DNA of 64,000 bases. It comes from Macrostomum lignano (lineage: Eukaryota). The translations under genes and the position numbers were made by a program. Shown piece after piece: positions 1-64,000 of the stretch. The notes below the pieces were generated by a model. That model did not search any database. It saw nothing but the letters and a program-made list of their open reading frames with translations, and was not told the DNA's origin. Each line of letters opens with the position of its first letter. The first letter of the stretch is position 1. The stretch covers positions 153,464 through 217,463 of the forward strand of contig NIVC01001966.1 of assembly GCA_002269645.1 (NCBI GenBank). The letters run 5' to 3'.

Positions 1-242
1 TAGACAGTATTTCATAGTCATAATTACAGTTCTTTAACACCAATTTCTTACTAAGCTAGTCATTGAGTTTTGTCCATCTATTTACAAGTATTTTTAAGAT
101 AATGGTCCTATGCTTGGATTATGAAGGACCTAATATTCATTGAATCTGTCAGAGGGTCAGATTTAGAGTAGCCCATAGAGATTGTGTTTTTTTCAAATTA
201 GACTCTACTAATAGTAGTAAATAAATATTACTAAATTGGCAG

Positions 243-2978
243 ATGCCCGAATGCGAATGGGCCGCGAATACCAGGCCGTTCCGCCTAGTCTGGTTGGCCG
301 CCCCGGCAGCCGGTGCCAGTCGCCTGACAGGGCTCTCTGCGTGTGGAAGCCTTTGCCAGAGGCTGGGTCTGATGAGGCGGCTGTCTCACTTACCGATGAC
401 CAGGTTGGTCTTATGCCTGATTCATATTTGGGAAGAAAAATGGGGATTTGGGATTTCAGATGACACGGAATTTAAATTTAAGATGTTTGATTTTGGGATT
501 TCGAATTTTCGAATCGGATTTGGATTTCAGATAATCGCAATTTGGGATTTCAGATTATCAGGATTTGGATTTCAGATTATCAGGATTTGGATTTCAGATT
601 ATCGGGATTTGGATTTCAGATTATCAGGATTTGGATTTCAGATTATCAGGATTTCAGATTATCAGGATTTGGATTTCAGATTATCAGGATTTCAGATTTC
701 AGATTATCTAGATTTGGATTTCAGATTATCAGGATTGGAATTTCAGATAATCGGGATTGGGATTTCAGATTATCGGGATTTGGATTTCAGATTATCTGGA
801 TTTGGATTTCAGATTATCAGGATTTGGATTTTAAATTATCAGGATTTGGATTTCAGATTATCAGGATTTGGATTTCAGATTATCGGGATTTGGATTTCAG
901 ATTATCGGGATTTGGATTTCAGATTATCAGGATTTGGAATTTAGATTATCAGGATTGGGATTTCAGATTATCAGGATTGGGATTTCAGATTATTAGGATT
1001 GGGATTTCAGATTATCAGTATTTGCATTTCAGATTATCGGGATTTGGATTTCAGATTATCGGGATTTGAATTGGATTATCAGGATTTGGATTTCAGATTA
1101 TCGGGATTTGGAATTTTTTTGGACTCGCTTGGGTACTCCCTTAAAGAAATGTCACATGTGCTCATTTCAAGGTGGCAAATTTCGTAGACCTGGCCCGGGA
1201 TCGATTCGGCTACACTACTGAGCAGGCGCTGGGCATGCTCTACTGGCACAAGCACAACGTTGAGCTGGCCACGGTCGACCTGCCGAATTTCATTCCATAC
1301 CCAGACGAATGGACTAACGAAGAGAAGGTCGTGTTCGACCAGGCCTTCAGCTTCCAGGGCAAGCAGTTTCACAAGATTATCCACGCCCTGCCGGACAAGA
1401 CTGTGCCGCATCTGGTGCGTAACTTTTTTCAGGAATTATTCCAGTTGTGTCAGAGTTCGTCTACTGATAAGTAGAAAGTATAGAGTTTTTTTCGCGAAAA
1501 GCTTGCATGTTGGGAAAATAAAAACGTAACAAAGTATCTAATCTAAATAGGCCGCTTGATAAAGTAGATGTCGGCGAACTCTCTACTCGCAAAGCCTCTC
1601 TATCCGGCCCTCGGGTCCTTTGAAACTTTACAATCCTACACAGGTGAAATACTATTACCAGTGGAAGAAGAACAGAGCCAAAACCTCGCTGATTGAACGG
1701 CGCGGTGGTCAAGGCGGCAGCGGTAACGGCCAAGGCGGCCAAGGCGGTGACGACGAGACCGGCTCCGAGTGCTCCGACGGCGAGTTGCCCGAGCTGCGGC
1801 CAGGCGGTCGTCGGGTTCGCCAGAAGCAGCAGCAGTCGGCTACGCAGAAGGCCAACAAGCAGCCGTCATCGCAGCAGCAGCAGCATCACAAGCGCAAACT
1901 GCCACGAGGAATTTTCCTTGACTACGACGCTCTGCTGTCCATGTCCGCCCAGGGTGCCGGCCGCGCCTCCGTCGTCGTCGACGCCCTAGACGCTCAACTG
2001 GCCTCAGCCAGGTCGCGCGTACGAAGAAATCGTGCTCAGCTCACCCAGCGATGGGAGTCCCTGCTGAGTGAAATTCAGGTGAGATTTATCTGTGCTAGGA
2101 TGACGGTCTCGACACTCACGACTAGGAGGCGATTGCCTCTGAGTCCCAAAAAAATCGCCTAAGTTTCAGTAAGAATCCCCCCTGAGTTTCAGTAAGAATC
2201 GCCCTTAAGTTTCAGTAAGAGTCGCCCCTAAGTTTCAGTAATAATCGCCCCTGAGTTTCAGTAAGAATCGCCCCTAAGTTTCAGTAAGAATCGCCCCTAA
2301 GTTTCAGTAATAATCGCCCTTAAGTTTCAGTAAGAATCGCCCCTAAGTTTCAGTAAGAATCGCCCCTAAGTTTCAGTAAGAATAGCCCCTAAGTTTCAGT
2401 AAGAATCGCCCCTGAGTTTCAGTAAGAATCGCCGCTGAGTTCCAAAAAGAACCGCCCCTGAGTTTCAGTAAGAATCGCCCCTGAGTTTCAGTAAGAATCG
2501 CCCCTGAGTTTCAGTAAGAATCGCCCCTGAGTTTCAGTAAGAATCGCCGCTGAGTTCCAAAAAGAACCGCCCCTGAGTTCTAGTGAGAATCGCTGCTGAG
2601 TTCCAGTAAAAATCGCCCAGCTGAGTTGTAGTAAAAATCGCCCAGCTGAGTTGTAGTAAAAATCGCCCAGCTGAGTTCTAGTACGAATCGCCCCTGAGTT
2701 TCAAAAACTCAGCGCCACTGTCGCACCTCAACCCACACTACCAGGCCTACCAGGAGCCGGATGCAGAGGGCCAGATCTCGTACAAATGGACCGACGAGGA
2801 GCTGCTGCTGGCTGTGCAGGGTGTCCGCCGTTACGGCAAAGACTTCCGTTCGATTGCGCAACTAATTGGCAGCAAAACGGAGAATCACGTTCGCTATTTC
2901 TTTGCTCAGTACCGATCGAAATTCGGACTGGACTCTGTGCTGGCCGAGTACAATCGGGAGTCCGCTGGAAAACAGTAG
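243..2978 (+). CDS. RCOR: REST corepressor (CoREST) homologue, ELM2-SANT1-linker-SANT2; 5' end lies upstream of the window
   Basis: Phase-compatible GT-AG exons at 243-403, 1172-1414, 1644-2078 and 2745-2978. They give MRMGREYQA (ELM2), YTTEQALGMLYWHKHN, DEWTNEEKVVFDQAFSFQGKQFHKI..LPDKTVPHL|VKYYYQWKK (SANT1) and IQ|AYQEPDAEGQISYKWTDEELLLAVQGVRRYGKDFRSIAQLIGSKT (SANT2). Stop TAG at 2976-2978. Confidence 0.92.
470..1115. repeat. 22-bp minisatellite in RCOR intron
   Basis: Unit GGATTTGGATTTCAGATTATCA with variants; explains ORFs 243..944 and 542..1069. Confidence 0.95.
2140..2700. repeat. 23-bp minisatellite in RCOR intron
   Basis: Unit AAGAATCGCCCCTGAGTTTCAGT. Confidence 0.95.
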
Positions 2979-3004
2979 CAACTGTGTCTTCTGGGTGCTA
3001 ATAT

Positions 3005-3805
3005 TGATCAGCTGTTTTTTGGTGTCATCGTTGCTATGGCAATGAATTTGCTGTTGTCAGTGTTTAGCGTCATGGTTGCTATGGTGATAAACCAGCTGTT
3101 GTCGGTGTTTAGCGTCATGGTTGCTATAGTGATAAATCAGCTGTTGTCAGTGTTTAGCGTCATGGTTGCTATGGTGATAAATCAGCCGTTGTCAGTGTTT
3201 AGCGTCATGGTTGCTATGGTGATAAATCAGCTGTTGTCATTGTTTAGCATCATGGTTGCTATAGTGATAAATCAGCTGTTGTCAGTGTTTAGCGTCATGG
3301 TTGCTATGGTGATAAATCAGCTGTTGTCATTATGTAGCGTCATGGTTGCTATGGTGATAAATCAGCTGTTGTCATTGTTTAGCGTCATGGTTGCTATGGT
3401 GATAAATCAGCTGTTGTCATTATGTAGCGTCATGGTTGCTATGGTGATAAATCAGCTTTTGTCATTGTTTAGCGTCATGGTTGCTATGGTGATAAATCAG
3501 CTGTTGTCATTATGTAGCGTCATGGTTGCTATGGTGATAAATCAGCTTTTGTCAGTGTTTAGCGTCATGGTTGCTATGGTGATAAATCAGCCGTTGTCAG
3601 TGTTTAGCGTCATGGTTGCTATGGTGATAAATCAGCTGTTGTCATTGTTTAGCGTCATGGTTGCTATAGTGATAAATCAGCTGTTGTCAGTGTTTAGCGT
3701 CATGGTTGCTATGGTGATAAATCAGCTGTTGTCATTGTTTAGCGTCATGGTTGCTATGGTGATAAATCAGCTGTTGTCAGTGTTTAGCGTCATGGTTGCT
3801 ATGGT
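3005..3805. repeat. 45-bp minisatellite downstream of RCOR stop
   Basis: Unit CAGCTGTTGTCAGTGTTTAGCGTCATGGTTGCTATGGTGATAAAT; explains ORF 3036..3833. Confidence 0.95.
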
Positions 3806-4364
3806 GAGGTTCATTCACAACCAGTTCAGCTGAATCAAAAAAGTTTTAATCGTTATTTTTGCGAACCGTTTGACATTTATAGGTAGAAAGTGTACTTCAA
3901 GTGTGACTGGGTCGTTGTTGAAATTTTATATATCTGTGTAAAACCTTAAATATATTTTGTTATTTGCTACTCATTAGTAGTTTAGGGCGAAGAAAGTACT
4001 AGTCACTGATAATTAAATGCTATTTCTAATCTCAAATTCATTAGGATTAGCATAAAAAACCGGCTATAAAAATCAATGTAAAAAATTCTTCCCATTTTGT
4101 GCAATGATTTTCATTTCTCAATGTACTTTATCGTGTGTAAATAATGTTTAACAATTGTCGGTAATTATATTCTCGCGCAGTTGTGGTTTAAACTTGCACA
4201 CAATCATACGGCCATGCATTGATATAATAATTGTACCAACTTCGCGTGTTAAACGCATTCTACGATCGATAACTTCTTTAGTGCTTCAAAATTCCAAAAC
4301 TAATTTTTTTTTTTTGGTATTTTTAGATAGAAAATCTGTTAATATTGCCCTTGTGTGTTATTAA

Positions 4365-5232
4365 GAATCCCTTCTAAGTTCATTTCATGACTTCATTGAT
4401 GCCCCCAAAATCCATTTAGAATCGCTTCTAAATTCAATTTAGAATCGCCACTACAATCCATTTAGAATCGCCCCTACATTCCATTTAGAATCGCCCCTGC
4501 ATTCCATTTAGAATCGCCCCTACATTCAATTTATAATCGCCGCTACAATCCATTTAGAATCTCCCCTAGATTCCATTTAGAATCTCCCCTCTCTTCAATT
4601 TAGAATCGCCCCTCTCTTCAATTTAGAATCGCCCCTCTCTTTAATTTAGAATCGCCCTCTCTTCAATTTAGAATCGCCCCTCTCTTCAATTTAGAATCGC
4701 CCCTCTCTTCAATTTAGAATCGCCCCTCTCTTCAATTTAGAATCGCCCCTCTCTTCAATTTAGAATCGCCCCTCTCTTCAATTTAGAATCGCCACTGCAT
4801 TCAATTTAGAATCGCCCCTGCATTCAATTTAGAATCGCCCCTAGGTTCAATTTAGAATCGCCCTTAGATTCAATTTAGAATCGCCCCTGCATTTCATTTA
4901 GAATCGCCCCTAGATTCCATTTAGAATCGCCCCTGCATTCCATTTAGAATCGCCACTGCATTCAATTTAGAATCGCCCCTGCATTCAATTTAGAATCGCC
5001 CCTAGGTTCAATTTAGAATCGCCCTTAGATTCAATTTAGAATCGCCCCTGCATTCAATTTAGAATCGCCCCTAGGTTCAATTTAGAATCGCCCTTAGATT
5101 CAATTTAGAATCGCCCCTGCATTCAATTTAGAATCGCCCCTGCATTCAATTTAGAATCGCCCCTGCATTCCATTTAGAATCGCCCCTGCATTTCATTTAG
5201 AATCGCCTCTGCATTCCATTTAGAATCGCCCA
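4365..5232. repeat. 23-bp minisatellite upstream of FCHo
   Basis: Unit TTTAGAATCGCCCCTGCATTCAA; ends about 110 bp before the FCHo ATG. Confidence 0.95.
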
Positions 5233-5342
5233 AAAATCTTTAATAACTTGAGCAAACGCAAAAATTCTACTATAAGTAGAACATCGCACATTAATAATAA
5301 AATTCGCCGGCCTTCATGCCGACCCAGCGGCACCGTTAGAGC

Positions 5343-5875
5343 ATGTCGCGCAGCGGCAGCACGGTCGCCGGCGGCCTATTTGTGGCCAATTATTGGGGCG
5401 AGAAGCACAACGGCTTCGATGCTTTGTATTCGAATTTCAATGCCCAGAGCTGCCAGGCCACCGCCGAGCTGCTGGCATTTATGCGCGACTATCAGCAGCT
5501 GGAGGATGCGCACCACAAAGGCCTGGTGAAGCTCAGCAGGAAGCTGGCCTCCTCCAAGTCTCTGACTGGCGGCACCGGCAGCTTCACGCCCTGCTGGGAC
5601 GTCCTCCTGGCTGCTGTGGACCAGATGGCCACGGCCTACTCTGACCTGGCCTCCAACAGCCAGACCCTGCTGCGGGACATTCAGAAGCACAGCGAGGAGC
5701 AGCAGCGGGCGACTAAAGGATTCAAGGACAGCGAGCACCAGCGGACCATGAATAACTGCGCCGCTGCCAAGACCTGCTTCGGCATGGTGCAGAGCAAGAG
5801 GCAGGCCTGCCAGACCCGGCATGCTGAGGCTAGAAAGGTCAGCTGTCTGTCTGCCTGTCTGTCAGGTCTGTCTGT

Positions 5876-5936
<61 letters not shown>

Positions 5937-6081
5937 TGTCTGTCTGTCTGCCTGCCTTTCCGTCTGTCTGTCTGTCTGTCTGCCTGTCCGTCCGTCTGCC
6001 TGTCTGTCTATCAGGTCCGCCTGTCTGTCTGTCAGGTCTATCTATCTATCAGGTCTGTCTGTCTGTCTGTCTGTCTATCAG

Positions 6082-6117
<36 letters not shown>

Positions 6118-9100
6118 ATCAGGTCTGTCTGTCTGTCTGTCTATCAGGTCTATCTGTCTCTCTCTGTCTGTCTGTCTGTCTGTCTAATCTGTCAAGTGTC
6201 CGTTTATATCGGCTGTCCGTGTCTATTTTCATAAATTTGTCTCTATTTAACACTATCTATCCGCCGGGTATATCTTTCTTATCAATATATCTACGTACAT
6301 CTAGCGACATCACGGATGGCCGAACTCCGGACCGAAGGCCACATTCGGCCAACAAAGTCTCTATCCGGCCCTCGGGTTCGTTTAAACTTCACATTTGCAT
6401 TCCGGCTGGCTCAATGTTCAGCGCTCTTCTCTCTATCTAATCTCCTCTTTTCTCCTCTCCTCTCTCCTCTTCCATTGGCTGACCCTGATCTACATCGCAT
6501 ATAACAATTTACCCACACACCACTTCTAAACGTGCAAGATGCTCCCAATTCTCGTAGGCCGCAACGCAACAGCAGCCTACTAACCCCACCCCCCCGCTCC
6601 AATCGGCCAGGTGGGGACTAGCGACTCGGCCTCGGAGAAGGAGAAGAAGAAAGTGATGTCCAAGCTGGAGGCCGCCATCAAAGATTTCAGATTCAACGTA
6701 GAAAAATACAATCACGTGCGCAACGCATTCGAGGAGGGCATGCGCAAGTCGTGCGCCTATTTCGAAGATACCGAAGTTCGCCACCTCGAAGCCATGCTGG
6801 GCTTCGTTGGCCGCTTTGCCCAGCCGCTGGGCTCGGCCGGGCATCAGCTGACTGAAGCCCAGGCCGCCGTTGACAGGCAGCTGGAGGCGACGCACTCGGT
6901 TGATCGCCTGCTGGCTCTGTTTGTTGAACGAACTCGAACTGGCGGCTCGGTGCCTCGGCCAATCAGCGACAGCAGCGACCAGTTCCTTGACTTCAGTGCT
7001 CCGCTGCCAGACGGTGCTGCAGCAGGCGGTGGCGGCGGCCTGACAGCGGGCGGTGGCAATGTGTATTCGACAGGCTCGCAGCTGTCAATAGACCGGCTGT
7101 CGCATCATTCCGCTTCGATTAGCGGCGGCGGCGGAGCAGCGTCGGTTCGTCAGTCGGCCGAGCCCGACCTGATGTCGATGGAGCCGGTGTCGCCGCCGCA
7201 GCCGTCCTTGGCGATGTCCGCCGCTTCGGGTGAGCAGCAGCAGCCGCGAGACGACGCGACGGCAGGCGGCGGTGGCGGCGGCAAAACGAAGCGCGGCGGC
7301 ATTATTGGCAATATTCTCAATCACGGTCGGCGGTCTAGGAATCGAGGTGAATCACTGAGTGGCCACCAGCCGGGGTTTTAGAAATCATTCTAATGCTCAG
7401 AACTGATGTACTTAAACCAAGTGATTTTAGTGGCATCAAATGACACGAGGCAGGTCAGTTGGCCATAATCTGACGCCAAATTCCTAATTTTAATAAGTTG
7501 CAAATCCCAAGCACTGCCCAACAACTCAAAAACAACTCACTGGTGACTCTAGCGATTCTGAGGCAACTCGTGTGACCTTTTAACGACACAAACGACTGTA
7601 AATACGACGGAGATGCGACTGTTAAGTCTGGAGCGCATCACGTGATACAATAGTCGCAAAAAAAGTCTTCCAAAAGGTCGTTTTGTCTTAGCGCTTCGAG
7701 TAGACAAAATAGAGTTGTTATAAATGCGATTCTAATTCATAAAGCGATGCAGAGGCGCTTTGCATCCGCAACTCTAGCGCGGCTCAGATACCGACTCTAC
7801 GGCCCCAGAGTTCATCCTGTGGTCGCGTGATAATCCTTAGCCAATTGTTTAATATAATCTTGCAGTTTGTAAATTGAATTGGTGCGTTCTACAAACCTCG
7901 CAGACGCCAGCAGCTCCGTTGTGTCCAGCGGAAGCGGCGGTGCAGCAGCGGCAGCGGCAGCCCCAGCCGATACGCTGCTGTCGGGCTCGTCGAACGCGCC
8001 GGAGCCGCGAGTAGACGCAGAAGGCTTCACCATTCGCGATGACGAGGATCACCCGTGGCGGAAGAAGAATAATAAAAGCAGCAGCAGCTCTTCTGGTTCG
8101 GACTCAGACTCAGATCAGGAGAAGAAAATCGATGTGAGCTGTGCAAGGATTGATGACTATCGTGTTTAAGAGGGGGCAGAGTGACACTAAGAGTGACAAG
8201 TGGGGGTAGCGTTTGGAGTGACATATCGGCGAAAGTGACGAATGCTGTGACGGTGAGTGATAAATCGGGAGTGACGGTGAGAGTGATAAATCGGGAGTGA
8301 CGGTGAGAGTGATAAATCGGGAGTGACGGTGAGAGTGATAAATCGGGAGTGACGGTGAGAGTGATAAATCGGGAGTGACGGTGAGAGTGATAAATCGGGA
8401 GTGACGGTGAGAATGATAAATCGGGAGTGACGGTGAGAGTGATAAATCGGGAGTGACGGTGAGAGTGATAAATCGGGAGTGACGGTGAGAGTGATAAATC
8501 GGGAGTGACGGTGAGAGTGATAAATCGGGAGTGACGGTGAGAGTGATAAATCGGGAGTGACGGTGAGAGTGATAAATCGGGAGTGACGGTGAGTGATAAA
8601 TCGGGAGTGACGGTGAGAGTGATAAATCGGGAGTGACGGTGAGAGTGATAAATCGGGAGTGACGGTGAGAGTGATAAATCGGGAGTGACGGTGAGAGTGA
8701 TAATTTCTCACTAATTCCCAGGTGCGAATCACCGAAGAGAAGAAGCCGGTGGCCAACGCAGACGAGATCGAGCGGGTTGCAAATTCCATTAAGCTTTTCG
8801 GCCCCAGCCCGTCTGCCGCCATGTTCCGGCCCGCCTCCAGAGCCGGGGTCGGCGGCGGCGGCGGCTCTTCGATTACGGCCTCGTCGACCGACTTGAATGG
8901 CGGCGTTGAGCGGCCGCCGTCTCGGGCGCGGCCGCGGCCAAAAACGCCCGACTGGAGTCGCGGCTTTGGCGGCAGCGGCGGAGGGGGCTTTCAACAGCAG
9001 CGTCAGCGGCGTCAGTCTGTTGACCCGTTCGACTTTGGCGCCGCCTTTGGTGGCTCTCAGCAGCAGCAGCAGAAAGATCAGGAGCAGCAGCCACCGCCAA

Positions 9101-12100
9101 TGCCTTCCATGCCGCCGCCGCTTCCGCCGCCTTCGGAGCAGCCAAATGCCTCCTCATCTTCGCCGCCGTCGCAGCCTCAACCTTCGCTTCCACCGCCGCC
9201 GCCTCCATCGGGTTCGGCGCCGTCGCCGGCTTCGCCAGCGCGTCCGCTGGACCATCGGGGCGACCGGGAGGCTGCGCCACTCAACGCTCTCCTGACTGAG
9301 ACCATCCACTGCCGCTGGTCCGGCGAGCAGTGCAAGTTCCGGGTGCAGGGCAGCCTGACCCTGTCCTTCCCGGCTACTCAGCTGCTGTCCAGACTGTCGC
9401 AGCCGCTGCCCGGTTTGCTGTTTCGCCTGTGCGACACCGGCCTGCTTGGCCAGCACAGGTCATCCAGCCGGCTTGTTAAAGAGTGAGAGACTGGCTAGCT
9501 TTGTCGTGAAGTCTTGATATCATTATCTTGCTCATTAGCTCGTGAACTCTCACGTTGACAGGCTTCGACTCACCCACGAAGTCACGTTTGAAGTCACTCA
9601 TACCGTGGAGTCACTTACTGATGCGGTCACTTACTCATGGAGTCCCTCACTCATTGGAGTCATTCACTGATGAAGTCATTCACCGAAGAAATCACTCACT
9701 CATAAAGTCATTAACTCATAAAGTCATTCACCGATGAAATCACTCACTCATAAAGTCATTCACCGATGAAATCACTCACTCATAAAGTCATTCACTCATG
9801 AAGTCACTCACTAATATAGTCACACACTCATGAAGTCATTCACTGATGAAGTCAGTCACCGATGAAATCACTCACTCATAAAGTCATTCACCGATGAAAT
9901 CACTCACTCATAAAGTCATTCACCGATGAAATCACTCACTCATAAAGTCATTCACTCATGAAGTCACTCACTAATATAGTCACACACTCATGAAGTCATT
10001 CACTGATGAAGTCAGTCACCGATGAAATCACTCACTCATAAAGTCATTCACTCATGAAGTCACTCACTGATATAGTCACACACTCATAAATTCATTCACT
10101 CATGAAGTCATTCACTCATGAAGTCAGTCACCGATGAAATCACTCACTCATAAATTCACTCAACTCATAAAGTCATTAACTCATAGTCACTCACTCATAA
10201 AGTCATTCACTCAAGAAGTCGCTTACTAATAAATTCTCATAGTCATTCACTGATGTAATCACTCTCTGATAAAGTCACACACTCAAAGTCATTCACCGAT
10301 GAAATCACTCACTCATAAAGTCATTCACCGATGAAATCACTCACTCATAAAGTCACACACTCATAAATTCATTCACTCATGAAGTCATTCACTGATGAAG
10401 TCATTCACCGATGAAATCACTCACTCATAAATTCACTCAACTCATAAAGTCATTAACTCATAGTCACTCACTCATAGTCATTTACTCATGAAGTACTTCA
10501 CTGATGAAATCACTCACTTAAAAATCACTCACGCGCTCCGTGGCGCTCCACCTCAGGGAGTTCCCCGAGTCCAACGGTCTCCAGCTCACCATAGACCCGG
10601 CCGCCCTCGCCGACGAGCTGAAACGGCTGGCCAGAGAGCGGCCCGGCATCCAGTTCCTGAGCATGGAGGTGCTCACTTACGATCTGCAGTTGCCAATAGT
10701 CACACCAGGGCCCGTGTTTATCCGGGCCTGCTGGAACTGCGAACAGGAGCATACGGACCTGCGGGTGGAGATTAGCAGGCACCCAACATCGTCTCTGCTT
10801 GTCGGGAAAGTGTCCGTTTCCGTGAGTTATCTACTCGAAAATTTCGGTGTTACAATTTAAGACCAAGTCTAAAATAGAGTAAAGTCAAATTTGTACAAAG
10901 TTAAATTTGTAGGCTCGTGACCTTTCTTGATCTTTTTACGATCATGACCTCAATGAATGAACTTTGTGTGGTTACGAACTCAGTGAATCTACTTTTTAGG
11001 GTCATGGTCTTAGTAGGTCTTATTTATAAGTTCATGACCTTATTGAGTCTACTTTGTAGGATCATGACCTCTATTAATGGGTTTTGTAGGGTCACGACCT
11101 CAATTAATGGATTTTGTAGGGTCATGACCTCTGTTAATGGGTTTTTTAGGGTCATGACCTCTATTAATGGGTTTTTTAGGGTCATGACCTCAATTAATGG
11201 GTTTTATTGGGTCATGACCTCTATTAATGGGTTTTGTAGGGTCATGACCTCTATTAATGGGTTTTGTAGGGTCATGACCTCTATTAATGGGTTTTGTAGG
11301 GTCATGACCTCTATTAATGGGTTTTATTGGGTCATGACCTCTATTAATGGGTTTTGTAGGGTCATGACCTCTATTAATGGGTTTTGTAGGGTCATGACCT
11401 CTATTAATGGGTTTTGTAGGGTCATGACCTCAATTAATAGATTTTTCAGGGTCATGACCTCTATTAATGGGTTTTATTGGGTCATGACCTCTATTAATGG
11501 GTTTTGTAGGGTCATGACCTCAATTAATGGGTTTTATTGGGTCATGACCTCAATTAATGGGTTTTATTGGGTCATGACCTCTATTAATGGGTTTTGTAGG
11601 GTCATGACCTCAGTTAATGAGTTTTTTAGGGCCATGGCCTCTATTAATGGGTTTTTTAGGGTCATGACCTCAATTAATGGGTTTTATTGGGTCATGACCT
11701 CTATTAATGGGTTTTTTAGGGTCATGACCTCAATTAATGGGTTTTATTGGGTCATGACCTCTATTAATGGGTTTTGTAGGGTCATGACCTCTATTAATGG
11801 GTTTTGTAGGGTCATGACCTCTATTAATGGGTTTTGTAGGGTCATGACCTCTATTAATGGGTTTTATTGGGTCATGACCTCTATTAATGGGTTTTATTGG
11901 GTCATGACCTCTATTAATGGGTTTTGTAGGGTCATGACCTCAGTTAATGAGTTTTTTAGGGTCATGACCTCTATTAATGGGTTTTGTAGGGTCATGACCT
12001 CAATTAATGGGTTTCGTAGGGTCATGACCTCAAAGAATCAACTTGGTAAGGTCATGACCTCAAAGAATCAACTTGGTAAGGTCAATGACCTCAAAGAATC

Positions 12101-12696
12101 AACTTGGTAAGGTCAATGACCTCAATGAATCAACCTGGTAAGGTCAATGACCTCAATGAATCAACCTGGTAAGGTCATGACCTCAATGAATCAACCTGGT
12201 AAGGTCATGACCTCAATGAATCAGCTTAGTAAGGTTATGACATCAATAAATGGATTTTTTATAGTCGTGACGTCACTGAGTCTAATTTACAGGGTCATAA
12301 CCTAAACAAGCGTACATAAGGTGTCAGGACCATGATCATAAATGCACAATGTCCCCTCTGAACAAATGAAACGACCGCCAGGCCGAGGTCTCTGGCGGCG
12401 TCCTTGACATGCAGTCCCTGCCGGCCGGTCGCTGGCTGTCGGACACCCGCCTAGCCATCTGGGAGGTGGCTGTCCCGGCCAATCCGGCCGACAAGACGGT
12501 GGTGAAAGCGAAATTCCTGCTGGGCTCCGGGCCTACGGTGCCCAGCCCAGTCCGGGTGCAGTTCATGCTGGACAACAGCAGCTTCTCAGACTGCAGCTTC
12601 GCCCTGATCGGTGCCAACTACAGGCTGGATGTCAATAAGCGCAGGATCATCAGCGGCCAGTACAGCGCTGAGCCTAGCGCAGTGGCACCCCTGTGA
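5343..12696 (+). CDS. FCHO: FCHo (muniscin): F-BAR domain, low-complexity/proline-rich linker, C-terminal mu-homology domain; about 933 aa
   Basis: Six phase-compatible GT-AG exons: 5343-5837, 6611-7346, 7904-8133, 8722-9482, 10557-10821, 12382-12696 (2802 nt). Motifs FVANYWGEKHNGFDALYSN, FRFNVEKYNHVRNAFEEGM, VDAEGFTIR, ETIHCRWSG..FRVQGSLTLSFP, PSPVRVQF..YRLDVNKRRIISGQY. AATAAA near 12810. Confidence 0.92.
5843..6190. repeat. (CTGT)n/(CTGC)n microsatellite in FCHo intron 1
   Basis: Tetranucleotide runs starting just after the donor at 5838. Confidence 0.95.
8245..8703. repeat. 26-bp minisatellite in FCHo intron 3
   Basis: Unit GTGAGAGTGATAAATCGGGAGTGACG. Confidence 0.95.
9560..10530. repeat. 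Composite ~32-bp minisatellite in FCHo intron 4
   Basis: Unit TCACTCACTCATAAAGTCATTCACCGATGAAA with shorter variants. Confidence 0.93.
11055..12230. repeat. 30-bp minisatellite with a palindromic GGTCATGACC core in FCHo intron 5
   Basis: Unit GGGTCATGACCTCTATTAATGGGTTTTGTA, grading into AAGGTCATGACCTCAATGAATCAACCTGGT; explains ORF 10917..12110. Confidence 0.95.
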
Positions 12697-13684
12697 GGTC
12701 GGTTATAAATAACTATTATAATCAGAATAATTGCAAAGCGACATTCATACACCTGCGCGTCTGTCACACAAGCTGTTTCCGTATTGTTTTTAGTGATTGG
12801 ATTTATTAAAATAAAAAAAGATTTATGCAATATTAATCAATATTCCGCAGATACTATACTTAGCTGACTTTTAACGCAGCAAACTGGAATAATGAAATAA
12901 GTTATGAAGATCCATCCATATGTTATAGTATCTGTGTGGATTGCGGCATCCTGTATTCCAGTTGTACTAATACAGTACCTAGGAATTCTGTACGTGTACA
13001 ATAGTTTTCTAATCATTCTATTAACCAACTAATATGAGTGCCCTGTTTCTAATGTAATTGTCCTGGTCACTAGTTTTTACCCAGCGCACGGCCCTGCGAA
13101 ACTGTTCTAATTAAGTTATTATCGATACATATCGTCGGATGGGAAATATTACAGCTAATTATGCTCACTAACATAAAAATTCAAACAATGGATCAAACTG
13201 ACGCAATGAGCTTCTTCATCAGTAGCCAGACTCCCCTTAAGACAATGCCTCTCTGTCCGAGTCAATTTTGTGATAATTCTGCATGCCGAGCAATATGAAC
13301 GAGAGTATTTATAATTCATATTTGATTGCTATGATAAAAGATTAACCGATGGTCAATATTGCCTGTTGGTAATTGCTTGTTTGTTCTCTGTATTTTTACT
13401 ATGTACTGTTTTGCTATGCATCAATACAGATTGTTACTATTTACTAATGCTATGAATTATCCTTTTTATTATTAATTATACTAATACAAGGCGCGAACGC
13501 ATGCCTTTTTGTTGAATGCTCTGTGAAATATGGATTTGCATATTATTATGCGGTATTGGATGATGAGTTATTGATTTGTTAATCTTCTTACGCTCGTATT
13601 TAGCTGATGACCGGCCTTCTTCGCTGTCGATTCATCATATAGGCTATATACATGTTAGCAGTAGTATTAGCAGTAGTAGTAGTA

Positions 13685-14242
13685 TCCTGATGGCCCTCGA
13701 ACAAGGCCCCTCGGGGAAGCCACTGCCACCGGAGACGCCTGCTGGCAACTCCTGGCCAACAGCAGCACCGCCGTTACCTTCATTTGGGTGCCAGGCCACG
13801 CAGGAATTGACGGCAACGACGCAGCAGACACCGCCGCCGCCGAGGCAGCCTCAGCCTTCAGACAGCACGCACCGCCATCCGCCGAGACCGTCGCGCCCTT
13901 GACGCTCAGGTCCTGGGCCCTTCACTTCGCCCGACCGAGTCAGGCCGCAGCAGGGAGGAGTTCATCGCCACGAACCAGCTCCGTGCTGGCGTCAGCACCC
14001 TCTCATCCGCGCCCGCATCGGCCTCCAGGAATCCGACGCCTGCCCCGACTGCGGCGCCCCGGATACCGTTGACCACCTCGTTCGCCGCTGTCCCCGAGGG
14101 GACGCCGCTCGCCTCCGCCTGTTCGGCAGCGACGACCCGTTGGAGGATCAGCACGGTCGCCTCTGCCCTCCTTCGCAGCATGGGCGTTAACCCCCGCCTC
14201 TCTTAGCACCGCAGTATTAACGGCGAGCCGAGTAGAAGAAGA
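13685..14242 (+). mobile_element. 5'-truncated non-LTR retrotransposon (I-group/Ingi-like) 3' end with RNase H and CCHC knuckle; frameshifted
   Basis: VTFIWVPGHAGIDGNDAADTAAAEA (RNase H C-terminus), CPDCGAPDTVDHLVRRCP (CCHC), (GAA)n tail; flanked by the direct repeat AGTAGTAGTAGTA at 13672-13684 and 14243-14255. Confidence 0.8.
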
Positions 14243-15912
14243 AGTAGTAGTAGTACATAAAGTAGTAGCAATAGACTCGCTAGCAGTCAGGTTCAGGACG
14301 CGCAGGTCGTCAAAAAAGTGTCAATGAAGGTCGTGGTGCCAGCTTATCCTCGGCGAAATCCCTCCTGAGGTGGGTTGGCAACTACGGCTGTCATCGGGTT
14401 TGGCTTCTCCCCGTCCCGTGCCTCTGAGCACATGTCCGAGGAGTCTCAGTCTGAGGGTGTCGCTCAGCGGTGGCCCCGGTGTTAGGCTTTGCATTTTGAC
14501 GTGCGCTTGCAGTCTCCGGCCGAAGATCGCAAGACAAATGTGACTCTGCTTTGCGATCTCCAGTAAAAGTCGTGCCTTGCGTTTCCCCTGATTTGAGATC
14601 TCCGGGGGTAAAAATGTACATGAGTGGTGTACAGCCACGCGGCTAAAACTCTGCCAAATAATTATTGGTTGTAGGGACTCACGGCCATACGTGCAAACAG
14701 CTAACATTTATGTGTACTTAGCAGGGTGAGCTCTTGCTGAATTGTCAGTGTAATTGCGCAATGTACTCGTATACTTTATTCTCTGATGCTCAGTGTATTT
14801 TGAATTTCGAATTAGGAACTTAGAAGCCTGCAAATGTGACTGAGGTACTTGTATTTTCAAGTGGAGACAGACATGGCAAAGGCGACTTTAAACCAAGTGT
14901 TATTTTATTCATTGAACAACGAGCACGTCGAAATTCCCTGAGACTTGCCGGCCAAAGTGAACAACAATTTCAAGCCAAAAATTCGAGAAATAAGTAAAGC
15001 CCTTTTCTTCCAAGACGTTCAATTGTTCTACAAAGTGAGAACCAGAACTTCAGCAAGAAAAGGCGCCCAGAACAGCCGCGGCGTACGCTTTTTACGAAGG
15101 GTGAAGTCAGGGAAAAGATCAAAACACTGCACGTCGAGTCATGTCACATGGGAATAAAGAGCATCGGCCATTGGCCTCTTTACCGCCCGATTCTACAGCG
15201 ATGTGCCTGTTGAACATCAATTGTAGAGTCGGTAGTAAAGTGATGCAAGAGGTGAGAATAGATGTGAGAAGACTAACAAGAAGTTCACCAGCAAACAGCG
15301 TGAAATACATCCGATTGAGGTGCCTACTGACGCTCAACGATTGTCCGGCTTCCTCTGCTTGGATTGCGTTACAATGCCGACCACAACTGAGAGGGAGCTC
15401 GTTGTTATCCTGACTATATGTTGCAAATTCACTAAATTTGCAGATTTTCGCGGCCGATACCAAATGTACGAGCCGGCACGATCGCTCGAGAACTGAAGAG
15501 TCTGTTTGGCCTTTTTGGCTGGCCTCGCATTCTTCTGAGTGATCAAGGCAGGGAATTCTGCAACTCCATCATCGAGGCTGTGCTACAGGAGGGCGGTACG
15601 GAAAGTCGAGTAACGAGTGCCTACCATCCTCCACAGACCATATAGAATATAGACTGCGAATCTCGGGGGCCTGCCCAGGCGCGTTGTGGGACAAAAAAGC
15701 AACACAAAAAATGGTCCTTCCCCCAAAGCCTCAACTTCGATCGATATGTGGGACAAAAAATGGGCAAGTGCAAGTTTTTCAAGCGGGCCAGTGCTTGAAA
15801 TTTACTTACCAGTATTATAAAGAGTTTTAAAACCCCAGGGAGGCAAAATAAATATTTCCTTGCAAAAATATCCCGCAAAAACCCAATTACCAATCATTCT
15901 TATTCATGCAGC

Positions 15913-16974
15913 CAGCTTCTAGTGTATCAAGAAAAGAGAAAAGCGCCAGAAAGTGTGGCAACTATTGCTGTGCTCAGGGCGCTGAACAAGAAGCACCAGC
16001 GACTGAGGGTGCGGTCGAAGTCACTGACTAAAATTGTGAAAGTGCTGCAGGCAAAGAATATTGTGGACGAAGCTGCAGCATCCCGTCTGCAGTTTCTGCA
16101 TTCATTGTTGAGCTGTCTAGTGCCAACCAAAAACAAGAGGATAAAAAATTTCCTCCTGAAGTTCGGCGATTTGCTTCCACGTTGCACTATTACAGTCCTA
16201 AGGCATACAAATACGTGAGAAACTTTTTCCAGCTTCCGCATCCATCGTCTTTACGAAAATGGATCTCAAGTGTGCTGTGCCTTCCAGGACTGTGCGTCCA
16301 AGCATTTCAACGACTATCACGTCGCCGCAGCTCAGCCAATGGCCAAGCCCTTGACTACAGCAACATTGTAGCAGACGAGATGTCCCTGGAGTCCTGGTCG
16401 AATGGAGCGATTTCGAGGGCAGGTTCCTTGGCTTTGTCGATAAGGGCGATGGGAACGTACATGTAAGCGAACAGGAAGCATCATCTGCACTTGTTTTGAT
16501 GGCTGTAGGGCTGAAGAACTACTGGAAACTGCCTTCGGTGCCGTGTAGATCCGCCCTGCTATCAAGCGAAGGAAAAATTAGCCCGCACATTTTTTGCTCC
16601 CTGATGCTCAATGAAGAACGCTCAGAAGAGAGAAGGACTTGGTTGACTTATTTTCCCGACTCTAGATGTGGCTTCGTATTCTGATGAACGCCGAAACGAT
16701 TATTCGCCGCTCCAGCTTTGATAGCTGTTTTTCAAGCTCAATCGCTGTTCATGAGACTTTGAGAATGTCCAGCGCGCTATTCTCTGAATTAGATTTGCAT
16801 TCAGCAGCTGTTAGCAGAGGTATTGAGTCACACAATCTGCATTTGATGAAAGTTATGAGCATTTTTTACACCAGAATTCTCATAAAGAAAATTGAGAAAG
16901 ACATGTCGCACTTATTAAGAAAGGCAGGAAGGAGACAGAAGCTGCTGCGCACATCAATTTTTCTTAATCTGTGA
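15913..16974 (+). pseudogene. P-element/THAP9-type transposase remnant, frameshifted and internally deleted
   Basis: Across frames: FPPEVRRFASTLHYYSPKAYKYVRNFFQLPHPSSLRKW..PG, YSNIVADEMSL, ALVLMAVGLKNYWKLP and C-terminal GRRQKLLRTSIFLNL, as in THAP9/P transposases. Confidence 0.8.
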
Positions 16975-17759
16975 GAGCTTGGACTTTGAAGGACATTTCG
17001 GGGTTAGCAGCTTAAATTTAATTACTTTTTACGTATTTGATTTTCGTGGCGTTTTATGTGAAAAATAAGAAAAAATGTATCTCAATTGCATGTGTCCAAT
17101 AGGAGCACAATGGAAAAGAGGCCCGCCCTGTACCACATCGATCGAGCTGGGGTGGGTGAGAGGGACCAGTTTCTTATGGGGGAAATGGCCCACTTTTTTC
17201 TTCACTTTACTGGTCTATATTCTATATGGTCTGTGATCGGCACCTGGACGCTTCGCCTTTCAGAGCTGTTTTTGGTTTTGACCTGTTTTTTGGCTTTTTT
17301 GGCTGGCTTTCGGCCAGAATCAAAATTGCCCAGCAGCGAATGCGGGAACGTCACTCGAGGATATATATATAAACTTCCCAATTTACCGTCGCGATGATCG
17401 AAAAGGCGGAAAACTTCTGTCCACTTGGAGCGACTGCACGCACTCAGTGCGCAGATGCGTGAGGCGAAACGTCTACCAATTGGCTGGCCTACCCTAAAGC
17501 GCTGTGTCAATGGAGTACATCTGAAGCGATGCAGGACGCAGGCCGAACCTTATACTCGTAATCAAAGTGCTTCCCCAATATTCTGGTGACTTTAACTAAT
17601 TGAACTAACTAATTAATTTACCTAACTACTAACTAACTACTACTAACTACATGTAACTACGCTCGTAATTTAACTAATTGATTGAAAATACCAACAACAA
17701 TTGCGTCTTAGAATTTTTGACAATTTGGTAGTTATTGCTTCTTTGCTTTGAACATATTA

Positions 17760-18713
17760 CGAGGGGCATTCAAAAAGTTTTGGCAACAGGCAACTAAAAT
17801 CTAGTGGAAGCTTATTATTCTAAAAGTAAGGGTTTACAGTCCTTCTATGTAGTCTCCGCCGCGCTCTATGCACTTCTGATGCCTCCGTATCCACGAATCA
17901 AAGGCGCCACGGTACTCCGATTCAGTGAATGCCCTCAACTCTGAATTGATAGCGCGGGCCAGGTCTTGCGGCCTCTGAAATCGGCGCCCAGCCAGCCTCT
18001 CCGTCAATTTCGGGAAGGCCCAGAAGTCGCACGGAGCTAAGTCCGATGTGACGATGTCAGAGAGGCGCTTGGTGCCGCCAGAACCAAAGCAGCGCAAGAA
18101 CTCCTGACTGCAGCGAACCCGCTCCTGGCGCTGCTCCTCAGTGAGCTGATGCGGCACCCAACGAGCTGTGATTTTTCTGAGACCCAGCTGATCATGCAGG
18201 ATGGTGAAAACGCTGCTATCAGATATGCCAAGTGTCTGGCTCAGTATGGCAACAGAAATGTTTGGGTCCTCAGCCACCAGCGATTGCACAGCGTCAATGT
18301 TGCTCTTGGTCACGGCTGTGCTCGGCCTCCCAGATCGAGGGTTGTCACTGAGGCTGCTCCTGCCGGCGCCAAAAGCCTCAATCCATTGCGCAACAGTTCT
18401 ATAAGATGGAGCTTGATCCCCTATCACCTGTGCTAAGTCGGCATGAATTTTGGTGGCGTTTTCTCCAAGTTGTACGCGCATGAAGATGTAGAAGCGCGCA
18501 TTTTCTGAGCTGATATTTTCCATATTATGTCAGAAGCTGAAACTTAGTTATGGTTAGCTGTGAATTGTGCAATAACGGGTGAAGCTATTGAGCTGAAAGT
18601 TTATACGTTGGTATCAGGCATGTTACTAAAGACATTCCTAAAATTTAGTGCATTTTGCTTGAGCCAAAGTATATCTGCATATGCAGTTGCCAAAACTTTT
18701 TGAATGCCCCTCG
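17760..18713 (-). mobile_element. Mariner (Tc1/mariner) transposon, 954 bp, internally deleted
   Basis: Perfect 28-bp TIRs CGAGGGGCATTCAAAAAGTTTTGGCAAC (17760-17787, inverse at 18686-18713); TA target duplication at 17758-59 and 18714-15. Confidence 0.95.
17834..18523 (-). CDS. Mariner transposase with in-frame deletion of the catalytic core (229 aa)
   Basis: HTH region, PRSGRP, WVPHQL, then IVTSD fused directly to LAPCDFWAFPKL; open from ATG to stop. Confidence 0.85.
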   Translation of the reverse strand: MENISSENARFYIFMRVQLGENATKIHADLAQVIGDQAPSYRTVAQWIEAFGAGRSSLSDNPRSGRPSTAVTKSNIDAVQSLVAEDPNISVAILSQTLGISDSSVFTILHDQLGLRKITARWVPHQLTEEQRQERVRCSQEFLRCFGSGGTKRLSDIVTSDLAPCDFWAFPKLTERLAGRRFQRPQDLARAINSELRAFTESEYRGAFDSWIRRHQKCIERGGDYIEGL

Positions 18714-19171
18714 TAAATTGAAAAATCGTTCTTTGACCCGGACTTCAAATTCCGGATATCGCAAAGCAAGCCTTAGTTTTTCGGCCGGATATTTCAACCT
18801 GCTTGTGACTTCCGGGGGGGACTGCAAGTCTCGGAGAACGCAAAGCAGCTTGAGATATCCGGACCGGATACTTAAAGATGCTTGTAATATCCGGGGGAGA
18901 TCAAAAAGTACTTGTACTATCTGGGCGGACAACAAAAGACACGGATATCCGAAAGTATAACACCGGTTTTCGGCGACATCTGGAGCCAGAGTTGTCAAGC
19001 TCGGGTTCTTGTCAAGGACCACAGTATATACATGTAACTGTTATATACAGTGGTCCTTGGTTCCAGTTTGCTTCCGGTGTTGTTAAATCGCATTGAGACC
19101 GGCCAACCCCGTTATTCTAAAGCCTGAGCAAGCTAAAGGTGTGACACTGGAAAAGTCAGTGTTGCATTCTT

Positions 19172-19246
19172 ATTGGCTGAGAACATGGAAGGTGAAATCC
19201 CAGATGCTATAAAATGGCTGTAGCAGTCGCCTCCTCCTGCTCAGCA
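19172..19246 (+). promoter_or_regulatory. Putative core promoter of lectin copy 1 (inverted CCAAT, TATA, Inr-like)
   Basis: ATTGG 19172-76, TATAAAA 19208-14, TCAGCA at 19241, about 30 nt upstream of the ATG; block conserved upstream of the copy at 49481. Confidence 0.55.
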
Positions 19247-19269
19247 AGTTCTCCGAATCTGAAGCAAGG

Positions 19270-20158
19270 ATGTCGACTCTGAGGGCGCTCCTCCTCTCTC
19301 TGCTGAGCCTCGCCTGCCTGCGCAGCCTGCAGTCCTGCCAGCCGCCCTACCAGTCCGTGTCCGGCTTCTGCCTGCTCGTGAACACCACAGCCGCAGTCGG
19401 CTGGTGCCAGGCGGCTCGTCTGTGCCAGGCCGTCGGAGGCGAGCTGGTGATGGAGCCGGCCGCCATCCGGGCAGCTGCGCAGTTCGCCACGGGCTCGGTG
19501 ATGCTGTGGGTCGGCGTCACCGACATGCTGGAGGAGCGGCTCACCAGCAGGTGAGGCAATCAGCATCTAGTATTTCTGCACACAGCAAATTTGATGCCAC
19601 CTTTTGCTAAACAAAGAACTTCAAAAATCTCATCCGATGCTCATTAATTAGCCTTCGATAAGTACAGATGCTGATTATCTAGATAATATCAGGAGGGTCT
19701 CACTGAACTGCTATTTTCATCTTCTCAGGAGCGGCTGGCGCATGGCAAATGGAAGCGAGTTTGTTGCCCCAAACTCGGACTGGGCAATTGGCTGCCCAAA
19801 CAACATAGACAGCTCGGATGACCTGCTGGCGCTATTGAGTGGTGCTCTGTGCGACTTGCGGGAATTTTTCCAAGTCGGCTTCGTCTGCCAGCCCGTGGCG
19901 ACGCCGAACAGCGGAACCTTCCGTCGGACCAGCTTCCTGCAGCTGGGCGACATCACGCCCTACTACTGCTACACGGAGGTGCAGTCGGTGCAGCGCAGGC
20001 TGCTCTGCGTTCGCCAGTGCGCTGCCCGCTGGGAGTGTCGGGCGGCTCTGTTCAACCGGGCCGAGTCTCGCTGCCGCATGCTGGACTTCGCCGACGCAAG
20101 CGCGGGCGACGCCATCGAGAAGAGCGGCGCTTGGGAGAAGTTCGTCAAGGTCTACTGA
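19270..20158 (+). CDS. Secreted C-type lectin domain + PAN/apple-like domain protein, intact copy A (236 aa)
   Basis: Exons 19270-19550 and 19729-20158 (GT-AG, phase 2). Signal-peptide-like N-terminus; CTLD motifs C..GFC, WCQAARLC..GGEL, LWVGVTD, GWR, W...PNN, FVC; PAN-like CVRQCAARWECRAALFNRAESRCRML. Confidence 0.85.
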
Positions 20159-21887
20159 GATGAACCCACTGATCAAGAATAGTTGAGCAAATAGCAAAAA
20201 ACTTATTTTACACCAACTAAACACAAACTCTAGTCTCTCTGGTGACTCTCTTTCTGGCCAGGGAAAAGTTTGATGCTTGGATGGAAGCATATACGTAGCA
20301 CCTGTGTGGCAGGTAAGAAAGTTATTGGTAAAAGGCAAAATCAGTGCAAATGCAAATTGACTGACACAGAATAAATACAACGTAAGCGTTAAAGACCCGC
20401 ATTGTTGATAGCACGTGTTTGGAACTGATGAAGTTTACAAAATTCTTGGAGCACTGCAGGTCAGGAAACTATGCTTGCGAGCGAAGAGAAGAAAGTCAGA
20501 ACTGAGTTTACTTCAGTTCATTACCGCTCATTTGAAGGACATCTTGGCTGTTTACATGTAGGTTCTTTTGTTGTAGAAAAACTTGAGAGTCCATGCAGCT
20601 CAAGTCTCTTGAAAGCGTGGTGTGCTGTTTCCACTCTCACTAAGAGACTCAAGACAATCAATGGAGACGCCTTCCGCTGTTGTCTTGAAGAGAAACAAAG
20701 AGAAAGTAGAATGAAAAACGAAGTTGATGGGGTCAAGAAGCTGCTTGAGCAAATCCGCCACCTTTTCATTGGTGTCCTTGAGCTGAGTTTTCTTCTTTTT
20801 CAACTGCCACTGTGCTGTCTCGCTACTCGACGACTACCATCAAGGAGCGCATGAGTTTGCTGCGCGACACGTGATCCTGCGTAGCTGAGTCAGTGCTGGA
20901 GTGCTTCTCTAGGCAGGGACTTCTTTTTGCGATGAAGTAAAACAGCAGATGAAGCTGGCAAACAAACAAGTTTCTATCTTTTCCATGATGTGCGCTCGTA
21001 TTTGGATTTTTCATTCACTTTCAAAATGCAGCACCGCATGTACGAATTCGGACAGATTCTGTCCGAACTAGAGAGCTGCGCCATGGACAACTGAGGTGGT
21101 ATCGAATAGAAGGACTCCCGTACTCTCGATTCTCTTTGAAATAAGAAACAGGATTTTCTCGACAAAATTTGTCTATGGCGAAACCCCGTTCTCGAGAGCA
21201 TACAAAATGGCTGCTGGCCGCTCAACAGTTTTATTTATTTTGGTCGTAAGCGGCTGAGGACGCGTAAATACACGCGTCTGAAGACGATTACGACCATAGA
21301 TAAGTCAAACAAGTGGGGATTGATGTATTTATTACTCAGTTCGTGTCAAGCAAGAGGAAAGTTAAGATAAAATCCTGCAACGTACTTACCAACGACTTAT
21401 CCAACCAAAAAGCCACAATGGAAAGATAGTGCACGGCTTGCAAGTGCAACAACGCCTAGGACCACGAGTGCGAGTGTTGGAAGTGACGACGTCAGGCAAG
21501 TGTTGGAATGACGACGTCAGTCCAAAATGTCAAGGTTGACGTTCAAGCATCTTCGGCCGATACTGTTCGACCGGAGCTACATATTCATCTGAGTGGTAGT
21601 TTCAGCAATTGCAACTTCAAATTCGATGATCAGTGAGTACTGATGAGTACTGAGTGAGTTACTGAGTTTTCGAGTTACTACTAGAGCACTGACTACTAGA
21701 CAAAGAGCTAGTTAAAAATGTTCAACTATTTGCTACGTTTGCTTTTCGTAAAATATAAAGTTTGTGTTGTTGCATTATTGCACGCTGAAAGCCGCCAGCG
21801 TGCATTTTTGGCGCATTATTGCACCCTGATTGTCAATTGTCTATGGTAAAATCTCCATTATTTTGACTCACTTGTTGGCTAGACTAT

Positions 21888-22316
21888 ATGATAATGGGTA
21901 TTCCTGACGACTTACTTGACTTGACTCTGCCGGATATGGATTTTAATCTTGAAGTGCTCATGGTGGCCGAAGGCGACAAACAACGTGATGGAGTGGTTTC
22001 AAGTCGGCATGCGATGATGAACGAGTTGGAGTTGAATTTGCAACTGAATAAAGCGACACCTGAAAATACTAAAAAGAAGGCTGATTGGATCGTTGGCGTA
22101 TTCAAGCATTGGCATGAGCAGAAGAAGACTGCTTGGTCAACGGGTGGTGGTCCATCGTTAATGGTCCTGAAAGATCTCTCGGAGATGACGAAGCAAGATC
22201 TGAATTATCTTCTGAAGTACTTCGTTATGGAAGTACGCAATCAGGATGGAGAACGGTTCACTTCCACCACTCTGAATGACTCTTTGTCCATGATTCAATG
22301 GTACTGGCGCCGTTAA
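21888..22316 (+). pseudogene. Crypton/DUF3504-type tyrosine-recombinase N-terminal remnant
   Basis: ATPENTKKKADWIVGVFKHW..DLNYLLKYFVMEVRNQDGERFTSTTL, typical of Crypton-derived (KCTD1/ZMYM/QRICH1-like) N-termini; truncated. Confidence 0.65.
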
Positions 22317-22961
22317 CTCCGAGAGTCCTAGTCCTACGAAGATGCGAATCGAGATCTGTGGCGAATCGAATAAGGTCACCATTAATTTCGATTAACAATG
22401 CTTGTTTTTCGAGAACTTAATGACGAAAGTGCAGTTCTTCGTTCGTTCTTCGTTTCTTACACGTTATTTCGTTCAAAATGAAATTCTAAAGTATTCGAGC
22501 TAATAAATAATTTATTGGCCCGGCCAAATAAATTTCTTTCGCATCAAATAAAGCTTTTCTTAGTCTATGACCGGGCCTAACTGGGTAATAAATGTGATTG
22601 AAAGCAGCTTTCTGAATTTTATCTAAACACTACAGAAATGTATGTACCTGCGACTGCGTACCTCAAAAGGTCCATTCAGGCCAATTGAAAAAGTTTTTAC
22701 ACAAGTTTTTTAGCTATGTACTTTCTTTAATTCAAAAGCTTAAATTAGTACTGGCTAATATCTGAATAATGCCCTTAAAAGATTAAATAATCTAACAAGT
22801 TTAAATTAGTTAGAACTGTTTGGCACATTAAGGTTTCACGCCTGGAGCTGGTCAAATAGAGCCAGGGGTCAGCTTTGATGGCAACTATACGAGCGTACTT
22901 TGAATTACATGTAGTTATATAATTCCCGTAAAATTTAACATTAAAGTACATTGTTTGTAGG

Positions 22962-23042
22962 ATGTCGATTGACGACTCCGACGGCGTTCCTCCTCTTATT
23001 TGCTGACATCACCGACATGCTGCAGGAGCGGCTCACTAGCAG
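22962..23042 (+). pseudogene. Internally deleted lectin exon-1 remnant
   Basis: ATGTCGA..CTCCGACGGCGTTCCTCCTC joined to TCACCGACATGCTGCAGGAGCGGCTCACTAGCAG|GT, i.e. the two ends of lectin exon 1. Confidence 0.7.
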
Positions 23043-23563
23043 GTTTGTTCAGAACTTAAAATCATAATCGAGCTGATATATCAATCATATTTCCAGTCTG
23101 AAGCGCTGAGCTTAATGTATCAACAATTGTGGTTTGTTAGACAATTATAGAGACATTCTGTTTCTCGTAGTGCCGACGGTTCACGCCCACGATCGTATTG
23201 CTTGGCTAATCCCTAAATAAGTCATCAGAAATCGGGAAACCTAAATAATTTTTTACAGTTTTAAAAAATTAGAACTATAGATTTACAGTGCAATGCCATG
23301 TGGCATTAACTGTAATGGCGATTTGAACACGAAATATTCTTTTATTAAAAACTGCTCAAATTGACTCAAAATTGTAAAAAAGCTAATTCGAATCCAAGAG
23401 TATGTGCTACTCGTAAGCAGCAGACGGTCCATTTGCCCATGCACCTGAGCAACATGACCAATCAGAGTCTGCCAAGCTGCGAGAGGTTAAACACCGGTAT
23501 ATAGCAATTTCCATGCGAATGATGAAGCCCGTACAGCTGGAAAGCTGCTGGTTTACCGCAGGG

Positions 23564-23719
23564 ATGTCGACTGCAAGGGCGCTCATCCTCTCCCTGCTGA
23601 GCCTCGCCTGCCTGCGCAGCCTGCAGTCCTGCCAGCCGCCCTACCAGTCCGTGTCCGGCTTCTGCCTGCTCGTGAACACCACAGCCGCAGTCGGCTGGTG
23701 CCAGGCAGCTCGTCTGTGC
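23564..23719 (+). pseudogene. Lectin exon 1, 5' half, interrupted by an insertion
   Basis: MSTARALILSLLSLACLRSLQSCQPPYQSVSGFCLLVNTTAAVGWCQAARLC, near-identical to intact copies, then abrupt loss of homology. Confidence 0.85.
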
Positions 23720-24207
23720 TCACGCGTAATATGCACGTGACTGACACTCGTGAAACACGTTTTGTGTCCCTTCTTTACGCGAATATACGCGTGTAAGAAT
23801 ACGCACAGAATACACGAGTGAGTTACGCGCTCAAAAAGCGCGCTTTACACACATTTAACATGAATAATACGCGCAATAAACGGATAGAAAGTTGTCGGGG
23901 CAGCGCTGACAGCGCAGACAACAGGAGCCTCGTCGATAGAGTAGGACCCGGGATTAGGCCAGAATTACTCGTAGGAGACCTTCTCCGTACTCGATTCAGT
24001 GGTTTCTTGACCAGTTCTTTCATATTTCCTATCTGCCGCGTATCACAGGACGGAGTGATTAAATCCAAAACAGGAAAAGTGACAGAGGAGTGCCAGAAAG
24101 CACAAACATATAGAATTCGCCTGGCTAAATTCATACTACGAGTATGAGTCTTATAAGCTCAGGTCTTCGTCAAAAAAGGTCCTCACAGCCCTCAGTATAC
24201 TCAGTAT

Positions 24208-24326
24208 GGCGCCCCTGTATTGTATAATATGGCCCCTGTAGTGTATAATATGGCACCCCTGTAGTGTATAATATGGCGCCCCTGTGGTGTATAATATGGC
24301 GCCCCTGTAGTGTATAATATGGCGCC
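24208..24326. repeat. Short 23-bp tandem repeat
   Basis: About 5 units of AATATGGCGCCCCTGTAGTGTAT. Confidence 0.85.
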
Positions 24327-25021
24327 CCACTCTTGTGGTTAAAATACGCCCCCCCTCATTTTTTTATTTCTAAATCCGCCTCTGGCGAACAGTGTTTTAA
24401 ATTAATAGAAAAAACAATAGCCATTCAGAAGTCTACTTACAGAGAGGGTATAGAAAACGCACGATACTCGTAGATGTATGTCAGCCTGAAATTCAGTGAA
24501 TTTATAAGCCCTTTAACAGACAGCTGCTGTAACGGCTTCCGCTGCCTGGATTTCCTGGTATTTTCAGAATGAATCTAAATAACAGACCGTAGATCGTTGC
24601 TCAGCGTCACATGAGAAGAGACAGATCTGCTTCTTTTATCGTATACCAATCAATCGTCATGGAATGTTTTCCTTACATCTCTGCTTCCATTGCTGCTTTT
24701 GTGTGCTAGAATTTACTGTATTGATTGAAAAGCATTGTAAAACACGGATAATGGGTATGAAAAAACAACTGAATTTTTAGGTTTAGGGTTGGGGGTTGAA
24801 CCAAAAATTAGAATGGCCCTGTCGAACATAAAAGACTCATTGGGGAATTGCTAAGATGTTAAGGATTACAGGGGCTGCTGAGAATCCAAGGGTCAATTGG
24901 AAGTTGTTGGTGGGCCAAGCCAAAGTAGATCAAAGCGAGAGTTAGGGTTAAACCATTGCTTAAAGGGAGGCTTTAATGCCAAAGCTCACAGCTTGGGGAT
25001 GTGACAGATTTTATCAATTCC

Positions 25022-25420
25022 GTGTCATGCCATTTAATGCTAAAAATGCGCCTGCAAACAGTTAAACGTCTCATGGACATGGTGTTGCGCGGACCTAAAT
25101 GGGAAGCCTGTCTTGTATATGTAGATGACATTGTAGTCATGGGCAGGTCATTACAAGAGCATAATAAGAACCTTGAAAAAGTCCTAAAACGTCTTAAAGA
25201 GGCTAATCTTTGTTTAAAGCCCAGTAAATGTCTCCTTGCCTTGAAATCCCGGCCATAAATATACTAAGCTATAAAATACTCCAGATGGTATTGCAGTCGA
25301 CGAAGAGAAGGTACAAGTGATTACTACTTGGCCTCGACCAGGAACTGTGAAAGAGGTGCAAAGTTTGCTAGGGCTTGAATCTTACCATCGCAAATTAATA
25401 CAAAACTTTTCCTCATTAGC
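25022..25420 (+). mobile_element. Ty3/gypsy reverse transcriptase fragment, degenerate
   Basis: KRLMDMVLRGPKWEACLVYVDDIVVMGRSLQEHNKNLEKVLKRLKEANLCLKPSKC, then DGIAVDEEKVQVITTWPRPGTVKEVQSLLGL after frameshifts. Confidence 0.88.
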
Positions 25421-26339
25421 CGAAATGTAATTTCGAGTTTTTGGAAAATATGAATTAATGCGTATTTTACCAACCCAATTCATTATTTGTTTTTGACTCA
25501 AATATTGCAATATTGTCACACAGCTTTGATGTCCTGAAATGTAATGAAATGAAATGAAATGAAAAAACTTGATAAACTTGATAAACCTCCAAATAATTAC
25601 GCTCGTATTAAACATTACTGATATCCATCGAAGTACAGTGTAAGTTACGCCAAATTCTATAAGTATCACATTGACTGAATATTTCTATGATTCTACTGTA
25701 AGTAGCATCATAGTTATTTCGATACTGTTACTTTAGTTGGTACTTTGTTACTGCATGTGGACGTACGTACGTCTTACATAAGACAGCTCATATGTTCCTT
25801 TTGCAACGATCCCTTGTGAATTCGTTATTCCCGGGGTATCCGCTTATAAGCGCCTCTGCCCACCCACCTTTTCGGTTGTGTGTAATTGTGAGCGCCTCTT
25901 GAGCTGATATACGAAGAATTTCAAGTGGGTTTCCCGAGTACCTGTGTATTTTGTGGTTGATACATGTGTTAAGCATGTTTTGTAGTAGAAAAATTATCGT
26001 TGTTTGTAATCCTGATGAGTATTTTTTTAGTTGGAGAGTAAAGTATTTTTGTACTGTATAGCGTCTAGTGTAATCTAGTCAACAATGAGGTCAATGCGTT
26101 TTCGTAGTAATGATGTTACAGTGTGGTTTGTTAAAGGCATGTATCATATCGTATTTCATTATTTCGCGCGCATAACCGTACTACTTGTAATCATTCATTC
26201 ATTTTAACAATATTCTATATGTAATGCGCTTATGCTCCTTTTGTATTTGTGGATATTTGTCGCCTCGCATGTATTTATTATATTATTTATATTTTATGCA
26301 CAACGCCATTACACGCGTAATTCGTACTGCGTCAGAGAC

Positions 26340-26456
26340 TCGGAGGCGAGCTAGCTGGTGATGGAGCCGACCGCCATCCGGGGAAGCTGCGCTGTTCGCC
26401 ATGGTGAACCTGTGGGTCGGCGATACCGACATGTTGGACAAGCGACTCACCGGCAG
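26340..26456 (+). pseudogene. Lectin exon 1, 3' half, degenerate
   Basis: CGGAGGCGAGCTAGCTGGTGATGGAGCCG...CTGTGGGTCGGCGATACCGACATGTTGGACAAGCGACTCACCGGCAG|GT, with indels. Confidence 0.75.
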
Positions 26457-27056
26457 GTATGGCTTTTAACGTCAACAGTAGGATTTTAATTACAACTGTT
26501 ATTGTAAACTTTTTGCAAACATTATTAGGGAGTATCAACACAATCCAGCGATCTGTTTTTAGAAAAAAACTTTCGCTGTTCGATAAATTTAGAACAAGGA
26601 TGACATGCTGGCTCTACAAAGTGGTCTCGAGCACCGCAGGCAGGATGAGCGACGTCTGGGCAGGGCAGGCAGAGAAGTGGAGGAGAGCGTTGCAGGAGAT
26701 GGAGTCCTCACGTGACGCTTCACTCAATTTTCACTCAAAAATCTGACCCACTGGCAGAATTGTTGAATATCTCAACTGTCCGGAAAACTGACGACTTGAT
26801 TCTTGTTTAATAAGGTTTGCAACGAGACCAAGGAACACAGCAATATAGTAAGTTAGATTCTGCCGAATTCTATGAGCGTTGTGCTATATCAGCCAATCAG
26901 GATGAGCGATACGGGTGACAATGAGGAAAGTGTTTCTAAGCCGAATTCAATTGGACATTGGGGTTTCCAATGGAATTTGGATTTAAACAGAAGCCCGATA
27001 CGCTTTCAAGGCTGCAGAGTCTCCTGAAGTTTTTAATAACATTTAACTCTGAAGTG

Positions 27057-27940
27057 ATGTCGACACCAAGGGTGCTCCTTCTCGCCCTGCTGAGCCTCGC
27101 CTGCCTGCGCAGCCTGCAGTCCTGCCAGCCGCCCTACCAGCCCGTGTCCGGCTTCTGCCTGCTCGTGAACACCACAGCCGCAGTCGGCTGGTGCCAGGCA
27201 GCTCGTCTGTGCCAGGCCGTCGGAGGCGAGCTGGTGATGGAGCCGGCCGCCATCCGGGCAGCTGCGCAGTTCGCCACGTACTCGTGGCTCTGGGTCGGCG
27301 TCACCGACATGCTGGAGGAGCGGCTCACCAGCAGGTGAGGCAATCAGCATCGAGTATCTAGTGTTTCTATCTTAAAGCTAATTTGGTGCTACTTTTGCGG
27401 AATAAAAAACTCTGAAAATCTCATCTGAATGCTCATTCATTAGTCTTCAATGCGTAAAGATGACTATAGCTTAAATTATAATAGCTGATCTGATATTCTC
27501 ATCTTCTCAGGAGCGGCTGGCGCATGACCAATGGAAGCGAATTTGTTGCCCCAGACTCTTACTGGAGATCTGGCTGGCCAGATAATGGAGGCAGCTCGGA
27601 TGACATGCTGGGTCTAATCAATGGTCTGCTTTACGACTTTGTCTCATCAAACGCCATCGGCTTCGTCTGCCAGCCCGTGGCGACGCCGAACAGCGGAACC
27701 TTCCGTCGGACCAGCTTCCTGCAGCTGGGCGACATCACGCCCTACTACTGCTACACGGAGGTGCAGTCGGTGCAGCGCAGGCTGCTCTGCGTTCGCCAGT
27801 GCGCTGCCCGCTGGGAGTGTCGGGCGGCTCTGTTCAACCGGGCCGAGTCTCGCTGCCGCATGCTGGACTTCGCCGACGCGAGCGCGGGCGACGCCATCGA
27901 GAAGAGCGGCGCTTGGGAGAAGTTCGTCAAGGTCTACTGA
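27057..27940 (+). CDS. Secreted C-type lectin + PAN/apple-like protein, intact copy B (235 aa)
   Basis: Exons 27057-27334 and 27511-27940; same structure as copy A. Confidence 0.85.
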
Positions 27941-30140
27941 GAGAAGCAGCGATGGCTAACATGGCTATTTGAATTAAAACAACTCTTGATCCACAGGAGA
28001 GCAGCTTAACCAAAACTGGCAGAAACTGAACTCGAGTGCGCAATGTTAGCTCGAACGTAGTAGCAAAATACCACAAGCTTACTAAAGGCAAAAAACCGTA
28101 TTCACAACTTCTAGATTGTTTGTTCCAACAGTAAATTTTTATTTTGATCTCAAATTTATCCCCCACTTTTCCCAGTCAAATAAGTCTATGGTCCAGTGTT
28201 GAAGCATTTATTTGTCCGGGACGAAGAAATATTTATTTGTCCCGGACGAAGAAACGATATATTTATTTCCGTTTCGATCAGAACCATAGACTGTTGAGCT
28301 ATAGTTCTTTTTTTCCACAAGACCGAGCCAAGTTGTGGAAAAATACTATCTCTCCCGTTTATTCATTTATCTGAAGGAATATCAACCTTCTGCTGGGGGA
28401 AGAAGGCACTTTGTGAATATTACTCTAAGTGCCTCAAACTCAAACTGAGTAAGTTTTTCTTACTCAAATGCGCGCGCATCTTAGACTTGGACTCATAGTT
28501 CAGACTAGTTTAGATGAATGAATCAAAGAGACGAGTGCATTTGTATTTTACGCTTGATATTCTCATGCAGTTCTTTGTTAGTTTCCGAATTTCAGTCTCG
28601 GTGAGGATGTAAAAGTATTTAGAAAATGAAGTTTCAAAGTTGTTGCAATTTGCTGTTTTCACCTGAAACGATGTAGTTGTGCAATTACGTTCGCCCATAA
28701 TTTAGATCATGCTTTGGACATTAAAAAAGTTTAAGAGCTATCAGTTGATTGTTTTTAGTACCCCTATACCCCAGCCTTGGCTTGTTGAGCACACGGCCTG
28801 CTGTATCTGTGGCAGCTTTCTCTAATTTCCAAATATTTGCACGAGTACCATGTCGTGTATCGAATTTTCTTCTAGAAGTTTCATTGTGCCTGGGTACCAG
28901 CGCGAGGCATCACTCAAGTTTAGCAGTAAGCGGATGAGGAGTTTGCTTTTCTACTTTTTTACGGAAGCTGAGGCTCATGCTTTACGCGATGGCAATGAGG
29001 CAAAGACATTGTCATGGCGTGAATAATCGCTAAAGCTTTTTTGAGCCCACAGAGGAAGACAAATATTGATTTAATTGCACTGGGTGCGAAGGAGAGTTTT
29101 CGGAGTCAACCACAGTCAGCGATCTGAGAGACTTTCTCAAGACACTCGCCAGGAAGTTTCACTTCCGGTAGTAATATGTTGACTCAGTGTTGGTGTTATA
29201 AACGCAGTAGTGTAGCTGATTGAGTATATTTCTTAGTCAACAAGCAACACAGTTAAGAGAGGATGAAGCCAGAGGGCGAAAGCGATTTGATCGCTATAGC
29301 AGTTTCAGACATTGACAAAGGCTATACAGCATCGTCCGAGAAAAATCTAGAATTGGGGAAACTAAAGGCAGTCACTATAATTAGCATAGATACGAACTGC
29401 AATTTACAATTAATGGCTGGCACAAGCATGAATTCGCTCTATTTCTTCTGGGGTAGGGCGATGCATAGACATCAGCAATCGGTAGCGTGCAACAAACGAA
29501 ACGAAAATCAACAGGGAAAGTCGACGAATGCGTTGAATTGTCAGCAATCACTCTTCTTGAGACCGAAATAGTAGTAACGTAGGTATTCGTAGAGCTTCCA
29601 CGAGTCCATAATGACGCAGTCGTCCTCCGTATGCTCCCATTAGAGAGGACTTGAAGTATCCACCGTGGCGCATCATCTGCTCTTGAGTCGTCTTTGGCAG
29701 AGACCTTAACTCCACGGCGTCCAAGTCAATTGTCGCATGTTCAACTGGAAGCTCCGGCAATGGTCCATATCACCAGGTTTGGTCAGCCATTAGATAAAGT
29801 TGAAAAGCACCGCGTCATCCTGGTGGTCATCCTGGTCATCCTTGGCACTCAGTTCAGATATCAGCTGGCTTAACTCACTACTTGTCACACTGTGAGATTG
29901 GCCCCAGTTGATGAGAGCCATGTTTAATAAGAATAGCTGAGACGTAGGAGAAGCTCTCGCATAGATCTTATATCAAATCACCGCTTCTTGGAATGAATGG
30001 TTCCCATAGACTCAATGGTTTTGCTGGGTGCCACTGAGTGGCCTATCTTGTGTATATAAAATCTATGCTCTACACTAAGGTCTCTCTCGTCTATCTGTCT
30101 TCCTAGCTAGCGCCTCCCTCCATCATCTTTAGGCCCCACC

Positions 30141-31429
30141 CACAGAACTTACACAGAATGCTCAGTCAGCTTTTTTTTAGAATAGAACTGAGTAGAAATA
30201 GATGCGCGCTCACACTACTTTGTCGATGAAGAGGAATGAGTAGCCATAGGTTTGTCTATGGCCAAAACCTCGGGTTTCCGCGAGCGCCTATGAGGCGAAG
30301 GCTTAGTATGTTGCGAGAGTCAAAACAAAGTTAGCCGTCTAGATAATACAAAATCTGTGCTTTGGACTGCGTGGCTTTGAGTATTAAGAGAGGAAGAAGA
30401 ATTTTTGCTAAGCAAAATTCTGAGATGTGGCGGTCCACTGCCGCCAACTTATTAACATAATGCGGACTGCAGAGCTTTGCCTAAATGCCTCTCTTACTTT
30501 TATATCTATGGCCCAAATAGACGCTCAAATTGAGAAGCCAGGCCGAACTTGAGGCCTGGCAAGTGGACTTTCTTTACTCGCTCGCACAGCCTTAGGCGAG
30601 CCGCTACAGAGAAGCTAATTGCTTTATGCCATCTGCAAAATCACGGACACAGTGCGCAGCCTACGGCTGCCCAAACTGCACTTTTGAATGTCCACCTGGA
30701 ACACGATTCCACAGGTTTCCATCAGACCGTGATTGGTGAGTTGCAGATTGCGAAATGACCAACTTCGTCATTCTTTCTGTAGAAGCCTTCGTACTTTTCG
30801 TACCTTTATCTACATTTAGCAACTGCGACTGATATAATTGAAATTACAGGTGTGAAGATTGGGCTCGACGGATATTCCGAGCTGACCTTATAGGCAAGAA
30901 GCTGTTCGAGCACAAATGGGCGAATGCTGTTGTATGCAGTCAGCACTTCGAGGACCACATGTACATGTGTCCGAAAAATTGTCACGAGGTTCACAGTCGA
31001 CTTGCTTGGAATGCAATTCCTACGCAAAAAGCTCTACAAGCAAGCCGTAACAAAGCAAATACATCGGCTGCCTCCAAAGCAGAGAACTGATTCTCCAGCA
31101 TCTCTGCATCAAACTCGCGGAAGTGGTAAAGTGCAAAACGAGAATGAAGTTCCTTTTATGAGCATGCATACTTGTGTCATTTGAATAAAAAACGTACATT
31201 TAAACCGTTTAAAACATTATGATACATAGAAAGACATGATACACTGTACCTTGAGTTAGTGTCTTTTGTACTGAAAAGTCGACAATGGTATAGCAGTTTT
31301 ATCTCAAATCACAGCTATAGTCTATGGCTACTCATTCCTCTTCATCGACAAAGTAGTGTGAGCGCGCATCTATTTATACTCAGTTCTATTCTAAAAAACG
31401 CTGACTGAGCATTCTGTGTAAGTTCTGTG
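30141..31429 (+). mobile_element. Non-autonomous P-superfamily element with ~109-bp TIRs
   Basis: TIRs 30141-30249 and 31322-31429 (CACAGAACTTACACAGAATG...GAATGAGTAGCCATAG, 2-3 differences); 8-bp target duplication GCCCCACC/GTCCCACC with one mismatch; encodes a THAP domain. Confidence 0.85.
30626..31090 (+). CDS. THAP-domain-only protein (116 aa), two exons
   Basis: Exons 30626-30735 and 30850-31090 (GT-AG, phase 2): MPSAKSRTQCAAYGC..FHRFPSD..W..RIFRADL..VVCSQHF..RLAWNAIPT, i.e. C-x4-C-x50-C-x2-H plus an AVPT-like motif; AATAAA at 31184. Missed by the ORF track because of the intron. Confidence 0.75.
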
Positions 31430-32099
31430 GTCCCACCCTTGTCTATCAGTTTCGTCTGTGGCACAACTTACCAGTGCCTCCAACTCCACTATCCCAACTC
31501 CCCCTTCACATCCTGCGTTTTCGTCTGCGACGTAATCTACGCACATTCACAGTGCTGAAATAATGACAGCAGCCCGCAAGAGACAGCAGGCTAAGTGACT
31601 GCCAAATGTAAGAAGAAAACTGAAATAATGTCCATATGTGTCCGATATGCAATGAAATTTTTTAGTGTGTATCGTCGTTAGAAAATGGCCAAAACACGAG
31701 CGAGCGTACCTACACACTAAGCAATCGCCCATTAATTTTTAAACAGTCAGAGTTTCACTGACATGGATTATTTAATGCTGGCGAATCAAACGACTGGCTG
31801 CTAAAATAAAGCAGCTATCAATCTTGTAGTCCTGAGGCTTGTACGAAATCAAAATTTTCGCTTGTTTCAGCCCTCTGCACTCTGCAGCCTATCAAAATTG
31901 GACATCGAGCTGCTGGAAGCGGAGAAGCAGCTCCGTCTGCTGAAGCTACGCAAAGAAACGGCCTCGGTCACTCTGAAGCGATGGCACACAGGGATAAAGG
32001 TGCAGAGGCTTGCCGGCCGCTGCATTAACTGAGTGCAGATTCTGTTTTAACTTCCCTTATTTTATCGACTGATTTGCGGCTGGATGCATGAATAGATGA

Positions 32100-33050
32100 G
32101 TTGGAGCGCATTGACTTGCCGCCCAGGCGAGGAAGAAGTTCATTCTGGACGCTTTGCTGAAGGTTTACGATATCTAATTTGCAGCTGGCCTCGCCGAAGG
32201 CATTTGAGGTCAGTAACTACGAGTCGGTCCAAATGTACTCTGACGCGGTTGAGTCGCAGATTTTGAGAGAGCCTTACCGGGACGCTACCGCCAGTGCCCG
32301 GATGGGTGGCGGCCGCGGACGATCACCGCTTTGGGAGCCTTGCTGAAGGCGGATGTCATTTCTGGGAATTGAGTTCGACACTGTTCAAGCTGTCAAGAAG
32401 TTGCCCGATGATAAGGCGAGGAAGCTGATTCAGCTGGTTGAGGAGGAGTCGGTCAAGGTGAGACTGAGTCAGCGGGAGCTCAAACAGCTCATTGGCAAGC
32501 TTGGGTGGGCGGCGCAAGTCATCACCAGGTCATCGAGCGGTGCAACGCCCTGCAGCGGGGTCAAATGACGTTGACGGATGTGGATGCTAAGTTGCGCAGC
32601 CAGCTGAACTGGTGGAAGATGGCCCTTCAGTCGTGTCGCTGGGTACAGCTGTGGACATGCTATCGAGGAGTCATGACCATTGAGTCGGGTTCGTGTGGGA
32701 GAGGCGATGCTGCGCTGCTGCGCAGTCCCTCTGGTTGGTGGAACTGGTGCTACGTGGATTGGGTGAAGGATTCGGAAGCAGTTTTTACTGGCTTGCCGAT
32801 CGATTACAAGGAGGCTTTCGCTCCTCTGCTGGCGGTGCTGAGGTGGAGAGAAGAGCTGAGAGGCTGCAAAGTGAGTATTTTCTGCGACAACCAGCCCGTG
32901 TGCCACATCATCAATAAACGCGTGTCGAGGTTCGCTGAGCTGCAACGGCTGCTGCAGACGGTCGCGCTGATGTGCCTGCGGTGGAACATGAGCGTTTGTG
33001 CGTGTCACATTCCGGGTGAATTTCAGATTTTTGCCGATGCCACCATGAGC
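32100..33050 (+). mobile_element. DIRS/Ngaro-like retrotransposon RT-RNase H remnant
   Basis: FLGIEFDT..KLPDDKARKL..RELKQLIGKLGWAAQVI; IDYKEAFAPLLAVLRW..GCKVSIFCDNQPVCHIINK..HIPGEFQIFADA; central RT deleted, no recombinase ORF seen. Confidence 0.8.
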
Positions 33051-33199
33051 GCAGTCAGCTGCTTAAATTTTTTATTCGCTGCTACAATTTCGTTTGGCCA
33101 TATGTTTTAAATTCACTGTATCGATAGGCTTTTGTCTCGGCCGAAAGCGGCTGGTGTCACCAGTTTTGCTGGTTGAGATTCGGCGACGAGTGGACGAAA

Positions 33200-33420
33200 C
33201 TGATGGTCACCAGCTCATGAAACTTCATCCAAGGTTCATGAAACTTGCACTGTTCTATCAGAAATTTTTCGATGACTGTACAGTGGCAAAAAACCTGCTC
33301 AATGCCAAAAGGATTAAGTACCAGGGTACTTGAAAGCATAACTTTTGCAATGCTAAAATAGAATTTTCGACTATGATTTTCAAAGCAAAAAACCTAAAGA
33401 CTGAATTCTGATTTTGATAA
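33200..33420 (-). mobile_element. Diverged inverted copy of the Helitron-like tail family
   Basis: Reverse complement resembles 38990-39190 (TCAGAATTCAGTC, AGAACAGTGCAAGTTTCATGAA). Confidence 0.55.
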
Positions 33421-33429
33421 AATTGTTTC

Positions 33430-33770
33430 TGTGTTCAAATGTAGTGCATGCGCCCTTGTCTGTTTGGGGCTGGCTGGGTTGGCGGGCGTGGCAGGGTCTG
33501 GCCGGCGACCGGGCTTTGCGCGTGCCCCTCCCCAGCCATGCGTCCTGCCCCGTGCTCAGGGCTGGTTGGCTGCGGCCGGGCCGGCTTTGACGCGGGTGCG
33601 CCCCCCCCCCAGGCGGGATTTTGATTGGCTGGCCAGTGCGTCCAGTCTATTTATCCTTTCGTGCTCTATTTTGCTCGGCTCAGCCTGTGGGGCCGTCTTT
33701 CCCCCCCCCCCAGGTCTGTGGTGGTATTTATTAACCCCCCTCACTTCGTACTGCGACATTGAGAAAAGAA
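33430..33770. mobile_element. GC-rich possible terminal repeat of the DIRS-like element
   Basis: GC-rich block with poly-C runs directly after the RNase H remnant and the inserted fragment; no second copy found in the window. Confidence 0.25.
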
Positions 33771-34829
33771 TTGTTTTTCTTCTAATAAGAAATTTAGTTA
33801 AAACAAATTTTCAAGTTGTACGACACCACAAATAAATCGACAACGACCCAAAAGGGCAAGCAGAGCAAGCCAAAAGCCAGCTTAAACGCGCATCTGATAA
33901 CCCGGCCACTGGTAAGCCGCCTGCTTGAGTTCAGTCTTTTCTGGGAAGCTTGTTAGGCTGCAGGGAGTTTTGGCCAGAGCGTCATAACGCCTGTCAGTAA
34001 CAGTGTCACCATTGGCAGAGCGTCACAACGCCTGTCAGTAACAGTATCACCATTGGCAGAGCGTCACAACGCCTGCTGGTACAACCGTATAGTACTTGGG
34101 CTGGGCACCTGAAACGACCCGGGTTACTACACAAAACTTTCATCCCCAGAAATACATGTCAAACTCGACCCCGTTGATTGAAGCAACTCTCACCCCGTCC
34201 CAATCTGTCTCACAGAAAATCTCACATGTCTCAGAAGATTTTCTGTGACCTGTCTTCAGTTTATGACATATGGCGAATGTAAAATGAATAAGAATAAATT
34301 CTATATGCATTTAGTGTCAACTAGCAATCTACGCCCCCCGTTGGGGAGCCAAAGAAATGCAATACACGTTTTTTTAATAAGCTACATGTATCCTTGAAAT
34401 CTTAAAAAATCTCCTATCAAACCTTGTAAGCCTTGACATGTCAGTAATTCCCCCCCACAAGCTTTAACATATCAACTTCCCCCCTTGACATCTCAGCCAT
34501 GCCCCCAATAAGCCTTGGAAATCTAAAAATATCTGTCAACCTTCTAACCCTAACCCTAACCTAACCCTAAAGCATTGAAATTTCAGTAATTCTCTCTAAG
34601 AGTCATTATAGCACTACTACAGCATTATAGCGATTCCCTGCAAGCCTCGACATCGTAGGGATTCCCAAATGAATCTCTTAACTTCGACATGAAGCTTCTT
34701 TTATTTTTTACATTACGCTTTTTTAATCAGCGATCCCTCCCCTGAGGAGGCATCAAATAATGTAATAAAAAGTTTTCAATAAACTACATGTAGCTTCTGA
34801 CTTTAGCCTTGAAATCTCATTTATACCCC

Positions 34830-36021
34830 TGTGATAAAAAGGCAATTAGATAATAGCATGCACGGTAAGCAATTATTTAGGCCCTAGACAAACCTACTTG
34901 GAGCGTTTGAAGATTTTAAAGCTATTAATCCTAATCGCCTATCGCCGGTCGGCGAGTCCTACCAGTCTTTCTCCAATAGCCGCAGGTACAGTACAAGAAA
35001 ATAAAGAACACGAGGGAACACAAACCGAAAGATTTAGAGAGTGATAATCCTATTTCAAGAATAACTAACTTGATTGACGGTTTAATTTGATTAGCTGAGT
35101 TACAAGATTTAGAGCAAATTCGCGGCGCAGATAATTAGACTGATAATAACGAATAGTAACGATTAATAATAATGATTATATTACGCACTGACAAGCGGAT
35201 CTCAGCTTGAAGAAGAAGAAGGAGGAGGCACCGAACACAGGACCACGGAGAAAGACTCCTAACCCCTGGCCTAAGCCAGAACCTACTCTCAAACGAGAGC
35301 CCTGCCGAACCGACCGTTCAACGGAGTACCGACTAAATTCTATCGGCACTGCCCTTCAGTGTAACACTGAGGCCCTCGGGGTCGAGGCCGCGTACTTGAT
35401 CAGATCCGACAGTCTCTATCTAACCGCGCTTGATAGCGACGACTTCAGACAGAAATTTGCCGTAGACGTTACGCCACAAGACTACTGCGGTTGAGCGGGA
35501 ACAAAGATATGGACCGGGGGTGATGAATTCAGGCGCCTCAAAGCGCGAACCAACAAGAGGAGAAAAATCGGGCCACCGGCCGGGAACTGGACAAGACAAA
35601 ACCGGGGAAAGGGAGCAGGCGAGATCCGATTGCCAAAACACACTTTCATATATAGTCAGAGTCACAACCCCTCAAAACCCCCTCAAGCCGGGTGGTGGTC
35701 GTCTGGCTGGCCGCTTGCTTAAGCCGAATTGCACTGTGCCCGCGGCGCCGGGTAGAATTGGAACTTGCCGCGTGCCAGGGTCCAGGCCGGTTCTGATTGG
35801 CTGACCGCGCAAAGCTGGGGTTCGCAGACAAACTCAACCCTCCGCTGAGTCACAAAATGCGTCTGACTTCTAGCCTGTTTACGCAAAATTGATTCCAACT
35901 AACAAGGAAAAAGTACACCAAAAACGTATGACTAACTAAAGCAAAATAACAATTCAATAACAATATAGAAACTAATGCAGTCAATTTACAACAAAATACA
36001 CGCAAAGATGCTCACACTACA
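34830..36021. mobile_element. Probable solo LTR, 1192 bp
   Basis: Ends TGT...ACA, flanked by CCCC on both sides (34826-29, 36022-25); interrupts the degenerate repeat of the host element; no coding homology. Confidence 0.6.
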
Positions 36022-36599
36022 CCCCCGTGAGCCTTGACATCTCAGCTATTCCCCCCGTAAGCCTTAACATGTCAGCGATGGCGCCCATAAACCTTGAAAT
36101 CTGAAAAATCCCCTGCTAACCTTGAAACTCGATAAAATATAACCCTCAACCCACACCTGACCTAAACCTAACTTTAACCCAACATAAAGCCTTGAAATCT
36201 CAGCAATTCTTCTCCCCTAAGCCTTGACATTTTAGTGATTCCTTCTTTAAGAATCACAGCACTATAACGATTTCCACCTAGCTTTGACATCGTAGCAATT
36301 CCCAAATGAATCTTTTAACTTCGACATGACTTTTCTTTTATGTATATATAGTGCTACTTTTATTTTTTACATGACTCTTCTTCTATCAGCGCCTCCCGTG
36401 GCGAGCCAACAAAGAATGCAATAAAAAAAATTGAGTAAAGTACATGAACTTTGAATTAGCTTCTGACTTTTGCTTTGACATCTCAGAAACCCCCCCCCCC
36501 CGTAATCTCAGTTATTCTCTGAGAGCCTTGACGTCTCAGTTTTTCTCCCCAGCACAGCATTATAGCTGCATTTAATTTTTCCATGACACCTTTCATGTC

Positions 36600-38640
36600 T
36601 GACATGACGCTTCTTTTATTCTACTATGATGCTTCTTAATTTTTTAAATGACACTTTCATTAGTTTTTAAATGACGCTTCTATGATTTTTTCATGACGCT
36701 TCTATGATTTTAACATGACGCTTCTATGATTTTTTCATGACGCTTCTATGATTGTTTACATGACGCTTCTATGATTGTTTATATGACGCTTCTATGATTT
36801 TTAAAATGACGCTTCTATGATTTTTTAAATGACGCTTCTATGATTGTTTACATAACGCTTTTATGATTTTTACATGACGCTTCTATGATTGTTTACATGA
36901 CGCTTCTATGATTTTTTACATGACTCTTCTATGATTTTTACATGGCGCTTCTATGATTGTTTACATGGCGCTTCTATGATTGTTTACATGACGCTTCTAT
37001 GATTGTTTACATGACGCTTCTATGATTTTTTACATGACGCTTCTATGATTGTTTACACGATGCTTCTATGATTTTTTTCATGACGCTTCTATGATTTTTT
37101 ACATGACGCTTCTATGATTTTTACATGACGCTTCTATGATTTTTACATGACGCTTCTATGATTGTTTACATGACGCTTCTATGATTGTTTATATGACGCT
37201 TCTATGATTTTTTACATGACGCTTCTATGATTTTTTACATGACGCTTCTATGATTGTTTACACGATGTTTCTATGATTTTTTACATGACGCTTCTATGAT
37301 TGTTTACATGACGCTTCTATGATTATTTCATGACGCTTCTACGATTTCTGCAGGACGCTTCAATGATTTTTACATGACGCTTCTATGATTTTTACATGAC
37401 GCTTCTATGATTTTTATATGACGCTTCTATGATTTTTTATATGACGCTTCTATGCTTTTTACATGACGCTTCTATGATTGTTTACATGACGCTTCTATGA
37501 TTGTTTACATGACGCTTCTATGATTTTTAAATGACGTTTTTTTGATTTTTATATGACGCCTCTATGATTTTTTAAATGACGCTTCTATGATTTTTATATT
37601 ACGCTCTTACGATTTTTTACATGACTCTTTTTTGATTTTTACATGACGCTTTAATGATTTTTTCATGACGCTTCTACGATTTTTTGCAAGAAGCTTCTAT
37701 GATTGTTTACATGACGCTTCTATGATTGTTTGCATGACGCTTCTATGATTGTTTACATGACGCTTCTATGATTTTTTACATGACACTTCTATGCTTTTTA
37801 CATGACGCTTCTATGATTTTTTACATGACGCTTCTATGATTTTTTACATGACGCTTCTATGATTTTTACATGACGCTTCTATGATTTTTACATGACGCTT
37901 CTATGATTGTTTACATGACGCTTCTATGATTGTTTATATGACGCTTCTATGATTTTTTACATGACGCTTCTATGATTTTTTACATGACGCTTCTATGATT
38001 GTTTACACGATGCTTCTATGATTTTTTACATGACGCTTCTATGATTTTTTACATGACGCTTCTATGATTTTTTACATGACGCTTCTATGATTATTTCATG
38101 ACGCTTCTACGATTTCTGCAGGACGCTTCAATGATTTTTACATGACACCTCTATGATTTTTACATGACGCTTCTATGATTTTTTACATGACGTTTTTTTG
38201 ATTTTTATATGACGCCTCTATGATTTTTTAAATGACGCTTCTATGATTTTTATATTACGCTCTTACGATATTTTACATGACGCTTCTATGATTGTTTACA
38301 CGATGCTTTTATGATTGTTTACATGACGCTTCTATGATTGTTTACATGACGCTTCTATGATTGTTTGCATGACGCTTCTATGATTGTTTACATGACGCTT
38401 CTATGATTGTTTACACGATGCTTCTATGATTTTTTACATGACGCTTCTATGATTGTTTACATGACGCTTCTATGATTGTTTGCATGACGCTTCTATGATT
38501 GTTTACATGACGCTTCTATGATTTTTTACATGACGCTTCTATGCTTTTTACATGATGCTTCCACGATTTTTTACATGACACTTCCACGATTTTTTACATG
38601 ACGCTTCTATGATTTTTTACATGACGCTTTTATGATTTTT
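36600..38640. repeat. 21-22-bp satellite array
   Basis: Unit ACATGACGCTTCTATGATTTTT(T) / ...GATTGTTT, about 2 kb. Confidence 0.97.
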
Positions 38641-38689
38641 TTAGTTTTCTTGGCGTTAAAGAGCTTTAATTAAAAAACTCTACTCTCTA

Positions 38690-38755
38690 AAAATTCGAAC
38701 CATCGTTTCTGCATTTAGCAGTTCAGTCTGTTTACCTCTAGGCTAGCTCTCATCG
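38690..38755 (-). other. tRNA-Ser(GCT)-derived Pol III cassette (pseudo-tRNA) inside the element tail; sister copies at 42487-42554 and 43629-43693
   Basis: Minus strand GATGAGAGCTAGCCTAGAGGT (A-box-like), CTGCTAA anticodon loop, GGTTCGAAT B box, T-run downstream; stems degenerate. Confidence 0.45.
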
Positions 38756-39479
38756 TTTTGATAACATGAATTCAGCACTTATAATTATAAGTTTCAAAAC
38801 TCCAAGCATAGAGTAAATCACACGAGGCAGTTATTACATAATCAATTTCTCAGTCAGTCAGTATCAGTTAACAATATTGTTGCGCAATCTAAATCAAGTC
38901 TGGTGCTACGCTTCCACACTGCATTTTCAATACTGTGACGCAATTCAAGTCGGAGTTACAATTCAGTTATGATGTAATCCATTTCAGAATCAGAATTCAA
39001 CCAGTCAGTTTTTTCTCTAGCATTCTTACAATGCATTTCAAGTCGAAAAGTTTGCTTGACCTTTGCAAAAAAGCATGTTTTTCGAATATTTAATCGCTTT
39101 AACATGGAGCAATTTCTTAGCCAAGATGCATGTACCGTACCAGGAAAATTTCTGATCGAACAGTGCAAGTTCGAAGAAAATCGGTCCAGCCATTTTTTCT
39201 CTAATCGATTGCGTACAAACAAACAACTCATTTTTAGTATATAGGACTAGCAATCTAGTGCGGCCCCCCTTCGGGGCGCCCAATAAGAAAGGAGCAAAAA
39301 TAGTTCATGGAAAACAATAAAAAAACACATTTTCTTAAACACTAATTCCTTCTTCACATTTTAAAAATCACCTTATTCGTGTAAAATTGTCACGGACTAA
39401 GATGTTTGCAAAATTAAAAAATCACTTTTTCTCTAAAATTAACAAACAGTCAACAAAATATCGTTTCCCTAAATAGAAA

Positions 39480-39860
39480 ATATTCCCAAGACAGCAAGCA
39501 ACCCCCTCCAAAAGTGAACAATCGCAGATAGCAAGCATCCTCTAATGCTCATAGCAAGAATCACCACAGATAGCAAGCATCTGCAGATTAGCAAGCACCC
39601 CCCAGATATTATAGAAGCATCCACCCAGATAGCAAGCATTCTGCAGATAGCAAGCACCCCCAGATATTATAGAAGCATCCACCCAGATAGCAAGCATCCT
39701 GCAGATAGCAAGAATCCCTAAATAGCAAGCATCCTGCAGATAGCAAGAATCCCTGAATAGCAAGCATCCCTGGATAGAAAGAATCCCATGCATGTAGCCA
39801 GTACCCCCTCTCCCAAATAGCAAGTATCCCCCTCGAGAGCAAGCATCCACGAGACAGCAA
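39480..39860. repeat. Degenerate tandem repeat built on AGATAGCAAGCATCC
   Basis: Recurrent AGATAGCAAGCA(T/C)CC motif with variable spacing. Confidence 0.85.
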
Positions 39861-39984
39861 GTAGCTAGTGCAAATGTTACTTCCGCTAATGCAATAATCG
39901 CTTTCTCAGGTTGTGCAACAATCCACGTCTCAGCGAGCGCAATAATCTCTTTTTTAGACAGCGCAGTAATCAGCTTCTCAGCTA

Positions 39985-42412
39985 GTGCAATAATCCTTGG
40001 TTTATTAATAGCAATAATCCTTGATTAATCAAGTGCAATAATCCTTGGTTTATCAAGTGCAATAATCCTTGGTTTATCAAGTGCAGTAATCTTTGGCTTA
40101 AAAAGTGCAATAATCCTTGGTTTATCAAGTGCAATAATCCTTTGTTTATCAAGTGCAATAATCCTTGGTTTATCAAGTGCAATAATCCTTGGTTTATTAA
40201 GTGCAATAATCCTTGGTTTATTAAGTGCAATAATCCTTGGTTTATCTAGCGCAGTAATCCTTGGCTTATCAGGTGCAATAATCCTTGGTTTATCAAGTGC
40301 AATATTTGTTTATCAAGTGCAATAATCCTTGGTTTATCAAGTGAAATAATCCTTGGTTTATCAAGTGCAATAATCCTTGGCTTATCAACTGCAATAATCC
40401 TTGGTTTATCAAGCGCAGTAACCTTTGGCCTATCAAGTGCAATAATCCTTGGTTTATCAAGTGCAGTAATCCTTGGCCTATCAAGTGCAATAATCCTTGG
40501 TTTATCAAGTGCAATAATCCTTGGTTTATCAAGTGTAATAATCCTTGGTTTATCAAGTGCAATAATCCTTGGCTTATCAACTGCAATAATCCTTGGTTTA
40601 TCAAGTGCAATAATCCTTGGTTTATCAAGCGCAGTAATCCTTGGCCTATCAAGTGCAATAATCCTTGGCTTATCAAGTGCAATAATCCTTGGTTTATCAA
40701 GTGCAATAATCCTTGGTTTATCAAGTGCAGTAATCCTTGGCCTATCAAGTGCAATAATCCTTGGTTTGCCAAGAGCAATAATCCTTAGTTTATCGAGTGC
40801 AGTAATCCTTAGTTTTCCAAGTGCAGTAATCCTTGGTTTATTAAGAGCAATAATCCTTGGCTTATCGAGTGCAGTAATCCTTGGTTTGCCAAGAGCAATA
40901 ATCCTTGGTTTATCAAGTGCAATAATCCTTGGTTTATCAAGTGCAATAATCCTTGGTTTATCAGATGCAATAATCCTTGGCTTATCAACTGCAATAATCC
41001 TTGGTTTATCAAGTGCAATAATCCTTGGCTTATCAAGTGCAATAATCCTTGGTTTATCAAGTGCAATAATCCTTGGTTTATCAAGCGCAGTAATCTTTGG
41101 CCTATCAAGTGCAATAATCCTTTGTTTATCAAGTGCAATAATCCTTGGTTTATAAAGTGCAATAATCTTTGGTTTATCAGATGCAATAATCCTTGGCTTA
41201 TCAACTGCAATAATCATTGGTTTATCAAGTGCAATAATCCTTGGCTTATCAAGTGCAATAATCCTTGGTTTATCAAGTGCAATAATCCTTGGTTTATCAA
41301 GCGCAGTAATTTTTGGCCTATCAAGTGCAATAATCCTTGGTTTATCAAGTGCAGTAATCCTTGGCCTATCAAGTGCAATAATCCTTGGTTTATCAAGTGC
41401 AATAGTCTTTGGTTTATCGAGTGCAGTAATCCTTAGTTTTCCAAGTGCAGTAATCCTTGGTTTATTAAGAGCAATAATCCTTGGTTTATCGAGTGGAGTA
41501 GTCCTTGGTTTATTAATATCAATAATCCTTGAATAATCCAGTGCATTAATCCTTGGCTTATCAAGTGCAACATTCTTTACTATCAAGTGCAATAATCCAT
41601 GGCTTATCAAGTGCAATAATCCTTGGTTTATCAAGTGCAATAATCCTTTGTTTATCAAGTGCAATAATCCTTTGTTTATCAAGTGCAATAATCCTTTGTT
41701 TATCAGGTGCAATAATCCTTGGTTTATCAAGCGCAGTAATCCTTGGCTTATCAAGTGCAATAATCCTTGGTTTATCAAGTGCAATAATCCTTGGTTTATC
41801 AAGCGCAGTAATCTTTGGCCTATCAAGTGCAATAATCCTTGGTTTATCAAGTGCAGTAATCCTTGGCCTATCAAGTGCAATATTCCTTGGTTTATCAAGT
41901 GCAATAGTCCTTGGTTTATCGAGTGCAGTAATCCTTGGTTTTCCAAGTGCAATAATCCTTGGCTTCTTGAGTGCAGTAATCCTTGGTTTGCCAAGAGCAA
42001 TAGTCCTTGGTTTATCGAGTGCAGTAATCCTTGGTTTTCCAAGTGCAGTAATCCTTGGTTTATTAATAGCAATAATCCTTGGCTTCTTGAGTGCAGTAAT
42101 CCTTGGTTTGCCAAGAGCAATAGTCCTTGGTTTATCGAGTGCAGTAATCCTTGGTTTTCCAAGTGCAATAATCCTTGGCTTCCTGAGTGCAGTAATCCTT
42201 GGTTTGCCAAGAGCAATAGTCCTTGGTTTATCGAGTGCAGTAATCCTTGGTTTTCCAAGTGCAGTAATCCTTGGTTTATTAATAGCAATAATCCTTGGCT
42301 TCTTGAGTGCAGTAATCCTTGGTTTGCCAAGAGCAATAGTCCTTGGTTTATCGAGTGCAGTAGTCCTTGGTTTATTAATAGCAATAATCCTTGGCTTATC
42401 GAGTGCAGTAAT
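39985..42412. repeat. 24-bp satellite array
   Basis: Unit GTGCAATAATCCTTGGTTTATCAA with higher-order variants; explains ORFs such as 40246..42384. Confidence 0.97.
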
Positions 42413-43056
42413 CTAAGTGTTTTTATTTAGTCCTTTAATAAAACCTTTTAATAAAAAAATTTACACTACTACTTTTAATTTAAACTACTTAGATTCGAAC
42501 CTAGGTCGCTGCATTAGCAGTCTGGTCTGTTCAGCTCTAGGCTAGCTCTCATCGAAGTTATCAGTGATGTTGTACCACTTATATAATTCAACACTCACAC
42601 CAAGTCAGGTAGAGTAAAAAGTCTCACGAAGCAGTTATGACATAATCAATTTCTTAGGCAAGTCAGTACCAGTGTCTATGAAAGTTTACAATATGGTTAC
42701 GTAATATAAATTCAGTACTGCGCTATGCTTTCACACTCAAAGCTGTGACGCAATTCAATTGAGTGTCAAATTCAGCCAGTACACAGACGATAAATAAAGT
42801 GTATTGTGATGCAATCTATTTCAGAATCAGAATTCAACCAGTCAGTTTTTCTGCTAGCATTCTTACGATGCATTTCAAGTCGAAAGAGCTGCTTGACCTT
42901 TGCAAAAAAGCATGTTTTTCGAATATTTAATCCCTTTAGCATCAAGCAATTTCTTAGCCACGATGCATGTACTGTCACGGGAAAATTTCTGATCGAACAG
43001 TGCAAGTTCGAAGAAAATCGGTTGAGCCGTTTTTGCTAAAATCGATCACACACACA

Positions 43057-44184
43057 CAGGACGCTTCAATGATTTTTACATGACACCTCTATGATTTTTA
43101 CATGACGCTTCTATGATTTTTTACATGACGTTTTTTTGATTTTTATATGACGCCTCTATGATTTTTTAAATGACGCTTCTATGATTTTTATATTACGCTC
43201 TTACGATATTTTACATGACGCTTCTATGATTGTTTACACGATGCTTTTATGATTGTTTACATGACGCTTCTATGATTGTTTACATGACGCTTCTATGATT
43301 GTTTGCATGACGCTTCTATGATTGTTTACATGACGCTTCTATGATTGTTTACACGATGCTTCTATGATTGTTTACATGACGCTTCTATGATTGTTTACAT
43401 GACGCTTCTATGATTGTTTACATGACGCTTCTATGATTGTTTACATGACGCTTCTATGATTTTTACATGACGCTTCTATGCTTTTTACATGATGCTTCCA
43501 CGATTTTTTACATGACACTTCCACGATTTTTTACATGACGCTTCTATGATTTTTTACATGACGCTTTTATGATTTTTTTAGTTTTTTTGGCGTTAAAGAG
43601 CTTTAATTAAAAAAACTCTACTCTCTAAAAATTCGAACCATCGTTTCTGCATTTAGCAGTTCAGTCTGTTTACCTCTAGGCTAGCTCTCATCGTTTTGAT
43701 AACATGAATTCAGCACTTATAATTATAAGTTTCAAAACTCCAAGCATAGAGTAAATCACACGAGGCAGTTATTACATAATCAATTTCTCAGTCAGTCAGT
43801 ATCAGTTAACAATATTGTTGCGCAATCTAAATCAAGTCTGGTGCTACGCTTCCACACTGCATTTTCAATACTGTGACGCAATTCAAGTCGGAGTTACAAT
43901 TCAGTTATGATGTAATCCATTTCAGAATCAGAATTCAACCAGTCAGTTTTTTCTCTAGCATTCTTACAATGCATTTCAAGTCGAAAAGTTTGCTTGACCT
44001 TTGCAAAAAAGCATGTTTTTCGAATATTTAATCGCTTTAACATGGAGCAATTTCTTAGCCAAGATGCATGTACCGTCCCAGGAAAATTTCTGATCGAACA
44101 GTGCAAGTTCGAAGAAAATCGGTCCAGCCATTTTTTCTCTAATCGATTGCGTACAAACAAACAACTCATTTTTAGTATATAGGA
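43057..44184 (+). repeat. Near-identical 1.13-kb duplicate of 38119-39246 (satellite end plus Helitron-like tail)
   Basis: Shared from CAGGACGCTTCAATGATTTTTACATGACACC to TTTTAGTATATAGGA; ORFs 38956..39231 and 43894..44169 translate identically. Confidence 0.9.
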
Positions 44185-44599
44185 TTTTTAGTATATTGGA
44201 TGAAAATGTTTCTCATTGTGTTTGTTGCAGACTAAGCCAGGTAATTAAAGCCCCTACCTCGCGTCAGGCGCTTGGCTAAGTAAAATAAGACGCCTGGCTA
44301 AGACTGGAAATATTACGCGACCTTGTTGGTATAGGTCCACTTTCTTCTTCTAGAGAAGAAGTCATAACAATGGCGTCGCAAGCAATCGTAACTTGACGGT
44401 CTGATGTTCAAGCTCGTAATGAGCAAGGATCCGACCAAGTCTGCAGGGGATCCGACTAAATCAGCGGTGGATCCGACCAAGTCCACTGGGATCTCTCCAA
44501 GCCGTAATAGAGGAGGTTCTCAGAACGGGTCACAGTCCCAAGCAACTCAAAGGGATGCTCAAGCCCAGAGCGCCACGATCGGTGGAGAAAAGGTGACGT

Positions 44600-44830
44600 A
44601 CTTTGTTAGAACTTGAATCGCTTTCATCAAGTGACAGACTTAAGAATTTCAAGATGATGTGTAATTTCAGATTTCAGATTTTCAGATTTAGATTTTCGTT
44701 CAGAGCCTTTGTGCGTTGCGACAGTGAGACGCTTTTCTCACTGAGCTACTCAGCAATGTCTTCAATCACACGATTGACGACTGGGCGAGCATCCAAAACC
44801 AGATCTGGTTGACGAGCGGCTCCAACTGCC
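44600..44830 (-). pseudogene. hAT (Buster/Charlie-like) transposase remnant
   Basis: VVNRVIEDIAE*L..FLSLSLDESDSSSN resembles the RRIEDMA..FSLALDESTD region around the first catalytic Asp; contains stops. Confidence 0.4.
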
Positions 44831-45789
44831 GCCAATCTCAAGCAGCATAAACACAGAGAGATGCGAAAGTGATGCATTTAGTTAATAGTGGCATTATCTT
44901 GCAAAATGTTTACGATAAATGTGCTTCTAAGTTGATTTTGATGTACAGGCTGACCCAAAGGGAACTGACAAATTTAAATTGCTTATTTAGTCACCTATTT
45001 TTGGGTCACGCCGTATATAACAAGGCCAGTAAGGGAGTTTCTCAAGATTACACCGGCAATGTTAATTTTACTGGTGAATATCGTGCACCAGGCTGTTGGA
45101 GAAAGCTACAATTACGTTATTGCATCCTGATGAGCTTCCAGTGGTCCTTCTATTAGGCTTTTTTTGTCTGAATTGACTGATTGCGCATTCAAAGTCAGCT
45201 CGAGAACTTTCAATAGTTTTAAGCACCAAAAAGGGCTCCTCATCCGACCTGGCAATGGCTCCTTTCCCTCAGCTCGAGTTTTACACAGGAGTGAAAGGGC
45301 TGAAGACTGCGGTTTACGAGCAAGCTGAGAGAGAAAACGTGGAGATCAAACTAGTTTAGTTAGCGATTTATACATATGAGGTTCTACAAGTGAACGATAC
45401 GACGCACATTGCTACACGATGAAAGCGGTCTTTCGCGTCCCTGGGATTTCCCTAGGGAATCCCGGAATTTCCCTGCGATTTATATTGTCCATGGTCGCTT
45501 TGAAGCTCAACAAGAAGCAAGACATATATTTGTTGTATATGACTTTTTAAAATCCTACGATTAACATAAACAACGATACAACAAGCCGAGAGAAAAAATA
45601 CAATGCAGCCAATAACAATGAAACTTTATAGGTCACTAATAATGCACTACTGTTGTTCAACGCAACAGATTGTCACCATGTTTCAAATTAGAATTCTCAC
45701 TTGTAATAGACATTGAACGTACAGCCGCTGAAGGTTCCATGGAATCCACCTTTGGAATCAGATGAAGCCGTGGTAACTGTAGCTGTACA

Positions 45790-46476
45790 TGCGGTTTCAG
45801 CAATAGACAGACTGGCATCTTGAGGGCCATTTACTTTCGAAGTAACGTTAGATCTTCGTCTTCGATGGCACTAAACCTCTTCATTTCTCCACCATTCTCC
45901 AGAAACAGTCTAGCGGCAATCTTCAACATGTCGTTGGCTCTCTTGAAGAGTTGACTGGAGAGGATATCCACTCCACGTGACCGAAATAGAAGGCGATGCA
46001 ATCCGGCCCTGAAACAGCGCAGAGTAGCAGGCTCACCTAGAACCCACCATCAGAACGCCTGATAGAACCATAGCTCGTACGCGATCCGGATACAGGCGCT
46101 CCTCTGAGCACTTTTCAATATCAACATCAATTTTCAGGGACTCCATGGTCGATTGAAATTTTTCCAGAGCCCATTTCTCTTGCTGACCAGCACTTGGTGG
46201 CTCACACGCTTTCTCTACCAGATCCAGGTCACGCATAATAATCTCGATGTTTTCGTTGGTCGTAGATCTGGAGTCCAGCAGTTCGGAGATCATCGAATTC
46301 TCAATCCTCGAGGCGAATCCGGAAGCCATGTCTTCCAGACTGTTCGAGTCCATTTCCATGGCGAATAGAATGTTGTCGGCTTCCATTCGTGCTGCTATTT
46401 CGGCCTTTGTCAGTCCGACGATGTCACTGTATTCAATGTGCAGTAGACCGGTGGGATATGATGAATCGTCCTCCAT
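45790..46476 (-). pseudogene. Crypton/DUF3504-type remnant, minus strand
   Basis: QEKWALEKFQ..DIEKCSEERL, then after a frameshift PATLRCFRAGLHRLL..VDILSSQLFKRANDML..AIEDEDLTLLRK. Confidence 0.65.
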
Positions 46477-46921
46477 TTTATCGCCAGTGAATGTCTATTA
46501 GCGCCCTCTCTGATGGCTCTGGCTCTCGCGTCCCTCTCTTTCCAATTCTGTGGGTTTTGGCCACAGACATAAGAAAAATCGACATCGGTCATTAATATAT
46601 TAATATAGTTAGGCTGTTGAGGGCAGAAATGAGCGAAACAGACGAGGCTGATCCGCTCATTTCTGCCCAAGACAGCCTAACTATATTAGTATTGTAGCCA
46701 ATCTAAGCCTGCCAACGCAGCGGGCGAGAAATACCATTTCACGCCCGCTGAATCCATTCTATGGTCCAATTCCATTTGAAGTAAGCTATTGGCTTCATTT
46801 CTCGCCCGCTTCTTCTTGACTTTTCTATGGCCTAAGCACTCGAGACCTGTCATATTAAGTCATGTTGAAGTCATGTTAGAAAGAAAAATCCATCGTGTTT
46901 TTCCTTTACTGTTTGTCGAAT

Positions 46922-47325
46922 ATGCTGCGTTATTCTTCAATACGCGAAGACGAAATTAGTAGATTGAGCTCAGATGAGCTCGATTTCATCACGCATCTCG
47001 ATCCTCGGGACGATGTCGACAGAATCGGTCAATGGACAGGGCTGACGGATGAGCAAGAGAGGCTAATTGATGAGGAACTACGCAATCCTACGCCGGAAGA
47101 TCACGTTGGAAACCTGTTTCGTGAATTGACCGAAGAAGAAGAAGCTGGCCTACATCATGTGGAGCAAGAAAGTAAACGGAAGTCGACGGTTAAGCAAACC
47201 GAATTGCATATTCGCAAACTAAAAGTTTCTACGCGCGGAGAATTTACCTGATCACATCGAGAATATGCCAGTGAGGTATCTCAACTCCTATCTACGCCTG
47301 TTCTTCGTTCACTTTAACTTTAATC
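46922..47325 (+). pseudogene. Crypton/DUF3504-type remnant, plus strand
   Basis: FRELTEEEE..KSTVKQTELHIRKLK, frameshift in an A run, then FLRAENLPDHIENMPVRYLNSYLRLFF. Confidence 0.6.
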
Positions 47326-47659
47326 AATCAAACTAAGGTCAGAAGGTCAGACAATCGTTGTCACGCACTGGGACCGCTGATTATCTATCCATTGCTATGC
47401 ACTTTTGGTGACAATAACACGCGCGTGGGATTATATCATTATTGCAAGGCAAATTACAAGGAGCAAATTAACGAAAGCTTACTAAAGGCAGAAGGCCGCA
47501 TTCACAAATTCTAGATGACTTGTTATTTCTTAGAATCCCAACAGTAAATTCTCCCTTTTGTACCCCAAAATTACAGTTTACTTCGAGATTCGGGAATTTC
47601 TTGTGTTGTAAACTTTCTTGTCTTGTCTTGTCTTGAATTTCTTGTCTTGTCTTGTCTTG

Positions 47660-47930
47660 TTTTGTGTTCGTCCAAGCGACCTGTTGAGAAGTCGGCCACT
47701 CCAGCTGGTAGGCCACATCATCCTCGCCGAGTCGTACTGCCCAGAGCCGGTACAGGAGGCGCTCTTGCTAACGCTGCAGGCACCCTACCGGCGGGGGCAG
47801 GCGCGCATTCGGCGTTTCGTCGACTTCCTGCTGGCCGGCTTCGGATTCGGCTGGCGACGTGGCGTTCATTCGCGACCTGGCCTTGAGGCGCGCCCCGTGA
47901 CGCTAACTGCGTATTATGTTATTGTTGTTA
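47660..47930 (+). mobile_element. RTE-like LINE 3' fragment
   Basis: LRSRPLQLVGHIILAESYCPEPVQEALLLTLQAPYRRGQARIRRFVD, matching the RTE C-terminal pattern; (TAT/TGT)n tail. Confidence 0.65.
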
Positions 47931-49380
47931 ATGTAACCTGAGCGACATTATTGAGTTTCCTTCCTGAAATGCCAACTTGTCGGTGGCTTGGACCCATAAT
48001 TTATACTATGTTATGCGAATGAATCAAACTCAAGACATTTATATTTTTTGATACTCCGTTACCGGTCAGTGGTAAAACACGTAAACAATACAGTCTTCGA
48101 ATTCAAGGCAAGAATGAGTGCCAATTTCAATTTCTTCAAGGATGTAAAATGTCTTTAGAAAATTGAGTTCCAAAGTAGTTGCTGCTATTGCTGTTTTCGC
48201 CTGGTACTTCCGTGATGTAGGTGCACAGTTCCGTTCGCTTACCTTTTGGATCATGCCTTGGACATTTAAAATGTTACAAGGAGTTTAAATTTTACTGTTT
48301 TTAATGCCCTAATTAGAACACTCGGGCTTGTTGAGCACACTCCCTGGTGTATTTTTGACAACTATCTATTTTCCAAATGTTTCCAAATGGACTCAAGCGA
48401 TTGTAAGGAGTCAAAGGCAATGCCATGCCCCGCTTCCTTCCTAGTCAAATCAATCGCTAAAACTTTTTTGAGCTCACAAAGGAGGACAAATATTGATTTT
48501 CTCGCATTGGGTGTGTTTTCTCGCCTCGTATGTTTCAGAGTTATCACAAGTCAGCGATCTGAGAGACTTTTTCAAGACACGCACGAGAAAGTTTCACTTC
48601 CGGTAGTAATATGTTGTCAGAGCTTCGCTTTCACGGATGTTTAATGGTGACGAACCCAAGGACTGCTAAAGTAAGGCAGGAGTTTTTTTGTAGTCCTGAG
48701 GCTTGCAAAAATCAAAATTTTCGCTTGTTTCAGCCCTCTGCAGCCTGTCAACATTGGCATGGTGCTGCTAGTAGGGTTTCCACCGGTAGTAGGGCGCCAT
48801 GCCAGTTCGATTTCTTCAACCTGATTGTTTTGCGTTTCAAGAAAAAGCGCTGCATTCTTTGCTGAAGTTTGCAGAGACTCGCATTGGTGAACGCAGATTG
48901 CTAGCGTTACAGACAAACCAATCTTAGACATTTATTGTATAGGTGGATTCTAGAGCAGGGGCGCGGAAAAGAAGAATTGATGCCAGAAGTTTAAACGCCA
49001 TATGCAAAATAACGACGTCAAGTTAAACATGAAGAAGCGCAATATCAACTATAAAACTCGAGGGGAGTTGCTGAGATGTCAATATTCATGGAAGGTATTG
49101 ATATTTTCTGAAATGCTGTGACTCTCAGCAGGGTTAAGGTTAGGGTTAGGTTTTGGGTTCAACCATAAAGGTATCGCCTATCAAGCATAAACGGCTAAAG
49201 TGGGAATCGCTAAAATGCTACTGCAAATGATGAAGTTTCTGAGATGTATGCTTTCATGGGGGGTTTCTGAAATGTTATGACTCGTATAAAAAATTGCTGA
49301 GGTGTCCAGGTTTATGAAGACAAAGCGTGTCTGAATGCTGTGGCATTAACAAGCAGTGGAAAAGTCTGTGTTGCATTCTT

Positions 49381-49455
49381 ATTGGCTGAGAGCATGGCAG
49401 ATGAAGTTTAAATCCCGATGCTATGAAACGGCTGTAGCCGTCGTCTCCTGCTCAG
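49381..49455 (+). promoter_or_regulatory. Putative promoter of lectin copy C with variant TATA (TATGAAA)
   Basis: ATTGG 49381-85 and TATGAAA 49422-28; alignable to 19172-19246. Confidence 0.45.
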
Positions 49456-49480
49456 CAAGTTCTCTGAATTTAAAGCAAGG

Positions 49481-50487
49481 ATGTCACCTCCGAGGGCGCT
49501 CCTCCTCGCCCTGCTGAGCCTCGCCTGCCTGCGCAGCCTGCAATCCTGCCAGCCGCCCTACCAGTCCGTGTCCGGCTTCTGCCTGCTCGTGAACACCACA
49601 GCCGCAGTCGGCTGGTGCCAGGCAGCTCGTCTGTGCCAGGCCGTCGGAGGCGAGCTGGTGATGGAGCCGGCCGCCATCCGGGCAGCTGCGCAGTTCGCCA
49701 CGGGCTCGGTGATTCTGTGGGTTGGTGTCACCGACTTTCTGGACGAGCAACTGACTAGCAGGTAAGGCAATAAAAAATCACTTAAATGTGGAAATCTCAA
49801 CAAGGATCTAAAAAAATATACTATTTTCCTCAAAATGCGTCAAAGAGCAAGCTGCCAAACTGCGCAGCAATTCAGTTTAGAAAGTCCTTTTACCTTTCTT
49901 GCTGTGCAGTGAATGCTGAAGGACGCTACTTGAAGGAGCTTTCACTATAACGATCAGACCATTCAAAAAGCAACTAACTCAGCTTCGCGAACTGATATAA
50001 CGTTTTTTGAGGCTCGTGGTTCGAGTTTTTATTTAACTTAAATTTCCACCTTCTCAGGAGCGGCTGGCGCATGGCCAATGGAACCGAATTTTTTGCTCCC
50101 AACTCTGACTGGCCATTTGGCTGCCCAAACAATAATGAGCACTCGGACGACATGCTGGCGCTATCGGGTGGTGCTTTGTGCGACTTGCGGGAATTTTTCC
50201 AAATCGGCTTCGTCTGCCAGCCCGTGGCGACGCCGAACAGCGGAACCTTCCGTCGGACCAGCTTCCTGCAGCTGGGCGACATCACGCCCTACTACTGCTA
50301 CACGGAGGTGCAGTCGGTGCAGCGCAGGCTGCTCTGCGTTCGCCAGTGCGCTGCCCGCTGGGAGTGTCGGGCGGCTCTGTTCAACCGGGCCGAGTCTCGC
50401 TGCCGCATGCTGGACTTCGCCGACGCGAGCGCGGGCGACGCCATCGAGAAGAGCGGCGCTTGGGAGAAGTTCGTCAAGGCCTACTGA
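49481..50487 (+). CDS. Secreted C-type lectin + PAN/apple-like protein, intact copy C (236 aa)
   Basis: Exons 49481-49761 and 50058-50487; same structure as copies A and B. Confidence 0.85.
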
Positions 50488-50595
50488 AGCTCGGAGACCT
50501 ATTCCAGATCGGGCAGATTCTGAAGAGACTCTGAAACACTAACGCCTCACAAGGCCCTGTCATCGCTAACAAGAATAAGCGATTGCCCAAAAACC

Positions 50596-50940
50596 CTAGT
50601 CATTTGAGCGAGAGTCGGATTTTCCTAATCCCAAACTGTTCAGCCAGTTAACTATTGTCGCGCGAAGCCCATGAGTGTTGAATATTTTAGTATAAGTGAT
50701 GAATACCAAAAACTCGAAAATACAATCTTCGATGACATGGCAGAGACGAGCACTGAAAGATGGAGTTATTGCATTTCTCCTTCCTTTAGCTTGGGCTTTT
50801 TCTAGAATTTTATCCATATCAAAGGCATAGACAAAGCGGATTCCATTTGGCAACAATAGAGCTTTATTCACCGGAAACTTTCCAATGCATTTTGCTTTTA
50901 TCAAAACGGAAGCCATTAAATCGTCTTCTGGATAAAGCAA
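50596..50940 (-). pseudogene. Possible tyrosine-recombinase catalytic-region remnant (Crypton-like)
   Basis: FNTHGLRATIVNWLNSLGL resembles the HxLR motif (TNHSLRAT..L...G); the rest is poorly conserved. Confidence 0.35.
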
Positions 50941-51132
50941 AACTTCAGCATCATTTTTCTTCCTTGACGTGTTGACTGATTACGAGCTAGAGGAAGAGCT
51001 TTTTAAAATACCACCATTAAAGAGGTGACATCTACTGATGTTCGCATTCTTTTATTTCACGTTAAGATTGACGATTTGAATATTTTTGTGTTGCGCTAAT
51101 GCCTACGGTTCTATCGCATCTGTCCAGTATTT

Positions 51133-51230
51133 CAGGTGACCAGTATCTCAGGTGACCAGTATCTCAGGTGACCAGTATCTCAGGTGACCAGTATCTCAGG
51201 TGACCAGTATCTCAGGTGACCAGTATCTCA
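51133..51230. repeat. 16-bp tandem repeat, 6 copies
   Basis: CAGGTGACCAGTATCT x6, perfect. Confidence 0.95.
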
Positions 51231-51853
51231 CTGAGGAGTCTCTTGTCAAAAAAGTGAACATATATGTAACGATAAATAATTTCCAACTAAATAATAAACA
51301 ATAAATCATTGCAACCATCTTTTAGGCTTGTAAAAGGACAATTTCGCCTGTTATAAGCCTGTCATAAAGACGGTTTAACTGTCCACAGTCTTCTGCTCAA
51401 TTCACCTGCCCGAGTGTGCAGCAATGTCTCATTGTTTACAGTTTGGCCTGAGCGCTGAGTTCGTGTCTCTGCCAGCCAGCCTGTGCGCAGTTCGCTCCCT
51501 CCAATGAGTGTCAACACCTGACCCTGCCCACAGTCTCTCCTCTGATGATATGCGATTCATTTCTCTCTCCGTCGAGTCTGCTTCCATTTTACTCAAGCCC
51601 ATGACAACGGACAGCGCCCATCTCTATCCTTTCGCAGTCGAATTCTGCCTGTTTCTCTCTAATTCGTCTCAAAACTTTTTTCATTCCTTCGTCTCCTGGC
51701 CTAATGGGCAGAGTACAGCTGTTTTAAACGTGAAATGCCAGCTAAACGGCAACCCTGACGGGTTAAAAGAGTGCGAATTGCAAGGCCAGACAAAGCAGAA
51801 GAAGAAGAAGCGATCTGTAGTAAAACAGAAATTCAGTATCTACTGCTGAGGAC

Positions 51854-53151
51854 ATGGCAAGCACGATTGTCGATGCAACTACAGCAGCGAATGCGGCCTC
51901 TCCTGCGGACGCTGTGCCCAAGTCCGTCATCACAATCTCCATCCTCATTGCCGGATTTTTAATCGGAGTCCTGGTCGCCAAGCTGGTGAATTACTGTTAC
52001 AACCGGGCGGATGTGCCGGACAATGCCAGCGACATCAGCGAGCACACAAAAGGCCTGCTGAGAATCCAACTGGCCCTTCTGAAGATGGGCAAGTCCAGCG
52101 GCTTTGGCGGCGCCGGCGGCGAAGCTGGCGGCGACCCGGAGGAGGCCAAGAGGCAGCAGCAGGCGACGGTGCTCAGCATGTGGAAGATGAAGGCGATGAA
52201 CAAAGCGGCCGCGGCGCAGAAGACTCAAGAGGAGGCGGCCGCGGCCGGTGCTGCCAACGTTCAAGTTGTCGACGAAGCGCCTGACGATAAGAAAGGCGGT
52301 GCGTCTGGCGCCAAAAAAAGCGGCGCCGGTGGAAAAGCAGGCAAGTGCTTTCTTTGATTAAAAATTGCAGTCATATTTTACTAAAGAAATCCCGCGTTCA
52401 TAAACTGCAATTTTCAACTCCAGTCTCTGGCACCAAGCCGAAGGCGGTTGCCAAACCGAAGAAGCTCTTTCCCAACTCGCTGTCCGGCGTGGCGCCAACT
52501 GAAGCTCCGGCGCAGTCGGCATCCAAAGACGGGCTAGGAAGTGTCGCGGGAGCGGCTACTACTTCGAAGGCAACGCCACCGGCAGCTGCTGGCTCTGTCA
52601 AGGCTGCAACAACGACGACAACTAAAGCAGCTCCTGACCATGCAGCGACGCCTGCACCGAAGGCAGCTCCAGCGAGTGCAGCGACGCCTGTACCGAAGGC
52701 AGCTCCAGCGAGTGCAGCGACGCCTGCACCGAAGGCAGCTCCAGCGAGTGCAGCGACGCCTGTACCGAAGGCAGCTCCAGCGAGTGCAGCGACGCCTGCA
52801 CCGAAGGCAGCTCCAGCGAGTGCAGCGACGCCTGCACCGAAGGCAGCTCCAGCGAGTGCAGCGACGCCTGCACCGAAGGCAGCTCCAGCGAGTGCAGCGA
52901 CGCCTGCACCGAAGGCAGCTCCAGCGAGTGCAGCGACGCCTGCACCGAAGGCAGCTCCAGCGAGTGCAGCGACGCCTGCACCGAAGGCAGCTCCAGCGAG
53001 TGCAGCGACGCCTGCACCGAGGGCAGCTCCGGCTCCCACATCGAAGCCCGGTTCAGCCAAGCCAAAGCAGCAGCCGACGAGAAGTCAGGGGCCGACAACT
53101 GCAACTGCGGGCGGAAAATCCAACCCGAGCAGTCCGAAGTCCAACGCCTGA
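51854..53151 (+). CDS. Single-pass membrane protein with Ala/Pro/Lys-rich repetitive tail (404 aa), GC-AG intron
   Basis: Exon 51854-52340 contains the hydrophobic segment VITISILIAGFLIGVLVAKLV. Donor AG|GCAAGT at 52341 and acceptor TTTTCAACTCCAG at 52423 join in frame to 52424-53151. Confidence 0.65.
52642..53037 (+). repeat. Coding 36-bp tandem repeat (AATPAPKAAPAS x ~11)
   Basis: Unit GCAGCGACGCCTGCACCGAAGGCAGCTCCAGCGAGT. Confidence 0.9.
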
Positions 53152-53857
53152 GACTGGATGGCTGGTTTCAAATTGTATGAGCTGGATAATGATTACGATT
53201 TGAAAAACGTTTTTGTAAAAGTTTTACTTGTTTGAATAAGTGCCTATTGATAATCGTTACTGGCTTCATAAATTAGTCTTCACATTATCTTGTTTCGGAA
53301 AAAAGTATTCAATTGAAAAAAAACTATTTCTTTTTGTAGTACTGTCTTTTGACAGTTTTGGAAAAAAACCTTTTTAGCATTTAGAGGAATCTGATTAAGA
53401 AGATAAATACTGTAGTAATAAGAATTACCGAAGCTTATACTCGTAGTCCCTTAAAATTTGCGAGTGCCCAATAATTTATTATCTGTTGTACTCGAATTTA
53501 AAACCTGTTTTATCATGCATACCTAATAAAGGGTGATATATCATATGATACTCTGCGTAATCAAGTAACTCTGCAAAATTACAAATATGCACTTTTTCTG
53601 TCTAAGCTATGTGTCTATTGATTTTCCAGAGAAATACTCTGAGCAGTGCTTAATTGGATTTTAAACTGCGAAAAGTGCATACGAAGCGATTAATGTAGAC
53701 TGTGTCGGGTAAAATTTGGTTATGTCTATGGCCAAAGTCGCAGAGGCTAAAGGGTAGAAGGAGGCGGGCTTAACGAGAGACCATTAGCACCAGCGGAGCG
53801 AGGGAACGAGTCCAAGGTCCATAAATTTCAACCGCGCACAACCGCTTAGTTCAAGCA

Positions 53858-56323
53858 ATGGGCAAGAAGACCAGCCTGCGGGACGACATCCGCCAGGAAT
53901 GGCGCACAGTGGCCGAGAACCTGCGCGTAAACGAGTGGAAATGTACGACCGGACCAAGACCATGCTCAACGATGTCCTTATCTACAGGGACATGCCGCGG
54001 CCAGACCAGCTGCTGCCGCCAATGGTGGAGGAGTTTATGGAGAACGGGCTGGCCATGGAGCCAACCGAGACCCGGCCGTCCATTGAGGTGCCGGAGCACT
54101 TTTACAACTTCAGCTCGCCGGAGACCAACTTCATGCTGTCGCTTCTGCTGGATGCCAACGACAGCAGGCTGCGCCGACTGCTGAATCAGGTGCACACCAG
54201 GGCGCTATTCAAGGAGGACAGGTACTATCAGATTGTCGATGACCCCACTTTGTACATCCGGGGCACCGGCTGCGTTGACTTCCCGGCCTTTCATAGTGAG
54301 TCTTTTAACTTGGACTGATTGATCTGTTTAAGCATTTGGATTGTGTTTATGTGTTTATATCATTTAAATATTCCTTACCATTCAGACAAGGTCGTCATGT
54401 ACTTGACCGCCACCGGCATAATGATCTTTTTGAAGTGCACCACCGCCCTGACCGCCGCGGCCAGTATCTTCGGCAAGGGCGTAAGCCCGCGCACGCCCGC
54501 CTCGGAGAAGGCCCGTGAAGCGCGCCAGCCGAAACGCAAAAAGCCTCAGTCAGAGTTCGCCGCCGTCCGCCAATACGAAGCTAAAAAGAAGGATAAACTC
54601 CTGCCGCTGTTCAATGTGTACGCGTTTCAGTACGCCACCTACGTGCACTGCACCGAGGGCGACATCCTTCGCTTCCAGCTGGATTACCTGGCTATCAAGC
54701 GTCACTATTACGACGCATTTCCGTTCCTATTGCAGATGGATTGGCGGCCCAACTCGCCTTCGATGATCATGTACAGGCGGCGCTATTTCCAGTTCATGAC
54801 GCCGTTCCTGGACTGGGTGGATTTGATTCGCTACATCATGAAGAAAAGCCCCACGGTGTCAGCTTCCACCATCTACGAGCGAATGATCAACTCGCACAAT
54901 GACAACATCACTCTGGGCGACATGAAGTACTTGGGCCAGACCATGCTCGAGTGCTTCGAAATTCGAAAACTGTCCAAAGCCAACTGCAAGCTAAAGGCCT
55001 ACTACGGTGTGTACGTTGGCAGAAAGATTCTCAAGGACAAGGAACCGCAGACGCATGCCGACTATAAGGAAGCCTTCGGTCAAGGCTTGGCCGTTCGGCC
55101 GGTCATTCCTCACGCGTGCTCTCCAACTAGGCGATTCCTGGTGCACCTGTACTATTACGACAAGGCCAGCATGTCGACCATGGCCCAGGTGGTCTCAGTT
55201 GTCGACTTCATGCTGAAGCAGGACTTCTTTAGCATGCACCCGCTGTGCAAGCTATCAACTATCCACTTGGAGCCAATTATCTTCCAGATTTACGACTTTG
55301 TCTGGATGATTCGCAAGGATAACATTGGCAGGAAGCAGTACCTGCGGCATGAGACTTGGGAGTCTATTAGAGCGGTGGGTTCGATTGATTTTTCACAATT
55401 AACTTTTTTATTTATTGATGCTTCTTCAATCATTGAATTGAATACAAAATCTTTGACTTTTAGAACGACGAGGCATACGCGTGGTACCTGCGTTGGGACG
55501 TACTTAACTGCGTCAGTCTTCTATTTGGCATCTGTCAGAACGCGCTCATCAAGGATTTGAACGAATCTGTGATTGACCGGCTGGTCACACTCATCATCGA
55601 GGTGTTGCGCAGCTCGGAGTACCTGGAATCGGTCATGTCTTACAGTTTCTTTGACACCTACTTCGGCCTGACTAGTACCGTCAACTGCGTTCCCAACCTG
55701 CAGTCCCGTTGTGTGCTGCGCGTTCTAAAGAAGCTGCCGTTGTACCTCGTGGAGAACTTTACTTCGCCAGCCCTGCTCGGCATGTTCACGCATCGGTTTT
55801 GGCGCGGCGCCAGCGATCAACAGAAGCCGCCGCCGCGCACCCTGGAAGAGATTGGCGAATTTCTTGTACTTCGAAATCGACGAATGTCGATGAAAACGGC
55901 CGCCGAAGGAGGCGGCGAAGCCATGTCCGGCACGTCGGCCATGGGAGCCGGCGGTGCCGTCACTCTGTTCTTCCGCGAATACGAGAGCATGCCGGAGATC
56001 ACCGCCGAGGACGAGCAGGCCATGGACAACGATCGCAACGACAACACGCGCAAGGAAGAGGAGGAGCGAGTCCACGTGGCCGATTACAAACGACAAGAGA
56101 CGGACTTCCGCTACTCGCAGATATTTACCGATTCGTTCTTCCAAGTAAGTGTCAGGCCAAATGTTTTAGCGCACGTGTACTTTTATGTCTGTTAAACAAT
56201 GCAAATTAATCTTTCTTGACTTTGTCACTGCAGGCCACGGGTCGGCCAAGGATATTTTACGACGAGAACGCCCAGATGAAGATGTGTAAGCAGCGTAGCA
56301 AGGAGCTTTTCAAGCCGCAATAA
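53858..56323 (+). CDS. Uncharacterised protein of about 690-710 aa, four exons
   Basis: Phase-compatible GT-AG exons 53858/53899-54295, 54386-55374, 55539-56144, 56234-56323, with strong GC3 codon bias. The start at 53858 needs one extra A in GGAAATG near 53940. No family recognised. Confidence 0.7.
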
Positions 56324-56979
56324 AAGCTCCAAGCTCGATGCATTTTCCTGACGATACGAAATGGCGCGAAAAACCTGACTGCATCTCGATTAATTTTTTT
56401 TAATTGTCTGCGACATTGAATAAAAGGGAAATAAATTGAAAAAAAATAGTTATTTCCCAGCGCGAATCTCCTTTTTAGACGAAAAAAAGCGCTTTTTGTT
56501 TACTATAAAAACGTGAAAAATTGATTACTCCTGTTTCTGGTCTTGCTTATCTTGCGATATAAAATGAAACACCTTTTTGTAGCGCGGGATAGCAAAAACT
56601 CTGAAAGCATAATGCTCGATTGTGAAGATTTCAATTTAGCAATGCGATAATTTGTGCACTTGTGCAAAGTAATGCATACTATTTGACTAATGCAGAGTAT
56701 CTGAAAAAAATTAAAAGCTGTGCAAACGTACCGGCAGTAGTAAGGGTTGGTTTTTTGCTCAATTTTGTGAGCAAAGTTCAGAGGAACATGAAACGAAAAA
56801 TAGTACTAGCTCGTAAATAGATATGGGAAGAACTTTTAATAGGAGAGAATCTCGGATTTAGCTGTTCAAGGCAAACTCCAAGAAAGCAGAAACATAGCGT
56901 TGCTTTTTTAGATACTTATCGTTGAATTTTACGAGAGTAATTTCAGTTCCGTCTCTGGATGCAGCCAGCAGCTGGCAGC

Positions 56980-59120
56980 TCAACAGCCGTTTCCAATTTC
57001 GCTCAGACGTCTCAGAGCCGCTTCGTCAAAGCCGACGTCGCTCCAGCCGCGGAGTCGAGCCTCCATCATCGGGGACCGCGCCGGCAGTGGCATCAGCTCC
57101 TCAATGGTGTCCACATTCTCAACACGCACATCCGGTGGACATGACTGTCGTGAATGCGATGCGTCCATTTCCTGCTGACAGCGATAAACCGCTCGATGTA
57201 AAAGAAGGAAAAGCAGCTCCAAAAACTCAAAGGCAAACGTCAGCGTAACCCCGATGGTGAGACTGCCCAGGCCGCCAATCCGACTGACCAGAGCGCTGAG
57301 GGTGATCTGCAGCTTCTCCTGCTTTAAAACCGTATTGTAATTGAGTCTGGAGACCCGAATCAAAGCCATTCGTTCAACCAGTGCCTGTTCCTCCGGGTTG
57401 TTTTTCCAGTCGCCCGAGGCGCCGATGCTTTCCAGGTTGCAGAATTCCAGCAGCTTCGGCAAAGCCAGCGCGCCAGCCGGTCTGAGGCGTTGAGGCTGGC
57501 GTGTCGGAGAGCACCGCTCACGAGGCCCATCCAGCGCAGCTGCGACAGTCGCGGTGCCCAGTTGGCCACAGACAGGTGGCTGTTATAGAAGTACTGCGTG
57601 CACGGCTTGCGACACGCGTTCAGGGTAAAATGACGAATTATAGAGCTCAGATTCAGGTGCTGGACGCAGGTGTATCGTTTCAGGAACTCTTCCAGCTGGG
57701 TCTCGTGATAGTGACCGCAGTAGGGTACCTCTTTGGAGGGCACTTGCGAAATGATTTGGAAGGCAGAGACGCAGTTACATATTTCGGTTACACGCTTGCC
57801 TAGGAGGTCACTGACGCAAGCTGTCTGCGTATAATTGTAAACGTGGTCGTGGTCTCTGATCGGCGTCTGCTCCTTCGGGTTGGAGCACTCCCCTTCTGGG
57901 TAGTTCTCCTTTTCAACTCGCACCTGCGGCATGAAGGGGACAGGAAGGCTTGAAAGTGCGACTGTTTTAAATTCCGTAGTTAATATTTTCATTAAAAGTC
58001 TTATTCCCTACTTCTTCATGAAGCCTTTACGTATAGTCAAATCTCCTGCTTTTAGGAATACACAATCATGAAGCTTATTTCTCACCGTCTGATAGCGGAT
58101 CAGCGTGGCGGTGCCCGTTTGCACCGTGAAGCTGTCCGAGTCCACATTCGGGAACGTTCCGGGCTCGTGAAGCACTACGCGGAAACCCGTAGCCTGATTG
58201 AATGCGTTGAACGCTTGCTCCTCCATTTCCCGGAACGATTTGTTAACCGCGCTGCCTCCATACAGATCAGAGTTGCGAACATTTGACAGAATGAGAGATA
58301 CTTCGCTGAGTTGCTCAGTAGTACCTAGCATTTTCAGATTATAGCAGGTGAAGAACTCTGGATGATGGATGCGGGTGAATTTAAACTGGCAGGTTGTTTC
58401 CTGAATCTTCGATGGGCTGGCGTTTCCGATGTGGCGGGCGATGCAGAAGGGCATGAGGTCGGTCAGATGGTGGCTCACTTCATTCAACTCCGATTCGTTG
58501 ATTAGCTGAAAGTAGGTTGTCACCCGATCGTTGTGAAACAATTTCGAAGCGTCGAGGTAGCGCCCCTGCCGCACTAGGCTGCCCATGCCGCGGCGAAGTT
58601 CCTGCGACAAGTTGGCTGGGCTGACGATTCTGCCGGAACGCCAGTGCTCCCGCGCCGCCGAGGCGAACGGGCTGAGCGAGCACACAGTGAGACTGGGGAA
58701 TGGAGTCGGGTCGTTGACTCGCTCTTCCACCTGGAAGTTTGTATGAAAAGACAAGAACTCGGAGATGAGGTTATGCGAGCAGTACAAGAGGAATGCCGTC
58801 ATGCTGACTAGATAGAGCAGCCAGTGCAGGCGCAGAACTCGATGTCGGGTTGCGTAGCACTTTCGCACGCCTCTCAGCGTAGTATTTTCGACGAATGTCT
58901 TCAAAGCAAAGTGTAACCATTTTGTCTGTGCGACTGGCGCAACAGCTTGCAGGGGCTTTGATCGGGATTTTGAGCAGCGCCTGAAGCGGACATTGTAGCA
59001 TACGAGCCGTACTAGATTTGTTCCTTTTCGATTTTTCAAACTTGGCTTAGAAAAATTTCCACATTGTCTGTACAGAGGGGATTTTATAGAGCGCTGCATA
59101 TCAGATGTTTGTATTCTCAT
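56980..59120 (-). CDS. DEG/ENaC (amiloride-sensitive channel family) subunit of about 659 aa, with one frameshift
   Basis: Exons 59120-58086 and 57923-56980: FVENTTLRGV, TM1, FPSLTVCSLSP, HPEFFTCY, GFRVVLHEPGTFP, YTQTACVSD, CRKPCTQYFY, SRIGGLGSLTIGVTLTFAFEFLEL. Frameshift near 57462, repaired by one extra T in a TTT run. Start codon uncertain (59120 or 59099). Confidence 0.85.
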
Positions 59121-59648
59121 GGGGATGGGACTGGCACCAGGAAAGAGACAAACCGAACGAAGTAAAAAATTCACACACCGTGACGCGTCGTAACTCGATA
59201 AGCCGAAAAAAGTTTTCTGCGTGGAAACTTTACGACTCAACCGTCAGTCCTTTCGAAAGCTTCGCAGCTGCTTCGGCTTTTAAAATACTCAAAATATAGA
59301 AACTATCAACGACACGAAATTCTGCGTATTGCAGAGTCGAATTATTTGTGTCGTGTTGAATTATGGGTCAATAATTGTTTCATCTTCGAGTCGAAAAATA
59401 GGATGTAATATTAAAGCATCTGAGCATTCAGATGTCGAACTCAAGGCTAAAGCACTGTTAAACTTGTCCGCGTTTATGATTGGCTTGATTATAAAATATG
59501 CACCGCAGCTCAAAACAATTTTGTAATTTTTCGAGAGCAGGAGAGAATGAAAATAGACAGAGAGCAGATCTGCTTTAACGTCTGGATCCTCAGAAACATG
59601 TCTACATTTTTCCTCCAATTTTTCATCGACTGTCCACAGAGGTCTCTT

Positions 59649-61949
59649 TCAACTGTCGGTCTTGGCAACCTTGTGGACGCGCACCTGATACCCGTTGCTA
59701 TCGGCAACCACCAACCAGTCCCAGCGACCGCTGGCGCCGCCCTCCCACAGGTCCAGGCACATCGGACTGCCTGCAGCTTGACTGTCGTTCCCGATCTGCG
59801 CCTCGCCAGCATCGCTGCCAACTGTCTGAGCTCTGCTCTTCCGTTGCTCCATAATCTTTCCGTCTCCAACGTCTCCATCAAAGCCGACCTCAAACACTCG
59901 CAGGCAGCGACGACCATCTGCGTCCAGCAGGCGGATGACGCGGCTGGCCACGTCGGCAATGTACAATCGACCACGTTGGTCAGTCAACACGTCGTAGGGA
60001 CTCTGGAATGCAACCGCGTCGCCGTCGCCTCCGGTCAGGGTGGCCACAACCCGGCCGGTGTCAACGTCCAGCCGACGGATGGCTCGACCTGCCCAGTCGG
60101 TGATCAGCAGGCGACGCCCGTGTCGACACCAGGCGAGACTCTCCGTGAAGAAGGCGGCGCTGTAGCATCCGGACACATCCAGAGAGGCCAAAACCGGCCA
60201 CGGTGGCTGGCGGCTGACAATTGCGACCTTCTGCTCAGCGTAGCTCAAAGCGTAGAACCTCTGGCTGCCGGGCGGCACAGACAGTCCGGTTAGACGCGAT
60301 CGCGGCGGCAGGCCGAGCGCTTGAGGAGTCAGACGACGTCGGAGCCGGCCAGTCAGGTCGAGGATGAACAGACCGGCCCGACCCTGAGTCAGGTAGAGCA
60401 GCTGATGGCCCGAGTAGGCTGTGCACCTGAAAAGGTATACTCTTATTGTATGACCACTGCTACAACTACTAATCTATTAACATCTACCGTTTCCGAACCA
60501 GGGACAAGGACTTTTAATTTCGCGTTTGTTACGGTGTTACGGTTACGGTCTCCGTACAACATGTGTGTGTACCTACGTGGGGTTAGCGGAATGGATAGGG
60601 CTGCTTGCCCCCTCAGTCGACTGTCACCATCGATTTGTGGCGGTTTCCAAAGCCTACTCGCAAAACTAACTACATGCGGCCTAATGCAAACCAATGTTAG
60701 AATTTAGGACCTATAATGTACCTATGGTTGAGTTCACTCAATCGGAACAGTCTTAATCAACTCACCGGTGAGCTCCACCGAAGTGGCGGTGTCAGACGGC
60801 CAATCGGCGTGTCGCTGCTCCCGCCCTTCATCGCCAACAGCGCCAGATGGTCCGGTTGATCATCCGCGTGGAACGCCACCACGAGACATACCGGAGCCAG
60901 ACGTCGCCAGCTGCCTCCGGCTCCAGTCGGGGTTGAACGAGACCGGGTCACCAGGCCTTCGTCTGTGTTGCTACCGCTTGAGCAGACCCAGTGACTGGCC
61001 GTGTTGTCGCAGATGGCCACCCGCCAGATGCGGCCGCCGCCGGTGACCGGGCCGAGCGTCTTGACGGGCTCCGCACTCAGCTGGAGGAGACCGTCGGTCA
61101 GCGCCTTGTGAGCAGCGCGCGTCCCGCGCCAGGCTTTCGGCTGCGCGGAGTGACTCGGCCTCGCGAGACGGGGTTTCGCATTCGGTCAGATAGACTACGG
61201 AGTCGCTGATCTGCGTGGGGCATGGGGCTAAGTTTGTTAGTTAGCTGAAGGGGATTGGGTTGCTAATCAAGGTGAGAAGCGACACACAGTCATGGCCATT
61301 CCGCTGAACCCGAGTATGCACACGTGTACATGGATACGCACTCGCATCTTACATTGGTACTGAGGTACTTTGGCGGGAAATTCGGACGTGTTACAGCTGA
61401 GATACTCTGCTCTGTGTGATTCATGAGTTCCCAGCGAGAATGATATCGGAGTACTCGTATATTCCATTTCTATTGCTTCCCAGAAAAGACGAGGAATAGA
61501 CTCGACTACCCTTGACTCCAGATCCTCACCTGGTCGACAAGTTGAAACACGTGCCGCCAGTTGCCCGCATCAGCTGCTCGATTCGCTGTCTCCGAGAACT
61601 GCACTACCCCCTCAAGTGCTCGAATTCGCCCAGTCAGCTGGTCGAGCTCCCGCTTAGCTGCGTCGCAGATTCTACGTCGCCAGTACTGCTGCTGAGCCTT
61701 CAACAGGCGGAACTGCTGCTCAAGCTCAATCTGATCGGCTTCCTGACGGCTCAAGCATCGCCGAAGCTCCGGATAATTTTCCGTAGCCTCCGCCAGAGCT
61801 TTCAGAGCGGCTAGGCCAAGAGCTCGAACTCGGCGCTGCTCGCGATGCAGATGGCCGCGGCAGAGCGGCTGACCCGAGTGAGGGCAGACTCCGACCGACG
61901 GCGCGACCTCGCACAGGGCCACGCTGCATGCGGCCGGTGTGGCGAGCAT
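59649..61949 (-). CDS. B-box-like/coiled-coil + NHL beta-propeller protein (TRIM-NHL-like, no RING); middle exon frameshifted, possibly a pseudogene
   Basis: Exon 61949-61530 (CSVALC..CPHSGQPLCRGH plus coiled coil, donor GTGAG); exon about 61210-60766 with frameshifts; exon about 60420-59649 (LLITDWAGRAIRRLD, FQSPYDVLTDQRGRLYIADVASRVIRLLD, VVADSNGYQV). Confidence 0.6.
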
Positions 61950-62493
61950 GTCGAGTCAAGAAAGCCCAACTAACTAACAGGTTAACCTTTGCTGTCTTCT
62001 GCTTGTACGAGTTGGTGACTTACTAGATTCTCAAAAAATATCGTTGCGCTATCGCTAACCACCATTATTTAAAGCCTAGCACAATGTATTACACAGATAA
62101 CAGCTCGCACTGCTTGGATACACAGCTCTTTTAGTAGGGGAGAGTTGAAAAGGTTTTTCTGTACGCTGTAACCATTTTATCAGGTGCGCATTTTCCAGAT
62201 TTCGTGAACGCACATAGATCCAATGCAATGGATTGAACTTACTTTCGGCTGGATGCCTTTCTCCAATCGGGTTTAGAATGAGCTCACGAAGTCAACAATA
62301 CTTTATTCGACCTTTATTATCGCTAATATGCACAGTTTATTACCGCTAATAACTCTCATGATGTTGATACAACTGGTACCGAAAATATGCGTAGGCACAT
62401 CATGAACTGAGAAAAGTGTAGCATGCATATAAAAATAGTATTTTACTGTCGAACAGCATGATAGTCACATCTATCTTCTAGCCCAATCACTCC

Positions 62494-63456
62494 TCAGTAG
62501 AGCTGAAACTCTTTCACAGCCTGGTTGCGCCAGTCGGCCACGTACAGCAGCCGCTGACCGGACAGCGGATCCGATTCGAGCAGCCCGACGCCCTGCGGAC
62601 CGTCGAATTGTCCTTCGCCGCCGCCCGGCTGGCCGTCAATGCCCAGCACGTGCACCGGGCTGCCATCGGCCAGGAACAGCTGCACAGTCTGGCCCCAGCT
62701 GTCGCTGACGCAAACAACGCCTCGACTATCTACGGCCAAACCCGTCGGCCGTTGTAGCTGCGGACTGTCAGCCGCGCCAGCCGTTGGGTAGGACGCGATG
62801 AGGCGTCCAGTGAGGCTGCACACTTTGTGCACGGATCGGCCGCCTTTATCGGCCACCAGCACCCGGCTGCCGCTTATCGCCAGGCCGCCCATCCACGGCC
62901 TGCCGGTGAAGAAGTTGCCGAGATCGAAGTCCGCCGACACGCTGTAGTCGGATTTGTCGATGCCGAGCAGCCGCTTCTCTTTTCCATCGAGCAGGAAGAG
63001 CTGATCGCGGCCGGAGACTACCGCTGAGGCGGCACCGAGCTTGTGCTCGAGGCTGTTGGCGTTGATCTTGTGCAATACGTTGCCGCTCAAGCTGACTACG
63101 GTGCAGCCATCTTCACCCTGCGAGATGTACAACCGCTGAGCGGAGCTGTCACAGTGCAGGTCGCTGATCGGAAGGCTCCAGTCAATCTCAGCGTCCAGCC
63201 GATGCCGCTGACCACTTGGGAGTTCGATAACTAGCAGGTGATGCGAACGCTCGTTCAGATCGTAGGAAACAAACAGGCAGGCAGGCCCGAGAGGTCGCTG
63301 AGCCTCTGAGGCGCCCTTGGCAACCAGACGGCTGCCACCTGCTGCCGAGCAGTGAAAGCCGGCAGTGTTTGAACAGACAGCCAAGCATTCGATCTCGCCT
63401 CCAAGGTTACGCAGGTGCGGCGCAACTCTACGGCGGTGCGGATGCCGGTCTGTCAC
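62494..63456 (-). CDS. NHL-repeat beta-propeller protein, last exon; upstream exons probably beyond the window
   Basis: Acceptor CCCCACAG at 63457; LQRPTGLAVDSRGVVCVSDSWGQTVQLF, GQFDGPQGV, LYVADWRNQAVKEF. Confidence 0.82.
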   Translation of the reverse strand: MTDRHPHRRRVAPHLRNLGGEIECLAVCSNTAGFHCSAAGGSRLVAKGASEAQRPLGPACLFVSYDLNERSHHLLVIELPSGQRHRLDAEIDWSLPISDLHCDSSAQRLYISQGEDGCTVVSLSGNVLHKINANSLEHKLGAASAVVSGRDQLFLLDGKEKRLLGIDKSDYSVSADFDLGNFFTGRPWMGGLAISGSRVLVADKGGRSVHKVCSLTGRLIASYPTAGAADSPQLQRPTGLAVDSRGVVCVSDSWGQTVQLFLADGSPVHVLGIDGQPGGGEGQFDGPQGVGLLESDPLSGQRLLYVADWRNQAVKEFQLY

Positions 63457-63582
63457 CTGTGGGGCCGGTGGAGAAGTTTTTTAGACTTTTTTAGACGAAT
63501 AGTTCAGTCTTCAGTTAAATATGCTGCTGTTATGATCAACCTTCGAATATCTGTATCTTTTAGCTAATCGGCAATAAGGCTA

Positions 63583-63676
63583 CCGGACATTTCCCCTCGG
63601 CGGCGTTTCCCCTCCGGACATTTCCCCTCCGGACATTTCCCCTCCGGACATTTCCCCTCCGGACATTTCCCATCCA
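63583..63676. repeat. 15-bp tandem repeat
   Basis: CCGGACATTTCCCCT, about 6 copies. Confidence 0.9.
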
Positions 63677-64000
63677 GCTATAACGAAATAACAGAGCTTT
63701 ATAATATGCCAAAAAGAAGTTTTGCACGCATTTACGTCACATCCATGTAGTTATGCTGTTAGATCGCTTTTATTTTAAAAATTATGTAAGTAAAAAGTGA
63801 GAGTAGATGGTTTTATTATGTTTTATTATAGGTTTTATTATAATAAAATTATAATATAATATATTATTATTATTATATTATTATATTATTTTGTATATTA
63901 TTATTTTTATACTATAATATTATAATATTACTTTATTATTACATTTATATATACACTTATATACATTTATATATATACATGCAACTTATGTTCTCTTTGG

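Follow-up and report, generated by a model that had tools for sequence, protein, structure and literature searches.

The C-type lectin-like domain (CTLD) is a classic fold that has been reused with and without Ca2+. Ca2+-independent versions, such as the domains of NK-cell receptors and the antifreeze proteins (AFPs) of sea raven and poacher, keep the scaffold while their site-2 ligands are degenerate, and none of these is known to carry a disulfide at the two ligand columns, Glu and Asn. Herring and other type II AFPs are CTLDs with two extra disulfides, one of which, Cys89-Cys111, joins the same two segments as the cysteine pair described below: the segment before the Q/E-P-D/N motif is tied to strand β4 before WND, at the ends of the Ca2+ loop, and the binding surface is rigidified (PMC1891086). 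A single Ca2+ ion is coordinated in the herring protein by both Gln92 and Asn113, which are equivalent to the Glu and Asn ligands (PMC1891086).

The locus studied here contains three tandem paralogues, A, B and C, each made of two exons on the forward strand of the 64,000-nt stretch of DNA that was analysed (the window). Copy A (19270-19550 + 19729-20158) and copy C (49481-49761 + 50058-50487) have spliced ORFs of 236 aa, and copy B (27057-27334 + 27511-27940) one of 235 aa. Exon 1 of copy A, from the ATG at 19270 to the donor AG/GTGAGG at 19550/19551, comprises codons 1-93 plus 2 nt and encodes the signal peptide and the N-terminal half of the CTLD. After an intron at 19551-19728 and the acceptor TCTTCTCAG/G, exon 2 encodes the C-terminal half of the CTLD (the long-loop region, β3-β4 and C4), a PAN domain and the stop codon. 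Exon 1 of copy C ends in the donor AG/GTAAGG. All three products consist of a signal peptide, a long-form CTLD and a PAN/apple-like domain, and the mature secreted protein has about 214 residues. Each copy has GT-AG splice sites and an intact ORF, and A and C compared with each other give a dN/dS below 1; pseudogene status was therefore rejected for the three copies.

Relics of exon 1 of this gene family are also found between A and B and just upstream of B (23558-23719, 22981-23043 and 26340-26458); their nucleotide identity to copy A is 95.7% over 162 nt and 80.8% over 125 nt. A matching exon 2 was looked for in the window and none was found, and the relics look like truncated pseudogene fragments. 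A candidate fourth CTLD at 35832-35818 on the reverse strand was rejected, as its 'FVCEP' peptide match is due to chance. The window is eukaryotic in character, with GT-AG introns. Long minisatellite arrays (243-944, 3036-3833, 8110-8994, 10917-12110, 40246-42430 and 52345-53203) take up a sizeable fraction of the window and give rise to spurious repetitive ORFs on both strands. Two transposon relics are present. An ORF on the reverse strand (17834-18523), which immediately precedes copy A, has a Mos1/Tc3-type transposase HTH (PF17906, E=5.7e-7), and a weak RT RNase H-like fragment lies on the forward strand (32505-33110). Neighbouring host genes comprise exons of an FCH/F-BAR protein (5343-7381, forward strand), an amiloride-sensitive sodium channel of the ASC/ENaC type that is split over two ORFs (57360-59240, reverse strand, E=4.8e-30) and an NHL-repeat protein (62494-63456, reverse strand).

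Domain identity was examined by structure prediction and profile searches. An AF2 run on the sequence of copy A alone reached a pLDDT of 39.5 only, and the model used here was built instead for mature A from a 54-sequence family alignment (pLDDT 94.3, pTM 0.90). The model shows the CTLD fold with its two helices, two β-sheets and long-loop region; the long-loop block that holds Cys116 is the less confident part of the CTLD, with a block mean pLDDT of 88. Foldseek matched the model with probability 1.0, and a target TM of 0.7-0.8, to the CRDs of Mincle, Endo180, CD23, codakine and SIGN-R1. The outer disulfide C1-C4 and the WIGL-type core are in place: C52 (ARLC), C147 (FVCQP) and LWVGVTD fall on the DC-SIGN columns and are invariant or nearly so across the family. 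Lectin_C (PF00059) remains below its gathering score in B (15.2 bits vs a cutoff of 22.6, E=0.036), and the Pfam scan gave no Lectin_C match for A or C; 43 of the 54 aligned family members match it at E<=0.01. PAN_1 (PF00024) aligns with A at E=2.6e-4 and 21.2-21.3 bits, just short of its cutoff of 21.4; 36 of the 54 aligned relatives match it, and the PAN core cysteines C187, C191, C197 and C209 are present and conserved.

The position of the two extra cysteines was established by alignment with canonical domains. A phmmer search against PDB placed GCPNN of copy A on GEPNN of Mincle and DDL on EDC, with weak E-values (0.02-0.09). A profile of the six-member subfamily aligned with the CRD of DC-SIGN at E=4e-7, and here the Glu of EPN is matched by residue 116, the Cys of EDC by 126, the Asn of WND by 135 and the second inner Cys by 139. 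Cys116 of copy A (codon TGC, 19793..19795, forward strand) hence occupies the Glu column, and Cys135 (TGC, 19850..19852, forward strand), which lies in strand β4 of the model, the Asn column. The corresponding peptides read WAIGCPNN...GALCD in A, WPFGCPNN...GALCD in C and WRSGWPDN...GLLYD in B. Copy C has TGC codons at 50122-50124 and 50179-50181; copy B has Trp (TGG, 27575-27577) and Tyr (TAC, 27632-27634), each codon being one nucleotide away from Cys (TGC/TGG and TGC/TAC).

The same alignment accounts for the inner cysteines. The C2 column is taken by Leu126 in copy A (19823..19825, forward strand), where EDC has become DDL, and by Met in B and C (DDM). Its partner column, C3, holds Glu139 in copy A (19862-19864, forward strand), Glu in C and Ser in B. 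The inner disulfide C2-C3 (EDC ... WNDxxC) is thus absent in the three copies, and so is the site-2 ligand set (E/Q-P-N/D and W-N-D, plus a Glu located two positions ahead of C2): A and C present C-P-N, D124 and L-C-D, and B presents W-P-D, D124 and L-Y-D. The domain is a CTLD by its fold and is not a canonical Ca2+-dependent CRD. These results agree with much of what a first-pass annotation of this DNA had proposed, namely that the domain is a CTLD, that A and C carry TGC codons at two Ca2+-ligand columns where B carries codons for aromatic residues, and that the inner cysteine pair is missing throughout. As a side observation, B differs from A and C by the gain of five aromatic residues in the block that varies among the copies (G75Y, M/I78W, D111Y, C116W and C135Y) and by the lack of FF at 140-141, and the aromatic make-up of its binding face is markedly different.

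Three of the five site-2 ligand columns of A and C keep an oxygen ligand (CPN...DD...CD). One may accordingly imagine that Cys116 and Cys135 stay reduced and combine with Asn118, Asp124 and Asp136 in a mixed O/S site that would bind a softer metal, for instance Zn2+, Cu+ or Cd2+, in which case the metal site would have been re-tuned and not abolished. We regard this as very improbable: extracellular thiolate sites are uncommon, the Asn column otherwise serves disulfides in the family, and the residues found in relatives, described below, are such that no conserved metal site is apparent in the subfamily.

No homologous proteins were found with copy A alone, a search with the family alignment gave 8 distant members, and one with the subfamily alignment gave only P0001 and P0003. 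An exhaustive HMMER search of 1.84 billion representatives retrieved 161 relatives, many of them about 240 aa long and with the CTLD+PAN layout of A, B and C. An exact look-up of A, B and C in the protein collection found none of them, and metagenome scans with protein patterns and with an exact 23-mer from the PAN block gave no match. Literature searches on Macrostomum C-type lectins, CTLD+PAN proteins and the CPN motif turned up no account of the family; within the same scope, no disulfide on the Glu and Asn ligand columns was found described.

Identity is 45-50% for the three closest relatives, P0001, P0002 and P0003. Two of them, P0001 and P0003, originate from a single JGI sample and are encoded on contigs about 1 kb long, which offer no genomic context. 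The third, P0002, for which no encoding contig was found, is a UniRef entry of Macrostomum lignano, a guanylate cyclase gene model with the CTLD-PAN unit fused into it. To judge from these relatives, the window probably derives from a macrostomid flatworm. In this entry, and in P0154 from the same species, the complete unit spans residues ~455-675 of a 720-aa 'guanylate cyclase' model and is placed between the HNOB-associated part and the remaining cyclase domain; the most likely cause of the fusion is that annotation merged a nested or neighbouring gene into the model. Similar fusions are seen in P0029 (a 'sodium/solute symporter') and P0016.

All three closest relatives also lack the inner pair (DDF), and their residues at columns 116/135 are K/Q, S/R and T/T. 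Because the nearest relatives without the inner pair have such residues there, Ca2+ site 2 had probably been lost already, to judge from these alignments, before the cysteine pair arose. This modifies the idea, put forward in the first-pass annotation, that a disulfide staple had taken the place of the Ca2+/sugar site. A disulfide is plausible on the basis of the cysteine count given below; displacement of a working site is not what the relatives indicate. The pair is more likely to be a compensatory staple for the lost inner disulfide than a swap for a working Ca2+/sugar site.

The cysteine count is as follows. Mature A and C have 12 Cys, and mature B has 10. Family-conserved cysteines include C23/C34 (C0-C0', the long-form hairpin), C52/C147 (C1-C4) and the four of the PAN core. 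Two more, C46 in the 'WC' motif at the start of CTLD helix α1 and C174, the first Cys of the PAN domain (codons 19405-19407 and 19967-19969 of copy A, forward strand; B and C have both), are conserved as a pair, and P0013 and P0032 lack both. This joint conservation and joint loss suggests that C46-C174 may be an interdomain disulfide between CTLD and PAN, and the pTM of the two-domain model fits such a bridge. Once the family-conserved cysteines are paired, C116 and C135 are the only ones left, and a disulfide between them is the most economical reading because they are the sole cysteines without a family-conserved partner. We place slightly more than even confidence in the existence of an intradomain Cys116-Cys135 bond in A and C. 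Besides the count, its support includes the herring Cys89-Cys111 bond as a natural precedent between equivalent segments, the sharing of one Ca2+ by the corresponding herring residues, and the single nucleotide that separates both B codons from Cys.

If so, the bond would tie the long loop to strand β4. The subfamily of A, B and C has lost the inner disulfide C2-C3 as well as the acidic/amide residues that bind Ca2+ at site 2, and the new bridge would serve as a staple in place of both the C2-C3 bond and the Ca2+ ion. The Trp and Tyr of B would fill the same two contacting positions, and W/Y in B, like K/Q, S/R and T/T in the relatives, could be viewed as alternative contact pairs. Sequence, fold, column assignment and cysteine count are established here, and the bond, its stabilising role and any effect on ligand binding are inferred from them; the contrast between A and C on the one hand and B on the other might amount to two binding modes, as the first-pass annotation had suggested. 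A geometric caveat is that two side chains that share a Ca2+ ion, close as they are, do not necessarily bring their Cβ atoms within reach of a disulfide, and a loop shift of 1-3 Å (our own estimate) would probably be required.

Exposure of both residues on the ligand-binding face of the CTLD admits another explanation, in which C116 and C135 are surface thiols engaged in intermolecular disulfides, which would join A and C covalently into homo- or hetero-oligomers or attach them to some other secreted protein. Copy B, devoid of both cysteines, could then be a non-crosslinking form. A precedent is that of Anopheles CTL4 and CTLMA2, invertebrate CTLs that reportedly pair through intermolecular disulfides. 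This explanation seems, however, quite unlikely: two thiols located a few Å apart normally bond to each other first in the oxidising secretory pathway, and intermolecular disulfides usually involve one odd Cys, while here the number is even.

An intradomain Cys116-Cys135 bond was further considered in the light of the rest of the family. The first-pass annotation had pointed out that both cysteines are present or both absent in the three copies, and had viewed this as covariation. Family-wide, this view is not borne out. Cys occupies the Asn column in 18 homologues, always without Cys at the Glu column; at the latter it occurs in 0 of 150 homologues and is thus unique to A and C. Instead, the Asn-column Cys pairs in 18/18 homologues with a β3 Cys located four residues after C2 (C2+4), following the pattern DCxxxC...CDxxC (counts 18/0/1/66, Fisher p=1.6e-17). 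On the strength of this covariation, the Asn column is a proven and recurrent disulfide site of the family, and since it pairs with the C2+4 Cys, a side chain located there can join a bridge. The canonical C2 and C3 columns also show joint behaviour, as they are lost together across the family (70/1/4/7, p=6.6e-7).

Position 130, which corresponds to C2+4, holds Leu, Ile and Ser in A, B and C, respectively. Hence A and C have the Asn-column Cys only, the second β3-β4 disulfide of the family (C2+4 with the Asn column) is absent, and they are the only members in which the Asn-column Cys occurs without its usual β3 partner. This bears on the proposal in the first-pass annotation that independent variation of the two positions among homologues would speak against the bond. 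Taken literally, such independent variation does exist; the homologues concerned have, however, another, well-supported partner in β3, which A and C lack.

Divergence among A, B and C is uneven. The only strongly diverged stretch of the mature coding sequence is a variable block at codons 75-143 (19492..19876 in copy A, forward strand), which holds both cysteines and is interrupted by the intron; the signal-peptide codons have also diverged. The block shows 31-65 nt differences in 207 nt (dS 0.29-0.51). Codons 23-74 and 144-237 show 1-2 nt differences in 156 and 282 nt, which amounts to 99.3-99.6% nucleotide identity and a dS of 0-0.025. Between A and B, homology extends from 1 nt before the ATG to 2 nt beyond the stop codon. 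The duplications behind A, B and C are old, since the introns of the copies have diverged and the flanking DNA is at random-level identity (0.46-0.49). The contrast between 1-2 nt differences in the scaffold and 31-65 in the block suggests that the scaffold has been homogenised by repeated gene conversion while a divergent ligand-binding block was kept.

The both-or-neither pattern of the cysteines can be understood in this context. Of the 69 codons in the variable block, 16 show a pattern in which A equals C and differs from B, and because of this split the distribution of the cysteines by itself reflects no more than the gene tree. Their co-occurrence amounts to a single evolutionary event in one lineage. 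A sceptical interpretation follows: the pair may have no joint function and may consist of tolerated substitutions in a fast-evolving loop block, correlated by shared ancestry or by a gene-conversion tract. Those 16 codons, the mosaic structure of the block with its complex conversion history, and the observation of one event only are all in its favour. We nonetheless find this interpretation unlikely. Cysteines are rare in these loops, and unpaired Cys is selected against in secreted proteins; Cys parity is kept in all three copies. Both cysteines lie on two of the five ligand columns of Ca2+ site 2, for which a rough estimate of the chance probability is ~0.01 (10/946), assuming two residues placed at random among ~44 loop positions. 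Lastly, both cysteines are kept in A and C despite a block dS of ~0.37 and 17.5 replacement differences, and the dN/dS of 0.32 between the two blocks is a sign of constraint.

For codons 100-143, dN/dS is 0.36 between A and C and 0.93 between B and either of them, which suggests that protein evolution may have been faster on the branch that separates B from A and C. A broader speculation, which we consider doubtful, is that A, B and C belong to a flatworm recognition family with a CTLD-PAN scaffold conserved by conversion and a diverged ligand block equipped with alternative Ca2+-site staples, a disulfide in A and C and Trp/Tyr in B. If it were true, Ca2+-free substitution of a disulfide for a metal would generate distinct binding surfaces under a logic like that of diversified immune or gamete-recognition receptors.

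Should the bond of A and C be confirmed, their disulfide, located exactly on two columns of Ca2+ ligands, would provide a clean example from nature of a structural metal being replaced by a covalent bond, and might be useful for lectin engineering; combined with the mosaic pattern, it would be a sign that flatworms have a diversifying and so far uncharacterised family of secreted recognition proteins. No general principle would be changed, as extra disulfides near the Ca2+ loop of CTLDs are known from type II AFPs.

Comparison with known systems puts A, B and C close to canonical CRDs (DC-SIGN, Mincle, MBP-A and SIGN-R1) in their fold, WIGL-like core, C1-C4 bond, loop lengths and long-form N-terminal hairpin; the C2 and C3 columns are spaced by 13 residues, as they are in DC-SIGN. 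They differ in having CPN/LCD (A and C) or WPD/LYD (B) in place of EPN/WND, in lacking the inner disulfide and in the addition of PAN. Within their own family, P0005, P0021, P0027, P0030 and P0118 (DCxxxC...C(D/E/S)xxC) share the two-domain layout, the 'WC' and PAN cysteines and the Asn-column Cys. In contrast with A and C, members of the P0005 type combine the latter with a β3 Cys and have E, Q or D at the Glu column. With regard to type II AFPs, the cysteines of the herring-type bond are located at E-3 and N-2, in a domain with an intact Ca2+ site and inner disulfide, whereas those of A and C are on the ligand columns themselves, in a domain from which inner disulfide and Ca2+ ligands are both gone. 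The positions equivalent to Cys89-Cys111 are A113 and A133 in copy A, not Cys, and the AFP bond is therefore an analogue only. Hence, the cysteine positions of A and C differ both from the extra disulfide of AFPs and from the second β3-β4 disulfide of their own family.
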